Assembly (NCBI GenBank): GCA_040771865.1
Contig: JAXGZF010000005.1
Location: forward strand, 1 to 64,000
Length of the DNA stretch: 64,000 nt
Source: Desulfobacterales bacterium
GTDB lineage: Bacteria > Desulfobacterota > Desulfobacteria > Desulfobacterales > UBA2245
Reading direction: 5' to 3'
Positions 1 through 64,000 of this stretch are shown piece after piece. Within the stretch, counting starts at the first letter, position 1. Every line of letters starts with the position of its first letter. The position numbers and the translations under genes were made by a program. Under the pieces are notes generated by a model. That model had not been told where the DNA came from and searched no databases. It saw only the letters and a program-made list of their open reading frames with translations.

Positions 1-325
1 TCACGGCGACGAGCGACATAGACGGCATTTCGGATGCCAGCGGTACGGTCACGGTAACGTCGGGCGCATTGTCGGCCCTTACGGTGAGTCCGGATACGGC
101 GACGCTGGCGGCCGGCGCAACCCAGCAGTTTACGGTAAGCGGCGTGGATGCAAGCGGCAATGCGGCGGATACAGGTGTGATCACCTGGAGCGTGAGCGGC
201 GGGATCGGCACGATTGATCCGGATACCGGAGTATTGACGGCGACCACGGCGGGCACGGGAACCGTCACGGCGACGAGCAGCCTGGGGGGTATATCGGATG
301 CCAGCGGAACGGTTACGGTGACCGA
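1..325 (+). repeat. Intragenic tandem repeat of an Ig-like unit, period 264 bp (88 aa)
   Basis: tcacggcgacgagc...tcggatgccagcgg occurs at 1 and again at 265; TATSDIDGISDASGTVTVT vs TATSSLGGISDASGTVTVT. Confidence 0.7.
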
Positions 326-3221
326 AAGTACGCTGAATGCCACGGCGGATGCTTCAGCCCTGGTGACCAGCGGCGATCCCCATATGGCGAATATAACCGC
401 CGTGGGCGCGGCGGCCTACACATGGTCGATTCAAAGCGGGGGCGGGTCTCTTTCGGCAACCTCGGGCGAGACAATTGCCTTTACGGCGCCCTCAACCATC
501 TCCGGCGGAACGAGCGGGGACGCCGCCGTGATTCGCGTGGCAGATGCAGGCAACAGCCAGGTTTATTACGAGCTGACAATCACGACCTTTGAGCCGGTTC
601 AGATCGCCTCTCCGGCGGGAAATGTCGGTTATGACGCGAATCAGGGCGTGCCTTCAGACTTGATGGCGGTTGCCGGAGCAACGGGCGTGTATAAATACCA
701 GAGCAGCAATGCCGGCGTTTTGACCGTCAACGAGGATACCGGCGAGATTGCAACGATCGGCGCCGGAACCTGCCAGATAACGGTTATCGACGCAGTCCAC
801 GGCGCCTTTGCGGCGGACAACGGTTTCCGTGCGGTTTCCGCCCAGATCGAGGTCGTCAGTCCGATCGTCATTGCCGGTCCGGTCGCCCTGAACTCGGGGG
901 CTTCGGCGAAATTTACCGCAACCGGCGGAAAAGACGGCCAGGTGAACTGGCAGGCCGATGCCGGAACGATCGACGCGGACGGAAACTTTACGGCGCCGAA
1001 TGTGGCGTCCGGCAGCCAGGCCGTTGTGATTACCGCTGTGGATAAAGCCTTTGCCAACGTGCAGGCGGCGCATACGGTAACGATTCATGGGCCGGTTGCC
1101 ATCATCGGGACGCCCGAAGGCTATCAGGACGGCGTTCCTTCCACCTACCCGCTTCTGACGTTCGGCGCGACTTTTTCCCTGGCGGCGTCCGATGCAACAA
1201 GGGATTACCGGTGGAGGGTGTTCGACTGGATCGATGCTGAAAATCCGGTCTGCACGGGAACCGGCGCGGCTTACGATATCGATCCGGAGGCGCTGTTTGC
1301 CGCTTCCGGCGCGGGAATTTATCTGGTGCAACTGTCGGATTCGGCCAATGCCGATCTGACGGTCGCAACGATCAAGGTCCGCGTTCCGATGAAGCTGATC
1401 GCCGGAAAATTTGCCGCATCGGATTACAAGGATCGCGGAACCTATGGAGATGATCAGGGCGCGGATACCTTTACCGTGCTGGGCGGTCCCAATGCAGCGG
1501 TTTACAACTTCGCCGCCGTCGATCCGAACAGCGGAATCGGGGTAACGGTTTATACTTGCGGCGCGTTTACGGGCGCCTCTCCGGGCGACGCAACCAACGA
1601 CTTCGCCTTTACGGATGGCATACCCGCCGTGGTGCTGTTCAGGGTTTATGTCAGCCTGGATGCGACATCAAACAACGCCGACGTGAACCGGCTGATCGAA
1701 GCGGAACTCGATGAGCTCTGGTCGGGAACCTTTGCCGTCGTGCCGATGATAACCTATGCCGGTTCCATTGAGGATCCGGCCGGATCACCCGTGGAAGGCG
1801 CCGACATTCGGGCGCTCCATGATCCGGCGGTCTTCGCCGTTTCAAATGCCGACGGCAGTTTTGCGCTGCCCGAGCTGATGAACAACGGCGCGACCTACCA
1901 GTTCTCGGTGCAAAAGGATGGGTACCTGGACAGGATCGTGACCTCGGATGGAATTCTGGCCGACAACGTGATCGTTCTTGAACCCATGGGAGCGGGCGGA
2001 ACCATCTCGGGTTTTGTCACGCTCGATGATGATCCGGCGCCCTATGCCGGCAAACCCGTTGTCGTTCGAGCAAAAACGGCAGCCGGCGAGTATGTCGTTG
2101 ACAGCGCCGGAAATATCGTGGAAACGGCGGCGGATCTGTTTGGAAGCTATGAGATTCCCATTCCCGAGGCGTCCGCAGGAAGCGGGCCGTTTGCCATCGA
2201 GTTTGCAAAAACCGGCTACATCCTGGATCCTGCCAGCGGGCTCGGGATCATCGAGAATGTGGATCTGGAAGAGACGGATGCGGATATCATCCTGTACAGG
2301 GCAACGATCATATCCGTTTGCGGAACCCGACAGGATGACTCGGTGGCGGTCACCATCACGGCCGGCGCAAATGGCGCGTTTTTCAACGGCACGCCGAGTG
2401 AAATTGAAGTCAGCGATGCCGCCGGCGCGGCAATCGATGTAGCTTACGGCGCAAACGCCTATTCGTTTGTGCATGATGCGTATGAAAGCTTTACGATCAC
2501 GATCAAGGCGGATGTCAGCGAGAACCGGGACGTAAACAGCGGTTATTTCGCTTCCAAAACCTGGACCTATCTCCCGTCGGCTTCCGGGCCCGCAAAGGGA
2601 ACGATCGATCCGCGCGTCGGCGGTCTGGTTAAAACTCCATCCGGCAAAACCGTGGTTGAATTGCATCCGGGATGTCTGACCGGAGACGTGTTCGACAACG
2701 TCGTGCTGATGATAACGGAGGTGGATGCGGACGGCGGCGCCGTGATTACCGGGTCGCAGATCGTTGACGTTCAGCTTCTCTGGGAAAAAACGCGCGAGAA
2801 TGTCGGCAATGAGTTCATTAACCGCGTTCAGATCACCTTGAAGTTCGATCCTTCCGTGGTGCCCGAGGGGGCTTTCGAAGATGAAATCTTCTTCATCTAC
2901 GAGGCGCACAGCCTGGGGGATCTGCTTGCGCGCAAAGCATCGCGCGTGCCTCTGGGGGACATCCTGCTGCCCATTGAATATGTGAACGGGTCTACGACCT
3001 TCATCGTGGATCACCTCTCGGTGTTTGGAGTGGGTCCGGCAGTTGCTTCTGACGATGATGGAGACAAAGGCGGAGGAGGAGATTCGTGTTTTATCTCGGC
3101 AGCGGCCGATGAAGGATCGGACCCGGCGAGCCGGATGGCAGTCTTGCTGACCGTCCTCGGCTTGACGGCGGTCTGTCTTGCGCTTGCGCGGCCTCGCCGA
3201 AAAGAGAATGTTGAAAAGTAA
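3..3221 (+). CDS. Large cell-surface protein, 5'-partial: Big_2/Ig-like repeats, carboxypeptidase-regulatory-like modules, a C-terminal HLS-motif domain and a GGGG-x-x-CFI/TM/basic sorting tail
   Basis: The frame is open from base 3 (TATSDIDGISDASGTVTVTSG...), so the gene starts upstream of the window. 'LTVSPDTATLAAGATQQFTVSG...ITWSV' is Big_2-like. It ends GGGGDSCFISAA...MAVLLTVLGLTAVCLALARPRRK. Confidence 0.8.
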   Translation, partial: TATSDIDGISDASGTVTVTSGALSALTVSPDTATLAAGATQQFTVSGVDASGNAADTGVITWSVSGGIGTIDPDTGVLTATTAGTGTVTATSSLGGISDASGTVTVTESTLNATADASALVTSGDPHMANITAVGAAAYTWSIQSGGGSLSATSGETIAFTAPSTISGGTSGDAAVIRVADAGNSQVYYELTITTFEPVQIASPAGNVGYDANQGVPSDLMAVAGATGVYKYQSSNAGVLTVNEDTGEIATIGAGTCQITVIDAVHGAFAADNGFRAVSAQIEVVSPIVIAGPVALNSGASAKFTATGGKDGQVNWQADAGTIDADGNFTAPNVASGSQAVVITAVDKAFANVQAAHTVTIHGPVAIIGTPEGYQDGVPSTYPLLTFGATFSLAASDATRDYRWRVFDWIDAENPVCTGTGAAYDIDPEALFAASGAGIYLVQLSDSANADLTVATIKVRVPMKLIAGKFAASDYKDRGTYGDDQGADTFTVLGGPNAAVYNFAAVDPNSGIGVTVYTCGAFTGASPGDATNDFAFTDGIPAVVLFRVYVSLDATSNNADVNRLIEAELDELWSGTFAVVPMITYAGSIEDPAGSPVEGADIRALHDPAVFAVSNADGSFALPELMNNGATYQFSVQKDGYLDRIVTSDGILADNVIVLEPMGAGGTISGFVTLDDDPAPYAGKPVVVRAKTAAGEYVVDSAGNIVETAADLFGSYEIPIPEASAGSGPFAIEFAKTGYILDPASGLGIIENVDLEETDADIILYRATIISVCGTRQDDSVAVTITAGANGAFFNGTPSEIEVSDAAGAAIDVAYGANAYSFVHDAYESFTITIKADVSENRDVNSGYFASKTWTYLPSASGPAKGTIDPRVGGLVKTPSGKTVVELHPGCLTGDVFDNVVLMITEVDADGGAVITGSQIVDVQLLWEKTRENVGNEFINRVQITLKFDPSVVPEGAFEDEIFFIYEAHSLGDLLARKASRVPLGDILLPIEYVNGSTTFIVDHLSVFGVGPAVASDDDGDKGGGGDSCFISAAADEGSDPASRMAVLLTVLGLTAVCLALARPRRKENVEK

Positions 3222-3320
3222 CCCCCGTTCGTTCTCCCGCTCTGCTTTCCTGGGGAGCGGGCCGTGTGACGGCTGGTTTCAGGCCATGCTCGAAATCGGC
3301 TCATGATGGATTGTGATGAA

Positions 3321-3351
3321 AAAGGGGGGCACGCATCAAGTGCCCCCCTTT
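3321..3351 (+). terminator. Stem-loop, probable intrinsic terminator of the upstream surface-protein gene
   Basis: Perfect 12-bp inverted repeat aaaggggggcac / gtgccccccttt with a 7-nt loop, 100 bp after the stop; the U-tract is short. Confidence 0.5.
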
Positions 3352-3444
3352 GGGGGCAAGCAATCATGCTCGCGTGAACCGGGCTCAATTTTTTGGGTTG
3401 GCGCGGTTTTTTTTGATGTTCCAGATGCTGTCGCCTGATGAAAT

Positions 3445-3506
3445 TGTGTAAAAGCGTAACACCCGGAAACGGGCAAATTCGGGGCTTTTTGTAACGAAAT
3501 GTTACA
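3445..3506. promoter_or_regulatory. Two TGT-N11-ACA sites, candidate upstream activator sequences for an enhancer-binding protein
   Basis: TGTAAC-gaaat-GTTACA (3490-3506, perfect palindromic arms) and TGTGTA-aaagc-GTAACA (3445-3461), both upstream of a sigma54 motif. Confidence 0.6.
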
Positions 3507-3567
3507 GTTTGGAAAACTGCCAAACGGTAACCCCTTGTAATAATTGATATTAATAAATTCACCATAT

Positions 3568-3583
3568 TGGCGCGTTAATTGCT
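3568..3583 (+). promoter_or_regulatory. sigma54 (RpoN) -24/-12 promoter for the Rhs locus
   Basis: TGGCGC-GTTAA-TTGCT matches TGGCAC-N5-TTGCW with the exact GG-N10-GC spacing and is preceded by an AT-rich tract. Confidence 0.75.
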
Positions 3584-4283
3584 TTCATATTACACCTTGC
3601 GGCGACAAAATTGAAGACAGCATCTGCGAAAGCTCGATGGTTCGATGACACATCTATTTCAGGTGGATACGGCAACAAAGTTCCGGAACCCGCGTTCCAT
3701 TCCCTCTGTTTTACCAATCCCGATCGTTTCAAAATTTCGGTACTCCGTCTCGGGGAACCCCTCTATCCGGAATCCGCGGTTTGCTCAAATTCCACAAAAG
3801 CCTTTGACGATGGGTGGGAAACTCACAACAATTCATGGTCTTGTCTGCCGGGCTTAAAACCGAAGAATGCATATTATTTCAATTTGGATGAAATCGGACT
3901 TGGAAGGAAAGGCGATGGTAATGCGAAGAATCAAATGGGTTTCGATGCTGATTGGCCTGCTTGTTTTGCCGGCAACGGAACGGCTGCATTGCCGTTAGGA
4001 GAAGTTTCTTTTTATTGAACAAACGGAACTCCTTTTGGCCCGAATGTTTTAACCGCAAAAACCTGGACCCAAAAGGAAAGATTAATAAGATGTCCTCGGA
4101 ATTCCCGGCCGGAATTAATGGGAAATAAATTGAATGAGTTGAACAATGTCCCCTGTGCCAATGCTGCTGATAACTCTTGGGCGGGGGTACCTACTTTCAC
4201 ACTGAACCTGTCTATAGACATCGGCTTTATTGATAGCTGACGACATATTGAATCATTTTGGTTCCTGATAAATTGGAGGGGGT

Positions 4284-7200
4284 ATGGCCCACAAGGCTTC
4301 TGATTTTGTAAAATTGATTCTGCTGGCGACATTGACAGTTTGTGTTCTGTTCATGACTGGGGTGGAGGGAAGAACGGCTACAGTCTCGCTTGATTATTCA
4401 GCGGTGAATGTGGGGCAGACTGTCAGGGCCTCATGGACAGGTTTCACTGATATGGTCAATGTTTATGTATTGTATAGTTCAGGAACCCCATATGCTACTG
4501 CAAGTACAACTAATACCGCAGGTTATCAGGATTTGAATACTACGGGTTGGCCTATTAACAGCTATTACGTAAAGGTTGAACAAAAATCTAACACCGCAAT
4601 TTATGCAACATCACCTGTTTTTTCTGTTAATCCTATGCCCGACTTAGCTGCAGTAAGCGTCTGGCTCTCAAGCATCAGCACCCCAGGCACAGAATTGACC
4701 AGCCCCAAAGTCGGTGATAACGTCTATATCAATTTTCAGTTCAGGGTTGATAATGCGAGCGTTTATGCCCCAATAAAAATCAATGGCTATCTTGATGGTT
4801 CCTCAGTCTATTCAGCAAGCTACTCGCCGGTAACCCCTACCGGTACGTATAATCCATCAACGCAGACTTATTCCTACTATTGGACGGTAACAGCAGACCA
4901 GCACACAATCCAATGGGTTCTTGATGATGTTAATCAAGTGAAAGAAACAAATGAGAGCAATAATTCGTTGTCTCGCACTTACAATATTCTTAATCAAATA
5001 GATTTGGTAGCCGGTAATGTCGGCATAAAAGACGGAAGTGGTAATAATGCAAGTGGATTTGTAGGTCAGACGGTTTACTTCAGCTTCGATTACAGTATGG
5101 TCGGACAGGGTACATCAGCTCCTTTTAATATTTCTTGTGAACTGGATGGCAGTCCGTATTGGACGCAGTATAATGTCACTGCAACACAAGGCAGTTATTC
5201 GATATCGGCGCCTACCGGCTTTTTAGTTACAAATGCTTCTCACACGGTTACCTGGCGTTTGGATCCATCAAATAATATTCAAGAAACTAACGAATCGAAT
5301 AACGTTTCATCGACCGGTTGGACACCCGTACTCGTCAGTCCTCAAGTGACTGTCTCTCCAACCTCTGGCGTTCAGGGAACAACTTTCTCACAGCCCGGTA
5401 CGGGTTTCACACCGAATGGTGGGGTCACATTGCACTTTACCGGGCCGGATGGGCCGTCAACAGCATCCGAAACAGCGGGAGCAGATGGCGCATATGAACA
5501 TTTCTGGACATGCGACGCCTGTCCGGATGGGACGTATACATACTATGCCGTGGATGACGCCACCGGACAGTGGAGCAATACGGTGACGTTTACAGTGTAC
5601 GGCCTCAACCCGCAGGTAAGCGTGTCGCCGAACAGCGGACCACAGGGCACCACGTTCAGCCAACCGGGAACGGGGTTCACTCCGAACAGTGGAGTAACGC
5701 TTCATTTTGTCGGACCAGACGGCGAATCGACTGCGACGGAGACCACGGACGGCACGGGGGCCTATTCCCACAGCTGGCTGTGCGACGCCTGTCCGGTGGG
5801 TGAATACAGCTACTATGCCGCGGACAACGCCACTGGTCAGTCGAGCAATACGGTCACTTTTACGGTAGAACCACAAATTGCCGCCACTCCATTCCTCTCT
5901 CCTCTTTACCGCGGCTACAGCAGCGACGACACAGACCACTTCTACACCACCAACCCGGTGGAACGCGACGCAATGCCGGATAGCGGCTACACTTACGAAA
6001 AGGTCGAGGCCTATATATCCAATCGCGCTTTTGAAGGCGGCGTCCCGCTTCATCGGCTCTACAATTCAACAACCAAAAGCCACTACTACACCACCAGCGA
6101 TACCGAACGTGACACGGTCCTTGCAAATCCAGATTGGGAAGATGAGAAGGAAGCCGGCTATGTCTACCCGAATCATGCCGATTATCTAGTGCCCATGTAT
6201 CATCTTTATAGCGCCACGGCCGATGACCATTTTTACACTATTTCCGAATTCGAGCGCAGCAATGCCATAGAGAGCTTCGGCTATCAGGATATGGGGGTGG
6301 CCTTTTATGCAGCCAGGAATTCTTCCGCCGCTCCGCTGGCCGGAAAGCCGGTCGCCAGAAGGGGCGGAGTCGACCTTTCCTCGGGTAATTTCGTCCCTTA
6401 CCGGAACCATGTGGATTTCGCCAATCCTGCAGGTTTTGGGCTTCCTTTTGTTTTTGCACGGACCTACAATTCAGGCAATTCCGGAGAGGCCGGCCCCCTT
6501 GGTTCCGGGTGGACCCACAGTTACCAGATCCGAATCATAGACTTAGGAGGCATTGCCATCGTCAAATGGGGCAATGGCAGGGATGATTTATATGTGTACA
6601 ATGGTACAGCCTACACCCCGGCGCCCGGCGTATACAACCAGCTTCAAAAGACGTTTGGTTCGTACATTCTGACCACCAAAGATAAGACAATTTATACTTT
6701 TGCTTCATTGCCTTTGGGTGCTCCTGAAGATGGTCTTTTCGTGGGACGGTTGGTGGAAATTAAGGACCGCAATGGAATCGAACTCGAACTGGTGTATGAT
6801 GATGTTAAAGAAGGACTCTTGGATCATGTGATTGACGGTTCCAACCGCACCTATCAATTCCACTACATTCCGGTTGCCGGCGACCCCAGCCACCTGATTT
6901 CCGAATCCAACCGCTACCGGCTGAGCGGCATCACCGAGGAGAATGCCGGCGGTCTGAACCGCAGCATCGGTTTCGGTTATGACGTCATGAGCCGTTTGAC
7001 CAGCTACACCGATGCCGAAGGCAACATCACCTCCTATGCGTATGAGGATGCCGACAACCCCGGCCTGCTCACGAAGATCACCCTGCCGGAGCTCAACACC
7101 ATCACGGCTGACTACAACGGCGATAAACTGGACACCCTTGAGATCGGGTCAGGCGAAAACGTCGAAAAGACCATTCACCTTATTTATAACACGCCGATTC

Positions 7201-9884
7201 AGACACCGAACGGTTCGGTGGAGGGAACCCAGTACATCGTGCAGCCTGCTGGCGGCCCGGGCCAGACCGTATCGGTGACCCACGACCAACAATATAAACT
7301 GGGAATCGTCAAGGACGGTTTGAACAACCTGTCCGAAGTGCTTCAATACGACAACAATCTAAACCCCATTCAGATAAAGGACAAGAAAGGCCTCGTCTGG
7401 TTTTACAGCTGGAATTCTGCGACGGGCAATCTCACCGGAGTGGTCAATCCGGAAAACGAGGTGACCAACTACCAGTATGATCCGAATGAACCGAACAACC
7501 TCATCAGAATTACCGATCCCGCACTCAACGTCACTAAATTTGAGTACGATGACTATGGAAACGTAAAGAAAATTATTCACGTTGTCGATGGGACCGATCG
7601 GGAAACCATCATTACTCGAGACGGCAATGGCCAGATCCTATCCGTAACCACGCCTTCCAACAATCTGAACGGTATTGTCTCCACTGCGACCTTCACCTAT
7701 GATGCCTATGGGTACCTGCAGACGATTACCGATCCCGAGGGAAAAACCGCCGCCTTCGATTTTGACGAAGGCGGTCGGCTGCTTTCCAGGACCGATCCCG
7801 ATCTGGTGAGCATCAACTATACCTACTACCCGCTGAACCGAGTCAAGACCGCAAAGGACATGCTCGATCGGGTCACCTCCTATACCTACGACGGCAACGG
7901 GAACCTGGATACCATCAAAGATCCCCGAAACATCGTCACCGACTACGATTACACGGACCGTGACCTGGTGGAGACGGTCACCCAGGCGGGCGTGAGAATC
8001 GCCAAATACGGTTACGACGAATCCGCACGCCGCACCAGGGTGACCAATGCCATGGAGAGAACCTGGGAGAACAGCTTCGATCAGGCTGGAAACCTGAGGT
8101 CCAGCAAGACGCCTCTTGGGCTGATCGATTATTTTCACGACTATTATCCGGACGGCAGCCTTCAGAAGCAGGTGGACCGCACCAGCCGGGAAACCAGCTA
8201 TGCGTATGACGGCGCCGGGCGAATGACGCACAGGACCATCGCCGGCGGCAATTATTACGAATATGAATACTGGCCCAACAGCCTTTTAAAGGCGGTTTTA
8301 CGCAACGGCGGCCAGATCGGAAGCTTTCAATACGATGCCAGTGGAAACCTGACCGCCTATACGGATGCTTTTGGTCAGACGGTCAACTACACCTATCATC
8401 CGGGCGGCAATCTCAAGACGATCCAATATCCCGGCAATAAAATGGTTACTTACAACTACAACCTTCGCAATCTGCTATCCACCGTCTGCGACTGGCAGAA
8501 TCGAACCACCACTTATTCTTATACCGATGCAGGGCGTTTGAAAAAGATCGCCTATCCCAACGGCGCATACGTCGAATACGCCTACGATGCGTATTTCCGG
8601 CTTAAAACCGTGAGCAATAAGAAACCCGATGGAAGCGTGATCGTCGAATACACGGTCGACGAGTTTGATGAACTCGATGTGCCGCGGCAGGTGACGACCA
8701 CCGGCGGAATATCTGCGACGCATCCGGCTCTGTCTGAAAGCTATGTCCACGATGCCAACAACCGCATTACTTCCGCGGGAGGCACGACCTTTACCCATAA
8801 TGATATGGGTGAACTCCTGAGCCAAACCAGAAACGGCGTCGCCACCAATTTTACGTGGGATAGCGATGATCTGCCCGGACGCCTGAAGTCAATCAACGTG
8901 TCGGGTGCATCCAGGAGCTTCGAATACGACGGCCTCGGCAACCGCATTGCCGCCACCAGAGAAGAGGTAATCACCCGTTACGTGCTGGATCTTTCGGGCA
9001 GTATGGCCAACGTATTGGCCGAAACCGACGGCAGCAACAATGTGAATGCCTGTTACATCCATGGTCTCGGGATCATATCCAGAATTCTGCCCGACAACAC
9101 GGCCGTTTACTACCACTTCGACCGGCAGGGCAATGTTGTGGCGCTCACCGATGAATCCGGCAACGTCACCGACCAGTACGCCTACGATGCGGATCCCTTC
9201 GGCTTCGCCATGACCCGGCAGGGATCGACCGACAATCCATTTACTTTTGTGGGACGTTATGGGGTGATGGACGAGGGCGACAATCTTTTCTACATGCGGG
9301 CACGATACTACAATGCCGAAACAGGCCGTTTTTTAAATGAAGATCCCATTGGGTTTGGTGGGGGAGATTTGAATCTGTATGCTTATGTGGGGGGGAATCC
9401 GGTGGTGGGGATTGATCCAATAGGCCTCTTTGATTTAAAAAAGATTTTGAAAAATATAGGAGATATTGCGGGAGAGTTAAGCGGTGTTAATAATTGGATT
9501 AACGACATGAAGGTTCTTGAATCCTTTGTTGATAGCGTTGATATTTTAAAGTGTTATCAAAGTAGATATTCTGAAGGTAGTATGGAATATTTAAGGTTTG
9601 AAAGTAAAATCAACGCAGCAAAAGAGGAAGTTTATATATATCTCACTAATATTGTAAAGAAATATTCTTACGAAGCAATAAAGGATTATTCTTCAGATGC
9701 AATATTAGGAGAAATTTTGGGGAATGCTTTAGGGGTTATATCAACGATTAATAGGCTCAATCCGAACGGAGAACCCTACACCGTAGGAGATCTGTTAGTA
9801 GCGGAAACGGCTGGAGGAGATCTTGACTTAAATGATCCCAATGACAAAGCGATATCTGATATGCAAAAAAATATGGGGCAATAA
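4284..9884 (+). CDS. Secreted Rhs/YD-repeat protein: signal peptide, Ig-like, 2x CARDB-like, 2x 90-aa repeat, DUF5648-like, DUF6531-like, YD repeats, Rhs-associated core, variable C-terminal tip
   Basis: RBS ggagggg and a hydrophobic N-terminus. Motifs seen: D..N.V/I.ETNESNN x2; HFYT/HYYT triplet; 'GVDLSSGNF...FARTYNS...GPLGSGWTHSY'; many YD repeats; core 'YMRARYYNAETGRFLNEDPIGFGGGDLNLYAYVGGNPVVGIDPIGL'. Confidence 0.92.
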   Translation: MAHKASDFVKLILLATLTVCVLFMTGVEGRTATVSLDYSAVNVGQTVRASWTGFTDMVNVYVLYSSGTPYATASTTNTAGYQDLNTTGWPINSYYVKVEQKSNTAIYATSPVFSVNPMPDLAAVSVWLSSISTPGTELTSPKVGDNVYINFQFRVDNASVYAPIKINGYLDGSSVYSASYSPVTPTGTYNPSTQTYSYYWTVTADQHTIQWVLDDVNQVKETNESNNSLSRTYNILNQIDLVAGNVGIKDGSGNNASGFVGQTVYFSFDYSMVGQGTSAPFNISCELDGSPYWTQYNVTATQGSYSISAPTGFLVTNASHTVTWRLDPSNNIQETNESNNVSSTGWTPVLVSPQVTVSPTSGVQGTTFSQPGTGFTPNGGVTLHFTGPDGPSTASETAGADGAYEHFWTCDACPDGTYTYYAVDDATGQWSNTVTFTVYGLNPQVSVSPNSGPQGTTFSQPGTGFTPNSGVTLHFVGPDGESTATETTDGTGAYSHSWLCDACPVGEYSYYAADNATGQSSNTVTFTVEPQIAATPFLSPLYRGYSSDDTDHFYTTNPVERDAMPDSGYTYEKVEAYISNRAFEGGVPLHRLYNSTTKSHYYTTSDTERDTVLANPDWEDEKEAGYVYPNHADYLVPMYHLYSATADDHFYTISEFERSNAIESFGYQDMGVAFYAARNSSAAPLAGKPVARRGGVDLSSGNFVPYRNHVDFANPAGFGLPFVFARTYNSGNSGEAGPLGSGWTHSYQIRIIDLGGIAIVKWGNGRDDLYVYNGTAYTPAPGVYNQLQKTFGSYILTTKDKTIYTFASLPLGAPEDGLFVGRLVEIKDRNGIELELVYDDVKEGLLDHVIDGSNRTYQFHYIPVAGDPSHLISESNRYRLSGITEENAGGLNRSIGFGYDVMSRLTSYTDAEGNITSYAYEDADNPGLLTKITLPELNTITADYNGDKLDTLEIGSGENVEKTIHLIYNTPIQTPNGSVEGTQYIVQPAGGPGQTVSVTHDQQYKLGIVKDGLNNLSEVLQYDNNLNPIQIKDKKGLVWFYSWNSATGNLTGVVNPENEVTNYQYDPNEPNNLIRITDPALNVTKFEYDDYGNVKKIIHVVDGTDRETIITRDGNGQILSVTTPSNNLNGIVSTATFTYDAYGYLQTITDPEGKTAAFDFDEGGRLLSRTDPDLVSINYTYYPLNRVKTAKDMLDRVTSYTYDGNGNLDTIKDPRNIVTDYDYTDRDLVETVTQAGVRIAKYGYDESARRTRVTNAMERTWENSFDQAGNLRSSKTPLGLIDYFHDYYPDGSLQKQVDRTSRETSYAYDGAGRMTHRTIAGGNYYEYEYWPNSLLKAVLRNGGQIGSFQYDASGNLTAYTDAFGQTVNYTYHPGGNLKTIQYPGNKMVTYNYNLRNLLSTVCDWQNRTTTYSYTDAGRLKKIAYPNGAYVEYAYDAYFRLKTVSNKKPDGSVIVEYTVDEFDELDVPRQVTTTGGISATHPALSESYVHDANNRITSAGGTTFTHNDMGELLSQTRNGVATNFTWDSDDLPGRLKSINVSGASRSFEYDGLGNRIAATREEVITRYVLDLSGSMANVLAETDGSNNVNACYIHGLGIISRILPDNTAVYYHFDRQGNVVALTDESGNVTDQYAYDADPFGFAMTRQGSTDNPFTFVGRYGVMDEGDNLFYMRARYYNAETGRFLNEDPIGFGGGDLNLYAYVGGNPVVGIDPIGLFDLKKILKNIGDIAGELSGVNNWINDMKVLESFVDSVDILKCYQSRYSEGSMEYLRFESKINAAKEEVYIYLTNIVKKYSYEAIKDYSSDAILGEILGNALGVISTINRLNPNGEPYTVGDLLVAETAGGDLDLNDPNDKAISDMQKNMGQ
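5340..5867 (+). repeat. Two tandem 270-bp (90-aa) repeats, each with a CDAC motif, inside the Rhs gene
   Basis: PQVTVSPTSGVQGTTFSQPGTGFTPNGGVTLHF...WTCDACPDG...SNTVTFTV at 5340 and PQVSVSPNSGPQGTTFSQPGTGFTPNSGVTLHF...WLCDACPVG...SNTVTFTV at 5610. Confidence 0.85.
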
Positions 9885-9957
9885 AATATTCAGGTATTTT
9901 ATTGGAAAAATAAAAAAAGCCGTACTGCCATTTGATTTGGCAATGAGGTGATGCATT

Positions 9958-11646
9958 ATGAGTCGTAGAATATTTTTTTTAATATCAATTATATCAATTA
10001 TAATTGTGACTTTTTTTGGAAATGTTTTTGCTTTAAATTACGCAATAGTCTACGACGAGCTGCATCGTGTCATCCGTCTGGATTATTCGGATGGTACAAA
10101 TGTTATCTACAACTACGACAATTTAGGCAATCGCACCTCCAAAATCGTCACGGTTGCCAACACTACCATCGATGCGCAATTCACCTCCGACCTGACCAAC
10201 GGGTTGGCGCCGTTGCAGGTCGCCTTCACCGACCAGTCAGTTGGCAATATCACATCCTGGGAGTGGAATTTCGGCGACGGTCAAACCAGTACGGAGCAGC
10301 ATCCTGTCCACAGCTATGCCGACCCTGGAACTTATACGGTCAGCCTTACCGTAAACGGGCCGGACGGCTCGGACGCCATCAGCATTCCAAGCTATATCAC
10401 GGTCGGCGACGGTCAGGGCAGCCCGGTACTTTCCGTTTCTCCATCGACTCGAAGCGTTTCCGCAGGCGCTGGATCCACAATCTTCAGCGTTGACAACACA
10501 GGCAGCGGAGTTATGAACTGGACCGCGGTTTCCAACGATTCGTGGCTGACGATTGCCGGCGGCAGCCCCGGCACGGACAGCGGCGTCATTACGGTCAGCT
10601 ACACAGCTAACGACGGCGCGGTGCGGACCGGATCAGCAACCGTGACAGCCCCGGGCGCTTCAAACAGTCCTCAGACCGTAACGGTCTCCCAGGCCCAGGG
10701 CGCCATCGATCTGGATCTGTCAGCAAACTCGCCGGCGGGCGGGGAGGTCTGGACCCTCGGCTCGACATACGCCATAAGCTGGACGGCATCTTCACCCTTC
10801 GGCATCAACGAGATTCGGTTATATTATCATTACAATGGGGAAACCCTTTCCATTGTGACGCTCGATGGTCAAGAAACGGAGTATGCCTGGACCATTCCCG
10901 GCAATGGCGCTTATATTTCGCAGGACGCTAGAATACGAATCGTTGCGTTCGACGGCAACGGCGGCCAGGCGGAAATTTACAGCCCCTCTTTCAGCGTTCA
11001 GGACGGCGAATCTCCGCCGCCCCCCTGGCAGGTTCCGGAAAAGTTGACAACATCCGATAACAGCCAGAACTACATTTCGCAATCGAATTCCCGGGGCGCC
11101 ATCGCAACCGACAGCCTCGGGAATGTCCACCTGGCGTATCTGTTCACCCAGGACGATCTCAGCGACATTGTATCGGGCGGCAGCGGAAACAGAATCATAA
11201 CCCAGAAGATTTTCTATCGGAAAAAGACCGGCGGCACATGGTCCGCTCCAACCGAGCTGTACAGCCTGACGTCGACAACGGACTCGAATTTGATTGGGCA
11301 TCGTCCCTTCAGCGAGCTTCGCATTGCCGTGGACGCACAGGACAACCCGCATATTGCCTGGGTGTTTGGAGGCGCCAATACCGCTTCATGCGATGGGTGG
11401 AATGGAAATGAAATTTATGCCGTTTCTTTTGATGGAACAGCCTGGCTTCCGCCGGTGAATGTTTCGAACAATGCCACGTATTCCTATTTTCTCGATATCG
11501 CGGCGGATACAGCCGGCAATGTGCATTTTGTGTGGATCGACGGCAGAACCTTTGAAGCGAATAGTTGCACTTCCTCCGGAACCCGTACGGTATACCACGG
11601 CATCCGTTTTGCAAATGGCGACTTTCCGACGCGGCGCCGGTCGTAG
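9958..11646 (+). CDS. N-terminal part of a frameshifted multidomain secreted protein: signal peptide, short YD-repeat module, PKD, BACON, Ig-like, start of a beta-propeller
   Basis: RBS gaggtg; signal ending VFA|LN; YDELHRVIRLDYSDGTNVIYNYDNLGNRTS; PKD 'SWEWNFGDGQTSTEQHPVHSYADPGTYTVSLTV'; BACON 'WTAVSNDSWLTI'; repeated IA.D..GN.H..W blades. Confidence 0.85.
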   Translation: MSRRIFFLISIISIIIVTFFGNVFALNYAIVYDELHRVIRLDYSDGTNVIYNYDNLGNRTSKIVTVANTTIDAQFTSDLTNGLAPLQVAFTDQSVGNITSWEWNFGDGQTSTEQHPVHSYADPGTYTVSLTVNGPDGSDAISIPSYITVGDGQGSPVLSVSPSTRSVSAGAGSTIFSVDNTGSGVMNWTAVSNDSWLTIAGGSPGTDSGVITVSYTANDGAVRTGSATVTAPGASNSPQTVTVSQAQGAIDLDLSANSPAGGEVWTLGSTYAISWTASSPFGINEIRLYYHYNGETLSIVTLDGQETEYAWTIPGNGAYISQDARIRIVAFDGNGGQAEIYSPSFSVQDGESPPPPWQVPEKLTTSDNSQNYISQSNSRGAIATDSLGNVHLAYLFTQDDLSDIVSGGSGNRIITQKIFYRKKTGGTWSAPTELYSLTSTTDSNLIGHRPFSELRIAVDAQDNPHIAWVFGGANTASCDGWNGNEIYAVSFDGTAWLPPVNVSNNATYSYFLDIAADTAGNVHFVWIDGRTFEANSCTSSGTRTVYHGIRFANGDFPTRRRS

Positions 11647-14327
11647 ATGCGCTTTACTATGGAAATTATCCTGCCCTTTGCGGCGGGCAGAACGGTAAAA
11701 TGTACCTTATATTTACCAATAGTTCTAAAGAGATGGAATATACTTCATGGGATCAAGGGCAATGGGCCGCGCCCGAGGTTATCAGACCCGTTGCCGGAGA
11801 CTATTACTATAAAGACATTGCGGCGGATAGCGCAGGCAATATTCATGTGGTTTTTGATGAAATGCAAGAGTCCCCTTTTTCCCGCGCCATCCAATACATG
11901 TCGTTTAATGGAACGGAGTGGTCCGAACCGGAAAAAGTCTCTTTTGGCGAAGACGGTTTCGATAAGATTCCGACTCTTTCGATCAGCGAGGCGGGGGCGC
12001 CGCAGGTTGTCTGGTACATGGGCATGACTTATACTGAGGACTCCCGGCTGCTCTATCGGCAGCGGCTGGACCAGGGATGGAGCGGCGCCGTTCAGTTGAA
12101 CACCCCGTCGAGCAATCCCGAGTATGCAGGGATAAATTCCGTTTCAGCGGCCATTTCAACAGGGAATGTTCTCCATCTTGTTTGGCAGGCTGTTTACAAC
12201 GGCTGCAGCGAGGTTTACTATGCCGCCGCGAGCATTTCTGCGTCTGATTTGGTAAATCCGGGCGCGATTGCCGTTCCCGCCACCGACCCTGACGGCAACT
12301 ATTCTGTGACCTGGGGGCCTTCTCCTACCGAAGGAGTCGCCTATGTTCTGGAAGAGGCAACGGACAGCGCGTTTACAGAAGGACTTCGAACAGCCTATAC
12401 TGGAACGGAGCCAGGCGCCGACATCAGCGGGCGTGAAATCGGAACCACATATTATTACCGGGTAAAAGCCGTCAAGCCGGGTTTCGCGGACAGCGGATGG
12501 ACCCTCGGCGCCAATGGTTGCGAGGTGAGTTTAGGCCCCGGCGGATCAAGCTGCGTTGTATCGGGTCGTGTGACGGTCAACAATCTTCCGGCCGGCTGGA
12601 CTTATGGCGAATCGACTATTTGTTTTTCCGATGGAGTTCACCCCGATGTCGGCGTTCAAACGGACGCGGACGGCAACTACAGCGCCGCCCTTTTCCCGTC
12701 CACGTACGAAGTTCGTTTGGGTAGCAATTGGTGGAATTATAATGGAGGCGAGTATATAGGTATATCTTATTCAGCGCATTCCAACTTCAGCGTATCGTCC
12801 GACGCCGTTTTGGACATTGTCGTTCCAACCGTGCTTCTGTCCGGCGTCGTTTACGACAGCAACGGATCGCCGGTGCCGGACACTCGGGTCGAATGTTACT
12901 ATGATGGGGGAAGCTCATATTGGACGACATCCGCCGACGGGTCATTCAAACTTCTTCTTCTGCCCGGCACCCATACGCTGACCGTTCGTCCTCCGGCCGC
13001 CTTGTATCCTCCATTTTATCTGCAAGATGTTTCATTTTTGGACAATACGGTGCGGAACATCATATTGGGCGTTCTACCCCTGTCGCCGGTACCCGATACC
13101 GGCCAGACCCAATGTTACGACGCGGCCGGAAATGTGATTCCCTGCCCCCAGCCGGGCGAGGCGTTTTACGGCCAGGACGGCAATTATACCATCAACCCGC
13201 CCTCCTATACCAAGCTGGATGCCAGCGGCAACGACCTGCCGGAATCGGCCGAATCCTGGGCCATGGTGCGCGACAACGTCACCGGGCTGGTCTGGGAGGT
13301 CAAGCAGAACAAGGACGAAATCCAAGATTATACCAACCCCCATGACGCGGACAATACCTACACATGGTACGACAGCAACCCGGCCACCAACGGCGGCTAT
13401 GCCGGCACTCCGGGGGACGGCACCGACACCGAAGATTTCATCGCCGCGCTGAATGCGGAAAACTTCGGCGGGTATTCTGACTGGCGCCTGCCGACGCCCC
13501 GCGAGCTTAGCAGCATCGAGAATTACGGCCGCTACAATCCAACCATCAATCGAGACTTTTTTCCGGACACGCAACCGTCCGACTACTGGTCGTCTACTAC
13601 CTTCGTCGCCAACTTCGTCCCCAACTTTACCGAGGTCGCCTGGTTCGTGGCTTTCAAATATAGCGGCAGCAGCGACATGCTTAAGTCGGACTCCTTCTTC
13701 GTTCGGGCGGTGCGCGGCGGACAGACTTCAAACCATTTTGTCGACAACGGCGACGGTACGGTAACGGACACGGCAACCGGCTTGATGTGGCAGCAGACCA
13801 CGGCGCCAGGAACATACACCTGGCAGGAGGCCCTTTCCTATTGCGAGGGGTTGAGTCTGGCCGGCCATACGGACTGGCGGTTGCCGACCATCAATGAACT
13901 GGGATCCATCGTGGATCTCGCAGAATTCATCCCGAGCATCAATCGGGACTTTTTTCCGGACACCCAACCGTCCTACTACTGGTCGTCTACTACCAATACC
14001 GACCCCTACAATACCGTCTGCGCCAGTAGCATGGACTTTTGTTATGGCCACGAGTACAACTGGCGCGGTAAGTCGAACTCCGACTTCGTTCGGGCGGTGC
14101 GCAGCGTAAAGTCCGGGTGGCTGGATGATCCGGTAATCGGCGATCTCAACGGCAACGGCGAGGTGAATCTGACCGATGCGATTCTGGCGTTGCAGGTTGT
14201 CGTGGGCGCGAATCCTTCCGCAATCCGTTCCGATTATGCTGCATCGGGCGCGGATGTGGACGGCGACGGCAAAATCGGCCTGGCCGAGGCGATCTATGCC
14301 CTGCAGAAAACAGCGGGCCTTCGGTGA
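11565..14327 (+). CDS. C-terminal part of the same gene (homologous reading from ~11626): propeller blades, FN3, carboxypeptidase-regulatory-like modules, 2x DUF1566 (Lcl C-type-lectin-like), dockerin-like domain
   Basis: Continues the IAADSAGNIHVVF blades; FN3 'YYYRVKAV'; DUF1566 'VRDNVTGLVWE...DWRLPT..EL...YWSST...FVRAVR' twice; dockerin 'GDLNGNGEVNLTDAILALQ...ADVDGDGKIGLAEAIYALQ'. It has no signal peptide of its own. Confidence 0.85.
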   Translation: MHFLRNPYGIPRHPFCKWRLSDAAPVVDALYYGNYPALCGGQNGKMYLIFTNSSKEMEYTSWDQGQWAAPEVIRPVAGDYYYKDIAADSAGNIHVVFDEMQESPFSRAIQYMSFNGTEWSEPEKVSFGEDGFDKIPTLSISEAGAPQVVWYMGMTYTEDSRLLYRQRLDQGWSGAVQLNTPSSNPEYAGINSVSAAISTGNVLHLVWQAVYNGCSEVYYAAASISASDLVNPGAIAVPATDPDGNYSVTWGPSPTEGVAYVLEEATDSAFTEGLRTAYTGTEPGADISGREIGTTYYYRVKAVKPGFADSGWTLGANGCEVSLGPGGSSCVVSGRVTVNNLPAGWTYGESTICFSDGVHPDVGVQTDADGNYSAALFPSTYEVRLGSNWWNYNGGEYIGISYSAHSNFSVSSDAVLDIVVPTVLLSGVVYDSNGSPVPDTRVECYYDGGSSYWTTSADGSFKLLLLPGTHTLTVRPPAALYPPFYLQDVSFLDNTVRNIILGVLPLSPVPDTGQTQCYDAAGNVIPCPQPGEAFYGQDGNYTINPPSYTKLDASGNDLPESAESWAMVRDNVTGLVWEVKQNKDEIQDYTNPHDADNTYTWYDSNPATNGGYAGTPGDGTDTEDFIAALNAENFGGYSDWRLPTPRELSSIENYGRYNPTINRDFFPDTQPSDYWSSTTFVANFVPNFTEVAWFVAFKYSGSSDMLKSDSFFVRAVRGGQTSNHFVDNGDGTVTDTATGLMWQQTTAPGTYTWQEALSYCEGLSLAGHTDWRLPTINELGSIVDLAEFIPSINRDFFPDTQPSYYWSSTTNTDPYNTVCASSMDFCYGHEYNWRGKSNSDFVRAVRSVKSGWLDDPVIGDLNGNGEVNLTDAILALQVVVGANPSAIRSDYAASGADVDGDGKIGLAEAIYALQKTAGLR
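13544..13715 (+). repeat. DUF1566 C-terminal repeat copy 1 (DGR variable-repeat-like)
   Basis: 13544-13601 matches 13937-13994 at 55/58 nt and 13682-13715 matches 14069-14102 at 31/34 nt; the middle is highly divergent and rich in NNC/NNT codons. Confidence 0.7.
13937..14102 (+). repeat. DUF1566 C-terminal repeat copy 2 (DGR variable-repeat-like)
   Basis: Same conserved flanks as copy 1 (tactggtcgtctactacc ... ttcgttcgggcggtgcgc). Confidence 0.7.
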
Positions 14328-14518
14328 AAGGGAGAGAAAAGCGGTCCGGGTTGATAGGGCAGGGATTTGTCGGCGGAAAACCGCCCTGAGTTCATGTTTG
14401 TGTTGCAGCCGGCGCCTCCCTGGCTTTATTATAGGGCAGTCTGGCCGCCCATATCGATGTCCGGTTTTTTCAGGCCAGCTCTATTCCGTGCGAAAAGTAG
14501 GCGGATAAGGGTGAAAAA

Positions 14519-15961
14519 ATGATGAGCGGGCTGAAGCGCTTTGCCTCGGGCGCGGTCGGAACCTTTCTGTGGGGTCTTGTCCTGGCGGCGGCGTTTTTCG
14601 GTCCGGCGCCGGCGCCGGCTTTCCAGATGGTCATCGATGATGAGAGTTTGACCATCGACGCCGAGCGGGTCCCGCTGTCTGAAATCCTGCAACGTCTGGC
14701 TGAATCCGGGGTGCGGATCCACATCGCTCCGGATATCGGGCACGAGGTCACGGCCCGCTTTGACCGCCGCCCTCTCGCCGCCGGCCTGGCCGCGATTTTG
14801 CGTCCGCTGAACCATTCGCTGATCTGGGAAACCATTCAGACCCCCCTCGGGCCTGTGCAGCGGTTGGTTGAAATCTCGGTGTTTCGCGCCGAAGACCCCC
14901 GGCCCGGTCCTGTTGTGTCCGCATCCCGGCCGGTTCTAAAGATCCGCACCGATTCGAAGACCGGGGCCTGCTACCTGGATCGCCAGGTGATGATCGCTTT
15001 TGACCGGACCATGGATATGGCCGGTTTCAAGGCGCTTCTGTTGCGCATCGGAGGGCGTTTGATCGACGTGGATCCGGTTCTGGGCGTTTACCGCATCGCC
15101 GTTTCCGAAGACGAAGACATTCCAGGGCTCTGCCGACGCCTGGTTCTGGAACCGGGGGTGGCGGCGGCTGAGCCGAATTATGCTTATCGAATGCAGCCCG
15201 CTATTCCCCGGCCGCTCATTGACGGTCCCGTAGCCGCTTTACCCTTTCAAAGGCCGTCTTTTTTGAATGATATTGCGCCGGTTGCCGTGCTGGATAGCGG
15301 CTGGCGCGCGGATCCGGCCTATTCGAACGCCGTGGCGGCCGCTTACGACGCCCTGGCCCCGAATGCGCCCATCGACGACGCGGTAGGACACGGAACCCAG
15401 ATGGCGCTGATCGCGTCCGGTTTAATCCATCCGCTGGGGACGGAGGAGAATAGGCCGGACAGCCTTGTTCCGGTTGTGGCCGTGCGGATTTTCGACGACA
15501 ACGGCTATACCGACGGCAGCGTCTTGATGCGGGGGATCGACTTCGCCTTAAAGTCCGGCGCCCGGGTGATCAGCCTGAGCTGGGGCTCCGAAACGCCCAG
15601 CGCATTCATGGAGCAGGCCGTAAATACGGTTCGAGATCGCGGCGCCGTGGTGGTGGCGTCGGCGGGCAACGAAAATACGGGAAAACCGGTCTATCCGGCG
15701 GCTTATGAAGCGGTTGTGGGCGTGGGCGCTTTGAATCCGGAAGGCGCCGTCTGGCCCCGATCCAACCAGGGCGATTTTGTAGACCTGCTGGCGCCGGGAT
15801 TCGCCTCGCTTCCGGTGGGCAGCCAGGGCGAGGCGCCGGGGGCCTATGCCGGAACCTCCATCGCCGCCGCCTACACCGCCTGCCGCCTGGCTCTCGAACT
15901 CTCTCGAAATCCCGACGCATTGGCCGCCGAGGTTCTGGAATCCCAACTGAAATCCCGTTAG
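14519..15961 (+). CDS. S8 subtilisin-like serine peptidase with a signal peptide, an N-terminal STN/secretin-N0-like domain and a propeptide-like domain
   Basis: Catalytic motifs VAVLDSG (Asp), GHGTQMA (His), SAGNE (oxyanion Asn) and GTSIAAA (Ser). N-terminal 'LTIDAERVPLSEILQRLA...VTARFDRRPLAAGLAAIL' is STN-like. Confidence 0.88.
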   Translation: MMSGLKRFASGAVGTFLWGLVLAAAFFGPAPAPAFQMVIDDESLTIDAERVPLSEILQRLAESGVRIHIAPDIGHEVTARFDRRPLAAGLAAILRPLNHSLIWETIQTPLGPVQRLVEISVFRAEDPRPGPVVSASRPVLKIRTDSKTGACYLDRQVMIAFDRTMDMAGFKALLLRIGGRLIDVDPVLGVYRIAVSEDEDIPGLCRRLVLEPGVAAAEPNYAYRMQPAIPRPLIDGPVAALPFQRPSFLNDIAPVAVLDSGWRADPAYSNAVAAAYDALAPNAPIDDAVGHGTQMALIASGLIHPLGTEENRPDSLVPVVAVRIFDDNGYTDGSVLMRGIDFALKSGARVISLSWGSETPSAFMEQAVNTVRDRGAVVVASAGNENTGKPVYPAAYEAVVGVGALNPEGAVWPRSNQGDFVDLLAPGFASLPVGSQGEAPGAYAGTSIAAAYTACRLALELSRNPDALAAEVLESQLKSR

Positions 15962-16033
15962 AAGGCAGCCTTGCTTCATCTTCCGCAAGCCGGAAATTCC
16001 GCTTTCCGGTCGCGGCGGGCGGGGGCGTTTTTC

Positions 16034-16516
16034 TCAGTGCGTGATCCTGATCGGCGGCAGCTTTACTGTTGCCTTCAATTCCTTGAGCGCATCGCTCATC
16101 AACTGGATTTCATGAATCTGAATTTGCGTCCGGTCTGCCTGGGTTTTTTGGACCACCTCGAATGTCAGGGTGAAGATGGGGAATTTTTCTCCCTTGATTC
16201 CGGCGGCGCCGGCCATGACCAGGATGAGTCGCCCGGGTTTTTTGTCGTTGACGATGTGCATCAGGGGTGCCGTGTGCGAGGTCTTGTTCCCGCCTTTGTA
16301 TTGTAAAACCTTTGGATCGTAGGTCATCGCCAGCTTGACGCCGGCCAGGTTGTCCGCCTGATCGAGCGTCAGAGGAACGGTGATCGTCTCGCCGGGTTTG
16401 GCCTGAATGTCCGGAATGGAAAGCTCGACGCCCCATGCCGTGGACAGGGACGAAAGAAAAAAGAGTCCGAAGATCAGGAATCCGAACAACCTCGCCGCCG
16501 TTTGTATCATCGCCAA
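16034..16516 (-). CDS. Secreted single-domain cohesin-like protein
   Basis: RBS aaggag; signal ending AWG|VE; 'LSIPDIQAKPGETITVPLTLDQADNLAGVKLAMTYDPKVLQY...PGRLILVMAGAAGIKG...IFTLTFEV' follows the cohesin pattern. Confidence 0.8.
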   Translation of the reverse strand: MAMIQTAARLFGFLIFGLFFLSSLSTAWGVELSIPDIQAKPGETITVPLTLDQADNLAGVKLAMTYDPKVLQYKGGNKTSHTAPLMHIVNDKKPGRLILVMAGAAGIKGEKFPIFTLTFEVVQKTQADRTQIQIHEIQLMSDALKELKATVKLPPIRITH

Positions 16517-16603
16517 AACGCTCCTTGATTCAAGTACATAGAGTAGCGATCATACGTGAATTTCATTACAAGGGCAATGGTTTCCTGACGGCTTTGCAAA
16601 AAC

Positions 16604-18532
16604 TCAGGACGGCTGCCGATGCATTCCGGGTCCGGAATTGCCGGCCTGAAGAGAGATCTCTTCGAGCTGTTCCCAGCGGGCATAGGCCGCTTCAAGGTCC
16701 TGCTCCAGTTTTTCAAGTTCGGTCTGCATGCGGGCGATTCCGTTTCCTGAGGTTTTATAGAGTTCAGGATCGGCCATGGCAATAAAAAGTTCGGTTTTCC
16801 GGGCTTCCAGGGATTCGATCGTTTCCGGCAGTTTTTCGAGTTCGCGCTGCTCCTTGAAGGTGAGCTTTCGTATGCTTGCGGGAGCGCTTTTGGGTCTGGG
16901 CTTTTTGGAGGGCGGCTTTGGAGCGGATGGTTCGGGCTCCGGCCGCTGGTTCAGCCAGTCGTCATAACCGCCCGCGTACTGACGAACCCTTCCCCGGCCT
17001 TCAAAAACCAGGGTGGATGCGGCCACGTTGTTCAGAAAGGTTCGGTCATGGCTGACCATCAGAACCGTTCCCGCATAATCGACCAGCATGGCCTCGAGAA
17101 GTTCCAGTGATTCCACATCCAGGTCGTTGGTGGGCTCGTCGAGAACCAGCACGTTGGACGGCCTTGTGAACAGCCTGGCCAGAAGCAGACGGTTGCGCTC
17201 TCCGCCGGAAAGGCGGGAGATGGGCGCCCGGGCCTGGTCGGGTGAAAACAGAAAATCCTGAAGATAGCCGATCACGTGCCGGGCCCTGCCGTTGACCACC
17301 ACCGTGTCGCCGTCCTCGACCACGTTCTGCTGAACGGTTCTGCTTTCATCGAGACGGGCCCTGAGCTGGTCGAAATAGGCGATCTGAAGACGGGTTCCAT
17401 GGCGTACAAAGCCGCTATCCGGCGCGATTTCGCCCAGCAGGATGCGCAGCAGGGTGGTTTTGCCGCATCCGTTGGGCCCGATGACGCCCACCTTGTCGCC
17501 CCGCATGATGGTTGCTGAAAAATTTTCGATCAGCGGGCGGTCTTCGAAGGAAAAGCAAAGATTTTCGGCATGAATGACCAGACGGCCCGAACGCTCGGCC
17601 TCCTGCTGCAGGAACCTTATATTTCCGCTCCGGGACCGGCGTTTTGCAAACTCTTCCCGCAATTTCACAAGCGCCCGCACCCGGCCCTCGTTGCGGGTGC
17701 GTCTGGCCTTGACTCCCTGCCGGATCCAGGCCTCTTCGCGCTGAAGTTTTCTGTCGAATTCCGCGTTCCGGGTTTCCTCGTTTTCGATCATGGCCTGTTT
17801 TCGGGTCAGATAGCGTTCGTAGCCGCCGGCAAAGGAGATCAGGGTCCCGCGGTCCAGCTCCACAATCCGGGTGGCCAGGCGCTTGAGAAAGGCGCGGTCG
17901 TGCGTGACAAAAACCAGGGTTCCGGCCGATTTCAGCAGATAGTCCTCCATCCACGCGATGGATTCGATATCCAGGTGGTTGGTCGGCTCGTCCAGCAGCA
18001 GAATGTCGGGATCACTCACCAATGCCCGGGCCAGGTGCGCCCGGCGTTTATAACCGGCCGAGAGCGTTTCGCAGCGCGTGTCGGCATTCAGACCCATGCG
18101 GGAGATGACGCTTTGAACCCGCTGGTGAAGCTGCCAGGCGCCGGCGGCATCAAGATCCTGCTCAATTTCGTTCAGGCATTCCAGGCCGGACGGATCGGAG
18201 TTTTCCTCAAGCGTCAGGCTGAGCCGGCGATGCTTCTTGAGCAATGCCGCATGATCCGGTTGACCGGATGCGGCGACCTCGTAAATCGTGCCGCTCAGGT
18301 CGGCCGGCGCTTCCTGTATCAGCAGGGCGGTTTTAAGACCCGGAGTTCTGGCGACCGTGCCGCTGTCCGGCAGGAGTTCACCGTGAATCAGTCTCAGCAG
18401 GGTGGACTTGCCCGCGCCGTTCCGTCCGATGACGCAGATCCTTTCTCCGGCTTCGATCTGAAGATCCGCGTTTTCGATCAGGGCCGGATCGCCGAAGCCG
18501 ATTCCGACATTTTTTAAGCTTATCAAGGCCAT
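16604..18532 (-). CDS. uup: ABC-F family ATPase Uup
   Basis: Two ABC cassettes (GRNGAGKST, GPNGCGKTT, LDEPTN x2), 'WIRQGVKARRTRNEGRVRAL' linker and C-terminal coiled coil 'KLTFKEQRELE'. Confidence 0.93.
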   Translation of the reverse strand: MALISLKNVGIGFGDPALIENADLQIEAGERICVIGRNGAGKSTLLRLIHGELLPDSGTVARTPGLKTALLIQEAPADLSGTIYEVAASGQPDHAALLKKHRRLSLTLEENSDPSGLECLNEIEQDLDAAGAWQLHQRVQSVISRMGLNADTRCETLSAGYKRRAHLARALVSDPDILLLDEPTNHLDIESIAWMEDYLLKSAGTLVFVTHDRAFLKRLATRIVELDRGTLISFAGGYERYLTRKQAMIENEETRNAEFDRKLQREEAWIRQGVKARRTRNEGRVRALVKLREEFAKRRSRSGNIRFLQQEAERSGRLVIHAENLCFSFEDRPLIENFSATIMRGDKVGVIGPNGCGKTTLLRILLGEIAPDSGFVRHGTRLQIAYFDQLRARLDESRTVQQNVVEDGDTVVVNGRARHVIGYLQDFLFSPDQARAPISRLSGGERNRLLLARLFTRPSNVLVLDEPTNDLDVESLELLEAMLVDYAGTVLMVSHDRTFLNNVAASTLVFEGRGRVRQYAGGYDDWLNQRPEPEPSAPKPPSKKPRPKSAPASIRKLTFKEQRELEKLPETIESLEARKTELFIAMADPELYKTSGNGIARMQTELEKLEQDLEAAYARWEQLEEISLQAGNSGPGMHRQPS

Positions 18533-19273
18533 TTACTCGGCTCTTTCATCGAATTCGGGCAGGGGGCAGGCGCGGCCTTTCACATAGGCCTCGTCCGGTT
18601 CGAGGTTTTTCCCTTCGGCGGCCTGAACGGCCAGGGCGTCGCAGCGCTCGTTTTCCGGGTGTCCGGCATGGCCGCGCACCCAGACAAACCGCACCCGGTG
18701 AAACTCGCACAGTTCCAGGAGTCTTGCCCAGAGGTCGCAGTTTTCGGCGCGCTCGCTTTTCGTGCGCATCCAGTTGTTGGCCCTCCATTTTCGGGCCCAG
18801 CCCAGGGAGATGCCGTTGACCACGTAGCGTGAATCGCTGTGAAGCACGATGTCGGAGGGCGTTTTAATGGCTTCAAGCGCCGCGATGCAGGCCATCAGTT
18901 CCATGCGGTTGTTGGTGGTCCGCGCAAATCCCCGGCAAATCTCGGTCCGTTCATTCCGGTCAACGATGATTGCCGCATATCCGCCGGGCCCGGGATTTCC
19001 CCGGCTGCTTCCGTCGGTGTAAACGAAAATTGCGCCGGCGGGCGTTTCGACGGCTTCGCCCTGGACTGGAAGACGGTCGGTTCCGGCCGGCGCGCTGGCA
19101 TAAGACGGATTTTGAATCCATTGACGGGCCTCGTCCTCGGTCTCAAAACCCTTGAACCTGGCGCCGGCGTAGCCGCGAACCTGGACCTCGGCGCCGTCCG
19201 GTCCGAACCAGGCGGTATAGATGCCGGGCTTCCGGCCCCTGGCAACCGCATAATATTTTTTGGGTTTTCCCAT
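18533..19273 (-). CDS. rnhA: Ribonuclease HI with an N-terminal hybrid-binding (Cauli_VI-type) domain
   Basis: KYYAVARGRKPGIY N-domain; YTDGSSRGNPGPGG, TTNNRMEL, DSRYV, WVRGHAGHPENERCD. Confidence 0.95.
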   Translation of the reverse strand: MGKPKKYYAVARGRKPGIYTAWFGPDGAEVQVRGYAGARFKGFETEDEARQWIQNPSYASAPAGTDRLPVQGEAVETPAGAIFVYTDGSSRGNPGPGGYAAIIVDRNERTEICRGFARTTNNRMELMACIAALEAIKTPSDIVLHSDSRYVVNGISLGWARKWRANNWMRTKSERAENCDLWARLLELCEFHRVRFVWVRGHAGHPENERCDALAVQAAEGKNLEPDEAYVKGRACPLPEFDERAE

Positions 19274-19541
19274 GCGATGCTTCCTTTAGATCCGCAAGGT
19301 ATTTCGAACTGAGAATCCGGTTGTTTCCGGCGTTCGTCCCGTCCATTCATCATGGTCGTCACCAAGCTGATGAATGAGGGGATGAGTTTAGTACAATTTG
19401 GCAATTTATGCCACAGGCGGGTTTGATTGAAATTTCAACCATGGGCATGGTTTGACATCAACGGTTGTCAAGGGCGGGATTGGCGCTTTTACGCTCAAAG
19501 CGCGTCCGGTCTTCGAGGGAATAAATGAGCATCATCGCCGG

Positions 19542-20279
19542 TTACGAGATATGTTTTTGAATGTACTGCATCAGGATTTTTCCTTCGGAGAAATCCGGGT
19601 TGATTTTGATGCCGGTTTCAATGGCGTTCCGGGCTTGAATCCATTCGCCCTTTTCAATATAGACCCTTGAAAGATTGTAGTGAAGACCCTCGTCTTCCGG
19701 TTCCAGAAAAATGGCGTTTCGAAACGCCTGGATCGCCTCGTCCAGGAGACCCTGTTTGCGAAAGGCAATTCCCTGATCATTGTAAGACTGCATCAGATGG
19801 GAGGCGATTTCCTCATTCTTGCCGATTCGATCCCTGGCTTCGCTCAACTTTCCTTTTTCGATCAGAATCTGGATTTCTCGAATACGGGCGTCAAAATCTT
19901 CGCTTTTCAGAACATGATCGACAGAGGGTTTGTCAACTTTTTGACTATCTTGAAGCGGGGATGCTATTTCTTCTTCTTTAACGTGAATCAGCTGTTTTAA
20001 AAACGCCAATGCGGTCTGAATGTCGTTGTCGCGAAAGGTGACCGGCCCGTAAATATCCCTGAAAGCCTGAGCCTGTGAGAGGGAGGCCTGGTATTCGTTG
20101 ATCTCTTGGGTCAGGGATTTTTTGTCCGAGGCCAGCATCGGCGTTGCCAGTGTTTTTTCAAGCACTTCCCGAAAGAGGGTGATGCAGGAAAAAATATTTT
20201 TTCTGAGCAGCTGGACTTTGCATTCGTCGAGTTTTTTGAAAATGATTTCCACCCGTTCTCGTTTAATATCGTCCTCCAT
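19542..20279 (-). CDS. Tetratricopeptide repeat protein
   Basis: RBS aaggagg; 'YNDQGIAFRKQGLLDEAIQAFRNAIFLEPEDEGLHYNLSRVY' TPR motifs. Confidence 0.85.
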   Translation of the reverse strand: MEDDIKRERVEIIFKKLDECKVQLLRKNIFSCITLFREVLEKTLATPMLASDKKSLTQEINEYQASLSQAQAFRDIYGPVTFRDNDIQTALAFLKQLIHVKEEEIASPLQDSQKVDKPSVDHVLKSEDFDARIREIQILIEKGKLSEARDRIGKNEEIASHLMQSYNDQGIAFRKQGLLDEAIQAFRNAIFLEPEDEGLHYNLSRVYIEKGEWIQARNAIETGIKINPDFSEGKILMQYIQKHIS

Positions 20280-20445
20280 CAAGCCTCCTTCTGCTATCTC
20301 AGGCAGCTGTTATTGCCGCGAGGCGCCGCCGAAATATTATTATCTGAAAAAAAACCGAAAGTCGAGAGATTGTTTTCAACTATGTATTTGATTTGTCAAT
20401 ACAAAGATGTATTCCGCAACCGGGTTAAAAAAATGGAAAAAAATC

Positions 20446-20472
20446 TAAAGTTTTTTTTCAGAAAACCGATAA
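20446..20472 (+). promoter_or_regulatory. sigma28 (FliA)-type promoter
   Basis: TAAA-N15-ACCGATAA (consensus TAAA-N15-GCCGATAA), 60 bp upstream of the 20533 ORF. Confidence 0.75.
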
Positions 20473-20532
20473 CAAGATCAAAGAAGAGTACCTATGTAGA
20501 AACATTCCAGATGATCCGGACGAGGTGGGGGA

Positions 20533-20748
20533 ATGACGATCACAGCTTATCAGGTTGACAGCGTAATCAAGGCCTATCAGAAACACAATCGGGCCGAACC
20601 CAGGAGTTCCGGCGCGAACGCGGAAGACATGCGAAGCCCGGTCCGGGGCGACGTGGTATCCATTTCCGGCAAGCCGGAGGTCCGCGCCGAAGCCTACGAA
20701 AAAATTTCTTATAGCCTTAAGGATATACTGATTCATGGCCCCAGATGA
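20533..20748 (+). CDS. Small protein resembling the DVU0524-family FlgM-associated proteins
   Basis: RBS gaggtgggg; 'MTITAYQVDSVIKAYQK...DVVSISGK' resembles that family and the FlgM D.V.IS motif; sigma28 promoter upstream. Confidence 0.6.
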   Translation: MTITAYQVDSVIKAYQKHNRAEPRSSGANAEDMRSPVRGDVVSISGKPEVRAEAYEKISYSLKDILIHGPR

Positions 20749-20808
20749 TGGAGGCTGTTGGAATCGTCAACGGTCGAAATGGCATTTTTCTGTTCATGAG
20801 CTGATGTT

Positions 20809-22284
20809 ATGTTGATGCTTTGGGGACAATCGCCGGCGCAGCCGAAAAAAATACTGGTCGTGGATGATCATGTTCCCATGCGCAAGCTGATCGCGGAAGC
20901 CCTGGGACAAACGTCCAATTACCAGATCAGAGAGGCCCGGAACGGCCAGGAAGCTTTGGATGTTTTGAAGCAGGACAGCTTCGATCTGGTCATCAGCGAC
21001 GTGATGATGCCCGGCATGGGCGGATTGGAGTTGCTCAACCACATTCGGGCCATACAATCGACCATACCCGTAATCATGGTGACCGCTCATCCGGCCACGG
21101 ATCTGACGGTATCCGCCATGAAGAACGGGGCGGTGGATTTCCTGCCGAAACCCTTTGATATTGATGAACTGACATTCAAAGTCGGTCTTTATCTTAAAGA
21201 AAAAGCCTTTCTGGATGAAACCGAGAAGCGCAAAAAAGATACGGTTCTGGAGCTGAAGGCCAAGACCGAGGAATTGTCCCTGAGAAGTTACATCTATGAC
21301 GCCATTGAAAGCGGCGCCGGCGATACCGACCGCGTTTTCGAACATATCGTTGATCTGGCGCTCAAGGTCGTGGAAGGAGATTGCTCCCTGCTGGCGTTTT
21401 TTGACGATGCGAGCAAGGAGTTTTATCCCAAGGTTTTCAGCGGAAATCATGATCGGGCGGTGGTCGAAGCAACGGTCAAAAAGCTCAAAGATCTTCTCGG
21501 CGAGGTTGTGGAAAGAAAGGAAGCGCTTCTCATTCATTCCGAAAAAAGATCGGAGATCGCCCCCTCGCTGATCTGTGCTCCGCTGCTGATTCGAGGATAT
21601 GTCTTCGGAGTTTTGTGCGTTCGAAAAAAACAATACCGGGAGGCGTTTACCCAGAAGGATCTCCATTATATTCTCAGCCTTACCAAGCGCGCATCCCTGA
21701 ATATCGAGAACAAGATGCTTTATGAGAGCATCTACAGCAACCTGCTGAACACCTTTAAATCCTTGGTGACGTCCATTCAGACCCGTGATTCTTATACAGA
21801 GGAACATTCATTCCGCATGTGCCAGCGTGCGGTCGAGGTGGCCAGGGCCATGCAGTGCGCCGATGATCAGATCGAATCTCTTCAAATTGCCGGCTGGCTG
21901 CATGATGTGGGGAAAATCGCCATCCCCGACAGCGTGCTGATGAAGCCGGGCCGGTTGACGGACGAGGAATACGCCATTATCAAAACCCATCCGGATCTCG
22001 GCGTTCAAATCATTCGGCATGTGATTCTGTTTGAGCGCGAGGTGACCCTTATCCAGCATCATCACGAGCGCTGGGACGGAAGAGGGTATCCTCACGGAAT
22101 TTCCGGCGAACAGATTCCTCTTGAATCCCGGATTCTGGCCGTCACCGATACCTTTGACGCCATGACCAACAATCGTCCCTACCGCAAGGCCCTGAGCGTG
22201 GAGACTGCCGTGGAGGAACTGAAAAAAAACAAATGGACCCAGTTTGACGGAAACGTTGTGGACGCCTTCCTGACCACGCTGTGA
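20809..22284 (+). CDS. Response regulator with receiver, GAF-like and HD-GYP (c-di-GMP phosphodiesterase) domains
   Basis: ILVVDD...ISDVMMPGMGG...KPF receiver; LHDVGKIAIPD and HHHERWDGRGYP HD-GYP motifs. Confidence 0.92.
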   Translation: MLMLWGQSPAQPKKILVVDDHVPMRKLIAEALGQTSNYQIREARNGQEALDVLKQDSFDLVISDVMMPGMGGLELLNHIRAIQSTIPVIMVTAHPATDLTVSAMKNGAVDFLPKPFDIDELTFKVGLYLKEKAFLDETEKRKKDTVLELKAKTEELSLRSYIYDAIESGAGDTDRVFEHIVDLALKVVEGDCSLLAFFDDASKEFYPKVFSGNHDRAVVEATVKKLKDLLGEVVERKEALLIHSEKRSEIAPSLICAPLLIRGYVFGVLCVRKKQYREAFTQKDLHYILSLTKRASLNIENKMLYESIYSNLLNTFKSLVTSIQTRDSYTEEHSFRMCQRAVEVARAMQCADDQIESLQIAGWLHDVGKIAIPDSVLMKPGRLTDEEYAIIKTHPDLGVQIIRHVILFEREVTLIQHHHERWDGRGYPHGISGEQIPLESRILAVTDTFDAMTNNRPYRKALSVETAVEELKKNKWTQFDGNVVDAFLTTL

Positions 22285-22338
22285 GCATCGTTTCAAAAAA
22301 TTCCATCCCTCGTTTTTTTGCTGTTCTGAAGACTGATA

Positions 22339-22354
22339 TGGCACGGAAATTGTT
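22339..22354 (+). promoter_or_regulatory. Possible sigma54 promoter (imperfect -12) for the lytic transglycosylase
   Basis: TGGCAC-GGAAA-TTGTT: perfect -24 box, but TTGT instead of TTGC at -12. Confidence 0.45.
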
Positions 22355-22383
22355 TCCATTAATAAGAAACACCCGAATGGAGC

Positions 22384-23139
22384 ATGATCATGGCCATACC
22401 CATCAATTCCGATCCTTTTTTACCTCAGGTTCCAACGCATAGCGGCTGCGGGCAGTATCTTCTTCAAAAATACGACGCAAATCAAACCCGGCACTTTTCG
22501 ACGATTCTTGGAGAGGCCTTTTTAAGCCGCAGCGATCCAGGCCCTTGCCTGACCGCAACAGTTGAAAGCCTTGTTCTCGCGATGCTGCGTCAGATGAGGG
22601 CGGGTGCGTCTGTTCCTGAGACCCTGAACCCGACCGTTGTCAAATCCCCTTGCCTGACTTGTTCCGGAACTGTGAATGCTTCCCCTGAACCGGTTGATGA
22701 ATCAGACGAGCGCCAAGGAGGTCTTCAGGCGGATGCGGAAAGCAAAAGCGATTTTCGAGCCGATCTGAACGATATCATTCAAAAAGCTTCACAAGCCCAT
22801 AACGTGGATGCGGGACTGATATCCGCCGTGATTCGAGCGGAAAGCAACTTCGACCCTGCCGGCACCTCTTGCAAGGGGGCCATGGGCCTCATGCAGCTGA
22901 TGCCGGAGACAGCCAGGGAGCTTGGCGTTGAGAACCCGTATGATCCGGAAGAAAACGTCATGGGAGGGGTCCGATATCTCAGGTCGCTTCTGAACCGATA
23001 CGCCGGAAACGTGAAGGATGCATTGGCGGCTTACAACTGGGGAATGGGAAACCTGGAAAGAAATCCCGGACGACTTCCTGCGGAAACGCGCGGATATATC
23101 GCCAAGGTTATGAAATATTACGAAGGCGTTTCAGTATAA
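22384..23139 (+). CDS. Lytic transglycosylase (SLT domain)
   Basis: AVIRAESNF, GAMGLMQLMP and ALAAYNWG motifs. Confidence 0.9.
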   Translation: MIMAIPINSDPFLPQVPTHSGCGQYLLQKYDANQTRHFSTILGEAFLSRSDPGPCLTATVESLVLAMLRQMRAGASVPETLNPTVVKSPCLTCSGTVNASPEPVDESDERQGGLQADAESKSDFRADLNDIIQKASQAHNVDAGLISAVIRAESNFDPAGTSCKGAMGLMQLMPETARELGVENPYDPEENVMGGVRYLRSLLNRYAGNVKDALAAYNWGMGNLERNPGRLPAETRGYIAKVMKYYEGVSV

Positions 23140-23234
23140 GCCTGTCGCGTTTTCTTTCTCGAAGCCCCGACGAAATATGATACGGGCGGATTGAACGCTG
23201 TGGCGGAGTCATGCGGAAGAAGGCACATCCAAAC

Positions 23235-25190
23235 TCAGGATTCCTGAGCCAGTATTTTTTCCACCATGCGGGACAGTTCCTGAATGCGGTAGGGTTTTTG
23301 AATAAATCCCGCTTTTCCGGTCTGAAGCATTCGATCGATCTGATCCGACTTGTAGAATCCGCTTGAAAGAAGCACTTTCATTTCCGGATGCTGGGCTCGA
23401 ATGCGTTGGAATACCTCCTCGCCTCCCATAACCGGCATCACCAGATCAAGAATGACCAGATCGATTCCGTGAGCGGAATCCCTGACAATTTTTAAAGCCT
23501 GCCTGCCGCTGTTGGCAACTATAACACGGTATCCGAGGCTTTCAAGAAGTTCCTGGGTAACATCGGATATGGTTTCTTCGTCATCGACAACCAGAATCGT
23601 ATGCCGCACCTGTGCTCTTGAAACATGATCACGGTCTGCTGAGGCCGGAAGGGATTCCGCTGCAGGCAGATAAATTTCAAAAGTCGCGCCCTGACCCGGC
23701 TCGGAAATAACCTCGATATAACCGCGATGACTTTTGACGATGCCGTAGACTGCGGCCATTCCCAGGCCGACGCCTCTTCCCATGGCGCGGGTGCTGAAGA
23801 AGGGCTCGAAAACGCGTTCCCTGGTTTCTTTATCCATTCCAATGCCGGTGTCGGAAACGGAAATTTTGACGTAACGGCCAGGCGCGCATTGAGCGTTCAG
23901 CTTACCGGGCTCAAGAAATTCAACATTTTCCGTTTTCAGCAGAAGGGTTCCTCCTTTCGGCATGGCCCGATCTGCGTTGATGAAAAGATTCATCAGGGAT
24001 TGTTCCATCTGCCTCTGGTCCGCTTCTACGTGCCAGATATCTTCTTCGAGATTCCGTTCAATGACAATCTGCTTGTGGGTGCGGGCAAAGATGGCAAGAC
24101 TCGATTCAATGATGGAATTGACGTTCAAAGGCTTGCATTCGTATTGCCCTTTCTGGGCAAATCCCAGCAGCTGACGAACCAGGTCGGCGCCGCTGTCGAC
24201 CTGTTCCTGAATGTGTGTCAGTCTGGCATGGCAGGGGTGATCCGGGGCAAGGTCCTGAAGGCTCAGGTCAATATTTCCCTGAATTCCCATCAGCAGATTG
24301 TTGAAGTCATGTGCGATTCCGCCGGCCAGCGTTCCGACTGCCTCCATTTTTTGCGCCTGGATGAGCTGGCTTTCAAGATTTTTCTGATCGCTGATGTCCC
24401 GAATTGTCTCGATGGCGCCAATCGTTTCGCCGCTTTTGTTGAGCAGGGCGCAGGCCTTGGCCCACAGGCTGGCCGGCTTTCCCTGTATGCTGTCCAGGGA
24501 GGTTTCAATGACCAGATTGCTGCGCTGCCGGGAAAACAGCCGATACCATTTTTTGATTTCCGAATCGGGTTTTGTTACCAGATCAATCAGAATGGGACGC
24601 CTGTATCCGTAAAAGGCTTCGGCATAAAGATAATCCCCTTTACCGATCATGTTTTTCGCGTCCATACCTGTCATGGTTTCCATGGCGCGGTTCCAGAAGA
24701 CGACCTTTCCGGCGGCATCGATGGCAAAGGTGGGGTCAGGCAGAAAATCGACCAGATCCTGAAGCCCCAGACCGGCGCTCGAGAAATTTTTTTTAATCGG
24801 CTCGTGGGAAAGAACCATTCCGTCAGTGGAATCCATTTGGATCAAGGATGCCGTCACCCGGCAGGGCAACTTTTTTCCCGTCCTGCTGCGGCAGGTGAGT
24901 TCGCAGGTCTGAAATGGTTTTTTTGTTGAAAGGCTGCCGAGTATCGAGGACAGTCGATCCTGAAAATCCGGCTGATCGTACAGGATATCAAAGCCTTTAT
25001 GCAACAGATCCTGCTGCGTCCATTTGAAATGATCCGTGAACGCCTGATTGACAAAAACGATTTCTTGTTGTGAGGCAACTATGATGCCCTGGGCGATGGC
25101 GTTCAATATCGAAAAATCAATATCCATGGATTCACTTCCCGGCATGATGGTGAGGGGGCTTGCCGTGAAATAACGCGATATCCGCGGCAA
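23235..25190 (-). CDS. PAS-domain hybrid sensor histidine kinase/response regulator (true start may be 25145 or 25127)
   Basis: Two PAS domains, 'QAQKMEAVGTLAGGIAHDFNNLL' H-box, DTGIGM and GVGLGM G-boxes, C-terminal receiver. Confidence 0.92.
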   Translation of the reverse strand: MPRISRYFTASPLTIMPGSESMDIDFSILNAIAQGIIVASQQEIVFVNQAFTDHFKWTQQDLLHKGFDILYDQPDFQDRLSSILGSLSTKKPFQTCELTCRSRTGKKLPCRVTASLIQMDSTDGMVLSHEPIKKNFSSAGLGLQDLVDFLPDPTFAIDAAGKVVFWNRAMETMTGMDAKNMIGKGDYLYAEAFYGYRRPILIDLVTKPDSEIKKWYRLFSRQRSNLVIETSLDSIQGKPASLWAKACALLNKSGETIGAIETIRDISDQKNLESQLIQAQKMEAVGTLAGGIAHDFNNLLMGIQGNIDLSLQDLAPDHPCHARLTHIQEQVDSGADLVRQLLGFAQKGQYECKPLNVNSIIESSLAIFARTHKQIVIERNLEEDIWHVEADQRQMEQSLMNLFINADRAMPKGGTLLLKTENVEFLEPGKLNAQCAPGRYVKISVSDTGIGMDKETRERVFEPFFSTRAMGRGVGLGMAAVYGIVKSHRGYIEVISEPGQGATFEIYLPAAESLPASADRDHVSRAQVRHTILVVDDEETISDVTQELLESLGYRVIVANSGRQALKIVRDSAHGIDLVILDLVMPVMGGEEVFQRIRAQHPEMKVLLSSGFYKSDQIDRMLQTGKAGFIQKPYRIQELSRMVEKILAQES

Positions 25191-25209
25191 AACCTTGCAT
25201 TGCCTTTAA

Positions 25210-25352
25210 CAGGCTGTTGAAAAACTGCGCCTGAGGCCGCCATTCAGCGTTGCGCGGCTCTCGCCAATGCTCACATATGCTTGAATATGCTGCGCTTGTC
25301 GTATCGCCGCGCGCCTTGCCTGACGGCCTGATCCTTGTTTTTCAACACCCTG
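25210..25352. mobile_element. 143-bp MITE-like element, copy 1
   Basis: Terminal inverted repeats CAGGCTGTTGAAAAAC / GTTTTTCAACACCCTG (15/16); flanks TTAA / TTGA; 140/143 identical to 28644-28786; no transposase. Confidence 0.85.
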
Positions 25353-25571
25353 TTGAATCGGATCTGATAAGGCTTCCGACGATCGGCAATAACACTTTGA
25401 TATTATTATCTTTGCTATTGGATGCTATCTTGGATTTATATATATGCTGGCACGATAAATATCAAGCAGTTTCAACCGCAGGCTTGTGCCCGGATTTTCG
25501 AATCGGAGTTGAATTGAGTTTCTGCCGTAACGATGTGAATCCGCATGCCTGTCGTAAATTTGAAAAAAATC

Positions 25572-25600
25572 TTGACAAGCCATGGGGGGGTGCGTATTTT
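25572..25600 (+). promoter_or_regulatory. Candidate sigma70 promoter for the DUF134-mrp genes
   Basis: TTGACA-17 nt-TATTTT, 50 bp before the ATG at 25650. Confidence 0.45.
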
Positions 25601-25649
25601 TTGCGTTCGATTATGAGCATTATCTTAAAATTGCTTTCAATAAATCCGT

Positions 25650-25997
25650 ATGGCAAGACCGCGAAAAAACAGAATCATTACCGGCAGTTTGCCAGTTGAT
25701 TATTTCAAGCCTCGAGGAATTCCCCTGGTCGAGCTTGAGGAGGTCAACCTTTCTCTGGATGAGCGCGAAGCCTTGCGTCTAGGGGATCTGCTGGAGATGC
25801 CCTATGAGGATGCCGGAAAAGCCATGGGAATATCCCGGGCAACTTTCGGCAGAATTATCCGGCAGGCCCGAAAGATTGTTTCAAATGCGCTGATCAACGG
25901 CAAAGCCATCCGCATCGAAGGCGGCAGCTGCGCCATTTCAAATGCGCAGAACGCGAATGGCAGTTTTGATTCGGATCCGAAAGGATCTGCCGGTTAA
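25650..25997 (+). CDS. DUF134 family putative DNA-binding protein
   Basis: MARPRKNR...YFKPRGIP..LEEVNLSLDEREALRLGD...AMGISRATFGRII..AR...ALINGKAIRIEGG. Confidence 0.9.
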   Translation: MARPRKNRIITGSLPVDYFKPRGIPLVELEEVNLSLDEREALRLGDLLEMPYEDAGKAMGISRATFGRIIRQARKIVSNALINGKAIRIEGGSCAISNAQNANGSFDSDPKGSAG

Positions 25998-26064
25998 CAA
26001 GAGGGCAACACGCAAGTAATGAAGCGGTTTTTTGTGTCGCAACACTTCAGAGGAGACGCATTCG

Positions 26065-26901
26065 ATGGATCAAAAGAAAACGCCAAAAACCCTGGAAGAA
26101 GAAATTTCAAAAGCCAGTCAGGAGGCCGCATTAAAAGGCTCTCTAAACAAAATTAAACAAAAGTTTCTGGTCATGAGCGGAAAGGGCGGAGTAGGGAAAA
26201 CCAGCGTTTCGATCAACCTGGCCCTTGCGCTTTCCCGAAAAGGTTTCAAGGTCGGCATCATTGATGTGGATATTCACGGACCGGATGTTCCCCGAATGCT
26301 GGGCCTTGACGGCATTCTGACCGTTAATGAAAGGAACCGGGTTATACCGATGCCTTATTCCGACAACCTTTCCGTGATATCCATAGAATCGATGCTTCCC
26401 TCCAAGGATGAAGCGATCATATGGCGAGGTGCGATGAAGCATTCGGCCATTCGGCAGTTTATCGGTGATGTGGAATGGGGAGATCTGGATTTTCTGATTA
26501 TCGATTCTCCGCCGGGCACCGGAGACGAGCCGCTGACCATAGCGCAGACGATACCGGAAGCCAAGGCCATTATCGTGACCACTCCTCAGGAGGTGTCTCT
26601 GGCTGACGTGAGAAAATCCATCAGTTTCTGCAAAAAGGTCGGGCTCGATATTTTCGGGCTGGTCGAGAATATGAGCGGTTTCACCTGCCCGCATTGCGGC
26701 GAGTCATTTGATCTGTTCGGTTCCGGCGGCGGAAAAAGAACAGCCGATGAGACCGGCATCTCCTTTCTGGGACGCATTCCTTTTGATATGAACATGGTTG
26801 CGTGCAGCGATACCGGAGTCTCCTTTCAGGAAAAATATGTCGATTCGCTTGTGACCCGGGCATTTGACCGGATTGCCGACAAAATGGCCGGCGAGCTGTA
26901 A
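26065..26901 (+). CDS. mrp: Mrp/NBP35 (ApbC) Fe-S cluster carrier ATPase
   Basis: SGKGGVGKT, DVDIHGP, IIWRG, DSPPGTGDE, ENMSGFTCPHC; RBS aggag before the ATG at 26065. Confidence 0.93.
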   Translation: MDQKKTPKTLEEEISKASQEAALKGSLNKIKQKFLVMSGKGGVGKTSVSINLALALSRKGFKVGIIDVDIHGPDVPRMLGLDGILTVNERNRVIPMPYSDNLSVISIESMLPSKDEAIIWRGAMKHSAIRQFIGDVEWGDLDFLIIDSPPGTGDEPLTIAQTIPEAKAIIVTTPQEVSLADVRKSISFCKKVGLDIFGLVENMSGFTCPHCGESFDLFGSGGGKRTADETGISFLGRIPFDMNMVACSDTGVSFQEKYVDSLVTRAFDRIADKMAGEL

Positions 26902-26923
26902 GATATTTTATTCCGCAGTTTTG

Positions 26924-26957
26924 AAAAGCTTCCGGATTTTCACCGGAAGCTTTTTTG
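26924..26957 (+). terminator. Intrinsic terminator after mrp
   Basis: aaaagcttccgg / ccggaagctttt stem followed by a T-run. Confidence 0.8.
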
Positions 26958-27109
26958 TAATTGGAAGGGCGGCGAATTTTTTCGATTTATCTGCGCACAT
27001 ACCCATCCAAAAAACCAATGACAAAAATCCGGGTATGATGGTATATTTTAACAAAATTTTGATTTTTTGAATTTCAGATGCGCATTGGATCGCAAGCGAC
27101 GTGGACGAT

Positions 27110-28030
27110 ATGGCAACCTCCTGTGACCTTTCCGTCGATATCGGGTGTCTCCGGCTGAAAAATCCTGTAATGACCGCGTCCGGGACATTCGGTTACGGGC
27201 GGGAATTCGATCATCTGATCGATTTGAAGCGGCTGGGTGCCATTATTGTCAAGGGAATTTCCCTGGAACCCTCGAAGGGAAATCCACCGCCGCGCATCAT
27301 TGAAACGCCCTGCGGCATGTTGAACGCCATCGGCCTGGAAAATGTCGGACTTCGGGCGTTTCTTTCCGAAAAGATGCCGTTTTTGAAAACGCTCGATACC
27401 CCGATTCTCGTCAACATCTACGGCAAAACCATTGAGGAATACGAGGCACTGGCATTCGGGCTGGACGGCGTGGACGGCGTGCACGGTCTTGAGGTGAATA
27501 TTTCATGTCCGAATGTCAAGGCCGGCGGCGTTGCTTTCGGAGTGGATCCGCAAACCGCTTTCGAGGTTACAGCCGCTGTCAGGCGTCGAACGGACCTGCC
27601 GCTGATCGTCAAGCTGACGCCGAATGTGACGGACATTACGCAGATCGCCCGCAGCGTGGAAGACGCCGGCGCCGATGCCGTGTCGATGATCAACACGATT
27701 ACCGGCATGGCGGTGGATATTCACACCCGCCGACCCAGGCTGGCGAATGTCACAGGGGGCCTGTCCGGGCCGGCGATCAAACCCGTGGCCCTGAGAATGG
27801 TCTGGCAGACGGTTCAGGTTCTTAATATTCCCGTGATCGGCATCGGAGGCATCATGACCGCCGAGGATGCTCTGGAATTTCTCGTGGTCGGCGCCAAGGC
27901 CGTCCAGGTCGGAACGGCGAACTTTGTTGATCCCCATGGAACCATCGATATCATTGACGGCATCGAGCGTTTTCTGGTTGATCGGAAAATTGTTCAATTG
28001 ACCCGTATTATCGGCTCTCTGGAAACCTAA
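27110..28030 (+). CDS. pyrD: Dihydroorotate dehydrogenase, family 1B catalytic subunit
   Basis: LKNPVMTASGTFGYG, MLNAIGLENVG, EVNISCPNV, GGLSGPAIKPVAL. Confidence 0.95.
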   Translation: MATSCDLSVDIGCLRLKNPVMTASGTFGYGREFDHLIDLKRLGAIIVKGISLEPSKGNPPPRIIETPCGMLNAIGLENVGLRAFLSEKMPFLKTLDTPILVNIYGKTIEEYEALAFGLDGVDGVHGLEVNISCPNVKAGGVAFGVDPQTAFEVTAAVRRRTDLPLIVKLTPNVTDITQIARSVEDAGADAVSMINTITGMAVDIHTRRPRLANVTGGLSGPAIKPVALRMVWQTVQVLNIPVIGIGGIMTAEDALEFLVVGAKAVQVGTANFVDPHGTIDIIDGIERFLVDRKIVQLTRIIGSLET

Positions 28031-28053
28031 ACGTTTAACGAAAGGAGCTAAAG

Positions 28054-28509
28054 ATGGGATTTGTCAATTTTCAGGCAATTGTTGATTTTGCAATTGAAAA
28101 GGAAAAGGAAGCCGCCGCATTCTATGAAATGGCCAGCAAGACGGCAGCGCTTGCCGGCGCAAGGGACATGCTCAAGGAGTTTGCGGCCGAGGAACGCAAA
28201 CATCAGAGCATGCTGGAGAATATTGGAGAACAGACCCTGTCCGCGTATGACTTCAAGGCCGTTTCCGATCTGAAACGTTCGGATTACCTGACGGACATCG
28301 AATACGAAAAGGGCATGGGTTATCGCGACATTCTCAGGATCGGAATGAAGCGGGAGGAAAAATCAAAGGCGCTTTATACCGTACTGGAAAAGAATGCGCC
28401 GAATGCAAACACTCGGAAGCTCTTTCAGGTTCTGATTCAGGAAGAGTCCAAACATAAAAAGAGCCTTGAAACCCTTTACGATGACCTGATGGCGGAAAGC
28501 GGGGATTAA
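28054..28509 (+). CDS. Ferritin-like / rubrerythrin-family di-iron protein
   Basis: AIEKEKEAAAFY...EERKH and REEKSKALY...EESKH paired ExxH motifs; RBS aaggag. Confidence 0.88.
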   Translation: MGFVNFQAIVDFAIEKEKEAAAFYEMASKTAALAGARDMLKEFAAEERKHQSMLENIGEQTLSAYDFKAVSDLKRSDYLTDIEYEKGMGYRDILRIGMKREEKSKALYTVLEKNAPNANTRKLFQVLIQEESKHKKSLETLYDDLMAESGD

Positions 28510-28643
28510 GTTTCCGGCTTTCACCCTTCCTGATTAAAAGATCGTTCCGATATCTGAAGACTGCTGCGACATTTTACGGCGATTTATCAATCGCCGCGAC
28601 GATGCGTTTGATGCTTTCATGCACGCCTCGCGTCTCCTTCTAA

Positions 28644-28786
28644 CAGGCTGTTGAAAAACTGCGTCTGAGGCCGCCATTCAGCGTTGCGCGGCTCTCGCCA
28701 ATGCTCACATATGCTTGAATATGCTGCGCTTGTCGCATCGCCGCGCGCCTTGCCTGACTGCCTGATCCTTGTTTTTCAACACCCTG
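28644..28786. mobile_element. 143-bp MITE-like element, copy 2, with a CTAA target duplication
   Basis: Same terminal inverted repeats; CTAA at 28640-28643 and 28787-28790. Confidence 0.85.
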
Positions 28787-28828
28787 CTAAATGATGGGTG
28801 TGCATTTTTATCTTTTTGCGGGGTCATG

Positions 28829-28880
28829 AAAAAAAGCGGCAACCTCGGCAGAAAAGCGTCTGCCGGTAAGTTGCCGCTTT
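28829..28880 (-). terminator. Intrinsic terminator after leuA
   Basis: aaagcggcaac...gttgccgcttt stem with an inner cggcaga/tctgccg stem; reads as a T-run on the minus strand. Confidence 0.7.
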
Positions 28881-28913
28881 ACCTATTTAAAATTTATCCG
28901 AGGTCGCGGCCCG

Positions 28914-30452
28914 TTAGAGGCCCTCATCGGCTACCACCGGGTGGGCCTTGAGATATTCCAGCCGATTCAATCCGTTGATGAACGCTTTTGCACTGGCCGT
29001 GATGATGTCCGGGTCCGCACCGCGGCCCAGCGCAATGAGCCCGTTTTCCTTCAGACGGACTGTCACCTCGCCTTGGGCGTCGGTTCCTCCGGTCAGAGCG
29101 CTGATGGAAAATCGCATCAGATCGGCCCTGGCGCAGGACAGCTTCTTGATGGTATTGAAGGCGGCATCAATGGGGCCGTTTCCATAACCGGCGCCCTGGA
29201 CCGACCGGCCGTTGATCGACATCTTGACGCTGGCCATGGGCAGTACGGTTGTGCCGCTGGTGACATGCAGGTATTCCAGCGAGAAGACCTCGGACGTCTG
29301 CAGAACCTGTTCCGTGACAATCGACTCCAAGTCCTCGTCCATCACGTGTTTTTTCTTGTCGGCCAGTTCCTTGAATCGTGCAAACACCAGGCCGACTTCT
29401 TCATCCGACAGATCATATCCCATGTCTTTCAAGTGGGAACGCAGAGCATGACGGCCCGAATGTTTGCCCAGAACCAGCTTGCTTTCACTCAGTCCAATGG
29501 TTTCAGGCTTCATGATTTCATAGGTCATCGGATTTTTCAGCATTCCATCCTGATGAATGCCCGCTTCATGGGCAAATGCATTGGCGCCGACAATGGCCTT
29601 GTTCGGCTGAACCATGATGCCGGTGATCATGCTGACCAGGCGGCTGGTCGGATAAATAAATTCCGTGCGTATTCGGGAGGCGACATCCAGAAAATTGGGC
29701 CGGGTATGAACGGCCATCACCACTTCTTCCAGGGATGTGTTGCCGGCCCGTTCTCCGATTCCGTTGATGGTGACCTCCGCCTGCCTGGCGCCCGCATGGA
29801 TGGCGGCCAGGGTGTTGGCCGTGGCCAGCCCCAGGTCGTTGTGACAGTGAACGCTTAACACCGCCCGGCCGATGTTGGGGGTGTGGGCCATGATGTAGCG
29901 GACCAGATCTCCAAATTCTGAGGGAATCGCATATCCGACGGTGTCGGGCAGGTTGATGGTGGTAGCGCCCGCTTCAATGGCCGCTTCAAAAATCCGGCAC
30001 AGAAAATCCCGGTCGCTTCTGGAACCGTCTTCTGACGAGAATTCGACGTTATCCGTAAAGCTTTTCGCGTATCGGACGGCTTCAACCGCGGCCTTGACGA
30101 CCTCTTCCCGGTTCATATGGAGTTTGTACTGCATATGAATGTCCGATGTGGCGATAAAGGTGTGGATCCGCGGATTGACCGCTCCCTTGACCGCGGACCA
30201 TGCGGCATCGATATCCTTGATCGAGGCCCTCGCCAGGGCGGCCACCTGCATATCCTTTGCTTTGGCGGCGACGGCTCTGACCGCATCGAAATCTCCTTCC
30301 GAAGCCGCAGGAAATCCGGCCTCCACCACGTCCACTCCCAGTTTCTCCAGCTGGGTGGCGATTCTTACTTTTTCTGCGGTATTCATGCTGGCGCCCGGAG
30401 ACTGCTCGCCGTCTCTCAGGGTGGTATCGAAAATAATCAATCTCTTGTTCAT
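28914..30452 (-). CDS. leuA: 2-isopropylmalate synthase
   Basis: [45 protein letters not shown]. Confidence 0.96.
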
Positions 30453-30631
30453 GATTTTGCTCCTGCTGTAAAGGCGTACTGTTTCAAGCGGGGTTCATTT
30501 CCCCCTGATGTTGAATGTCGATTCAGAGCAGAATCACGCCGAGCATGGGCCGCAGAGCGCAAGTCGGCTTGTTCTCTGCGGCGTTGTCACCTGCTTTCAC
30601 GTTTATCGGTTTGCTTCTCATTTGGTTTTTT

Positions 30632-32239
30632 TTAAACCTCGTGGTTATGGTCTTCAGGCTTTTGCGTTTTTTCCTGAGACAGCTTGTATTGGAAACTGTC
30701 CGCCAGGGCCTGCCAGCTTGCTTCAATAATGTCTTCAGATACGCCGATGGTATTCCAGATATGATCCTGATCCCGCGATTCAATGGATACCCGCACTCTT
30801 GCCGCCGTGCCTTCTCGTCCGTCGATTACGCGGACCTTGAAATCCACCAGATGCATGGAATCCAGATCCGGGTAGAATTTTCCAAGAGCCTTTCTCAGAG
30901 CGTTGTCCAGGGCGCTCACCGGACCGCATCCCTCGGCCGCCGTGATTTCCTCGTTTCCTCCTACCGAAATCTTGATGGTGGCGTGGGCCGAACAGGGACG
31001 GTCTTCATCTTTTTCCACGGCGACCCGGAAGGATTTGAGTTCAAAGAGCGGCATAAACTGCCGGGTGATTTTCTGCACGAGGATTTTAAAGGACCCGTCC
31101 GCGAGATCGAACTGATATCCTTCTTTTTCCAGGCTTTTGATTTCATCGGCGATCCTGCGGCTGTCGAAACCGTTTCCGCCGATCTCCACATCCATTTCCC
31201 GGGCCTTGTACTCTACATTGCTTTTTCCGGCCAGATCCGAAATCAGCACTCTGCGCTTGTTGCCGACCGCTTCCGGGTCGATGTGTTCATAGGCCCGGGC
31301 CATTTTCATGATGGCGCTGACATGAACCCCTCCCTTGTGGGCGAATGCACTGCGACCGACAAAAGGCCGGCTGTTGAGCGGTATCATGTTGGCGGATTCG
31401 CTGATGAACCGGGAAATCTGCTTTAAGTGTTTGAGCTTTTCCGGTGTGATGCACGGCCGGTTCATTTTCAGACAAAGAATCGGAATGATGGAGGTCAGGT
31501 CCGCGTTGCCGCACCGTTCCCCGTATCCGTTCATTGTGCCCTGCGCCATGACGGCGCCGGCTCGTATGGCCGATATGGAATTGGCCACGGCCAGTCCGCA
31601 GTCGTTGTGGGCATGAATTCCGAGCCGGACGGACCGGTCGCCAAAAAAAGTCCGCACCTCCCGGAAGATTCTCTCGATATCAAAGGTTAAGTTCCCGCCG
31701 TTCGTGTCGCAGAGAACCAGAAATTCCGCTCCGGCCTCAGCCGCCGCCTTGAGAGTTTCCAGTGCGTATTCCGGGTTTGCCCGGTATCCGTCAAAAAAAT
31801 GTTCGGCATCATATATCACTTCCCGGCCCTGATCCTTGAGAAAGGAGACGGTTTCCCGAATCATGGCCAGGTTTTCTTCCAGGGCGGTGTTCACGATCTC
31901 TTTCACGTGAAGATCCCAGGATTTTCCGAAAACCGTTATTGTCTGGGTTCCGGCCGCCAGAAGACTTCGAAGATTCTCATCGGATTTGGGATGAATGCCG
32001 GGCTTACGGGTTGAACCGAAGGCGGTCAGCCGGGCCGTATGAAATTTCGTCTTTGCGGCCATTTCGAAAAACGCCATGTCTTTTGGATTGGAACCGGGCC
32101 ACCCGCCTTCGATGTAATGAATGCCGAAGTCGTCCAGACGACAGGCAACCGCCATCTTTTCCGCGACGGTAAAGGAGATGTTTTCACCCTGCGAGCCGTC
32201 TCTCAGTGTGGTATCGTAAAGCAGAATCGGTTCCATCAT
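30632..32239 (-). CDS. cimA: Citramalate synthase
   Basis: YDTTLRDGSQGE, EGGWPGSNPKD, YDAEHFFDGY, AFAHKGGVHVSA. Confidence 0.92.
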   Translation of the reverse strand: MMEPILLYDTTLRDGSQGENISFTVAEKMAVACRLDDFGIHYIEGGWPGSNPKDMAFFEMAAKTKFHTARLTAFGSTRKPGIHPKSDENLRSLLAAGTQTITVFGKSWDLHVKEIVNTALEENLAMIRETVSFLKDQGREVIYDAEHFFDGYRANPEYALETLKAAAEAGAEFLVLCDTNGGNLTFDIERIFREVRTFFGDRSVRLGIHAHNDCGLAVANSISAIRAGAVMAQGTMNGYGERCGNADLTSIIPILCLKMNRPCITPEKLKHLKQISRFISESANMIPLNSRPFVGRSAFAHKGGVHVSAIMKMARAYEHIDPEAVGNKRRVLISDLAGKSNVEYKAREMDVEIGGNGFDSRRIADEIKSLEKEGYQFDLADGSFKILVQKITRQFMPLFELKSFRVAVEKDEDRPCSAHATIKISVGGNEEITAAEGCGPVSALDNALRKALGKFYPDLDSMHLVDFKVRVIDGREGTAARVRVSIESRDQDHIWNTIGVSEDIIEASWQALADSFQYKLSQEKTQKPEDHNHEV

Positions 32240-32339
32240 GACTCCCGCGGTCAGGGGCGGAAATTCCGCCCCTCACGCAATGATTTTACGGTTTTATAGT
32301 CATCCGCGGATCGAGGCTTGCGCCTTGCCGAATACCGGA

Positions 32340-33392
32340 TTATTTTTTCCGGTTTTCCGGTCTTAAAGCCCGGACAGCTGCGCCAGCCTTCCACATCTCT
32401 GAGTTCTTGATTGCATCCAGCTCTATTCTCAGCTTTTGCAGATAGTCGGGTGCGCTGTTGGCTTCAAGGACTCGCGCCGTCTCTTTTCCGGTCTTCACCC
32501 TTTCGTAAAGGTCTTCAAATACCGGCGCGACCGCATCTCGGAATTTTGGCGCCCAGTCCAGAGCCCCCCGTTGGGCCGTGGTGCTGCAGTTGGCAAACAT
32601 CCAGTCCATGCCGTTTTCTCCCACCAGCCGGATCAGGCTCTGGGTCAGCTCTTCAACGGTCTCGTTAAAGGCCTCGCTGGGAGAATGACCGTTCTTTCTC
32701 AGGATGTTGTACTGAGCCTCCATGGTGCCGGCCAGGCATCCCATGAGCACGCCCCGTTCACCGGTGAGGTCGCTGTAAACCTCCTGTTCAAACGTGGTGG
32801 GGAAAAGATACCCGGATCCGATGGCCACACCCAGGGCCAGAGTCCGTTCCTTTGCCCGGCCCGTGTAATCCTGGTATACGGCATAACTGGAATTGATGCC
32901 GCTTCCGTCCAGAAAGTTTCGCCTCACATTGGTGCCGGACCCTTTGGGCGCGACGAGGATCACGTCGATATTCTCAGGCGGAATGACGCCGGTCTGATCC
33001 TTGTATACAATGGAGAATCCGTGGGAAAAATACAGGGCGTCTCCCTTTTTCAGGCATTTTTTGACCATGGGCCAGGTGGCCTTCTGGCCTGCGTCGGAAA
33101 GCAGCATCTTGACAATGGTGCCCCTTTTGGCCGCCTCTTCAATGGGGAAAAGTGTTTTTCCCGGCACAAAGCCGTCTTTTACGGCCTTTTCCCAGTAGGC
33201 ATCCCCTTCAAGTTGTCCGATAATGGGAGAAAAGCCGTTGTCCTTTAAATTCAAGGCTTGGGCCGGCCCCTGAACCCCGTATCCGAGAATTGCGATGGTT
33301 TCATTCTTCAGAACCTCTCTGGCCTTTTTCAGAGAAAATTCCTCGGATGTAATCACTTCTTCCACCACTCCGCCAAAATCGATCTTTGCCAC
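32340..33392 (-). CDS. ilvC: Ketol-acid reductoisomerase (Bacteroidota/fungal Ilv5-like type)
   Basis: GYGVQGPAQALNL, FSHGF, VAPKGSG, SDLTGERGVLMG, NCSTTAQRGALDW. Confidence 0.95.
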   Translation of the reverse strand: MAKIDFGGVVEEVITSEEFSLKKAREVLKNETIAILGYGVQGPAQALNLKDNGFSPIIGQLEGDAYWEKAVKDGFVPGKTLFPIEEAAKRGTIVKMLLSDAGQKATWPMVKKCLKKGDALYFSHGFSIVYKDQTGVIPPENIDVILVAPKGSGTNVRRNFLDGSGINSSYAVYQDYTGRAKERTLALGVAIGSGYLFPTTFEQEVYSDLTGERGVLMGCLAGTMEAQYNILRKNGHSPSEAFNETVEELTQSLIRLVGENGMDWMFANCSTTAQRGALDWAPKFRDAVAPVFEDLYERVKTGKETARVLEANSAPDYLQKLRIELDAIKNSEMWKAGAAVRALRPENRKK

Positions 33393-33457
33393 AATATCCT
33401 CCTTTATTCATTTGTTATAGATTTATGACGACTCATTAAGCTGTTATTGCTCCGGAA

Positions 33458-33952
33458 TTAACTGCCCTTGGGATCACGTGAAATGGCGATAACGCCGGTT
33501 CTGGCAATTTCCTTGATGCCGACGGGTTTGAGCAGGCTCAATATGGCCGCCAGTTTGTCTTCATCTCCGGTCACTTCCAGCGTGTAATGCTCCAATCCCA
33601 CGTCCACCACCTTGCATCGGAAGATGTCGACGATTCGAAGAATTTCGGCGCGATGTTCGGGCAGCGCCCTGACCTTGATCATGGCAAGTTCCCTTTGAAC
33701 AAAATCGGTTCCGGTCAGCTCGTAAACCTTGACCACATTGATCAGCTTGTTGAGCTGCTTCTTGATCTGCTCCACGAGGGGCAGATTGGCCTTGGTGGCG
33801 ATGGTCAGGCGCGAGATTTTCGGATCCGTTGTCTCCGCTACGCACAGGCTCTCGATATTGTATCCCCTTCCGCTGAACAGTCCGGCGATTCTGGACAGAA
33901 CACCGGGTTCGTTGTCAACCAGAATGGACAGAATGTGTTTTTCCGTTTTCAT
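33458..33952 (-). CDS. ilvN: Acetolactate synthase small (regulatory) subunit
   Basis: ACT domain 'LSILVDNEPGVLSRIAGLFSGRGYNIESL', EQIKKQLNKL, EIARTG. Confidence 0.95.
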   Translation of the reverse strand: MKTEKHILSILVDNEPGVLSRIAGLFSGRGYNIESLCVAETTDPKISRLTIATKANLPLVEQIKKQLNKLINVVKVYELTGTDFVQRELAMIKVRALPEHRAEILRIVDIFRCKVVDVGLEHYTLEVTGDEDKLAAILSLLKPVGIKEIARTGVIAISRDPKGS

Positions 33953-34004
33953 TTCAGGGTCCTTATTCTCCCTATTGATTGAGGCGAATCATGCATTTCG
34001 GCGT

Positions 34005-35690
34005 TTACAGGAGCATTTCGCTGATGGGTGCGCCGGCCGGAACCATGGGATAAACGCATTCTTCCGGATCCACCAGAAACTCCATGATCACGGTACGGGG
34101 GGCGGCCAGGCCTTCTCTAAGCACGGGTTCGACATCGGCCGGGTGAACGGCCCGCAGGCCCATGGCCCCGTAAGCTTCGGCCAGCTTTACGAAATCCGGC
34201 GCATGTTCCATTTTCGTGCTGACATAGTTTTTGTCATGAAAAAGTTCCTGCCACTGCCGGACCATGCCCAGACACCGGTTGTTGAGAATCACAACCTTAA
34301 CCGGCAGCCCATACTGTATTGCCGTTGCCAGTTCCTGAATGTTCATCTGAATGCTGCCGTCTCCCGCGACATCCACCACCAGCTGTTCCGGACAGGCGAT
34401 CTGCGCGCCGATGGCGGCCGGAAGACCGTAGCCCATGCATCCGAGGCCGCCGGAAGTCAGGAACCGGTGAGGCCGGTCAAAATGGTAGTACTGGGCTGTC
34501 CACATCTGGTTCTGACCCACTTCGGTGGCGATGATCGCGTCGCCGCGGGTGAGTTCGTAGAGCTTTTCCACAACAAACTGAGGTTTGATCAAGGCGCACT
34601 GGGTATTATAGGCCAGTGGCGTGGTGCGCTTCCATGTTTCGATCTGTTCGAACCATGCTTTGCGTTGTTGAGCAAGATTCTCGAGTTTGAGCTCTTCGAT
34701 CAGACGATTCAAAATATCCAGCGCCAGTCCGCAGTCGCCGACCACAGGTATGGACACCGGTACGTTTTTACGAATCGAGGTGGGGTCGATATCAATATGA
34801 ACGATCTGAGCCTGGGCGGCAAAAGCATCGGTTTTTCCCGTCACCCGGTCGTCAAATCGAGCGCCCACGGCGATCAGCAGATCGCAGCCGGCGACGGCCA
34901 TGTTGGCCCGGTAGACCCCGTGCATTCCCAGCATTCCCAGCCACAGGGGATCCGAGCCCGGAAACGCCCCCAGTCCCATCAGAGAGGCGGTAACGGGAAT
35001 CTGGGTTTTTCTCGCAAATTCCGTCAGCCGATCCGCAGATTTGGAAAGGATCACGCCGCCGCCGGCGAAGATAACGGGCCTTTTCGCATGCTTGATCAAT
35101 TCGACCACCTTCTGAAGCTGCTTTTTGTTTGGGTGGTAGGTCGGATTGTATGAACGCAATCGAAGCGACTGGGGCGGGACATAGCTGATGGTTCGCTTGA
35201 TCACGTCCTTGGGCAGATCCACAAGCACCGGCCCGGGCCGTCCGGAACGGGCGATTTGAAACGCCTCCTTGATGATTCTGGCAAGATCCTCGGTCTGGCT
35301 GACCAGGTAGTTGTGCTTGGTGCAGGGGCGGGTAATGCCCACGATATCCACCTCCTGAAACGCGTCATTGCCGATCAGGTGGGTGGGAACCTGGCCGCAG
35401 AGCACCACCAGCGGAATCGAATCCATGTAAGCGGATGCGATTCCGGTTACCGTATTGGTGGCTCCGGGTCCGGAGGTGACCAGACACACGCCGACCCGGT
35501 CGCTGACCCTGGCATATCCGTCTGCGGCGTGAACGGCACCCTGCTCGTGGCGGACCAGAATATGACGGATCCGAGTTTTGGACAGCTCTTCATATATGTC
35601 GATGGTGGCGGCGCCGGGATAACCGAATATGGTATCGACGCCTTCCTCCTGAAGGGTTTTCATCAGGATCTGCGCGCCGGTGAGCTTCAT
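34005..35690 (-). CDS. ilvB: Acetolactate synthase large subunit, biosynthetic type
   Basis: RHEQGAVHAADGYAR, TSGPGATN, TPP motif GDGSIQMN...NN, GMVRQWQ. Confidence 0.96.
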   Translation of the reverse strand: MKLTGAQILMKTLQEEGVDTIFGYPGAATIDIYEELSKTRIRHILVRHEQGAVHAADGYARVSDRVGVCLVTSGPGATNTVTGIASAYMDSIPLVVLCGQVPTHLIGNDAFQEVDIVGITRPCTKHNYLVSQTEDLARIIKEAFQIARSGRPGPVLVDLPKDVIKRTISYVPPQSLRLRSYNPTYHPNKKQLQKVVELIKHAKRPVIFAGGGVILSKSADRLTEFARKTQIPVTASLMGLGAFPGSDPLWLGMLGMHGVYRANMAVAGCDLLIAVGARFDDRVTGKTDAFAAQAQIVHIDIDPTSIRKNVPVSIPVVGDCGLALDILNRLIEELKLENLAQQRKAWFEQIETWKRTTPLAYNTQCALIKPQFVVEKLYELTRGDAIIATEVGQNQMWTAQYYHFDRPHRFLTSGGLGCMGYGLPAAIGAQIACPEQLVVDVAGDGSIQMNIQELATAIQYGLPVKVVILNNRCLGMVRQWQELFHDKNYVSTKMEHAPDFVKLAEAYGAMGLRAVHPADVEPVLREGLAAPRTVIMEFLVDPEECVYPMVPAGAPISEMLL

Positions 35691-35756
35691 GCGATTACAT
35701 CCTTTGAATTACTGATGGATTTTGTATGTTTTTTCATATTGATTGGGACATCCGAA

Positions 35757-37421
35757 TTAACGGACGATCGCTCCCTGGCTGGCCGAGGACACCATGCGGC
35801 CATACCGGGCCATATATCCGTGTTTGATTCTGGGTTCCGGCGGAGACCAGGCATCCAGACGCCTTCGAATTTCCGCTTCCGGCACTTTCAGGGTTATGGT
35901 TTTTGCGGGAATATCGATGGCGATGATGTCTCCCTCTTCGACAATGGCGATCGGTCCGCCCTGCATGGCTTCCGGCGAGATATGGCCGATGGATGCGCCT
36001 CGGGTTCCGCCGGAAAACCGTCCGTCGGTCAGCAGCGCCACATGCGCGTCGAGCTTCATTCCGCAGATGGTCGATGTGGGGGTGAGCATCTCGCGCATAC
36101 CGGGGCCTCCCATGGGACCTTCGTAGCGGATCAGCACCACGTCGCCTTTTTGAATCCCGCCAGCCATGATGGCCTCGGAAGCCGCTTCTTCGGAGTCGAA
36201 CACCCGCGCAGGCCCTTCGTGGCAAAGCATTTCCTTCAAAACCGCGGCTTGTTTAACGACGCAGCCTTCGGGGGCAAGGTTGCCAAAAAGTACCGCCAGG
36301 CCTCCCTGCGGATGATGGGGACTTTCTATGGGTCGAATGACCTCTGAATCTATGGTTCGAACGGACTGAATGTTGTCCGCCACGGTTTTTCCGGTAACAG
36401 TCAGACAATCCCGGCGGATCAGATTTTTGCGGCAGAGTTCCTTGATGACGGCCTGAATTCCACCGGCCCGGTTCAGATCTTCGATGCGATTTTTGCCGCC
36501 CGGGCTCAGGGCGCAAATATGCGGTGTACGATTGCTGATGGCGTTGATCTGATTCAGATCCAGGGATATTCCGGCTTCCTGGGCGATGGCGCACAGATGC
36601 AGGACCGTGTTGGTGGAACATCCCAGAGCCATGTCCACGGTCAGGGCGTTTTCAAACGCTTCAGGGGTCAGAATCTTTTTCGGAGTGATCTGGTTTTTAA
36701 ACAGACGGACCGCCTGCATGCCGGCTTCTTTGGCCAGGCGAATGCGTGCGCTCATCACCGCCGGAATGGTGCCGTTCCCCGGCAGACCCATGCCGATGGC
36801 CTCGGTCAGACAGTTCATGGAGTTTGCCGTAAACATTCCGGCGCAGGAACCGCAGGTCGGGCAGGCCGTATTTTCGAGCTGAGCAAGCTGTTCTTCGGTC
36901 ATTTTGCCGGTACGGACAGCGCCGACCGCTTCAAAAACGGTGATCAGGTCGGTTTTTTCTCCGGTTTCCGGATGAATGCCAGCCAGCATGGGTCCCCCGC
37001 TGACGACGACGGTGGGAATGTCCAGGCGGGCGGCCGCCATCAGCATTCCGGGAACAATTTTATCGCAATTGGGCACCATTACCATTGCGTCGAAAGCGTG
37101 GGCCGTGGCCATGACCTCGATACTGTCCGCGATTAGTTCACGGCTGGACAGGGAATACTTCATGCCGACATGGTTCATGGCGATGCCGTCGCATACGCCG
37201 ATGACGCCGAATTCAATCGGAGTTCCGCCTGCCATGTAGACGCCGGCCTTGACCGCATCCAGGATCGTGTTGAGGTGGACATGACCGGGTATGATCGCAT
37301 TGGCGGAATTGGCGATTCCAATCAGAGGTTTTTCAATTTCGGAATCCGTAAATCCGCAGGCCTTCAGCAGAGACCGGTGCGGAGCGCGTTCAATCCCCTG
37401 TTTAACGGATGAGCTTTTCAT
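35757..37421 (-). CDS. ilvD: Dihydroxy-acid dehydratase
   Basis: [54 protein letters not shown]. Confidence 0.96.
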
Positions 37422-37441
37422 GGCATTTTCTCCTTTTGTTC

Positions 37442-37482
37442 AAAAAAAAACCGTTACCAGTTTTCGGCTGATAACGGTTTTT
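37442..37482 (-). terminator. Attenuator terminator of the ilv operon leader
   Basis: Minus strand aaccgttatcag-ccgaaaa-ctggtaacggtt followed by a U-run, 20 nt before the ilvD start. Confidence 0.85.
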
Positions 37483-37510
37483 GAGTTCGGAAATATGAAT
37501 TAGGCCATTA

Positions 37511-37603
37511 TCAACCTGCTTTTCCGTGGTCAAGTACGACACCGACCACGGAAATAAGGATAAGGCTAATAAGGTTGATAATAATCCAGTTCATATTTTT
37601 CAT
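37511..37603 (-). CDS. ilvL: ilv operon leader peptide MKNMNWIIINLISLILISVVGVVLDHGKAG (alternative start 37594)
   Basis: 6 Ile, 4 Leu and 4 Val within 18 codons, directly upstream of a terminator/antiterminator pair and ilvD. Confidence 0.8.
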   Translation of the reverse strand: MKNMNWIIINLISLILISVVGVVLDHGKAG

Positions 37604-37653
37604 AAAAAAATCAAAATTTAATTTTGAATCAATATCAATCTTTTCTGGCATTG

Positions 37654-39936
37654 TCAATTTTTTATTTCTTCCGGCAGCAATTCTTTGAAGCCGCAACCGG
37701 CTGGGCAGGCCAGGAGCGTTCCCTGACGTTTCGTGGACTTTTGGACCAGAAACGGCGCCTGACATTGAGGGCAGGATTTGGGGAAGGGTTTGTCCCATAT
37801 GGCGTAAGTGCATTTGGGATAGGCGCTGCAGCCATAGAAGATCTTGCCCCCCCGTGACTTTTTTTCAATAATCTTGCCGGAACATTCCGGCTGGGGGCAG
37901 TTCATGCCGGTGGATGTTTCAGACTCCTGACTGTTGAGCGAGCGGGTGCTCCGGCATTTCGGGTATCCGCTGCAGGCCAGAAACGGTCCATATCGGCCCT
38001 GACGCAGTACCATGGGAAGGCCGCAGAGCGGACATGTCTGATCGGACACCTCGGCCTGGGTCGGCTGGGCCGGACAGATTTTCCCCTTTTCATTCCGGGT
38101 GAAATTGGCTGTGAAGTCGCACGAAGGGTATCCGCTGCAGGCCAGAAAAGGGCCGTTTTTTCCGATTTTTACGTGAAGGGGTTTCTGACATTTCGGGCAG
38201 CTCAGTTCGGTGGAAACGCCCACGCCCTTGGCGCTGATCATGGCCTGAGTGGCGGCTTCCAGAGCGGATTTAAAAGTATCGTAGAACCGGCTGAGAATTT
38301 GATGACACGGAAGCTCGGCCGATTCGATGCGGTCCAGATCGTCTTCCATCCGCGCAGTAAATGCGACGTTGAAGATGTCCGGAAAGTTTTCCACCAGCAA
38401 GTCGTTGACAACAAATCCCAGTTCGCTGGGCCGGAAATACCCTTTTTCCAGATCGACATATCCTTTTTCCCGAATGGTCGACAGGATGGCGGCATAGGTG
38501 CTGGGCCGGCCGATGCCGTTTTCCTCAAGCTCCTTGACCAGTGTGGCTTCGGAAAACCGCGGCGGCGGCTGTGTGAAATGCTGTTTGGGTTCGTATCGGA
38601 GGAGCTGCAGGATCATGTTTTCCGATAGTTCGGGAAGCATGGTTTTTTTGTCGGTATCGGATTCGTCGTCGGAAGCCACATAAAGGGCCATAAAGCCCGG
38701 AAAGGCAATGGAAGAACCGCTGGCGTTGAAAAGATAGGATCCGGCTTTAATAGCAACGGAATTCGTATTGATCAGAGCCTCGGTCATCTGCGAGGCGACA
38801 AAGCGCTGCCAGATCAACCGATAAAGCGCCATCTGGTCATGGTTCAGGAAAGCGGCCACCGCTTCCGGCGTGTTTTCCACGGAGGTGGGGCGAATGGCCT
38901 CGTGCGCGTCCTGCACCTTTTTGACGTTTTTAAAAAATCTTGGCTTATTCGGCGCATAAGTTTCCCCGAAGCGGCTTCGAATCAGGACAAGAGCTTCCTC
39001 GGCCGCCTGCTGCGAGATGCGAATCGAGTCGGTTCTCATATAGGTGATCAGACCAACGGGCTCCCCGGGGCCTAGATCAATGCCTTCATAAAGCTGCTGG
39101 GCCACCGCCATGGTTTTTTTGGCTGATAATTTCAGTTTTCGAATGGCTTCCTGCTGAAGCTTACTGGTGGTGAAGGGGGGAGGAGGGGTGCGTTTTTTCG
39201 TTTTTTTCAATATTTTTTCAACGATCAGATTCTGTCCGGCAAGTTCGGCCAGAATGGCCTCGGCCTGGGCCTGATCGGCGATTTCAATTTTTTTCCCCGC
39301 TTTTTTAACCAGTTTGGCCGGAAATTCCGGAGGCTGATCCCCCTGAACGTGGGCGGTGATGGACCAGTATTCTTCCGGTTCAAACGCATGAATCAAACGT
39401 TCGCGTTCGCAGATAATGCGCACCGCAACGGATTGAACCCGGCCGGCGCTTAACCCCGACTTGACCTTGCGCCATAACAGAGGACTGACCTGGTAGCCCA
39501 CCAGTCGATCCAGTATTCTGCGAGCCTGCTGGGCTTCAAATTTGTTAAAATTCAGCTTTTCGGGCTCGGAAATGGCTTTTAAAATGGCATTCTGGGTCAG
39601 TTCGTGAAACAGAACTCGATGAAAGTTTCTGCCTTTTTTGTCCAGCAGATCGGCCGTGTGCCATGCAATGGCTTCACCCTCGCGGTCCGGGTCCGGGGCC
39701 AGATAAATTTCAGAAATGTTTTCAGCGGCTTTTTTCAAAGCGCGAACAACCTTTTCCTTCCCCGCTATGGTTTCGTATTTGGGTTTAAAGCCGTTTTCTA
39801 TGTCGATTCCGATTTCCCTTCGGGGCAGGTCTTTGATATGGCCGACCGTTGCAACGACTTTATACTGTTTGTCCAGATATTTTTCCAGGGTCCTGACTTT
39901 CGTGGGAGATTCCACGATAACCAACGCTTTGCTCAC
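37654..39936 (-). CDS. topA: DNA topoisomerase I with C-terminal zinc ribbons
   Basis: VIVESPTK, DPDREGEAI, SAGRVQS, ITYMRTDS, GIGRPSTYA, repeated C4 ribbons. Confidence 0.97.
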   Translation of the reverse strand: MSKALVIVESPTKVRTLEKYLDKQYKVVATVGHIKDLPRREIGIDIENGFKPKYETIAGKEKVVRALKKAAENISEIYLAPDPDREGEAIAWHTADLLDKKGRNFHRVLFHELTQNAILKAISEPEKLNFNKFEAQQARRILDRLVGYQVSPLLWRKVKSGLSAGRVQSVAVRIICERERLIHAFEPEEYWSITAHVQGDQPPEFPAKLVKKAGKKIEIADQAQAEAILAELAGQNLIVEKILKKTKKRTPPPPFTTSKLQQEAIRKLKLSAKKTMAVAQQLYEGIDLGPGEPVGLITYMRTDSIRISQQAAEEALVLIRSRFGETYAPNKPRFFKNVKKVQDAHEAIRPTSVENTPEAVAAFLNHDQMALYRLIWQRFVASQMTEALINTNSVAIKAGSYLFNASGSSIAFPGFMALYVASDDESDTDKKTMLPELSENMILQLLRYEPKQHFTQPPPRFSEATLVKELEENGIGRPSTYAAILSTIREKGYVDLEKGYFRPSELGFVVNDLLVENFPDIFNVAFTARMEDDLDRIESAELPCHQILSRFYDTFKSALEAATQAMISAKGVGVSTELSCPKCQKPLHVKIGKNGPFLACSGYPSCDFTANFTRNEKGKICPAQPTQAEVSDQTCPLCGLPMVLRQGRYGPFLACSGYPKCRSTRSLNSQESETSTGMNCPQPECSGKIIEKKSRGGKIFYGCSAYPKCTYAIWDKPFPKSCPQCQAPFLVQKSTKRQGTLLACPAGCGFKELLPEEIKN

Positions 39937-40002
39937 AATTTCCTCGCACTAATTTCAACATGATTCCGTCGATTTCCGGCGGTGAACAATAATTGCGCCG
40001 CC

Positions 40003-41097
40003 TCATGGGGAGCGGGTAAAAAAATTTCCAGGCAATTGCCGGATCGATCCTTTAAGCTCCATCTGTAATAGCAGGCCGCTGAGTTTTCCCGGTGCCAGGG
40101 ACAGCTTTCGAGCCAGTTCGTCGATATGCACCGGATAGGGGCCCATAACTTCTATCAGGGCATTTTCTTCAGGAGAAAGAGCGGTCCGCAAAACGCTCTC
40201 GTGACCTTCGATAGGCTTTCGAAAACTGAGCAGGGGCGCAAGCTCATCGATGATGTCGCCGGCATGCTGAACCAGCTTGGCGCCCTGTTTGATCAGATAA
40301 TGGGCGCCCGCGCTTTTGTACGACTGAATGCTTCCCGGCACGGCGAAAACCTCACGGCCCTGGTCCGCGGAAAGCCGGGCTGTTATCAAAGATCCGCTTT
40401 TCATGCTGCCTTCTACGATAACGGTTCCCAGGCTCATGCCGCTGATTACCCGGTTTCGTAAGGGAAAATGGTGCGAGTCCGGACCTGCATTCAGAGGAAA
40501 TTCAGAAACCACGGCGCCGTTTTTCGATATTTTCTGAAAGAGCTCCAGGTTTTCAGGCGGATAAATCCGGTTCAGGCCGCTTCCCAGAACGGCGATCGTT
40601 CTGCCATTTGCATCCAGGGCTCCCAGATGAGCCGCCGTATCAATTCCGCGGGCCATTCCACTGACGATCGTTATCCCTCCGGCGGCCAGATCCGACCCAA
40701 GACGCCGAGCAGCTGTCAGGCCGTAGTCGGTGGCGTGGCGAGATCCTACTACCGCTATGCACGGATGAATGTTTTCCAGGTTTCCGCAGACGTAAAGAAA
40801 AGGCGGTGGGTCCGGGATTTCACGTAACAAGGTAGGGTAGACAGGATCAGCCAGAGTGATGATGCTAAATCCTTTTTCCTTCGCAAGATCAATTTCGTAT
40901 CTGTCGGCATTTACAGGAACGCTGCTCAAAATTGCTCCGGCAATCCGTTCGGTTATGCCCGGAATCCGGCAGAGTTCGCTCCCGGATGCATTGAATACAA
41001 GTTCCGGGGATTCGAATTGATCCAAAAGACGCTTGTACAGAAGATTTCCAACGCCCGGAACGCTTTTGAGCCTCAGCCAGGGAAGAATATTTTCCAT
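40003..41097 (-). CDS. dprA: DNA-processing protein DprA (start may extend to 41154)
   Basis: IAVVGSR, IVSGMARGID, FPLRNRVISG, SGSLITA, GREVFAVPG. Confidence 0.95.
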   Translation of the reverse strand: MENILPWLRLKSVPGVGNLLYKRLLDQFESPELVFNASGSELCRIPGITERIAGAILSSVPVNADRYEIDLAKEKGFSIITLADPVYPTLLREIPDPPPFLYVCGNLENIHPCIAVVGSRHATDYGLTAARRLGSDLAAGGITIVSGMARGIDTAAHLGALDANGRTIAVLGSGLNRIYPPENLELFQKISKNGAVVSEFPLNAGPDSHHFPLRNRVISGMSLGTVIVEGSMKSGSLITARLSADQGREVFAVPGSIQSYKSAGAHYLIKQGAKLVQHAGDIIDELAPLLSFRKPIEGHESVLRTALSPEENALIEVMGPYPVHIDELARKLSLAPGKLSGLLLQMELKGSIRQLPGNFFTRSP

Positions 41098-41150
41098 ATG
41101 ATTATCGTTCGCTCTCACCGCATTTTCCGGTGAATTGCGGAGACAGCGGC

Positions 41151-41813
41151 TCATGGATTTCGCATTTCTGAAAGCTTCTGTCTTGCCTTGATATCCGCCT
41201 CCGAATTCGGGTACTCTTGAATCACACGATTCAGGTGATGTCTTGCCCCTTCAAAATCTCCCAGGGACAGACAGGCAAAACCGATTTTTAAAAGTGCGCC
41301 GGGCGCCTTTCCTTGAGTCGGGTACTGCTTGACCACCTGATTGAAAGCCGAAATGGCCTCGTTGTATTTTTTTTCGGCGTAAAGGCACTCTCCCGCCCAG
41401 TACAGAGCGTTATCGGCCAGATCATGTGCTGGATGATTGCGTGCGACCGCGGAAAACCGCGAGGCTGCCTCGGCATATTGCGCGGCCTTCATGGCCGAAA
41501 ATGCCCGGTTGTATTCATCGGCGACGGATGCTTCCATGACAGGTTCATCCCCCAGATGGTTCGGAAGAGAGGGCGTTGTCTGAAGGCTTTGCCGTTCAGA
41601 TCGTTTAAGGTCAAGAATCGCCTTTTCGTGGCTGTCCACCATGAATTGAACAACGGACAGCCGGTGATGCAGCTCTTCCATCTGTCTGCAGGTACTTGCC
41701 AGACTGCATTCCATCATTGCTCCGTCGGTGTTTTGATCCGGTTGCACAGTTGTGCACCCGGCCAAGAAAAAAAGCGCGAATAATCCTTTCCATGCAATTC
41801 TATTGACGTTCAT
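41151..41813 (-). CDS. cpoB: Tol-Pal-associated TPR lipoprotein CpoB/YbgF-like
   Basis: Lipobox LAGC, coiled coil, 'LADNALYWAGE...KAPGALLKIG' TPRs. Confidence 0.8.
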   Translation of the reverse strand: MNVNRIAWKGLFALFFLAGCTTVQPDQNTDGAMMECSLASTCRQMEELHHRLSVVQFMVDSHEKAILDLKRSERQSLQTTPSLPNHLGDEPVMEASVADEYNRAFSAMKAAQYAEAASRFSAVARNHPAHDLADNALYWAGECLYAEKKYNEAISAFNQVVKQYPTQGKAPGALLKIGFACLSLGDFEGARHHLNRVIQEYPNSEADIKARQKLSEMRNP

Positions 41814-42856
41814 CCGGCAGTCTGTTTTCCCCGGCCTTCCCAGAAAAGAAGAATGGGGCTGGCCACATAAATCGACGAGTAGGTTCCGATAATGATTCCA
41901 ACGAGCAGGGCAAAGGCGAAATCATGGATGATTCCACCGCCGAGAACAAACAGGCTGAAAACGACGATCAGCGTGGTTGCCGATGTCAGAATCGTTCGGC
42001 TCAGCGTTTCGTTGATGCTCCGGTTGATGATGAACGCAAGCGACTCCTTGTGATATTTTTTCAGATTTTCCCGAATCCGGTCAAAGACGATGATCGTGTC
42101 GTTGAGTGAATAACCGATAATGGTCAGCAGGGCGGCAACGATGGGAAGGCTGAATTCCTTTTCCAACAGCGAAAAAAGACCGACGGTAATTATAATGTCG
42201 TGAATCAAAGCAACGATGGCGCCCATGGCGTATCGGAGGCTCAACATCCAGAACAGAATCAGGGTGACGACCAGGGCGGCGCCAATGAGAAACGTCATGC
42301 TGACCTGAAACAGGGAAAAAAGATATACGGCTCCTGTCAGAGCGGCGGCCATGACGCCGCTGATGACCCATTTGAGTTCGAATCGTCCGGAGATATAGAT
42401 GGCGATGAAAAGCAGGGTATAGAATATGGCAAACAGGGCTTTTTCCTGAAGATCCTTGCCCACCTGGGGGCCGACCATTTCCACCCGCCGGATTTCCGAT
42501 TCATTTTGCGTGGCGCTGTCCAGCGCCGATTTGAGATTGCCGGAAAAAGCCTCATCCAAATCGGCGGAAGCCTCCGTGCGGACCAGATATTCGTTTTCGG
42601 ACTCCTCCCCGAATGTTTGAACCGAGGCATTGGCAAGATTCATAGCTTTGAGACCGGACTTGATCGCATCGATGGTTGCCGGACCGCTGAATTTGATTTG
42701 AATCAAGGTGCCGCCCGAAAAATCGATTCCGTAACGCGGGCCTTTATGGAAAATCAATGAAAGAATGCTGATCACGATCAGAGCCATCGACAGCCCAAAT
42801 ACGATTTTGCTTTTTCCGATAATATTCAGATTGATGCCGGGCTTGATAATCTGCAT
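41810..42856 (-). CDS. secF: Protein translocase subunit SecF
   Basis: GIDFSGGT, VGPQVG, GYSLNDTIIVFDRIRE, TLSRT. Confidence 0.96.
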   Translation of the reverse strand: MQIIKPGINLNIIGKSKIVFGLSMALIVISILSLIFHKGPRYGIDFSGGTLIQIKFSGPATIDAIKSGLKAMNLANASVQTFGEESENEYLVRTEASADLDEAFSGNLKSALDSATQNESEIRRVEMVGPQVGKDLQEKALFAIFYTLLFIAIYISGRFELKWVISGVMAAALTGAVYLFSLFQVSMTFLIGAALVVTLILFWMLSLRYAMGAIVALIHDIIITVGLFSLLEKEFSLPIVAALLTIIGYSLNDTIIVFDRIRENLKKYHKESLAFIINRSINETLSRTILTSATTLIVVFSLFVLGGGIIHDFAFALLVGIIIGTYSSIYVASPILLFWEGRGKQTAG

Positions 42857-42866
42857 GGATTCCTCT

Positions 42867-44441
42867 TTATATGCTGAGACGTTTCATCTTCCGATTGATC
42901 AGAAGATAATCAAAGAAGGCCCGCGTCAGAACAAGGGCGGTAAACAGGCTGGACAGCACTCCAAGGCTCAAGGTTACGGCAAATCCCTTTACCGGCCCGG
43001 TTCCGAACTGAAACAGAACCAGGGCGGCGATCAGCGTGGTAACGTTGGCGTCGAGAATAGTCAGGGTAGCCCGGTCATAGCCTGCGGCGAGAGCGGCCAA
43101 AGCGGTTTTTCCGAGCGAAATCTCTTCGCGTATGCGTTCGAAAATCAGCACGTTGGCATCCACGGCCATGCCGATGGTTAAAATGATTCCGGCAATGCCC
43201 GGCATGGTCAGGGTTGCCTGAAAGACAGCCAGTCCCGCTGCGATCAGAACAATGTTGATCATCAGGGCAAGGTCCGCGATGATACCGCTGAAATTGTAGT
43301 AGACGATCATGAATACCAAGACCAGCAGGCCCCCGATCAGCATGGAGATCAACCCCATGCGGATGGAATCCGAGCCCAGAGAGGGGCCGACGGTTCTTTC
43401 TTCGATGATGTTGACCGGCGCGGGAAGGGCCCCGGCTCTGAGTACGATGGCCAGATCCTTGGCTTCTTCAGTGGTAAAATTTCCGGTGATTCTCGCCGAG
43501 CCGCCGCTGATTTTTTCCTGAATGACCGGGGCGGAATATACCTTCTTGTCCAGAACAATGGCCAGGCGTTTTTTGACATTCTCTCCGGTAACTCTTTCAA
43601 AGATCATGGCGCCTTTCTTGTCGAATTCAATGGATACATAGGGTTCATTGTACTGGGAGTCGATCTGGACTCTGGCATCGGTGAGGTAGGCGCCGGTCAA
43701 AAGCGTTTGCGAGTGCAGCAGAAAGGGTGTTTTGATCGTTCGATGGGTGATCGGATCTGTCTCAACCTCGTAAAGCAGCTCGGTTCCAGGCGGGAGACCG
43801 CCTTCCATGGCCGCACGGGGATCATGAGCATCATCGACCAGCTTGAACTCGAGAAGCGCAGTTCGCCCGATCAGCTGTTTGGCTCTCTGGGTATCGGTAA
43901 TGCCGGGCAGCTGAATCAGTACGCGTTGTTCTCCCTCACGGCGGATGTCCGGTTCGCTGACGCCGAATTCATCGATGCGGTTTCGAATCGTTTCAAGTGC
44001 CTGGTCGACGGCCATCGTTTTGATGTGTTCGGTTTCAGCCTCCGGCAGGTCAAATCGCATCGTAACCGTACCGTTGTCTGAGCTTTTGGATGCCAATCGC
44101 AGTTCTCTGAATTGCTTATCCAGAAGGGCTTCAAATTTTTCGAGCTGGTCTTCGGGAACATGAACCGTTATCTCGGCGGCTTTCGGGCTTTCCACGCGGG
44201 TGTTGGCGATATGCTCCTTGCGCATGAAACTCCGCAGGTCCTGATGAATTCTATCGATTGCGCTTTCGACCGTTTTCTCGGCATCCACCTCGAGCACCAG
44301 GTGCATGCCGCCTTGAAGGTCCAGGCCGAGGTTGATCTTTTTATGCGGCCACAGACCCGGTTTGAAGGTGGGGAGCGTATAAACGATTGCTGCCGCTATG
44401 ACAGCCAGGACAACAATCCATCTCCACGAAATGTTTTTCAA
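42867..44441 (-). CDS. secD: Protein translocase subunit SecD
   Basis: LGLDLQGG, RIDEFGVSEP, LRAGALPAP, GMAVDANVLIFERIREE. Confidence 0.96.
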   Translation of the reverse strand: MKNISWRWIVVLAVIAAAIVYTLPTFKPGLWPHKKINLGLDLQGGMHLVLEVDAEKTVESAIDRIHQDLRSFMRKEHIANTRVESPKAAEITVHVPEDQLEKFEALLDKQFRELRLASKSSDNGTVTMRFDLPEAETEHIKTMAVDQALETIRNRIDEFGVSEPDIRREGEQRVLIQLPGITDTQRAKQLIGRTALLEFKLVDDAHDPRAAMEGGLPPGTELLYEVETDPITHRTIKTPFLLHSQTLLTGAYLTDARVQIDSQYNEPYVSIEFDKKGAMIFERVTGENVKKRLAIVLDKKVYSAPVIQEKISGGSARITGNFTTEEAKDLAIVLRAGALPAPVNIIEERTVGPSLGSDSIRMGLISMLIGGLLVLVFMIVYYNFSGIIADLALMINIVLIAAGLAVFQATLTMPGIAGIILTIGMAVDANVLIFERIREEISLGKTALAALAAGYDRATLTILDANVTTLIAALVLFQFGTGPVKGFAVTLSLGVLSSLFTALVLTRAFFDYLLINRKMKRLSI

Positions 44442-44577
44442 TGGTGCATCCTTTCCTTGGCAAATCCTTCCATTCCACTGAGAACAAGGGAAAGTCGGCT
44501 GAAGTTCAATACAATTTGCAGCGTCCTGTTCTCATGCATAGATTCGAAGTTTTCGAAAAGTATCGGTGCTTTCGTAA

Positions 44578-44949
44578 TCAGTCCGTAGATGGTTCGGAGT
44601 TTTCATTTTTTCCATTGGATTCAGCAACCGGAGGGGCGGACTGAATACGAGCCGCCACATTGCCGCGGTTGAGTTTAATTCGGACCTTGTCCGCAATCTC
44701 AACAGTCACCACGGCGTCGTCGACTGCGGTGATGCGTCCGTGGATTCCGCCAGCGGTGACGATTTTATCTCCTTTTTTCAGCGAGTCGATCATCTGGCGA
44801 AGCTCTTTGTTCTTTTTCTGCTGCGGGCGGATCAGCAGGAAGTAGAAAATGACGAACATGAGTATCAGAGGAACCAATGATGTAAATCCTCCCTGGGCGC
44901 CCTGTCCCGCAGCGCCTCCCTGGCCCATTGCATACGCGATACCTGTCAA
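44578..44949 (-). CDS. yajC: Preprotein translocase subunit YajC
   Basis: FYFLLIRPQQKK, LKKGDKIVTAGGIHG; TTG start after RBS aaggagg. Confidence 0.93.
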   Translation of the reverse strand: MTGIAYAMGQGGAAGQGAQGGFTSLVPLILMFVIFYFLLIRPQQKKNKELRQMIDSLKKGDKIVTAGGIHGRITAVDDAVVTVEIADKVRIKLNRGNVAARIQSAPPVAESNGKNENSEPSTD

Positions 44950-45006
44950 AGTGAATCCTCCTTGTCTGTAGATGGGGCTCGAATGACGGCCGCCCATCCA
45001 AAAGGT

Positions 45007-45669
45007 TTACAGAAAGTCTTCCCATACCATTTCCGTGTTTCCCTGAACGCCGGTGATGGTGAGTTTGATGACGGTGGTCCCGCTCTTTGCATCAGCGGGG
45101 AATCGTACATGATAAAAGGATTTCCACGGCGTCAGATAGGGATAAAAATGGTTGAGTTCTTCGCCGGCATTTTTGATTTCCCGTATTTCAACCGGAACAT
45201 AACGCCGACCGCTCGGGTCGGACAGATAGAGTTGCCACATCGATTTTGTCCGGGCAAAATCGTTCCAGGATTTTTCGGGGACATAAACCGCCATGACCAT
45301 GTCGATGTATTGTTCTGAAGCGGCCATCTGATCCTGCAGCAGTTTGTCGCGGTCCTTTTCGCTGAGCTGGTAAATCCGTGCATATTCATCCACATAGGCA
45401 TGACGGAATTGCGCCGATTTGACGGTTGCGGCTGCAATCAGTTTGATATCCAGGCCTTGGTAGATACGTGCTTCGCGGCACCACTTCGAAAAAGCCGCAG
45501 GATAGTTTCCTCCGTGATAAGGATCTGCGGACTGCTGCCAGCGTTTTGTCCAGGAAGTTTCGCCGCATCCGGTCAGCAATCCCGTCATCAGGATGATTCC
45601 ACCCAGAATGCGGCAAAGCATCCTTTGGCGCTCATTTTTTTTAAACGTGTTCGGGATCACCGAATCCAT
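45007..45669 (-). CDS. Hypothetical lipoprotein
   Basis: Hydrophobic stretch ending in lipobox LTGC; RBS ggaga; 220-aa ORF co-oriented with its neighbours. Confidence 0.7.
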   Translation of the reverse strand: MDSVIPNTFKKNERQRMLCRILGGIILMTGLLTGCGETSWTKRWQQSADPYHGGNYPAAFSKWCREARIYQGLDIKLIAAATVKSAQFRHAYVDEYARIYQLSEKDRDKLLQDQMAASEQYIDMVMAVYVPEKSWNDFARTKSMWQLYLSDPSGRRYVPVEIREIKNAGEELNHFYPYLTPWKSFYHVRFPADAKSGTTVIKLTITGVQGNTEMVWEDFL

Positions 45670-46282
45670 TTCAATCTCCCGTATTCTTCTCAGGCCTCAT
45701 GCGACGCAGCCACGGGAATCAGCATCATGCAGCCGGGCCTGTGCTTAACGACCGGGCAGGTGCATTTCCCTCCCGTTGACGATTCATGATCTGCTTGAGA
45801 AGTGGCTGATATACTGTAAATAAATCCCGACGTCAAATATATTGTGTTTCAGGGCTCAGCCGGAATCCAGCTGGTTTCTCCGTCAAGCTGTTTTGACAGA
45901 CGTTCTGGCAATCAATCGGTTCCAGCAACGTCCCCATCATGCATGCTGTAGGCGATAATCCTGCTCAACGGCTGAATCATGCAGGCGCCCTGTTCTTGGG
46001 ATCGGGATTCGTGTCCAGCTGATTTGCGCTCCACTCCCGACCGCGATGGAATGCTTGTGGAAGCTGGTCAGGCTTGGACGGCATCTGCTGGCAGGTTTTC
46101 CTTCAATGAAAAACCGGCGGCACCCGCCGCAAGCGTCAGTACGCTCAGGCCAATCAGCCAGAAAGGTCCGGGTTGAAATTTTGGGACACGATATTCCCGA
46201 TCTTGCTTCCTTGTTTCAGGGTGCGGCCGCAGGTGCGCACCGATCCAGCAGATTTTTTTGATACCGCAATACATTAGGGGTG

Positions 46283-47788
46283 TCAACCTTCCGGCCGCAC
46301 GGACTGGGGGGCTTCCGGGCTTCGGGTCTCTGAGACGATTTTGCTCTCCCCGGGTGCGAGCGCAGGATCGCCCGCGATGATGATCGAAAGCCCGCGACGG
46401 CTTTCCAGATCAAGGATTTCACGGCGTTTGCGGTTGAGCAGGTAATCGGCCACCTCGACGGGTACGATTCCGGTTACCTGCATCAGGTTTTCCTTGAGGG
46501 TTTCCAGTCGCAGTTTCCGAAGAAAACTCAGTCCCAGCGTTTCCCTGGAGGGTATGATTCCCTTTCCCCTGCAGGATGGACAGGCCTGAAATCCTCCAAA
46601 TTCAATGGAAGGCCGCAGGCGCTGGCGCGACATTTCCATGAGTCCGAATTGAGATATTTTTCCGACCTTCACGCGGGCCTTGTCTGTTTTCAAAAAAGTC
46701 TTCATGGCGCGTTCGACTTCGGATTTGTTTTTGGCGTCCCTCATGTCGATGAAATCGATGACGATCAGACCGCCCAGGTCACGCAGCCTTAGCTGGCGGG
46801 CGATTTCCTCGGCCGCTTCGATATTGGTGTGATGCGCGGTCTGTTCGATGGATTTCTGATGAATTCCTTTGCCGGAGTTGACGTCAATGGCAACCAACGC
46901 CTCAGTGGATTCAATGACGATGGATCCGCCCGATTTGAGTTCCACACGGCTTTCGTAAATGGAGGCGATCTGCTCTTCCAGCTGATATTTTGTGAAAATC
47001 GGCTTTGCGCCCTGATAACGTTTGACAAGCTTTGTATGGCGCGGAGATATAAGGTTTAGCTGTTCCTTGACTTCCCGGTAGATATCGGAATGGTCGATCA
47101 GAATGCCCGAGGCGTCCGTGGTAAAATAATCCCGAATGACCCTCTGAACCAGATTCTGCTCCTTGTAAAGCAGGGCGGGCGCACTCTGGTCAAGCCCCTT
47201 GTTTTTGATGTTTTTCCACAGTTTGAGCAGATAACGGACATCCTGGGAAAGAGCGGTTTTGTTGCACTCAGCGCCGGCGGTACGTACAATCAGCCCAAAA
47301 CCTTCGGGAAGTTTGAGATCTTCAACGATCGCCTTCAGTCGGGAACGCTCGGCTTCGTCTTCGATTTTCCTGGAAACTCCGATGGTCTGACTTCCCGGCA
47401 TCAGTACCACATATCGTCCGGGTAGGGATATGAAGGTGGTCAGCATGGCGCCTTTTTTCATGATCGGGTCTTTGGTGACCTGTACCAGCATTTCCTGACC
47501 TCGGGATACAATGTTCTGAATGGACAGATCCCGTGAAGGGTTGTCCTGAAAATAGTCGCTGTGGATTTCGTTTTTTTGAAGAAATCCGTTGCGTTCGGCG
47601 CCGTAGTCAACAAAAGCGCACTGAAGGGCTGGTTCCACACGCGTGATCACGCCTTTGTAAATATTTCCGTGAATGATTTCGCGTCCGGCGGTTTCGATGT
47701 GAAACTCTTCGAGCTTGCTGTCTTTGACCTTGGCGATTCGGCATTCTTCCGGATCCAGTGCATTGATAAGAATATTTATGCTGCTCAT
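46283..47788 (-). CDS. rne: Ribonuclease E/G family endoribonuclease (short form)
   Basis: GNIYKG...AFVDYG S1 domain, AIDVNSG, QLRLRDLGGLIVIDFIDM, CPSCRGKG. Confidence 0.92.
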   Translation of the reverse strand: MSSINILINALDPEECRIAKVKDSKLEEFHIETAGREIIHGNIYKGVITRVEPALQCAFVDYGAERNGFLQKNEIHSDYFQDNPSRDLSIQNIVSRGQEMLVQVTKDPIMKKGAMLTTFISLPGRYVVLMPGSQTIGVSRKIEDEAERSRLKAIVEDLKLPEGFGLIVRTAGAECNKTALSQDVRYLLKLWKNIKNKGLDQSAPALLYKEQNLVQRVIRDYFTTDASGILIDHSDIYREVKEQLNLISPRHTKLVKRYQGAKPIFTKYQLEEQIASIYESRVELKSGGSIVIESTEALVAIDVNSGKGIHQKSIEQTAHHTNIEAAEEIARQLRLRDLGGLIVIDFIDMRDAKNKSEVERAMKTFLKTDKARVKVGKISQFGLMEMSRQRLRPSIEFGGFQACPSCRGKGIIPSRETLGLSFLRKLRLETLKENLMQVTGIVPVEVADYLLNRKRREILDLESRRGLSIIIAGDPALAPGESKIVSETRSPEAPQSVRPEG

Positions 47789-48100
47789 ATATCTGGCGCA
47801 CCTCATTTATGTTATGGCGAAAAGATTAAAAAAAGAGTATTTTCCGGCTTGAATAAGCAATTGTCCATTACAAGTCAAACGGTTTTTCCGCAGGATTTGT
47901 CCTGCGGGGGCGCGGTAGCGGAATGTATTCAAAAATCATAGAAACAATAGGCTTCCGGCCGGTTTTCCCTGTTTTTAAAAGGTTTCCTTGCTATTTGCAT
48001 CGTCTTGTGGCATGAAGACCCCAAAATATGCGTCCGAATATTCTTTGTAAGATGCAGGATTTTGGCATGCGCCGTCAACGGCTCCCGGAGGTGAGAATAT

Positions 48101-50689
48101 ATGGAGGAACGATACGATCCGAAAGTGATTGAGCCCAAGTGGCAGAGAATCTGGGATGAAAAAGGCCTCTTCAGAGTAACTGAAGACCGGAAAAAGGAAA
48201 AATACTACATATTGGAGATGTTTCCTTATCCTTCAGGCAAGATTCACATGGGCCATGTCCGCAACTACACCATCGGCGACGTGGTGGCCCGCTACAAGCG
48301 GATGCACGGTTTTAACGTGCTGCATCCCATGGGCTGGGACGCATTCGGCATGCCGGCGGAGAATGCCGCGATCGCCAATAATACCCATCCAGCCCGATGG
48401 ACCTACGAAAACATCGATTACATGCGCGGCCAGCTCAAACGAATGGGATTTTCCTATGACTGGGATCGGGAAATCGCCACCTGCCGGCCCGAGTATTACC
48501 GATGGGAACAATGGCTTTTTCTGAAAATGCTCGAAAAGGACATGGTCTACCGGAAGGAATCCTTTGTCAACTGGTGCGACGACTGTCAGACGGTTCTGGC
48601 CAACGAACAGGTGGAAGCCGGGGCCTGCTGGCGCTGCGGCAAAGTCGTTCGCCAGAAGAAACTCTGGCAGTGGTTTTTCCGCATCACCGATTATGCCGAA
48701 GACCTTCTGGTCCATTGCGACGCACTTCCCGGATGGCCCGAAAAGGTGACCACCATGCAGAAAAACTGGATCGGAAAGAGTTTCGGCGCCGAGATCCGAT
48801 TTGCCGTCGCCAATTCATCCCGGTCCATTTCCGTTTTCACCACCCGGCCGGATACGCTGTTCGGCGCGACTTTCATGTGCCTGGCGCCGGAGCATCCGCT
48901 GGTCGTCGAACTTTCCAGAAATACGGCGGAGCAGGCGGCGGTCGATCAATTTGTGGAGCGTATTGCGCTTCAGGACCGTTCGGTAAAGGCCCTTGAAAAT
49001 TATGAAAAAGAAGGCGTTTTTATCGGCGCATGGTGCATTAATCCGGTCACCGGCTTTCAGATGCCGATCTTTGCAGCCAATTTTGCCCTGATGGAATACG
49101 GCACCGGCGCGGTGATGTCGGTTCCGGCCCATGACCAGCGCGATTTTGAATTTGCTAAAAAATACAATCTGTGCATCATTCCCGTGGTTAAACCGCCGGA
49201 TCTCGATCCCGACGCCCGCACGATGACCGAGGCCTATGAGGGCCATGGAGAGATGATTCATTCCGGACCCTTTGACGGGTTGGACAACGAGGCGGCCAAG
49301 GATGCCATCGTGGCGCATCTGGCTAAAAGGGAACTCGGTAAAAAAACCGTCAGCTACCGGCTTCGGGACTGGGGCATATCGCGGCAGCGTTACTGGGGCG
49401 CTCCCATTCCCGTGGTCCACTGCAACCGTTGCGGCGTCGTGCCGGTTCTTGAATCCCACCTTCCCATCGTGCTTCCCGAAGACGCCGATCTGCTGGAAGG
49501 CGGCCGGTCGCCTCTTCCCGAGCTGGATGATTTCAAGAATACCGCATGCCCCGAATGCGGCGCAAAAGATGCTCGGCGCGAGACCGATACCATGGATACT
49601 TTCGTGGAATCCTCCTGGTATTTTGAACGTTACTGCAGTCCGCGGTATGATCAGGGCATGTTGGACCGTTCCGCGGTATCCTACTGGATGCCTGTGGATC
49701 AGTATATCGGCGGTGTTGAACATGCCATCCTTCATCTGCTGTATTCCCGGTATTTCACCCGTGTTCTCAGGGAGTTCGGGCTGGTCGAATTCAAGGAGCC
49801 GTTCACACGGCTTCTGACTCAGGGCATGGTTTGCAAGGAAACCCTGTCCTGTCCGAACCATGGTTTTATTTTCCCCGACGATGCTAAAGACGGTGAGGTT
49901 CCGAAGTGCGCGAAATGCGGTCTGCCTGTGGTCGTGGGCCGCGTGGAAAAGATGTCCAAATCCAAGAGAAACGTCATTGATCCCAATTCTATGCTGGAAC
50001 GCTACGGAGCGGACACCACCCGCTTGTTCTGCCTTTTTGCGGCACCGCCGGAAAGGGATCTGGAATGGAGCGAGCAAGGAGTGGACGGGAGCTTCCGGTT
50101 TCTAAACCGCATCTGGCGGCGTGCGTCGGCTTGGATGGATCGAATCGCTCGGATGCCCGCCTATCAAGGAAGCCCGAATGATCTGGAAGGGCCGGTTCGG
50201 GAGCTTTATAAAAAGACTCATCAGACCATTCAGAAGGTCACCGGCGATATCGAAGACCGATTTCATTTCAACACCGCCATCAGCGCGATCATGGAGCTGG
50301 TCAATTCTCTCTACGCCGTCGACGAGAATGAGAATTCGGCCCACGCCTCCGAGGTGGTCCGTTTTGCCATAGAATCTGTTGTGCTGATGCTGGCGCCGAT
50401 TGTACCGCATTTTTCAGACGAGCTTTGGCGTACTTTGGGGCATGACGCGTCCGTTCTGGAAACGCCGTGGCCAAAATTTGACCCGGCCTGCCTGATCCGC
50501 GACGAATTAACCGTGGTGGTTCAGGTCAACGGAAAGCTCAGGAGCCGTTTTGAAATTCATGGGGACGCCGATGACGAGGTGATCAAAAAGCGGGCGCTTT
50601 CCGATGAACGGGTCGCGAAGTTCATCGGGGGCAAGGCGGTTCGAAAAATCATTGTGGTCAAGAAGAAACTGGTTAATATCGTGGTTTAA
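48101..50689 (+). CDS. leuS: Leucine--tRNA ligase
   Basis: [32 protein letters not shown]. Confidence 0.97.
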
Positions 50690-50693
50690 CGCT

Positions 50694-51206
50694 ATGCGGC
50701 TTCATAGTCTTTTCTGCCTGGTCCTTCCGTTTGCCTTATTACTGGAGTCTTCGGGGTGCGGATACCGGTTTTCCGCGGATAGTAGCCTGCCTTCGGGCAT
50801 CGGAAATATTTCGGTCCGCATGTTTGAGAACCGGACCGGCGAGACCGGCGCCGAGGCCATTTTTACCAATGCATTGATTGCCGAACTGATGCGTTCCGGA
50901 GTCAGCATCGCGCAGGCGGACTCGGCGGATTCCCGGCTTGAGGGCGTCATTGAATCGGTGAATGTCGGTACTGTGTCGCGTCGATCCACTCAGGTTTCAA
51001 CGGAAAGACGCATTCAAATGGCGGTTTTATTCAAGCTGTTCAACCGGGATGGAAATCTGTTGTCCTCAGGAAGGGTTTCCGAGGAGCGGGATTATCGGGT
51101 AACTGCCAACAGAACAGCCACGGATGCCGCACGATTGGACGCAATTCGGCAGATTTCTCAAGATGTTGCCGAACAGGTTCGACACCGTTTGTGTGAAAAC
51201 TTCTAG
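50694..51206 (+). CDS. lptE: LPS assembly lipoprotein LptE family
   Basis: Signal ending SGC-GYRF, FENRT motif, position directly after leuS. Confidence 0.82.
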   Translation: MRLHSLFCLVLPFALLLESSGCGYRFSADSSLPSGIGNISVRMFENRTGETGAEAIFTNALIAELMRSGVSIAQADSADSRLEGVIESVNVGTVSRRSTQVSTERRIQMAVLFKLFNRDGNLLSSGRVSEERDYRVTANRTATDAARLDAIRQISQDVAEQVRHRLCENF

Positions 51207-51267
51207 GTCTTTGCACGGGGCGCAGTCCAGCGTATAATTGATGAAACCGCGCCCTGTGCAGATATAT

Positions 51268-51534
51268 CTAGTCTGAGAGTGCGTTGACCAGTTTGGAAAG
51301 ACGGGAAATTTTCCGAGAAGCGGTTTTGGGATGAAGCACGCCCTTTTTGCAGGCCTTGTCAATTATGGATTTTGCTGAGTTTAACTCCGCAAAGACGTTT
51401 TCCGCCGGTTCTTTGCTCGCCGCTGTACGAACGGATTTGACCACGTTCTTGACCCTTGTTTTGACTGACCGATTCCGCATCCGACGATTTTCATTCTGCC
51501 GGGCGCGTTTTAATGCGGATTTATGATTCGCCAA
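51268..51534 (-). CDS. rpsT: 30S ribosomal protein S20
   Basis: MANHKSALKRARQ...IDKA.KKGVLH..TASRKISRL. Confidence 0.97.
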   Translation of the reverse strand: MANHKSALKRARQNENRRMRNRSVKTRVKNVVKSVRTAASKEPAENVFAELNSAKSIIDKACKKGVLHPKTASRKISRLSKLVNALSD

Positions 51535-51640
51535 ATTAGCACTCCTTTCAATGATCGGTATTCAATGTATCCTAAATTAGGAACCAATACTGATTTAGAG
51601 TTTTTTTGTCAAGGAATTTTGTTGGCAATGAATCATATTT

Positions 51641-53203
51641 ATGTCTGAGTCGGTACAAATTACGCGGGCAACCGCCATTATCGGAACTGCCACGCTGCTC
51701 AGCCGTATTCTGGGTTTCGTACGCGACATGGTCATTGCATGGGTGCTGGGCGCCGGCTTGGTATCGGATGCTTTTCTGGCCGCCTTTCGGTTGCCGGACC
51801 TGATGCGCCGCCTTTTTGTCGAAGGCGCATTCAGCATGGCCTTTGTTCCGGTTTTTTCTGAACGACTTACTCTCGATGGCAGGGATTCCGCCCTTAAGCT
51901 GGCGTCTTTGGCCGGCCGCATGCTGGCTGTTGTCCTGATCGGCACCGTAATCGTTGGCATTCTTATCGCCCCCTTTCTTGTCCGAATTCTGGCCCCGGGT
52001 TTTTCGGCCCGACCGGCTCAGTTTGACATGGCCGTTTCACTGGTGCGCATCATGCTGCCTTATGTTTTTTTTATCGGCATGACTGCGTTTTTTGCGGCGG
52101 TTTTAAATGGTTTTGGACATTTTGCCGCTCCGGCATTTTCGCCGCTGATTCTGAATGTTTCGATGATCTGTTTTGCGCTGTCAACGGTTTTTGTGCCGGA
52201 TTCTCCTGCATTTTTCATAGCGCTGGGCGTTTTGTTCGGAGGCCTGTGTCAGATGCTGTTGCAGTTTCCATTTTTAATAAACCGTCGTGCAATCTGTTTA
52301 TCGTCCTTCGGAACCTGGGCGGATCCAGGCATCAAAAAAATTCGACATCGCTTGGTTCCATCGATATTCGGAGCTTCCGCCTATCAGATCAATCTGGTTC
52401 TGGGTACGTTTCTGGCCTCATTTTCAGGCTTGGGCGGCATTTCTTATCTGTACTACGCAGACCGGCTGATTCAGTTTCCCCTGGGAATCTTTGCCGTATC
52501 GGCCTCAACAGCACTGCTGCCCGGTTTGTGCAGGCAGGCCTGCCTGAAGCAGTCGGTTCAAATGTCCGAGGACTTTGAAAAAACACTTGGACTGATTTTT
52601 TTTCTGACACTGCCGGCAATGATGGGGATGATCGTCCTGCGTCAACCGATGGTTGAACTGCTTTTTTGTCACGGTGCTTTCGATATCCAATCCAGCAGAT
52701 TGACTGCGAATGCGCTTTTGTATTATGGTATAAGTCTATGGGCGATAGCGGGATTACGGGTCATTATTCCGGTTTTTTATGCGCTTGGCGAAACGCGGAT
52801 CCCGGTACGTGCGTCCGCGATATCGATCTGTGTTTACGGCGTTCTGGGTCCATCGCTGATGACGTTTATGGGCTATTCCGGGCTGGCGCTGGCCGCCAGC
52901 GTCGCCGCTGCCGCCAATTTTGGTCTGCTGGTCTGGCGGATGCCGCGTGATCGGTTTGAATGGCGCTGGAAAAATATGGGCAATTCTTTTTTGAAGAGTT
53001 TAATGCTTTCATCGATCATGGGGGCAGGGGTCTGGTTGATTTCTCGGGGATTGATTCAGCATCGGACCGGATGGCCTTTGGCCGCGGGTCTTTTAGCGTG
53101 TATCAGCGCCGGTATTTTGATTTATGGAGCGCTGAGCATTTTCTGCGGCCGTCCCGAAATAAAGTGGGCCTGGTCGCTTTTTGAGAACAAAGGGAAACGA
53201 TGA
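51641..53203 (+). CDS. murJ: Lipid II flippase MurJ (MviN)
   Basis: SRILGFVRD, AFRLPDLMRRLFVEGAFSMAFVP, YYADRLIQFPLG. Confidence 0.95.
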   Translation: MSESVQITRATAIIGTATLLSRILGFVRDMVIAWVLGAGLVSDAFLAAFRLPDLMRRLFVEGAFSMAFVPVFSERLTLDGRDSALKLASLAGRMLAVVLIGTVIVGILIAPFLVRILAPGFSARPAQFDMAVSLVRIMLPYVFFIGMTAFFAAVLNGFGHFAAPAFSPLILNVSMICFALSTVFVPDSPAFFIALGVLFGGLCQMLLQFPFLINRRAICLSSFGTWADPGIKKIRHRLVPSIFGASAYQINLVLGTFLASFSGLGGISYLYYADRLIQFPLGIFAVSASTALLPGLCRQACLKQSVQMSEDFEKTLGLIFFLTLPAMMGMIVLRQPMVELLFCHGAFDIQSSRLTANALLYYGISLWAIAGLRVIIPVFYALGETRIPVRASAISICVYGVLGPSLMTFMGYSGLALAASVAAAANFGLLVWRMPRDRFEWRWKNMGNSFLKSLMLSSIMGAGVWLISRGLIQHRTGWPLAAGLLACISAGILIYGALSIFCGRPEIKWAWSLFENKGKR

Positions 53204-53490
53204 GTGCTCGACAGAAAATTTTATTGATCTTTGTCGTTTTCGGACTGTTTTCGATGCTTTTTCTGATTGTCGAGGGAGAGAATGGTCTTAAGGATCTCAG
53301 CGTTCTTCGAAATCAGCGTGACCGAATACGGGAAAAAAAAGCTCGGATTGAGAAAGAGAATATAAAACTTTACCGAGAAATAGACCGGCTTAAGAATGAT
53401 CCCGCTTATATCGAGAGCGTGGCAAGAAAGGAACTCGGCATGATCGGGAAAAACGAGGTGATTCTCAAAACCCGGGATGCCGGAAGGTAG
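53200..53490 (+). CDS. ftsB: Septum formation initiator FtsB/DivIC family
   Basis: TM helix, coiled coil, 'DPAYIESVARKELGMI..NE'. Confidence 0.88.
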   Translation: MSARQKILLIFVVFGLFSMLFLIVEGENGLKDLSVLRNQRDRIREKKARIEKENIKLYREIDRLKNDPAYIESVARKELGMIGKNEVILKTRDAGR

Positions 53491-53658
53491 CCTGGTCGAT
53501 ACCCATTGCCCTGGAAGCAAAGCGCTGCCTGAAATTGATCGGCGATTTTGTCAAAGCAGCGCACTTTTTATTTTAAGTATCGTGGTTGTTTTCGGATTCA
53601 TACCGCGAATTGATTTGAAATATAGATGCCCGTCATGAAGGACTGAAAGAACTGTTCA

Positions 53659-53958
53659 ATGAACCATTGCTGCACTGTCAGTATCGCGAGAGTTTACGAG
53701 GCCCAGGGTTGTCTGGAAAGAGCCGTTTGGGTCTATCGCCGGCTTCTTGAAAAAGATCCGCAGCGGGAAGACTGGCGGCATGCCGTAGAAAGGCTGGAAT
53801 GCAAAATAACGAATCGACCCCGCAGGCGGGCGGAGGATCTCCTGCCGCTGATGTGCCGGTTGGTCGATCTGGCGCTGTGCTGTCGCCGTGTCATCAGCGC
53901 CCGAAAAATCAACAGTCTTTTTCTTCAAACGCAATCGCCGAATTCCGATAAGCGTTAA
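53659..53958 (+). CDS. Small TPR-like hypothetical protein
   Basis: 'TVSIARVYEAQGCLERAVWVYRRLLEKDP' is a single TPR-like motif. Confidence 0.6.
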   Translation: MNHCCTVSIARVYEAQGCLERAVWVYRRLLEKDPQREDWRHAVERLECKITNRPRRRAEDLLPLMCRLVDLALCCRRVISARKINSLFLQTQSPNSDKR

Positions 53959-54031
53959 CAGCCGTTGGAAACGGTGATTTCATATTCAAAAGCGGCCAGA
54001 GAGTGCAAATTATTTTCAATCGGGGAATGTG

Positions 54032-55117
54032 ATGAAACGTGCTCTGATCACCGGAATAACCGGGCAGGATGGGTCTTATTTAGCCGAATTTCTTCTTAAA
54101 AAAGGATACGAGGTTCACGGCGTCAAGCGACGGGCTTCATCGTTCAATACGGAGCGGGTCGACCACCTTTACAGGGACCCCCATGAAAGCGGCGTCAGGT
54201 TTTTCATGCACTACGGGGACCTGACCGATGCCACCAACCTGATCCGCATTATTCAGGAGATACAGCCCTGCGAAATCTACAACCTTGGGGCGCAGAGCCA
54301 TGTTCAAGTTTCCTTTGAAACACCGGAGTATACGGCGAATGTCGATGCCCTGGGCGTTCTTCGAATACTGGAGGCCATTCGAATACTGCACCTTGAAAAC
54401 AAGACAAGATTCTACCAGGCTTCCACATCCGAAATGTTCGGTAGGGTTCGGGAGGTTCCCCAGAAGGAAACCACGCCGTTTTACCCCAGGTCGCCTTACG
54501 GGGCCGCCAAGCTTTACGCCTACTGGATTACGGTCAACTACCGGGAAGCATACGGCATTTACGCCTGCAATGGAATCCTTTTCAACCACGAGTCGCCCGT
54601 TCGGGGTGAAACTTTTGTGAGTCGAAAGATCACCCGTGCCCTTGCGCGCATCAAACTCGGACTTCAGAATACGCTTTATCTGGGAAATCTGGATGCCAGG
54701 CGGGACTGGGGGCACGCCCGCGACTATGTGGAAATGCAATGGCTGATGCTTCAGCAGGCGGAACCGGATGATTACGTGATCGCTACCGGTGTTCAGCACA
54801 CGGTGCGTGAATTTGTCGAGACGGCCTGCCGGCATCTGGAATTATCCATTCAATGGCGGGGCGCCGGGGCGGATGAAAAAGGCATTGATCCAAAGACGGG
54901 CGCGGTTTTTGTGGCCGTGGATCCGAGATATTTCCGGCCCACAGAGGTGGAAACGCTTCTGGGAGATTCGTCCAAGGCCCATGCCACGCTCGGCTGGAAA
55001 CCGAAGGTTGGATTTGACGATCTGGTAATGGAAATGGCGATCGAGGATCTCAGGCAGGCCGAGCGGGATCATCTCTGCCGCAGGGAAGGGTATCGGATTC
55101 CGAACCATTTTGAATAA
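54032..55117 (+). CDS. gmd: GDP-mannose 4,6-dehydratase
   Basis: [56 protein letters not shown]. Confidence 0.97.
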
Positions 55118-55143
55118 GCCGGGAGTTGCTTTTGAGGGATGTG

Positions 55144-56256
55144 ATGGATATCGGCGCTTCGGACGGCGCGCTTGCAAAGGATTCGGCGGTTTTTGTCGCC
55201 GGACATCGGGGAATGGTGGGGTCCGCCGTGGTGAGATGTCTGCAGAATCGTGGTTTTGTGGAAATCGTCACGGCAGGCAAAGATGAACTGGATCTGCTGG
55301 ACCAGAGGGCAGTGGCATCATTTTTCCAGACTCGAAAAATCGATGCGGTAATTCTGGCCGCCGCCAGAGTGGGCGGTATTCATGCGAACGCCGCTTTTCC
55401 CGCCGAATTTATCTACCAGAACCTGATGATCGAGGCCAATGTGATTCACCAGGCCTTTTGCGCCGGGGTTAAAGACCTGTTGTTTCTGGGAAGTTCCTGC
55501 ATTTATCCGCGCGAATGTCCCCAGCCGATTCAGGAAGGCTATCTGATGACCGGGCCCTTGGAGCCGACCAACGCACCCTATGCCCTGGCCAAGATTTCAG
55601 GCATCGAACTTTGCCGGGCTTACAACCGACAGTACGGGGTACACTACCGGTGCGTGATGCCCACCAATCTATACGGCGAGAACGACAACTTCGACCTGCA
55701 GACCTCCCATGTTCTGCCGGCGATGATTCGCAAATTTCACCTGGCAAGACTGGCGCAATGCGGCGACTGGAATGCCGTCGAAAGGGATCAGGCCCGTTTC
55801 GGTATGATTCCGAAAAACTTTTTATCCTCCCTGGCGGCTATTGCCCGCTTCTCGGGTTATCGCGTGCCGGTGGAATTGGAATTCTCGATCAAAGAGGCCA
55901 GGCCCGAGGTTACGCTCTGGGGAAGCGGGACTCCCCGGCGAGAATTTCTTCATGTGGACGATCTGGCAGAGGCCTGTCTTTTTGTCCTGGCCATGACCGG
56001 CAACGCCGATCATACACGGTCTTTTATTTTTAATGTGGGCGTCGGAAAGGATCTGAGCATCGCAGAGCTTGCCGAATGTATTCAGAAAATCTGCGGCTAT
56101 CAGGGCCCGGTGTCCTGGGATCGGTCCATGCCCGACGGAACGCCGCGAAAGCTTCTGGATGTTTCCAGGCTTGCGGATCGTGGATGGACGGCCTCAATAC
56201 CCCTGTTGCAAGGGATTAAAGCCACCTTTCAATGGTATATTGAACAATTGAAATAA
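55144..56256 (+). CDS. fcl: GDP-L-fucose synthase (start may be 55126 or 55141)
   Basis: AGHRGMVGSA, AARVGGI, LGSSCIYP, YALAK, PTNLYG, WGSGTPRREFLHVDD, DGTPRK. Confidence 0.95.
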   Translation: MDIGASDGALAKDSAVFVAGHRGMVGSAVVRCLQNRGFVEIVTAGKDELDLLDQRAVASFFQTRKIDAVILAAARVGGIHANAAFPAEFIYQNLMIEANVIHQAFCAGVKDLLFLGSSCIYPRECPQPIQEGYLMTGPLEPTNAPYALAKISGIELCRAYNRQYGVHYRCVMPTNLYGENDNFDLQTSHVLPAMIRKFHLARLAQCGDWNAVERDQARFGMIPKNFLSSLAAIARFSGYRVPVELEFSIKEARPEVTLWGSGTPRREFLHVDDLAEACLFVLAMTGNADHTRSFIFNVGVGKDLSIAELAECIQKICGYQGPVSWDRSMPDGTPRKLLDVSRLADRGWTASIPLLQGIKATFQWYIEQLK

Positions 56257-56619
56257 CGATTCAAAGATTGTTCGCCTGACCGTTTATGCAACGCGCGACC
56301 CTGCGGTGCCGTTGACCGCCACTAAATCGAAATCCCGGACGCAAACTTGACAAACCGGTGTCTCCTGGTCTAATTCAAGCGATTGTATAAATTCCGTCTC
56401 AGACGGAGTGCAGGTTTGCGGTTTTGTGCCTGAGACTGGGAGATCCGTCCTTTAATTTGGAAATGTATAATAAATTCAGTTCTTTATTGAATTAATTTCC
56501 CTTTACGGAAAAAGTGGAGCCGTACTGGCGCCTGACGCGATCGTCGGCTATTTATGGGTTCTGCACTCCGTGTGTTTTCAGACACAGGGGGGTTGTCAAC
56601 AACCGAAGGGAGTATTTCC

Positions 56620-57966
56620 ATGGAGATATGCATTGTTGGAACCGGTTATGTCGGTCTGGTTACGGCAGCCTGTTTAGCTGAAATGGGAAACAATGTCTGG
56701 TGCGTGGATGTGGATTCAGGAATTGTGGAAATCCTGAACAACGGCAAGATCCACATCTATGAACCCGGACTGGAGGAACTGGTCCGGCGTAACGCAACCC
56801 AGGAGAGACTCCGGTTTACCACTGATTTTTCCGAGGCGCTTGAACGCTCCCTCTTTGTCTTCAACTGCGTGGGAACGCCTTCCGGGGGTGACGGATCCTG
56901 CGATCTTTCCCAGGTCCGTGCAGTGGCGACTCAGGTCGGCCGTCTGATCGAAGACTACAAGATTGTGGTCAACAAGTCCACCGTGCCCGTGGGGACTGCG
57001 GACCTGGTGCGGTCACTGATTCAGTCCGAACTGGACAAGCGGGAGATCCAGGTGGAATTCGACGTGGTGTCCAATCCGGAATTTTTAAAAGAAGGAGATG
57101 CGGTCAATGATTTTATGAAGCCCGACCGGGTAATTGTCGGCGCCGACAACGTCCGGACCGCCAAGCTGCTCGAAGCGCTTTACGCGCCTTTTGCCCGAAG
57201 CCGTGATAAAATGATCGTCATGAGTGTTCGCAGCGCTGAGATGACCAAGTATGCCGCCAACTGCATGCTGGCCGCCAAAATATCCTTTATCAACGAAATC
57301 GCCGGTATCTGCGAAGCCATGGGGGCCGATGTGCGGGATGTGCGCCTGGGGATCGGTTCGGACCAGCGCATCGGCCATCATTTTATTTATCCGGGCGTCG
57401 GCTATGGCGGGTCCTGTTTTCCCAAGGATATCCGCGCCCTCATCAGTACAGCCCGCCAGAACGGTCTGGAACCCCGGTTGCTTTCCGCGGTTGATCAGGT
57501 CAACGAGTATCAGAAGCAGGTCCTGTCGCATAAAATTCGTAAATATTTTGCTGCTCAGGGCGGTGTAGAAGACAGGGTTCTGGCCTTGTGGGGACTTTCT
57601 TTCAAGGCCAATACCGATGATATTCGGGAGGCCCCCTCAATAAGGATAATTGAGGAGCTGACTGCTCAAGGCATGCGGATTCGGGCCTTTGATCCGGCTG
57701 CAGGAGACCGGGCAAGAAACGAATTAGCCGAAAATTCTCTGGTACGGATTCTGGACAATCAATACAGGATTCTTGAGGGTGCGGACGCTCTGGCCGTGGT
57801 CACCGACTGGAACCAGTTCAGAAATCCGGATTTTCAGCGGATCAAAAGCGCGCTGAAGCAACCGGTAATTTTTGACGGCCGGAATCTGTATTCGCCAACC
57901 CTCCTGGCGGATCAGGGATTTGCCTATTTCTGCATCGGTCGTCCGGTCGCGGGATTTAAGGCATGA
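56620..57966 (+). CDS. ugd: UDP-glucose 6-dehydrogenase
   Basis: GTGYVGLV, KSTVPVGT, NPEFLKEG, GYGGSCFPKD, FKANTDDIRE. Confidence 0.95.
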   Translation: MEICIVGTGYVGLVTAACLAEMGNNVWCVDVDSGIVEILNNGKIHIYEPGLEELVRRNATQERLRFTTDFSEALERSLFVFNCVGTPSGGDGSCDLSQVRAVATQVGRLIEDYKIVVNKSTVPVGTADLVRSLIQSELDKREIQVEFDVVSNPEFLKEGDAVNDFMKPDRVIVGADNVRTAKLLEALYAPFARSRDKMIVMSVRSAEMTKYAANCMLAAKISFINEIAGICEAMGADVRDVRLGIGSDQRIGHHFIYPGVGYGGSCFPKDIRALISTARQNGLEPRLLSAVDQVNEYQKQVLSHKIRKYFAAQGGVEDRVLALWGLSFKANTDDIREAPSIRIIEELTAQGMRIRAFDPAAGDRARNELAENSLVRILDNQYRILEGADALAVVTDWNQFRNPDFQRIKSALKQPVIFDGRNLYSPTLLADQGFAYFCIGRPVAGFKA

Positions 57967-58013
57967 ATGCGGTAAGCTTGAAACTGAAAATCAAACGTTC
58001 AGGATGATCATGC

Positions 58014-58985
58014 ATGCGAAACTATGACTCCAGCAAACGGATTCTGATTACCGGCGGGGCCGGATTTCTCGGCTCCCATCTGTGTGAACGTCTGTCGGAA
58101 GATGGACACGAGGTGCTTTGCGTCGATAACTTTTATACCGGCCGTAGAGCGAACGTGGCAAACCTTATCGGCCGTTCCAATTTTGAAATCCAGCGGCACG
58201 ACATCTGTTTTCCGCTTTATGTGGAAGTTGACGAGATTTACAATCTGGCATGCCCGGCTTCCCCGGTTCATTACCAGTTCGATCCGGTCCAGACTACGAA
58301 AACCAGTGTGCACGGAGCCATCAACATGCTGGGGCTTGCCAAGCGCGTCAAGGCCAGAATTTTTCAGGCATCGACCAGCGAAGTTTATGGAGACCCGAAG
58401 ATTCACCCGCAGACCGAGGCATACTGGGGGCATGTCAATCCCATCGGGATCCGATCCTGTTATGATGAAGGCAAACGGTGCGCCGAGACCCTTTTTTTCG
58501 ACTACCGCCGTCAGCACCGCCTCTCGATCAAGGTGGCCCGGATTTTCAATACATACGGTCCGCGCATGCATCCCAACGATGGCCGTGTGGTTTCCAACTT
58601 CATCATTCAGGCCCTGACCCACCAGCCCATCACCATCTACGGAGACGGGAGCCAGACACGATCCTTCTGCTACGTGGACGACATGGTCGAGGCCTTTATT
58701 CGACTCATGAAAACATCCGATGATTTCACGGGCCCGGTGAACCTTGGAAATCCCGGTGAGTTGTCCATTCTTCAGCTCGCAGAGAAACTCATTGATCTGA
58801 CCGGATCCCGATCCGAAATGATTTTCAAACCGCTTCCCGGTGATGACCCGATTCAGCGCCAGCCCGATATCGATTTGGCCAGAGAGACACTTGGATGGGA
58901 ACCGAAAATCGGATTGCATGAGGGATTGAAAAAGACCGTTGACTATTTTGACGATTTTCTTTCGAAGAATAACGGCTTTTCTTGA
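58014..58985 (+). CDS. uxs: UDP-glucuronate decarboxylase (UDP-xylose synthase family)
   Basis: [55 protein letters not shown]. Confidence 0.93.
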
Positions 58986-59656
58986 TGAGAAGATTATTTG
59001 ACCTTTTACTTTCGATCATTTCGGTAATCGTTGTTTCGCCTATTTTCATTGTCGTTATACCCGTTCTCAAGTTTACCGGAGAGGGGTGTGTTTTTTTTGT
59101 TCAGGAGCGTGTGGGAGAGGGGGGCAGCCGTTTTGGCCTTCTGAAGTTTGCCACAATGCTCAAAGACAGCCCGAATACGGGAACTGTAACGGCCATGAAT
59201 GATCCGCGGATTCTGCCGGCGGGGCGGTTTCTTCGGGCAGCGAAGATCAATGAACTGCCTCAGATTTTGAACGTGGTGAAGGGAGATATGTCCATTGTAG
59301 GGCCGAGGCCTCTTACCGAAGAGGCGTTTCAGTATTACTCCGAAGATGTCAGGACGGTTATCCGCAGGATGAAGCCCGGATTGACCGGCATGGGAACAAT
59401 TGTCTTCCGGAATGAGGAGCGGATTCTGTTTGAATCTGCAAAAGAGAAGATGGCCTGTTATGCAAATGACATTATTCCCCTGAAAGGGGCTTTGGAAAAA
59501 TGGTATTACGAACACCGGAGTTTCTGGGTGGATCTGAAGATTGTCGTGGCAACGGCGCTGGCAATTGCGGCGCCCGGGGCGCGTTTTTATCTGAAGTGGT
59601 TTGATATTGAGCCCTTGCTGAAGGAATCGTCTTTGCGTGCTTATTTTACAGACTGA
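58985..59656 (+). CDS. Bacterial sugar transferase (phosphoglycosyl transferase)
   Basis: RLFD, QERVG, KFATM, DPRI, KINELPQILNVVKGDMSIVGPRP, KPGLTG. Confidence 0.92.
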   Translation: MRRLFDLLLSIISVIVVSPIFIVVIPVLKFTGEGCVFFVQERVGEGGSRFGLLKFATMLKDSPNTGTVTAMNDPRILPAGRFLRAAKINELPQILNVVKGDMSIVGPRPLTEEAFQYYSEDVRTVIRRMKPGLTGMGTIVFRNEERILFESAKEKMACYANDIIPLKGALEKWYYEHRSFWVDLKIVVATALAIAAPGARFYLKWFDIEPLLKESSLRAYFTD

Positions 59657-59658
59657 CC

Positions 59659-60991
59659 CACTGCTGTCCGGTTAACGTTTTTTGAATCGATATTAACATG
59701 CTATAATTATTTAAAATATAGCTAAATTTCAAAGGAAACGATTTGAATTTGGTCCGATTTGGTTGATACCCTCCTTCTCGGCACTCGACGACCAAAGGAG
59801 GGTTTCAAATGAATCAAGGCCAAACCGTTTTTTCTCAGATCATGCATTATCTACCACACAAACAATTCCGCCAATGCGTCGACCGCTACAAAGGCAATCA
59901 ACGTGTCCGTTCTTTTACATGCTTGGATCAGTATCTATGCATGGCCTTTGCGCAACTGACGTACCGGGAAAGCCTTCGCGATATTGAATGCTGTTTGCGT
60001 GCTTTTGCTTCCAAGCTCTACCATATGGGCATAAGGGGTCATGTCTCCAGAACAACTCTGGCCGATGCGAATGAAAACAGAGATTGGCATATTTACCGCG
60101 ACTTCGCCCACATTCTTATCCAACAGGCTCGAACTCTTTACAAACAAGACGATTTTGGCGTTGAACTTGACCAGACCGTCTACGCCCTCGATGCTTCCAC
60201 AATCGATTTATGTCTTTCTCTGTTTCCATGGGCCAACTTCCGCAGCGCCAAGGCCGCTGTAAAACTTCATACGCTCTTGGATTTGCGCGGCAATATCCCC
60301 ACTTTCATCGAAATCACCGATGGCAAAGTTCACGATGTAAACATCCTGGACATCCTCATCCCGGAACCCGGAGCAACCTATGTAATGGATCGCGGGTACC
60401 TGGATTTCCACCGGCTTTATAACATTCATCAAAGCGGCGCTTTTTTTATTATCCGAAAAAAGACCAACGCCGTTTTGCATCGGCTGTATTCACGACCAGT
60501 TGACAAAACAACAGGTCTGTACTTTGACCAGACCGTGACGTTGGTCAGCCCGAAGTCGAAAAAGGATTATCCGCAAAACCTGCGACTGGTGAAATTCCAC
60601 GATCCTGACTCCGGGAAAAAGCTGGCCTTTTTAACCAATCAATTCTCTTTACCTGCCTTTTCCATCGCTCAACTTTATAAATGCCGATGGCAAGTGGAGC
60701 TGTTCTTCAAATGGATCAAACAGCACCTTCGTATCAAAGCGTTTTACGGCCTATCTGAAAATGCCGTTAAGACTCAAATCTGGATCGCGGTTTCGGTATA
60801 CGTTCTTGTGGCGATCATTAAAAAACATCTTCGAATCGATTTGACTCTCTACACAATTTTGCAAGTCTTTAGCGTTACATTATTTGAGAAAATCCTGATT
60901 TCACAAGCCTTGGCGCCAGACTTCTACAAACCAAGAATTACTAGTGGATGTATCCAATTGAAATTATTCGATAGTTAACCGGACACTTGTG
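59659..60991. mobile_element. IS4-family insertion sequence, 1333 bp, with a 9-bp target duplication AGACTGACC
   Basis: Ends cactgctgtccggttaac / gttaaccggacacttgtg (15/18 inverted); AGACTGACC at 59650-59658 and 60992-61000. Confidence 0.93.
59809..60978 (+). CDS. IS4-family DDE transposase (DUF4372 + DDE_Tnp_1 type)
   Basis: QLTYRESLRDIE, LDASTIDL, KLHTLLD, VMDRGY, YKCRWQVELFFKWIKQ. Confidence 0.95.
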   Translation: MNQGQTVFSQIMHYLPHKQFRQCVDRYKGNQRVRSFTCLDQYLCMAFAQLTYRESLRDIECCLRAFASKLYHMGIRGHVSRTTLADANENRDWHIYRDFAHILIQQARTLYKQDDFGVELDQTVYALDASTIDLCLSLFPWANFRSAKAAVKLHTLLDLRGNIPTFIEITDGKVHDVNILDILIPEPGATYVMDRGYLDFHRLYNIHQSGAFFIIRKKTNAVLHRLYSRPVDKTTGLYFDQTVTLVSPKSKKDYPQNLRLVKFHDPDSGKKLAFLTNQFSLPAFSIAQLYKCRWQVELFFKWIKQHLRIKAFYGLSENAVKTQIWIAVSVYVLVAIIKKHLRIDLTLYTILQVFSVTLFEKILISQALAPDFYKPRITSGCIQLKLFDS

Positions 60992-61029
60992 AGACTGACC
61001 ATCAATAACGGTATGCGGTAAATGATAAT

Positions 61030-62232
61030 ATGGTGACGGAAGAACTGCTGAAAAAGATGTTGAATCGATCGGAATCGATGTTTGCGCAGGATCTCTCGGC
61101 GCATCGGAATACCGTTCAGCAGTCGGTTGCCGGAAGCCGCATTCTGGTCATCGGAGCGGCGGGGTCGATCGGCAGCGCATTTGTCAAGCAATTGATTCCC
61201 CATCGGCCGGACGTGCTGCATCTGGTCGATATCAGCGAGAACAACCTGGTCGAGGTCGTTCGCGATCTGCGTTCCTCACAGCTGGCGCTTCCGAAAGACT
61301 TCAAGACCTATCCGGTAGCGATGGGTTCCGAAGAATTTGAAAAACTGCTTCAGTATCAGAAGGCTTACGATTATGTCGTGAACTTTTCAGCCATGAAGCA
61401 TGTGCGTTCCGAGAAGGATCCCTTCAGTCTGATGCGAATGTACAACACGAACGTCTACTTTGTGAAAAAACTGCTGGAGGCACTTGAAGGTTCGGATATC
61501 CGTAAATTTTTTTCCGTATCTTCCGACAAGGCTGCTAATCCGGCCAGTGTCATGGGTGCGACCAAGACTTTTATGGAGAGAATATTGCTGGCCTTTGCGG
61601 AACGGATTCCCTTTTCCACCGCCCGGTTTGCCAACGTGGCCTTTTCCGACGGAAGCCTGCTGTATGGCTTTCTGCGGCGGCTGGAAAAAAGGCAGCCCTT
61701 TTCCGCACCGCATGACGTTAAGCGATATTTCATTTCCCATGAGGAAGCCGGTCAACTGTGCATTCTGTCCTGCTTTCTGGGAGAGAACCGGGACATTTTT
61801 TTCCCGAAGCTGAATGAGGACAGGGACTTGCGGACCTTTTCGGAAATCGCCGTAATGGTCCTCGAAGCACATGGTTGCAGACCGTATCTTTGCAATTCCG
61901 AGCAGGAGGCAAAGGAAAGGGCAGCCCGCATGAAATTGGGAACAAAGGACTGGCCGTGTTATTTTTTTGAGAGCGATACCACAGGGGAAAAGCCCATTGA
62001 GGAATTTTTTACGGACCTTGATCGGGTCGACCTGGCCCGGTACCGGAATATCGGGGTAATCAGCCAGCCGCCATGGAAGGACAGAGATCGGCTCGACCGC
62101 GCTTTGAGGACTTTTGAGAAGGTCCGCAGAAAGTCGTTTTGGCGGAAAGAAGACATGGTGGAGGCCATCCGCATCATCGTTCCGGAGCTGGAACATGAGG
62201 AAAAGGGTCGAAATTTGGATCAGAAGATGTGA
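61030..62232 (+). CDS. NDP-N-acetylglucosamine 4,6-dehydratase-like protein (Polysacc_synt_2 family)
   Basis: GAAGSIG, AMKHVRSE, SSDKAANP.SVMGATK, ARFANVAFSDGS, RYF. Confidence 0.88.
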   Translation: MVTEELLKKMLNRSESMFAQDLSAHRNTVQQSVAGSRILVIGAAGSIGSAFVKQLIPHRPDVLHLVDISENNLVEVVRDLRSSQLALPKDFKTYPVAMGSEEFEKLLQYQKAYDYVVNFSAMKHVRSEKDPFSLMRMYNTNVYFVKKLLEALEGSDIRKFFSVSSDKAANPASVMGATKTFMERILLAFAERIPFSTARFANVAFSDGSLLYGFLRRLEKRQPFSAPHDVKRYFISHEEAGQLCILSCFLGENRDIFFPKLNEDRDLRTFSEIAVMVLEAHGCRPYLCNSEQEAKERAARMKLGTKDWPCYFFESDTTGEKPIEEFFTDLDRVDLARYRNIGVISQPPWKDRDRLDRALRTFEKVRRKSFWRKEDMVEAIRIIVPELEHEEKGRNLDQKM

Positions 62233-62377
62233 AAATATAAAATGCAATTTACAGACATGCTGAAAGATGATGCCGACAGGTTCCTGCATGGGATATAATG
62301 CAGCATCGGGTTGACGAGGTAACGAGGAGGTTTGTAATATTAAACAATGAACGCAATCAAACCGTGACCGAATATAT

Positions 62378-63919
62378 ATGGAAATCAAGACTAAAATTCT
62401 GATCGTGTTTATTACCTCTTTGTTGCTGTCGCTTTTTCTGACCCCATTGGCCGGACGGCTCGGGTTTAAATTCAGGGCGATTGACCATCCCGGTGAGCGC
62501 AAGGTTCATTTAAATCCAACTCCAAGAACCGGCGGATTGGCCATTTTTGTGACGTTTGTCGTGGGTCTGATCTCTTGCCGGTATTTTGTAACAGACTTTG
62601 CAGATTTTCTGCCGAACGATTTCCGGTTGGATCTGTTTTTTTCAGGAGCTGCGCTGATTTTCGGAGTCGGATTATGGGATGATTTCAAAAGACTCGGGCC
62701 CTGGACAAAACTTTTTGTCCAGATTATCGGCGCCAGTTTAGCTTATTTTGGAGGCGTGCGGATAACGAACCTGGCGGGTTTCATGAATATTGACCTGCAA
62801 TGGGTCGGTTATATCGTCACGATTTTCTGGTTTACGCTTTTCATCAACGCTATTAATCTTGTGGACGGCCTGGACGGACTGGCTGCGGGACTTGTTTGCT
62901 TCACCTCGCTGGTCATGGCAGCTCTGGGTTTATTGAAACAAAACTATTTTGCGGCGACCCTGTTTGCGGTTCTGGCCGGAAGTGTCATGGGATTTTTGCG
63001 GTATAATTTCAATCCAGCCACCATTTTTCTGGGAGATGGGGGGAGCTATCTGCTCGGTTATCTAGTAGCGGGGCTTTCGGCCTTGACTTCGCTGAAAACC
63101 AATGTGGGCGCAACCATGTTGATTCCTCTGCTTGCCTTGGGAATACCGGTGTTTGACGCGCTGCTTTCCCCGGTTCGTCGTTTTATTCGAGGGCAGGAGA
63201 TGTTCATGCCGGACAACAGGCATATTCATCATCGACTTCTGGCCATGGGTCTGACAGCACGAAAGGCTGTGTGGCTGATCTACGCCATATCGATTTGTCT
63301 GTGTGCAACAGCGATTTTCCTGGTCAATCTGCGGGATGAGCAGTCCGGCTTGATTTTGATCCTTCTGGCAGCCGGTTCTGTATTGTTCATTCGAAAGTTG
63401 GGATATCTGGACTATCTGGCTTCGGATAAGATGCTGGGGTGGTTTCAGGACGTGACCGATTCGGTGGGCGTGAGCCGGGAGAAGCGGGGCTTTTTAAATA
63501 TTCAGATTGAAATCAACCGGGCAGAAAACTGTGAACAGCTGTGGACTCATTTAATTGACGCACTGGAAATGCTCAATTTTGATCGATGCGATCTGAAATT
63601 AAATGGATTCTGCCGGGCGCCGGGTTTCTCTGAGGATGGAGAGGCTCATATTTTGCGCTGGAATCGTATGAACGGAGACAACGATGTCCTGAAACGAACG
63701 CTTCGTATCGATCTCCCGCTTGTCGGCTCTGATAAAAGATGCTTTGGCAACCTGGTGCTGGAAAAAGATGTTATAAACCATGAAATTGGGCACTATACAC
63801 TCAAACGCGTTGAGCATCTCAGAAGAAATATCATTAAATCCATGGAGAAATTTGATACAAATCCTCCGCAAAACCATGAGCGTCGGTCTTCGCAGACAAA
63901 TGATACAACCCAACCTTGA
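62378..63919 (+). CDS. wecA: WecA/MraY-family undecaprenyl-phosphate GlcNAc-1-phosphate transferase with a C-terminal soluble extension
   Basis: RKVH..PTPRTGG, GLWDD, NAINLVDGLDGL, NFNPATIFLGDGG, PDNRHIHHRL. Confidence 0.88.
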   Translation: MEIKTKILIVFITSLLLSLFLTPLAGRLGFKFRAIDHPGERKVHLNPTPRTGGLAIFVTFVVGLISCRYFVTDFADFLPNDFRLDLFFSGAALIFGVGLWDDFKRLGPWTKLFVQIIGASLAYFGGVRITNLAGFMNIDLQWVGYIVTIFWFTLFINAINLVDGLDGLAAGLVCFTSLVMAALGLLKQNYFAATLFAVLAGSVMGFLRYNFNPATIFLGDGGSYLLGYLVAGLSALTSLKTNVGATMLIPLLALGIPVFDALLSPVRRFIRGQEMFMPDNRHIHHRLLAMGLTARKAVWLIYAISICLCATAIFLVNLRDEQSGLILILLAAGSVLFIRKLGYLDYLASDKMLGWFQDVTDSVGVSREKRGFLNIQIEINRAENCEQLWTHLIDALEMLNFDRCDLKLNGFCRAPGFSEDGEAHILRWNRMNGDNDVLKRTLRIDLPLVGSDKRCFGNLVLEKDVINHEIGHYTLKRVEHLRRNIIKSMEKFDTNPPQNHERRSSQTNDTTQP

Positions 63920-64000
63920 CGTCACAATTATTCTGGTACCAGCCTTCATGTTTTGTGCCGGTACCGGTTGTGGGCGCTGAAAGATGTTTTTCGATCATCC

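Follow-up and report, generated by a model that had tools for sequence, protein, structure and literature searches.

A small secreted cohesin and a dockerin-tailed, lectin-type adhesin are encoded close together in a strain-specific genomic island of an uncultured Desulfobacterales bacterium. The explanation that we favour, with confidence slightly above even, is that the island holds two neighbours and not one machine: an Rhs protein, which would be a polymorphic-toxin-like surface or secreted protein acting alone, and a minimal version of a cohesin-dockerin module of non-cellulosomal type, which many Desulfobacterales and Syntrophales possess. The module would comprise the small cohesin, the adhesin as its dockerin-tailed cargo, an accessory subtilase with an N0-like domain and a small membrane protein bearing half a dockerin. 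Cohesin-dockerin pairing is the textbook glue of Gram-positive cellulosomes. In anaerobic two-membrane sulfate reducers and syntrophs this glue would be used for another purpose: a genome encodes one tiny anchorless cohesin and up to ~40 proteins with dockerin tails, among them proteases, inhibitors, lectins and giant adhesins. The window, i.e., the whole 64,000-nucleotide stretch of DNA analysed, contains a minimal case, in which one cohesin, its dockerin cargo, an accessory protease and a half-dockerin partner share one island; it is useful for that reason, since the four proteins can be cloned and are open to direct tests of how they bind, compete, localize and are processed. A preliminary description had joined the Rhs protein, the adhesin, the subtilase and the cohesin into a single four-gene system, a proposal that is only partly supported.

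The source genome is 2.98 Mb in size and 98%-complete, and the samples from which the host is known are a digester and wastewater. The island measures at least 17.6 kb and is located between glgP and an ABC-F gene, with the four genes filling its right-hand 13 kb (Table 1). No DNA match to positions 1-16628 of the window is present in a genome of the same genus (G001), in which glgP abuts the ABC-F gene and the island is missing; from 16629 onward the two genomes are 89% identical. The other flank was found on a second contig of the source genome (C3), where glgP lies 1 kb from the contig end. The middle of the island is an assembly gap, and a search for metagenome contigs bridging it returned only one unrelated 1.3-kb contig (39% identity). 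The truncated surface-type gene at the start of the window belongs to the island and lies outside the four-gene group. No tRNA genes occur in positions 1-25000, and an Rfam scan of the 1.06-kb non-coding stretch within 3100-4400 gave only two chance-level matches. N-terminal signal peptides, called by eye from the translations, are present on all four products, and Pfam matched no glycoside hydrolase family among the island ORFs, both as had been described.

Table 1. Features of the island and its right-hand border, in window coordinates.
Feature	Position	Strand	Basis or remark
Large surface-type protein gene, 3' part	3..3221	+	Big_2 and CarboxypepD_reg matches; open at contig start
Candidate sigma54-type (-24/-12-like) site	3568..3582	+	One mismatch; 700 nt upstream of Rhs start
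Sec-signal Rhs/YD cage protein, 1866 aa	4284..9884	+	Domain matches and translation
Rhs C-terminal tip, residues 1716-1866, presumed caged cargo	9429..9881	+	Low G+C, no clear homologue
Adhesin, one gene, ~1456 aa	9958..14327	+	Two ORFs in window; single frame in public contigs
Frame break in T-run, window one T short	11623..11625	+	Public contigs with extra T behind 11622
Two Lcl_C (formerly DUF1566) domains	13263..14102	+	E 2.2e-30 and 5.3e-34
C-terminal dockerin, Desulfobacterota subtype ending ...AGLR	14130..14324	+	Subtype profile E 1.9e-26
Pro-subtilase, 480 aa	14519..15961	+	S8, signal peptide, N0/STN-like domain
Stand-alone secreted cohesin, 160 aa, signal peptide and one cohesin	16034..16516	-	PF00963; convergent gene
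Sigma70-like promoter match	16549..16577	-	Consensus match, 9/12 positions; just upstream of cohesin start
Island right-hand edge	16604..16629	.	Synteny with same-genus genome begins here, at ABC-F gene end

The convergent cohesin, correctly recognized in the preliminary description, scored 49.8 bits against PF00963 (cut-off 24.1). Its family profile matched cellulosomal cohesins with E 2.5e-11 and aligned with the full length of a cohesin from Clostridium acetobutylicum, and the residues invariant in the family are kept. The genome encodes no other cohesin; this one consists of a single module and carries no SLH, sortase or PEP-CTERM anchor. The dockerin at the end of the adhesin is likewise the only one in the genome; it is of the duplicated calcium-loop type, exceeds the PF00404 cut-off narrowly (23.3 versus 22.9 bits) and gave full-length matches to the solved cellulosomal dockerins 2y3n_B and 6kg9. 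The lone cohesin and the lone dockerin of a 2.98 Mb genome are encoded 1.7 kb apart.

The same association was evident across 301 genomes of the order. The family of small secreted single-cohesin proteins occurs in 53 genomes and the dockerin subtype in 68; all 53 cohesin genomes are among the 68, and the cohesin is missing from each of the 233 genomes without the dockerin. The sampled genomes are kin, so that Fisher values for the co-occurrences overstate independence. Proximity is a weaker signal. A dockerin-bearing ORF was present in the analysed flank of 24 of 76 cohesin loci, and, because related genomes carry 6 to 44 dockerins of this subtype each, this frequency within 10 kb is only ~2-3-fold above chance by a rough estimate from hand arithmetic. 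The predicted dockerin-cohesin tether of the preliminary description is supported by the single pair and by the restriction of the cohesin family to genomes with the dockerin subtype, and we infer that the cohesin binds the dockerin of the adhesin. The dockerin cargo near related cohesins includes proteases, a serpin and giant Ig-type proteins; neither CAZyme families nor glycoside hydrolases were found among 44 proteins encoded next to related cohesins.

The adhesin appears in the window as two overlapping ORFs (9958-11646 and 11565-14327). Two public contigs, of 468 nt (X1) and 248 nt (X2), which derive from two runs of two studies, carry the extra T and are otherwise identical there. Since this T restores a single frame, the split is either an assembly error or a strain variant; gaps in the coverage of the window by public contigs have no meaning. 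Protein relatives did not settle the frameshift, because all 25 matches were mosaic and, apart from the product of the window itself, covered 6-38% of the query; the public contigs settled it. The restored protein consists of a signal peptide, a YD hairpin, PKD, BACON and Ig-like domains, a BNR-like propeller, an fn3-like and a CarboxypepD_reg domain, the two Lcl_C lectin-type domains, which are the only ones in the genome, and the dockerin. The YD hairpin is single and was recognized by RHS_repeat with 24 bits and by TIGR01643 with E 0.002. Hence the domains attributed to this protein in the preliminary description were found, but the window itself presents two ORFs and not one product. The adhesin resembles Lcl, the Legionella collagen-like adhesin with a C-terminal PF07603 domain, in its two strong Lcl_C domains, and shows weak NCBIfam similarity, below all cut-offs, to the adhesins Lsa25, FimD and Lcl. 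It differs from Lcl in having no collagen-like region and in placing Lcl_C at the end of a PKD/BACON/propeller protein, ahead of a dockerin.

The subtilase gene begins 191 nt after the adhesin gene. Its product is composed of a signal peptide, an N0/STN-like domain (residues 35-122), a fervidolysin/I9-like prodomain (142-224) and an S8 catalytic domain. The catalytic triad and oxyanion Asn (D259, H291, N384 and S447) are invariant in 21 orthologues, and the fold matches pro-subtilisins with E 4e-19. The first domain, modelled with a pLDDT of 92.7, aligned in VIA with the N0 or STN domains of PilQ (4av2/4ar0), PulD (6hcg), GspD (3ezj/4jtm), FecA (1zzv), PupA (2a02) and PupR (6ovm) at Z 6.0-7.6 and an rmsd of 2.5-3.2 A over 68-76 of 94 residues. 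These Z values are moderate, and below 8 a likeness may amount to no more than a common arrangement. Most of the 20 highest-ranking VIA matches were N0, STN or DotD-type domains, and the best Foldseek match was the N0 domain of PilQ (E 3.7e-3). Pfam did not match STN or GspD_N0 to the subtilase at E 0.01, so the STN-like domain named earlier is borne out as a fold match and has no counterpart among the Pfam sequence matches. Secretin N0 domains and the STN domains of TonB-dependent transducers share this fold, but here the domain fronts a subtilase prodomain and not a secretin or receptor.

Orthologues of the subtilase occur in 33 of the 301 genomes, 23 of which also encode the cohesin. The 20 subtilase loci include three, drawn from three further families, in which one or more dockerin genes, the N0-subtilase gene and the cohesin gene follow one another in that order on one strand; the remaining 17 loci have other neighbours. 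Eight of the 33 subtilase genomes lack any dockerin, so the enzyme is an accessory; its proposed membership of the system therefore stands as a recurrent link that is not obligate. A YDa-like match 9 kb from one subtilase orthologue (locus L152) proved to rest on shared BACON repeats alone; YD and dockerin sequences were both absent.

A further candidate component is encoded at the other edge of the island, at the end of contig C3. The protein is small, has a membrane segment at its N-terminus and carries half a dockerin. Relatives were found in 35 of the 301 genomes, 32 of them together with the cohesin, and the gene lies in 10 of the 76 cohesin loci, in locus L156 and, in the source genome, at the C3 end (E 6.4e-30). 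The predicted complex of cohesin and half-dockerin protein scored 0.84, against 0.01 for the best of three controls. In calibration, 58 of 80 solved complexes and two of 110 mismatched pairs reached this mark, counts that are only rough since custom alignments were used. Repeated runs agreed in at least 61% of contacts, with a partner pLDDT of at least 57, and 10 of the 24 cohesin residues at the interface are invariant in the family. The model thus predicts that the half-dockerin protein binds the cohesin, although the high score may stem from likeness to solved cohesin-dockerin complexes. It also predicts that the half-dockerin occupies the same cohesin face as the dockerin of the cargo. Because the cohesin has no anchoring module and this face would be shared, a simple picture of anchor plus cargo on one cohesin does not hold in its present form.

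How the parts of the favoured module would work together can be outlined conditionally. All would be exported through the inner membrane by Sec. Once folded with calcium, the adhesin's dockerin would plug into the cohesin at its conserved face. That face would also accept the half-dockerin of the small membrane protein, which may hold the cohesin at the envelope or hand it over there. The subtilase zymogen would process or release dockerin cargo or another envelope protein. Binding of adhesin to cohesin would take place either in the periplasm or at the surface.

The Rhs protein probably forms a unit of its own. A signal peptide is followed by CARDB and Ig-like repeats, DUF5648, a DUF6531 plug (PF20148, E 2.6e-13), RHS repeats (PF05593, E 2.7e-56 in nine stretches) and an Rhs-associated core (TIGR03696, residues 1637-1715). 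A double DPxG(F/L) motif in the translation at the end of the core is a predicted self-cleavage motif. The 151-aa tip beyond it gave one match (E 1.1e-4) among 1.84 billion representatives, no usable match in the Atlas search and no Pfam match below E 0.001; G+C is 0.41 over 9001-10000. In agreement with the preliminary description, the N-terminal domains are adhesin-like, and the 98%-complete genome has no match to PAAR (PF05488) or to the TssC/VipB sheath of type VI secretion (PF05943). The next start codon follows the Rhs stop after 73 nt, too short a gap to hold an immunity gene, and the gene that begins there codes for the secreted adhesin; the absence of an immunity gene reported earlier is thus upheld. 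Sec-dependent Rhs/YD polymorphic toxins are well known, e.g., WapA of Bacillus subtilis, as is the Rhs cage of TcB-TcC toxins. The protein resembles the Sec-dependent group in its RHS repeats, its core with the double DPxG and its signal peptide in place of PAAR/VgrG; a low-G+C tip is also present, though of no recognisable family. It differs in its N-terminal mixture of CARDB, Ig-like repeats and DUF5648, in lacking a downstream immunity gene and in having a tip with no clear homologue. Exported by Sec and enclosing a presumed cargo without clear relatives, it is a curiosity in its own right.

The integrated complex envisaged in the preliminary description, in which the cohesin tethers the lectin adaptor, the YD hairpin of the adaptor contacts the Rhs shell and the subtilase carries out maturation, is very improbable in our estimation. 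The arrangement invites such a reading: the genes share a strand with gaps of 73 nt and 191 nt, all four products carry by-eye signal peptides, the N-terminal YD hairpin of the adaptor is real, and everything lies in one island. However, 76 cohesin loci and 20 subtilase loci contained neither Rhs nor Lcl_C genes. Among 300 genomes of the order none encodes an orthologue of the Rhs protein; 15 of 301 match its N-terminal part, but incompletely and by single domains. The Rhs cage is already complete with plug, repeats and core. The sigma54 promoter said to precede the three plus-strand genes, which would tie them together, is a site with one mismatch, and such sites are no commoner than chance: the window has four, and shuffled sequence gave an expectation of 4.39. 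No sigma54-activator family member (Sigma54_activat) was found among 14 ORFs at 18.5-40 kb or among the island ORFs, a terminator-like hairpin separates the adaptor gene from the subtilase gene, and the promoter and terminator scan gave nothing decisive overall. Hence the Rhs protein probably stands beside the cohesin-dockerin kit by neighbourhood only and drops out of the proposed system, although the shared strand, the 73-nt gap and the YD hairpin may reflect a functional link with the adhesin. Somewhat less remote, yet still improbable, is that the island is a plain collection of horizontally acquired secreted proteins with no interaction, the cohesin and dockerin being leftovers of a larger system. 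Its absence from the same-genus genome, the presence of one dockerin in a 2.98 Mb genome where relatives have up to 44, and the frameshift of the adhesin gene in the assembly speak for this reading; two public data sets, however, show an unbroken frame, the cohesin keeps its family-invariant residues and the subtilase its triad, and cohesin, dockerin, N0-subtilase and half-dockerin protein are kept together in one island.

A further alternative, rather unlikely but less so than the two above, is that the cohesin and the half-dockerin protein form a periplasmic receptor for a C-terminal dockerin sorting tag and deliver cargo to a type II secretion or MSHA-like secretin machine, at which the N0-like domain of the subtilase docks. 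One cohesin facing 6-44 dockerin proteins per genome, and lacking an anchor module, would suit a carrier. Of the 76 cohesin loci, 14 have a secretin gene and 15 a T2SSE/MshEN ATPase gene no more than 6 kb from the cohesin; in the Pfam-checked loci these genes immediately precede the cohesin gene on its strand and are accompanied by GspC-like, AAA_22 and TPR genes. The N0-like fold at the start of the subtilase is the one through which secretins contact GspC, and the source genome has two secretins. Against this, its cohesin is not beside a secretin, the full cassette is found mostly in Syntrophales loci, dockerins need calcium to fold, and we know of no precedent for a dockerin as an export tag. 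In its general form, the idea is unlikely, and a shade more doubtful: C-terminal dockerins would be sorting tags, and not surface plugs alone, in two-membrane Desulfobacterota, and a periplasmic cohesin, held by the half-dockerin protein, would capture dozens of dockerin-tailed proteases and adhesins and pass them to secretin/MshE-type export, with the N0-subtilase docking and processing them. If that were true, the window would contain the smallest natural version of the pathway, with one cohesin, its cargo, a protease and a half-dockerin.

Some components of the favoured module have been noted before. Cohesin, dockerin, CARDB and S8 domains were listed together as putative adhesins of syntrophic sulfate reducers (PMC10553843), and adhesins of ANME partners were reported to be highly expressed and transferred between clades (Murali et al., 2023, PMC10553843). 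In the available part of that work on methane-oxidising consortia, such proteins are suspected to act in cell-cell contact, and their assembly and location are not stated (PMC10553843). The hosts belong to the same phylum-level group as the bacterium studied here, but the part of the paper at hand gives a domain list and does not mention a small cohesin family, a half-dockerin partner, an N0-subtilase or a link to secretins (Murali et al., 2023, PMC10553843). The system is therefore only in part undescribed, contrary to what had been suggested, since its domains were already listed as putative adhesins in the available part of that source (PMC10553843), while the module itself was not found: searches of the literature on cohesin-dockerin together with secretion or secretins returned only cellulosome papers.

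The module resembles cellulosomal pairs in having a true cohesin and a true dockerin and in the way that one small cohesin protein faces several dockerin-tailed proteins. Single-cohesin proteins are familiar from OlpA/OlpC of Acetivibrio thermocellus and ScaE of Ruminococcus flavefaciens. The differences from a cellulosome are pronounced. The host has two membranes, no glycoside hydrolase occurs among the scanned cargo, and in place of a multi-cohesin scaffoldin there is one cohesin in a 160-aa protein with no anchor. The cargo is a lectin-type adhesin in the window, whereas relatives have proteases, a serpin and giant Ig proteins in this role, and the only dockerin protein of the source genome carries PKD, BACON and Lcl_C domains.

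The window holds five long ORFs between positions 4284 and 16516 (see the table), the second and third of which overlap by ~80 nt in different frames, with strand-rich repeats continuing across the frame break. Alignment of Logan contigs from four public runs to positions 9900-14400 revealed one extra T behind 11622 (T-run 11623-11625) in two runs from two studies, on contigs of 468 and 248 nt that are otherwise identical to the window; one of these runs may represent the source sample, so that the second study alone is independent. With the extra T restored, the two frames become one ORF of ~1456 codons. The split in this gene reflects either an assembly error or strain variation, and its product can be treated, as in the preliminary description, as a single multidomain protein, here called the adhesin. 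Inspection of the translations by eye found a basic segment followed by a hydrophobic stretch at the N-termini of all four proteins; these are read as signal peptides, in keeping with the export earlier proposed for each product.

Features of the gene cluster in the window and of the half-dockerin gene at the end of contig C3 of the same genome (domains of the five window ORFs from Pfam and NCBIfam)
Feature	Position	Strand	Length	Domains or family match
Rhs ORF	4284-9884	+	1866 aa	CARDB, DUF5648, DUF6531, nine RHS-repeat stretches, Rhs-associated core (residues 1637-1715)
Second ORF (adhesin, 5' part)	9958-11646	+	562 aa	RHS/YD repeat (residues 32-65), then PKD, BACON
Third ORF (adhesin, 3' part)	11565-14327	+	920 aa	CarboxypepD_reg, two Lcl_C (formerly DUF1566), dockerin
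Fourth ORF (subtilase)	14519-15961	+	480 aa	Fervidolysin-type prodomain, Peptidase_S8
Fifth ORF (small cohesin)	16034-16516	-	160 aa	One cohesin
Half-dockerin ORF	C3:584476-584979 (L188:977-1480)	+	168 aa	Half-dockerin family, E 6.4e-30

The genome encodes one cohesin and one dockerin, 1.7 kb apart; the Pfam model and a local-subtype profile gave the same single-dockerin count. The small cohesin belongs to a family in which a signal peptide precedes a single cohesin domain (42-50% identity among eight members) and whose profile matches cellulosomal cohesins of solved structure; the dockerin profile gave full-length matches to solved dockerins, with EF-hand proteins also matched. Species-representative genomes yielded 76 cohesin loci, nearly all from Desulfobacterales or Syntrophales by title, among them loci of Desulfatibacillum alkenivorans and Desulfonema magnum, two cultivable relatives. 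Of 301 genomes sampled from the order, 53 have the cohesin and 68 the dockerin subtype; every cohesin genome also carried the dockerin (53/53), while none of the dockerin-less genomes carried the cohesin (0/233). This co-occurrence and the sole pair in the genome support the earlier proposal that the cohesin and dockerin are partners. Five related genomes had 6, 10, 40, 41, and 44 dockerin matches; a single cohesin is thus usually accompanied by many dockerins, and the present genome, with one of each, is the minimal case. Genomes G006, G024, and G147 contain 40-44 matches each to the dockerin subtype, several terminating open frames that range from 3000 to more than 10000 codons, and the single small cohesin there is outnumbered by a very large array of giant proteins.

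Physical adjacency in relatives carries little weight, because the dockerin-bearing ORFs found in the fetched flanks of 24 of the 76 cohesin loci, mostly less than 3 kb away and on the same strand, exceed a rough chance estimate (up to ~40 dockerins per 5-6 Mb genome) only two- to three-fold. The cargo encoded near related cohesins comprises S8-PA subtilases, C13-, C10-, and M10-type peptidases, a serpin, and beta-helix proteins, RCC1 proteins, and giant proteins of Ig type; the 44 proteins scanned near these cohesins gave no match to a glycoside hydrolase family. A serpin with an internal dockerin is encoded 6.5 kb from a small cohesin (L048:1182-3425), and thus a protease inhibitor is among the dockerin cargo. 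The module shares its assembly principle with the cellulosome and is a non-cellulosomal variant, for which the window offers a compact test case. In a study of syntrophic sulfate reducers, cohesin/dockerin, CARDB, and S8 domains are counted as putative adhesins, and high expression of these proteins and their transfer between clades are reported (Murali et al., 2023, PMC10553843); literature searches otherwise gave cellulosome papers only.

Clustering the neighbors of the 76 cohesins exposed a family of small half-dockerin proteins of ~150 aa, to which no Pfam family was matched. Its members are hydrophobic near the N-terminus and carry one calcium loop plus helix of dockerin type, a second helix resembling the end of a dockerin, and a C-terminal proline-rich motif. 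Its gene lies beside the cohesin in 10/76 loci, and in a further locus (L156), and the protein was found in 35 of the 301 genomes, 32 of which also have the cohesin. In the present genome the gene closes contig C3, lying beside glgP at the opposite edge of the island that includes the cohesin. A predicted complex of the cohesin (residues 29-160) and the half-dockerin protein (residues 50-168) scored 0.84, compared with 0.01 for the best of three controls, and passed a mark reached by 58/80 solved complexes and 2/110 mismatched pairs, counts that calibrate this complex only roughly because custom alignments were used. At least 61% of contacts recur across the runs, pLDDT of the half-dockerin partner is at least 57, and 10 of the 24 cohesin interface residues are family invariants. 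The model supports binding of the half-dockerin protein by the cohesin, although the dockerin-like nature of the two contacting helices means that the score may stem from resemblance to solved cohesin-dockerin complexes. The predicted site is what we take to be the usual dockerin face of solved complexes, and the half-dockerin protein and the cargo dockerin would therefore compete for it.

A less likely alternative is a role in secretion, in which the cohesin and half-dockerin protein would pass dockerin-tagged cargo to a secretin machine. Within 6 kb of the cohesin, a secretin gene is present in 14/76 loci and a T2SSE/MshEN ATPase gene in 15/76, which speaks for this alternative without bearing on the window itself; both secretins of the present genome are encoded on contigs other than that of the window. 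In three loci checked with Pfam (L091, L108, and L112, with the cohesin at about 10000), the secretin and ATPase genes lie directly upstream of the cohesin on the same strand, together with genes of the GspC-like, AAA_22, and TPR kinds, and downstream comes a gene for a giant dockerin protein.

The subtilase recurs alongside the cohesin-dockerin module without being a fixed part of it. Full-length orthologues with 37-73% identity occur in 33/301 genomes, one per genome except in G002, where the match consists of two adjacent pieces, and D259, H291, N384, and S447 are invariant across 21 sequences. The cohesin is present in 23/33 genomes with the subtilase versus 30/268 without it, and one or more dockerin genes, the subtilase, and the cohesin share one strand in 3/20 fetched orthologue loci (L156/G088, L162/G147, and L164/G062), which come from three other families; neighbors vary in the remaining 17, and the dockerin is absent from 8/33 subtilase genomes. 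At two of these loci (L162 and L164), a gene for a FadL/Toluene_X-type outer-membrane protein heads the block, before an S8-PA-dockerin protease. The structural model of the subtilase (pLDDT 86.6) matches unprocessed pro-subtilisins, with residues 35-122 forming an additional domain. When this domain was modeled by itself (pLDDT 92.7), its best Foldseek match was the PilQ N0 domain (E 3.7e-3), and a search independent of Foldseek returned the N0 domains of PilQ, PulD, and GspD at Z 6.0-7.6, the same range as the PupR, FecA, and PupA signaling domains and DotD. The STN-like domain of the preliminary description is thus retained as a fold, at moderate scores, but not as a sequence family, since residues 35-122 had no match in Pfam.

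The observations underlying the proposed four-gene system were largely right, and their interpretation holds for the cohesin-dockerin pair and in part for the subtilase but is not supported for the Rhs protein. The Rhs core, Rhs tip, and Lcl_C had no match in the 76 cohesin loci or 20 subtilase loci, and the N-terminal 689 residues of the Rhs protein gave only partial, domain-wise matches, in 15/301 genomes of the order. Its 151-aa tip had one marginal match (E 1.1e-4) among 1.84 billion representatives searched, no usable match in the Atlas search, and no Pfam match below E 0.001. G+C content is 0.41 over positions 9001-10000, versus 0.52-0.63 in most other 1-kb stretches of positions 1-19000. 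The Rhs protein, which shares the island, appears to be an independent, mosaic protein of the polymorphic-toxin type, exported by Sec. Neither PAAR nor TssC/VipB was matched anywhere in the 98%-complete genome. No immunity ORF occupies the usual place, because the Rhs reading frame ends just 73 nt ahead of the following start codon. The sigma54 promoter assigned to the three plus-strand genes is no more than a candidate: the sole upstream site (3568-3582) carries a single mismatch, 700 nt ahead of the Rhs gene, and such matches are no more frequent in the window than chance predicts (4 observed vs. 4.39 expected). A second Rhs protein of 1520 aa is encoded on contig C6 (C6:5383-9945, locus L040, minus strand), with transposase genes of the Mutator and rve types on its flanks; its tip differs from that of the window Rhs and belongs by match to Serum amyloid A (PF00277, E 3.9e-26).

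The genome comprises 2.98 Mb in 13 contigs, the window being the first 64 kb of contig C5, and public contigs with window DNA derive from anaerobic-digester and wastewater metagenomes. Within positions 1-20000, DNA similarity to a same-genus genome (G001) starts only at 16629, with 89% identity from there on; in that genome an ABC-F gene directly adjoins glycogen phosphorylase and housekeeping genes, and the 95%-identical phosphorylase gene of the present genome lies at C3:581611-584100, near the contig end at 585094. The four genes thus belong to an insertion that crosses an assembly gap and measures at least 17.6 kb. No tRNA genes were found in positions 1-25000, and the genes scanned beyond 18.5 kb (to 40 kb) serve core metabolism and signaling. 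Ahead of the Rhs gene is an unusually long non-coding stretch of ~1.06 kb (3222-4283), in which Rfam found nothing above chance and the only ORF is a doubtful, TTG-initiated one of 135 aa without a family (3611-4018). The same island includes another large surface-type gene (3-3221; Big_2, CarboxypepD_reg), which runs off the contig start and has its 5' end in the assembly gap.

What the first reader, a model, noticed from the sequence alone, without database searches (positions are those of the whole stretch)
13544..14102. Two DGR-like variable repeats in tandem DUF1566 domains, with no template repeat or RT in the window
Seen: the two DUF1566 C-termini share near-identical nucleotide flanks (55/58 nt and 31/34 nt) around hypervariable middles. 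Between YWSSTT and VRAVR, 26 of 33 codons (copy 1) and 26 of 31 (copy 2) end in C/T. The amino-acid-changing flank differences (gac/tac, gac/aac, ttc/gac) all fall at positions 1-2 of NNC codons. Copy 1 also has a 12-nt near-duplication (ttcgtcgccaac/ttcgtccccaac). Established: diversity-generating retroelements mutate the adenines of AAC-rich templates to give NNY codons, and CLec-fold YWSST...VR.VR segments are typical targets. Inference: two internal (not C-terminal) VRs in one gene, diversified in trans by a remote DGR or left as fossils. The indels suggest further ageing.
Basis: partly seen in the sequence, partly recalled or inferred. Interest (0 to 1): 0.8.

Follow-up and report, generated by a model that had tools for sequence, protein, structure and literature searches.

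The report
Orphan DGR-type lectin tips, tandem pair
Two neighbouring lectin-like domains of one surface-protein gene carry the marks of a mutagenic reverse-transcriptase system (a DGR), but that system is missing from this genome, so they look like frozen relics of a known mechanism.

Summary
Gene 11565..14327 (+) has two tandem Lcl_C/DUF1566 C-type-lectin-fold domains. Their C-terminal parts share 55/58 and 31/34 identical bases around unalike middles.

The flank identity is not chance. Identical residues use the same codon in 24 of 26 flank positions, against 6 of 22 in the rest of the domain (p=3.6e-6).

The middles differ most at codon positions 1-2 (16 and 14 of 30 aligned codons) and least at position 3 (8 of 30). 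The rest of the domain shows the reverse, 30, 28 and 42 of 67. That inverted pattern is what DGR mutagenesis leaves.

Relatives in the same order carry true DGRs on this exact segment, and tandem modules with clean multi-VR patterns.

The genome (98.3% complete) has no DGR reverse transcriptase, related Avd or template. The one same-genus genome has neither Lcl_C nor any RT. The two segments also differ by indels.

Best reading: orphaned, probably frozen DGR variable regions. No template was found, so adenine specificity is untested. NNY richness is typical of this segment family-wide and adds nothing.

This scan has reported orphan DUF1566 variable regions on other DNA before. Ordinary relic; low interest.

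The parts
9958..11646 (+). Upstream ORF (562 aa) with a signal-peptide-like N-terminus and RHS-repeat, PKD and BACON domains. Probably the N-terminal part of the same gene, cut off by a frameshift.
   Evidence: Pfam hits. The repeat motif DIAAD.AGN.H.V continues across the ORF boundary in another frame.
11565..14327 (+). ORF carrying the finding (920 aa from TTG; the database gene call is 875 aa, which implies a start at 11700). Order: CarboxypepD_reg-like domain, two Lcl_C domains, dockerin-like tail.
   Evidence: P0002.
13263..13715 (+). Lcl_C/DUF1566 domain 1, the long form with an insertion.
   Evidence: 106.2 bits, profile positions 2-117; alignment.
13755..14102 (+). Lcl_C/DUF1566 domain 2. 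The model has a C-type-lectin-like fold.
   Evidence: 118.3 bits. AlphaFold model pLDDT 84.6 for the best of five models, the others 51-58. Best PDB match 8q4e_A, Legionella Lcl C-terminal domain, E 1e-4, TM 0.64.
13544..13601 (+). 5' flank of VR-like segment 1 (INRDFFPDTQPSDYWSSTT).
   Evidence: 55/58 identical to 13937-13994.
13602..13700 (+). Hypervariable middle of segment 1 (33 codons, 26 NNY). Includes the 12-nt near-duplication at 13602-13625.
13701..13719 (+). End of the 3' flank of segment 1 (VRAVR plus 4 nt). The whole 3' flank is 13682-13719 and overlaps the last codons of the middle.
   Evidence: The whole flank 13682-13719 matches 14069-14106 at 34/38.
13937..13994 (+). 5' flank of VR-like segment 2.
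13995..14087 (+). Hypervariable middle of segment 2 (31 codons, 26 NNY). It lacks the near-invariant Trp of the family (AS in place of AW).
14088..14106 (+). End of the 3' flank of segment 2 (VRAVR plus 4 nt). It is followed by RSVK, where segment 1 and the relatives' VRs have RGGQ.
14139..14276 (+). Dockerin-like tail, below Pfam's cut-off.
   Evidence: 19.1 bits against a cut-off of 22.9.
16034..16516 (-). Neighbouring cohesin-domain protein, a possible anchor for the dockerin-like tail.
   Evidence: 49.8 bits against a cut-off of 24.1.

Best explanation
The two segments (13544-13719 and 13937-14106) are the ligand-binding tips of two tandem C-type-lectin-fold (Lcl_C/DUF1566) domains in a secreted or surface-type protein.

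They were most likely once written by a diversity-generating retroelement. In that mechanism, cDNA copied from one template repeat overwrites a variable region and randomises the positions that are adenines in the template. This leaves identical flanks around middles that differ at codon positions 1-2.

The element (RT, Avd, template) is not in this genome. Either it was lost, or the gene arrived without it. The two tips are now fixed. They have begun ordinary decay: in-frame indels, some third-position changes, loss of a conserved Trp in tip 2, and a changed RGGQ tail in tip 2.

Shown here: the domain identity and fold; flank homogenisation; the inverted codon-position pattern; absence of DGR parts from the assembly; true DGRs on the same segment in same-order relatives.

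Inferred: that a DGR, rather than another process, produced the pattern here, and that it is no longer acting.
For: (a) Internal three-tier pattern between the two domains.
- Rest of domain: 67 aligned codons, differences 30/28/42 at codon positions 1/2/3. This is the normal pattern of old divergence.
- Flanks: 25 codons, 1/1/2.
- Middle: 30 codons, 16/14/8.
- Position 3 in the middle against the rest of the domain: Fisher p=0.0018.

(b) Only 3% of 2941 cross-locus pairs of homologous segments have position-3 divergence as low as the window's 0.27 (null mean 0.57, sd 0.15). Divergence at positions 1-2 (0.50) equals the null (0.52).

(c) Codon identity in the flanks: 24/26 against 6/22 elsewhere, p=3.6e-6.

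(d) Positive controls in the same order.
- G024:C382 has target-Avd-TR-RT. VR and TR differ at 22 sites, 19 of them at template adenines.
- G037 has one TR with two VRs.
- In both, the VR spans YWSS...VR.VR of Lcl_C.

(e) Tandem modules homologous to the window's show clean multi-VR patterns.
- G010:C617, the closest nucleotide relative: differences 10/12/1 over 28 codons, no gaps.
- Four copies in the giant ORF of L040: 0 of 28 position-3 differences in all 6 pairs.

(f) No DGR parts in G000 (98.29% complete).
- One RVT_1 hit, which is a group II intron RT: GIIM domain, with Rfam intron domains on both sides.
- tblastn with the relatives' DGR RTs and Avds, and blastn with their TRs, found nothing else.
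- No third copy of either segment by blastn at word size 7.

(g) Contigs of public runs cover parts of the segments with 0 differences: X2 13447-13611 and 13623-13849; X6 (another study) 13649-13843; X1 13832-14184.
Against: - No template exists to test adenine specificity, which is the defining feature.
- The two middles differ in length (33 and 31 codons, 4 unaligned codons). They also differ at 8 of 30 third positions, against 2 of 25 in the flanks. One template cannot write that, so later decay or two templates must be assumed.
- The 5' flank holds 13 adenines, and only one of them differs between the copies. That part was therefore either not mutagenised or strongly selected.
- NNY richness is no higher than in homologous segments generally.
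- No stable hairpin follows either segment (z +0.63 and +0.67). The control was mixed: z -1.9 in G024 and +1.3 in G037.
- None of the 78 metagenome loci with homologous modules has a DGR-type RT within the DNA held. G010 has no assembled DGR RT either. The 'clean' relatives therefore also lack a demonstrated template.
- The genome is a 13-contig assembly. Marker-gene completeness says little about mobile elements.
- The contig evidence for stasis is thin: low depth, contigs drop rare variants, and X1 may be the source sample.
Confidence: 0.55

Rival explanations
1. No DGR was ever involved. Gene conversion between the two tandem domains (concerted evolution) homogenised their C-terminal parts, and diversifying selection on the ligand-binding loops then drove them apart.
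For: - The flanks are homogenised. Other tandem pairs show partial intragenic nucleotide similarity, for example L053 at 89% over 92 nt in a different part of the domain.
- The indels and third-position differences in the middles are expected under ordinary evolution.
- No template or RT was found.
Against: - Divergence at positions 1-2 is saturated (50%), while flank divergence is about 5% and position-3 divergence in the middle is 27%. That needs an extreme dN/dS over about 30 codons.
- A single conversion tract would also cover the middle.
- The same segment is a demonstrated DGR target in same-order relatives.
Confidence: 0.22
2. The two tips are still being rewritten in trans by a DGR that is missing from this assembly, for example on a phage, a plasmid or an unbinned contig.
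For: - Remote targets rewritten in trans are documented (PMC10907252, passages read).
- DGR loci assemble badly; G010's VR copies lie on contigs of 1.4 to 21 kb.
- Public contigs break near the segment borders, and other contigs share the flanks but have other middles.
Against: - Indels between the two segments rule out a single current template.
- Tip 2 has RSVK where the VRs of active relatives have RGGQ.
- The contigs that share the flanks also differ upstream of them. The 190-nt record matches only 13872-13994, at 94%, so it comes from another gene.
- Where covered, the window's own version is unchanged in runs of two studies.
- Two flank patterns gave 0 matches in viral contigs and in genome contigs.
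Confidence: 0.08
3. Nothing special: the flanks encode the most conserved motifs of the fold, and codon bias makes them look alike.
For: - The 24-nt core that encodes SYYWSSTT is 20 or more of 24 identical in 21 of 86 homologous segments from other organisms.
- The family prefers TGG TCG TCT ACT ACC for WSSTT.
- 3' flank identity of 24/27 or more occurs in 4 of 32 other pairs.
Against: - 5' flank identity of 45/48 is reached by 0 of 32 pairs from other loci and by 0 of 12 tandem pairs in relatives.
- The synonymous-codon test gives p=3.6e-6.
- This reading does not explain the low position-3 divergence of the middles.
Confidence: 0.05

Closest known systems
DGR target category 'd' / CLec2 variable regions overlapping DUF1566, DUF823 or Fib_succ_major, exemplified by the Legionella DGR and LdtA (Wu et al. 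2018, PMC5758913; passages read)
   Same: Same Pfam domain and fold. The variable segment is the C-terminal YWSS...VR.VR part. The codons are NNY-rich. The proteins are surface or adhesin-type, with appended domains.
   Different: There is no RT, Avd or template here. The segments are internal, followed by a dockerin-like tail. There are two per gene, and they differ in length.
DGRs with several VRs in one target ORF, remote targets and incomplete DGR loci (Yan et al. 2019, PMC6642488: 31 DGRs with multiple VRs overlapping one ORF; Thiohalocapsa PB-PSB1, PMC10907252; passages read)
   Same: Two variable-region-like segments in one gene. The locus lacks its own RT and TR.
   Different: In those cases a template elsewhere in the genome matches the VRs at all non-adenine sites. 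Here no template was found anywhere.
DGR cassettes found here in same-order genomes: G024:C382 (L018) and G037:C3 (L019, L020)
   Same: The VR lies on the same Lcl_C segment, with the same scaffold (WSS.T ... AW.V.F..G ... KS...Y VRAVRGGQ).
   Different: Those have one C-terminal VR per small target gene, a 28-codon middle, and Avd-TR-RT alongside, with 19 of 22 mismatches at template adenines.
Tandem double-Lcl_C modules with a clean multi-VR pattern: G010:C617 (L021) and the giant ORF of L040
   Same: Same two-domain module. The long d1 is 80% identical in nucleotides to the window's over 240 nt in G010. Both tips are VR-like.
   Different: Their copies have equal length and 0-1 third-position differences in 28 codons. 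The window has 8 in 30, plus indels.
Legionella pneumophila Lcl C-terminal domain, PDB 8q4e
   Same: Best structural match to the domain 2 model (E 1e-4, TM 0.64, 25% identity).
   Different: No sequence-level hit to any PDB chain at E<=0.01. I ran no check on whether Lcl itself is a DGR target.

Membership tests
DGR variable region (target of a diversity-generating retroelement) | A cognate template repeat that matches the VR except at template adenines | tested here: not met
   No third copy in G000 by blastn at word size 7. The relatives' TRs give no hit. Flank patterns gave 0 matches in viral contigs and genome contigs.
DGR variable region (target of a diversity-generating retroelement) | A DGR-type reverse transcriptase in the genome | tested here: not met
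   One RVT_1 match in G000, which is a group II intron RT (GIIM domain, intron RNA domains). tblastn with two DGR RTs hits only that gene. G001, same genus, has no RVT_1 match.
DGR variable region (target of a diversity-generating retroelement) | An accessory Avd gene with the cassette | tested here: not met
   One PF05635 ORF at C8:189399-189695 stands alone between unrelated ORFs, with no RT in the contig end examined (neighbour identities read from the translations, not scanned). The relatives' DGR Avds give no significant hit.
DGR variable region (target of a diversity-generating retroelement) | The VR lies on the variable face of a C-type-lectin fold | tested here: met
   Lcl_C hits. The model matches 8q4e and C-type-lectin-like domains. 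The segment is homologous to the VRs of G024 and G037.
DGR variable region (target of a diversity-generating retroelement) | VR copies of one template have equal length and differ only at sites set by the template, mostly codon positions 1-2 | tested here: inconclusive
   Differences 16/14/8 in 30 aligned codons, plus 4 unaligned codons. The bias goes the right way (p about 0.03 against the cross-locus null, 0.0018 against the rest of the domain). Indels and third-position changes are present.
DGR variable region (target of a diversity-generating retroelement) | GC-rich IMH and a hairpin at the 3' end of the VR | tested here: inconclusive
   No fold better than shuffles after either segment (z +0.63, +0.67). 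The controls disagree: G024 z -1.9, G037 z +1.3.
DGR variable region (target of a diversity-generating retroelement) | Within-population hypervariation confined to the VR | tested here: inconclusive
   Only Logan contigs were available. The window's version recurs unchanged where covered. Contigs cannot show rare variants.
Lcl_C / DUF1566 (PF07603) | Score above Pfam's gathering cut-off | tested here: met
   212.4 bits against 34.9, two stretches.
Dockerin-cohesin pair | Dockerin and cohesin domains above their cut-offs | tested here: inconclusive
   Dockerin_1 scores 19.1 bits, below the cut-off of 22.9. The cohesin in the neighbour scores 49.8 against 24.1. Binding was not tested.

The most novel reading that the evidence does not exclude
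The near-identical flanks may be kept on purpose as landing sites. Both lectin tips of this host surface protein could then be rewritten now and then by a DGR that visits on a phage or other mobile element and is not part of the host genome. Double-Lcl_C modules, which are very common in Desulfobacterales-type proteins (4938 homologues at E<=1e-20 among 7999 candidates scored), would then be a large class of targets served in trans.
Probability: 0.06. Interest if true: 0.7.

Novelty: new member of a known kind. Interest (0 to 1): 0.3.

Why it matters
If the reading is right, this is one more case where the product of a DGR outlives the element. Two binding tips of one adhesin-like protein were randomised and then fixed.

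That helps annotation: DUF1566 tips with identical flanks and inverted codon-position divergence can be flagged as DGR-written even without an RT. It also bears on estimates of how often DGRs are lost.

It does not change what is known about DGRs. Multi-VR targets, internal VRs, remote targets and incomplete loci are all in print (PMC6642488, PMC5758913, PMC10907252). This scan has already reported orphan DUF1566 variable regions in other genomes.

Tried and rejected
- NNY richness as evidence: rejected. It is explained by amino-acid composition and is typical of the segment family-wide.
- Hairpin or IMH test: no signal, and the controls were inconsistent.
- Sequence search of the PDB with the two-domain region: 0 hits at E<=0.01.
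- Pattern scans for a template or a twin of the flanks: 0 matches in viral contigs (2 scans) and genome contigs (2 scans).
- A DGR RT next to homologous modules: tblastn with two DGR RTs against all loci then held hit only the two control genomes' loci and the group II intron RT. None of the 78 metagenome loci was hit. Many of those loci are short.
- G010's RT hits: 6 contigs were fetched. All are only 23-36% identical to DGR RTs, like the group II intron RT, and hold no template.
- The remainder of L040's contig could not be reached.
- Coverage dips over the two middles, and contig breaks at 13994, 14001 and 13605/13690. These are not usable as evidence of hypervariation. Depths sum homologous contigs of other organisms, and the 190-nt record sharing 13872-13994 also differs upstream.
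- FGE-sulfatase-type DGR targets in the genome: none.
- A close orthologue to compare tips across strains: none. The best other protein is 52-63% identical among 5.8 billion sequences, and the same-genus genome lacks the gene.
- P0001 as a test of the frameshift: not colinear, so uninformative.
- No complex prediction was run.
Full report
**What is there.** ORF 11565..14327 (+) encodes 920 aa from the first TTG. The database gene call, P0002, is 875 aa. Pfam finds a CarboxypepD_reg-like domain, two Lcl_C/DUF1566 domains (212.4 bits, cut-off 34.9) and a sub-threshold dockerin. The genome-wide search places the two Lcl_C domains at 13263-13715 and 13755-14102.

A model of domain 2 has pLDDT 84.6 for the best of five models; the other four score 51-58. 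Its best PDB match is the Legionella Lcl C-terminal domain, 8q4e_A (E 1e-4, TM 0.64), followed by C-type-lectin-like domains. Downstream lie an S8 peptidase (14519..15961) and, on the other strand, a cohesin-domain protein (16034..16516). The protein therefore looks like a secreted or surface-anchored binding protein.

**Checking the observation.**
- Flanks 55/58 and 31/34; BLAST reports the second as 34/38.
- 26/33 and 26/31 NNY codons.
- The three amino-acid-changing flank differences lie at positions 1-2 of NNC codons.
- The 12-nt near-duplication is at 13602-13625.

The flank identity is not chance:
- At residues identical between the two domains, the same codon is used in 24 of 26 flank positions but in 6 of 22 positions in the rest of the domain (p=3.6e-6).
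- Of 12 tandem Lcl_C pairs from five same-order genomes, none had a stretch of 30 nt or more at 90% or more.
- One search counted 69 unique within-locus pairs of such segments: 36 inside one giant ORF (L040), 32 from 26 other loci, and the window's own. The window's 45/48 in the 5' flank is matched by 0 of the 32 (maximum 41) and by 2 of the 36 in L040.

The NNY count is not informative on its own:
- Composition predicts about 22 of 33 and 22.5 of 31.
- Other parts of the gene reach 25 or more of 32, and 3% of its 32-codon windows reach 26.
- 86 unique homologous segments average 74% +/- 10%.

**The pattern inside the segments.** I aligned the two domains codon by codon and counted differences at codon positions 1, 2 and 3.

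| Region | Aligned codons | Differences at positions 1/2/3 |
|---|---|---|
| Rest of domain | 67 | 30/28/42 |
| Flanks | 25 | 1/1/2 |
| Middles | 30 | 16/14/8 |

The rest of the domain shows the normal signature of an old duplication under purifying selection, with third positions most diverged. The middles show the reverse. Third-position divergence in the middles is lower than in the rest of the domain (p=0.0018).

Against a null of 2941 cross-locus pairs of homologous segments (position-3 divergence 0.57 +/- 0.15), only 3% are as low as the window's 0.27. Divergence at positions 1-2 (0.50) equals the null of 0.52. That null pool includes a few duplicated loci and the nine L040 segments.

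So the whole C-terminal stretch of about 58 codons shares a more recent origin than the domains themselves. Within it, first and second codon positions of the middle have been randomised to saturation. Ordinary substitution does not do this. DGR mutagenesis of AAC-type template codons does.

**Controls from relatives.** Same-order genomes carry real DGRs on exactly this segment.
- G024:C382 has target, Avd, TR and RT in a row. VR and TR differ at 22 sites, 19 of them at template adenines.
- G037 has one TR with two VRs, and several cassette copies.

The two-domain module of the window is widespread. 4938 proteins reached E<=1e-20 among the 7999 candidates scored, and those with names come from Desulfobacterales-type bacteria. 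In some homologues both tips look freshly DGR-written.
- G010:C617 is the closest nucleotide relative, 80% over 240 nt of domain 1. Its tips differ by 10/12/1 over 28 codons with no gaps. Two more copies lie on G010:C682, next to a truncated Avd-like ORF.
- In the metagenome locus L040, one open frame of more than 3700 aa holds nine such segments. Four of them have 0 of 28 third-position differences in all six pairs.

Neither of these has a demonstrated template or DGR RT in the DNA available. They are pattern controls, not proven DGR targets. Other tandem pairs sit at the window's level of decay, for example L034 at 15/14/8 and G016:C98 at 12/11/7. G016 has no RVT_1 match at all.

**What is missing here.** G000 is 2.98 Mb in 13 contigs and 98.29% complete.
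- It has a single RVT_1 match. That protein has a GIIM maturase domain and is flanked by Rfam group II intron domains.
- tblastn with the two relatives' DGR RTs and Avds, and blastn with their TRs, add nothing.
- The one PF05635 (Avd-like) ORF stands alone, with no RT in the contig end examined.
- No third copy of either segment exists in the genome.
- Two flank patterns gave no match in the viral or genome collections.
- The only same-genus genome, G001 (99% complete), has no Lcl_C and no RVT_1 match.
- No protein closer than 52-63% identity exists in the 5.8-billion-sequence collection.

The gene may therefore have arrived without its DGR, or the DGR may have been lost. I cannot tell which.

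**Signs of ageing.**
- The middles are 33 and 31 codons, against 28 in the relatives' templates and VRs. The difference includes the 12-nt duplication and further single-codon indels.
- Tip 2 has Ser where the family has a near-invariant Trp.
- Tip 2 ends in RSVK, not RGGQ.
- The ORF appears cut off from its signal-peptide-bearing N-terminal part (9958..11646) by a frameshift near 11620, because the same repeat motif continues across the boundary in another frame. I could not tell a real frameshift from an assembly error.
- A second, heavily degraded tandem Lcl_C module lies at C3:~501,400-502,150.

**Population data.** Only Logan contigs were available.
- Pieces identical to the window cover 13447-13611 and 13623-13849 (X2), 13649-13843 (X6, another study) and 13832-14184 (X1, possibly the source sample).
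- Other contigs share the flanks and then diverge. The 190-nt record that matches 13872-13994 at 94% is also unlike the window upstream, so it belongs to another gene.
- This is weak evidence for stasis and no evidence for hypervariation.

**Verdict.** The best reading (0.55) is a pair of orphaned, probably frozen DGR-type variable regions.

The main rival (0.22) is intragenic conversion plus diversifying selection without any DGR. Present rewriting in trans (0.08) is disfavoured by the indels. Codon bias alone (0.05) is disfavoured by the controls.

The defining DGR test, mismatches at template adenines, could not be run because no template was found. I therefore do not file the segments as demonstrated DGR VRs, only as working like them.

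**What is known.** The following are in print; I read passages only:
- DUF1566 as a DGR target class (PMC5758913).
- Several VRs in one ORF (PMC6642488).
- Internal VRs (PMC5758913).
- Remote targets and incomplete loci (PMC10907252).

I did not see those papers' supplements. For PMC8144416 I read only two passages, on active and inactive DGRs. I did not search for, and make no claim about, whether decayed tandem VR pairs are specifically described.

The scan's own notes list at least seven earlier 'orphan DGR VR in DUF1566' findings on other DNA. I did not test them, and they are not evidence here.

Noticed in passing
window 11560-11650: ORF 9958..11646 (signal peptide, PKD, BACON) and ORF 11565..14327 overlap by 82 nt in different frames. 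The repeat motif DIAAD.AGN.H.V continues across the boundary. This is probably one gene of about 1450 aa split by a 1-nt frameshift, either a real pseudogene or an assembly error.
   Followed up: partly
G000 C3:~501,400-502,150 (L005 6440-7150): A heavily degraded, frame-broken copy of a tandem Lcl_C module. One 57-nt stretch is 88% identical to window domain 1, and it contains TGGTCGTCTACTACCAAT. It is not next to an RT. Contigs of runs X2 and X5 carry an upstream sequence like this locus joined to window-like module sequence, which suggests an intact version exists in related strains.
   Followed up: partly
L040 7719-18836 (metagenome contig): One open frame of more than 3700 aa holds nine Lcl_C C-terminal segments. 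Four of them (8294, 8678, 10214, 10598) share every scaffold base and differ only at codon positions 1-2. That is a multi-VR pattern in a giant protein, with no RT in the 18.8 kb held.
   Followed up: partly
G010:C617:19630-20454 and G010:C682 (L021, L112): Four VR-like copies share flanks: two in a tandem module, and two on a 1.4-kb contig beside a truncated Avd-like ORF (MARYEHLPLYKK...). No DGR-type RT or template is assembled in that genome.
   Followed up: partly
97 Lcl_C segments from 55 loci: A family-wide codon preference for W-S-S-T-T as TGG TCG TCT ACT ACC: 48, 47, 37 and 32 of 95 at the four S/T positions. Serine is never AGY at the first two S positions among the common codons. The 24-nt core is 20 or more of 24 identical to the window's in 21 of 86 unique segments from other organisms.
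   Followed up: no
window 14139-14276 and 16034-16516 (-): A dockerin-like tail on the Lcl_C protein and a small cohesin-domain protein 1.7 kb away, with an S8 subtilase between them. This could be a cohesin-dockerin anchoring pair in what is probably a Desulfobacterales genome.
   Followed up: no
G000 C4:~405,000-406,850 (L004 9016-10832): A complete-looking group II intron: the Rfam D1-D4 domain, an RT-maturase ORF (410 aa, RVT_1 plus GIIM), and the D5-D6 domain.
   Followed up: yes
L019 and L020 (G037:C3): Three near-identical DGR cassettes (target, Avd, TR, RT). Two lie about 4 kb apart at 89-92% identity, each beside the same 330-350-aa ORF on the other strand. This suggests the whole cassette was duplicated or mobilised.
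   Followed up: no
window 14022-14030 (domain 2): Domain 2 has Ala-Ser where 90% or more of the 18 aligned domains have Ala-Trp. Its tail reads VRAVRSVK where the usual form is VRAVRGGQ.
   Followed up: no
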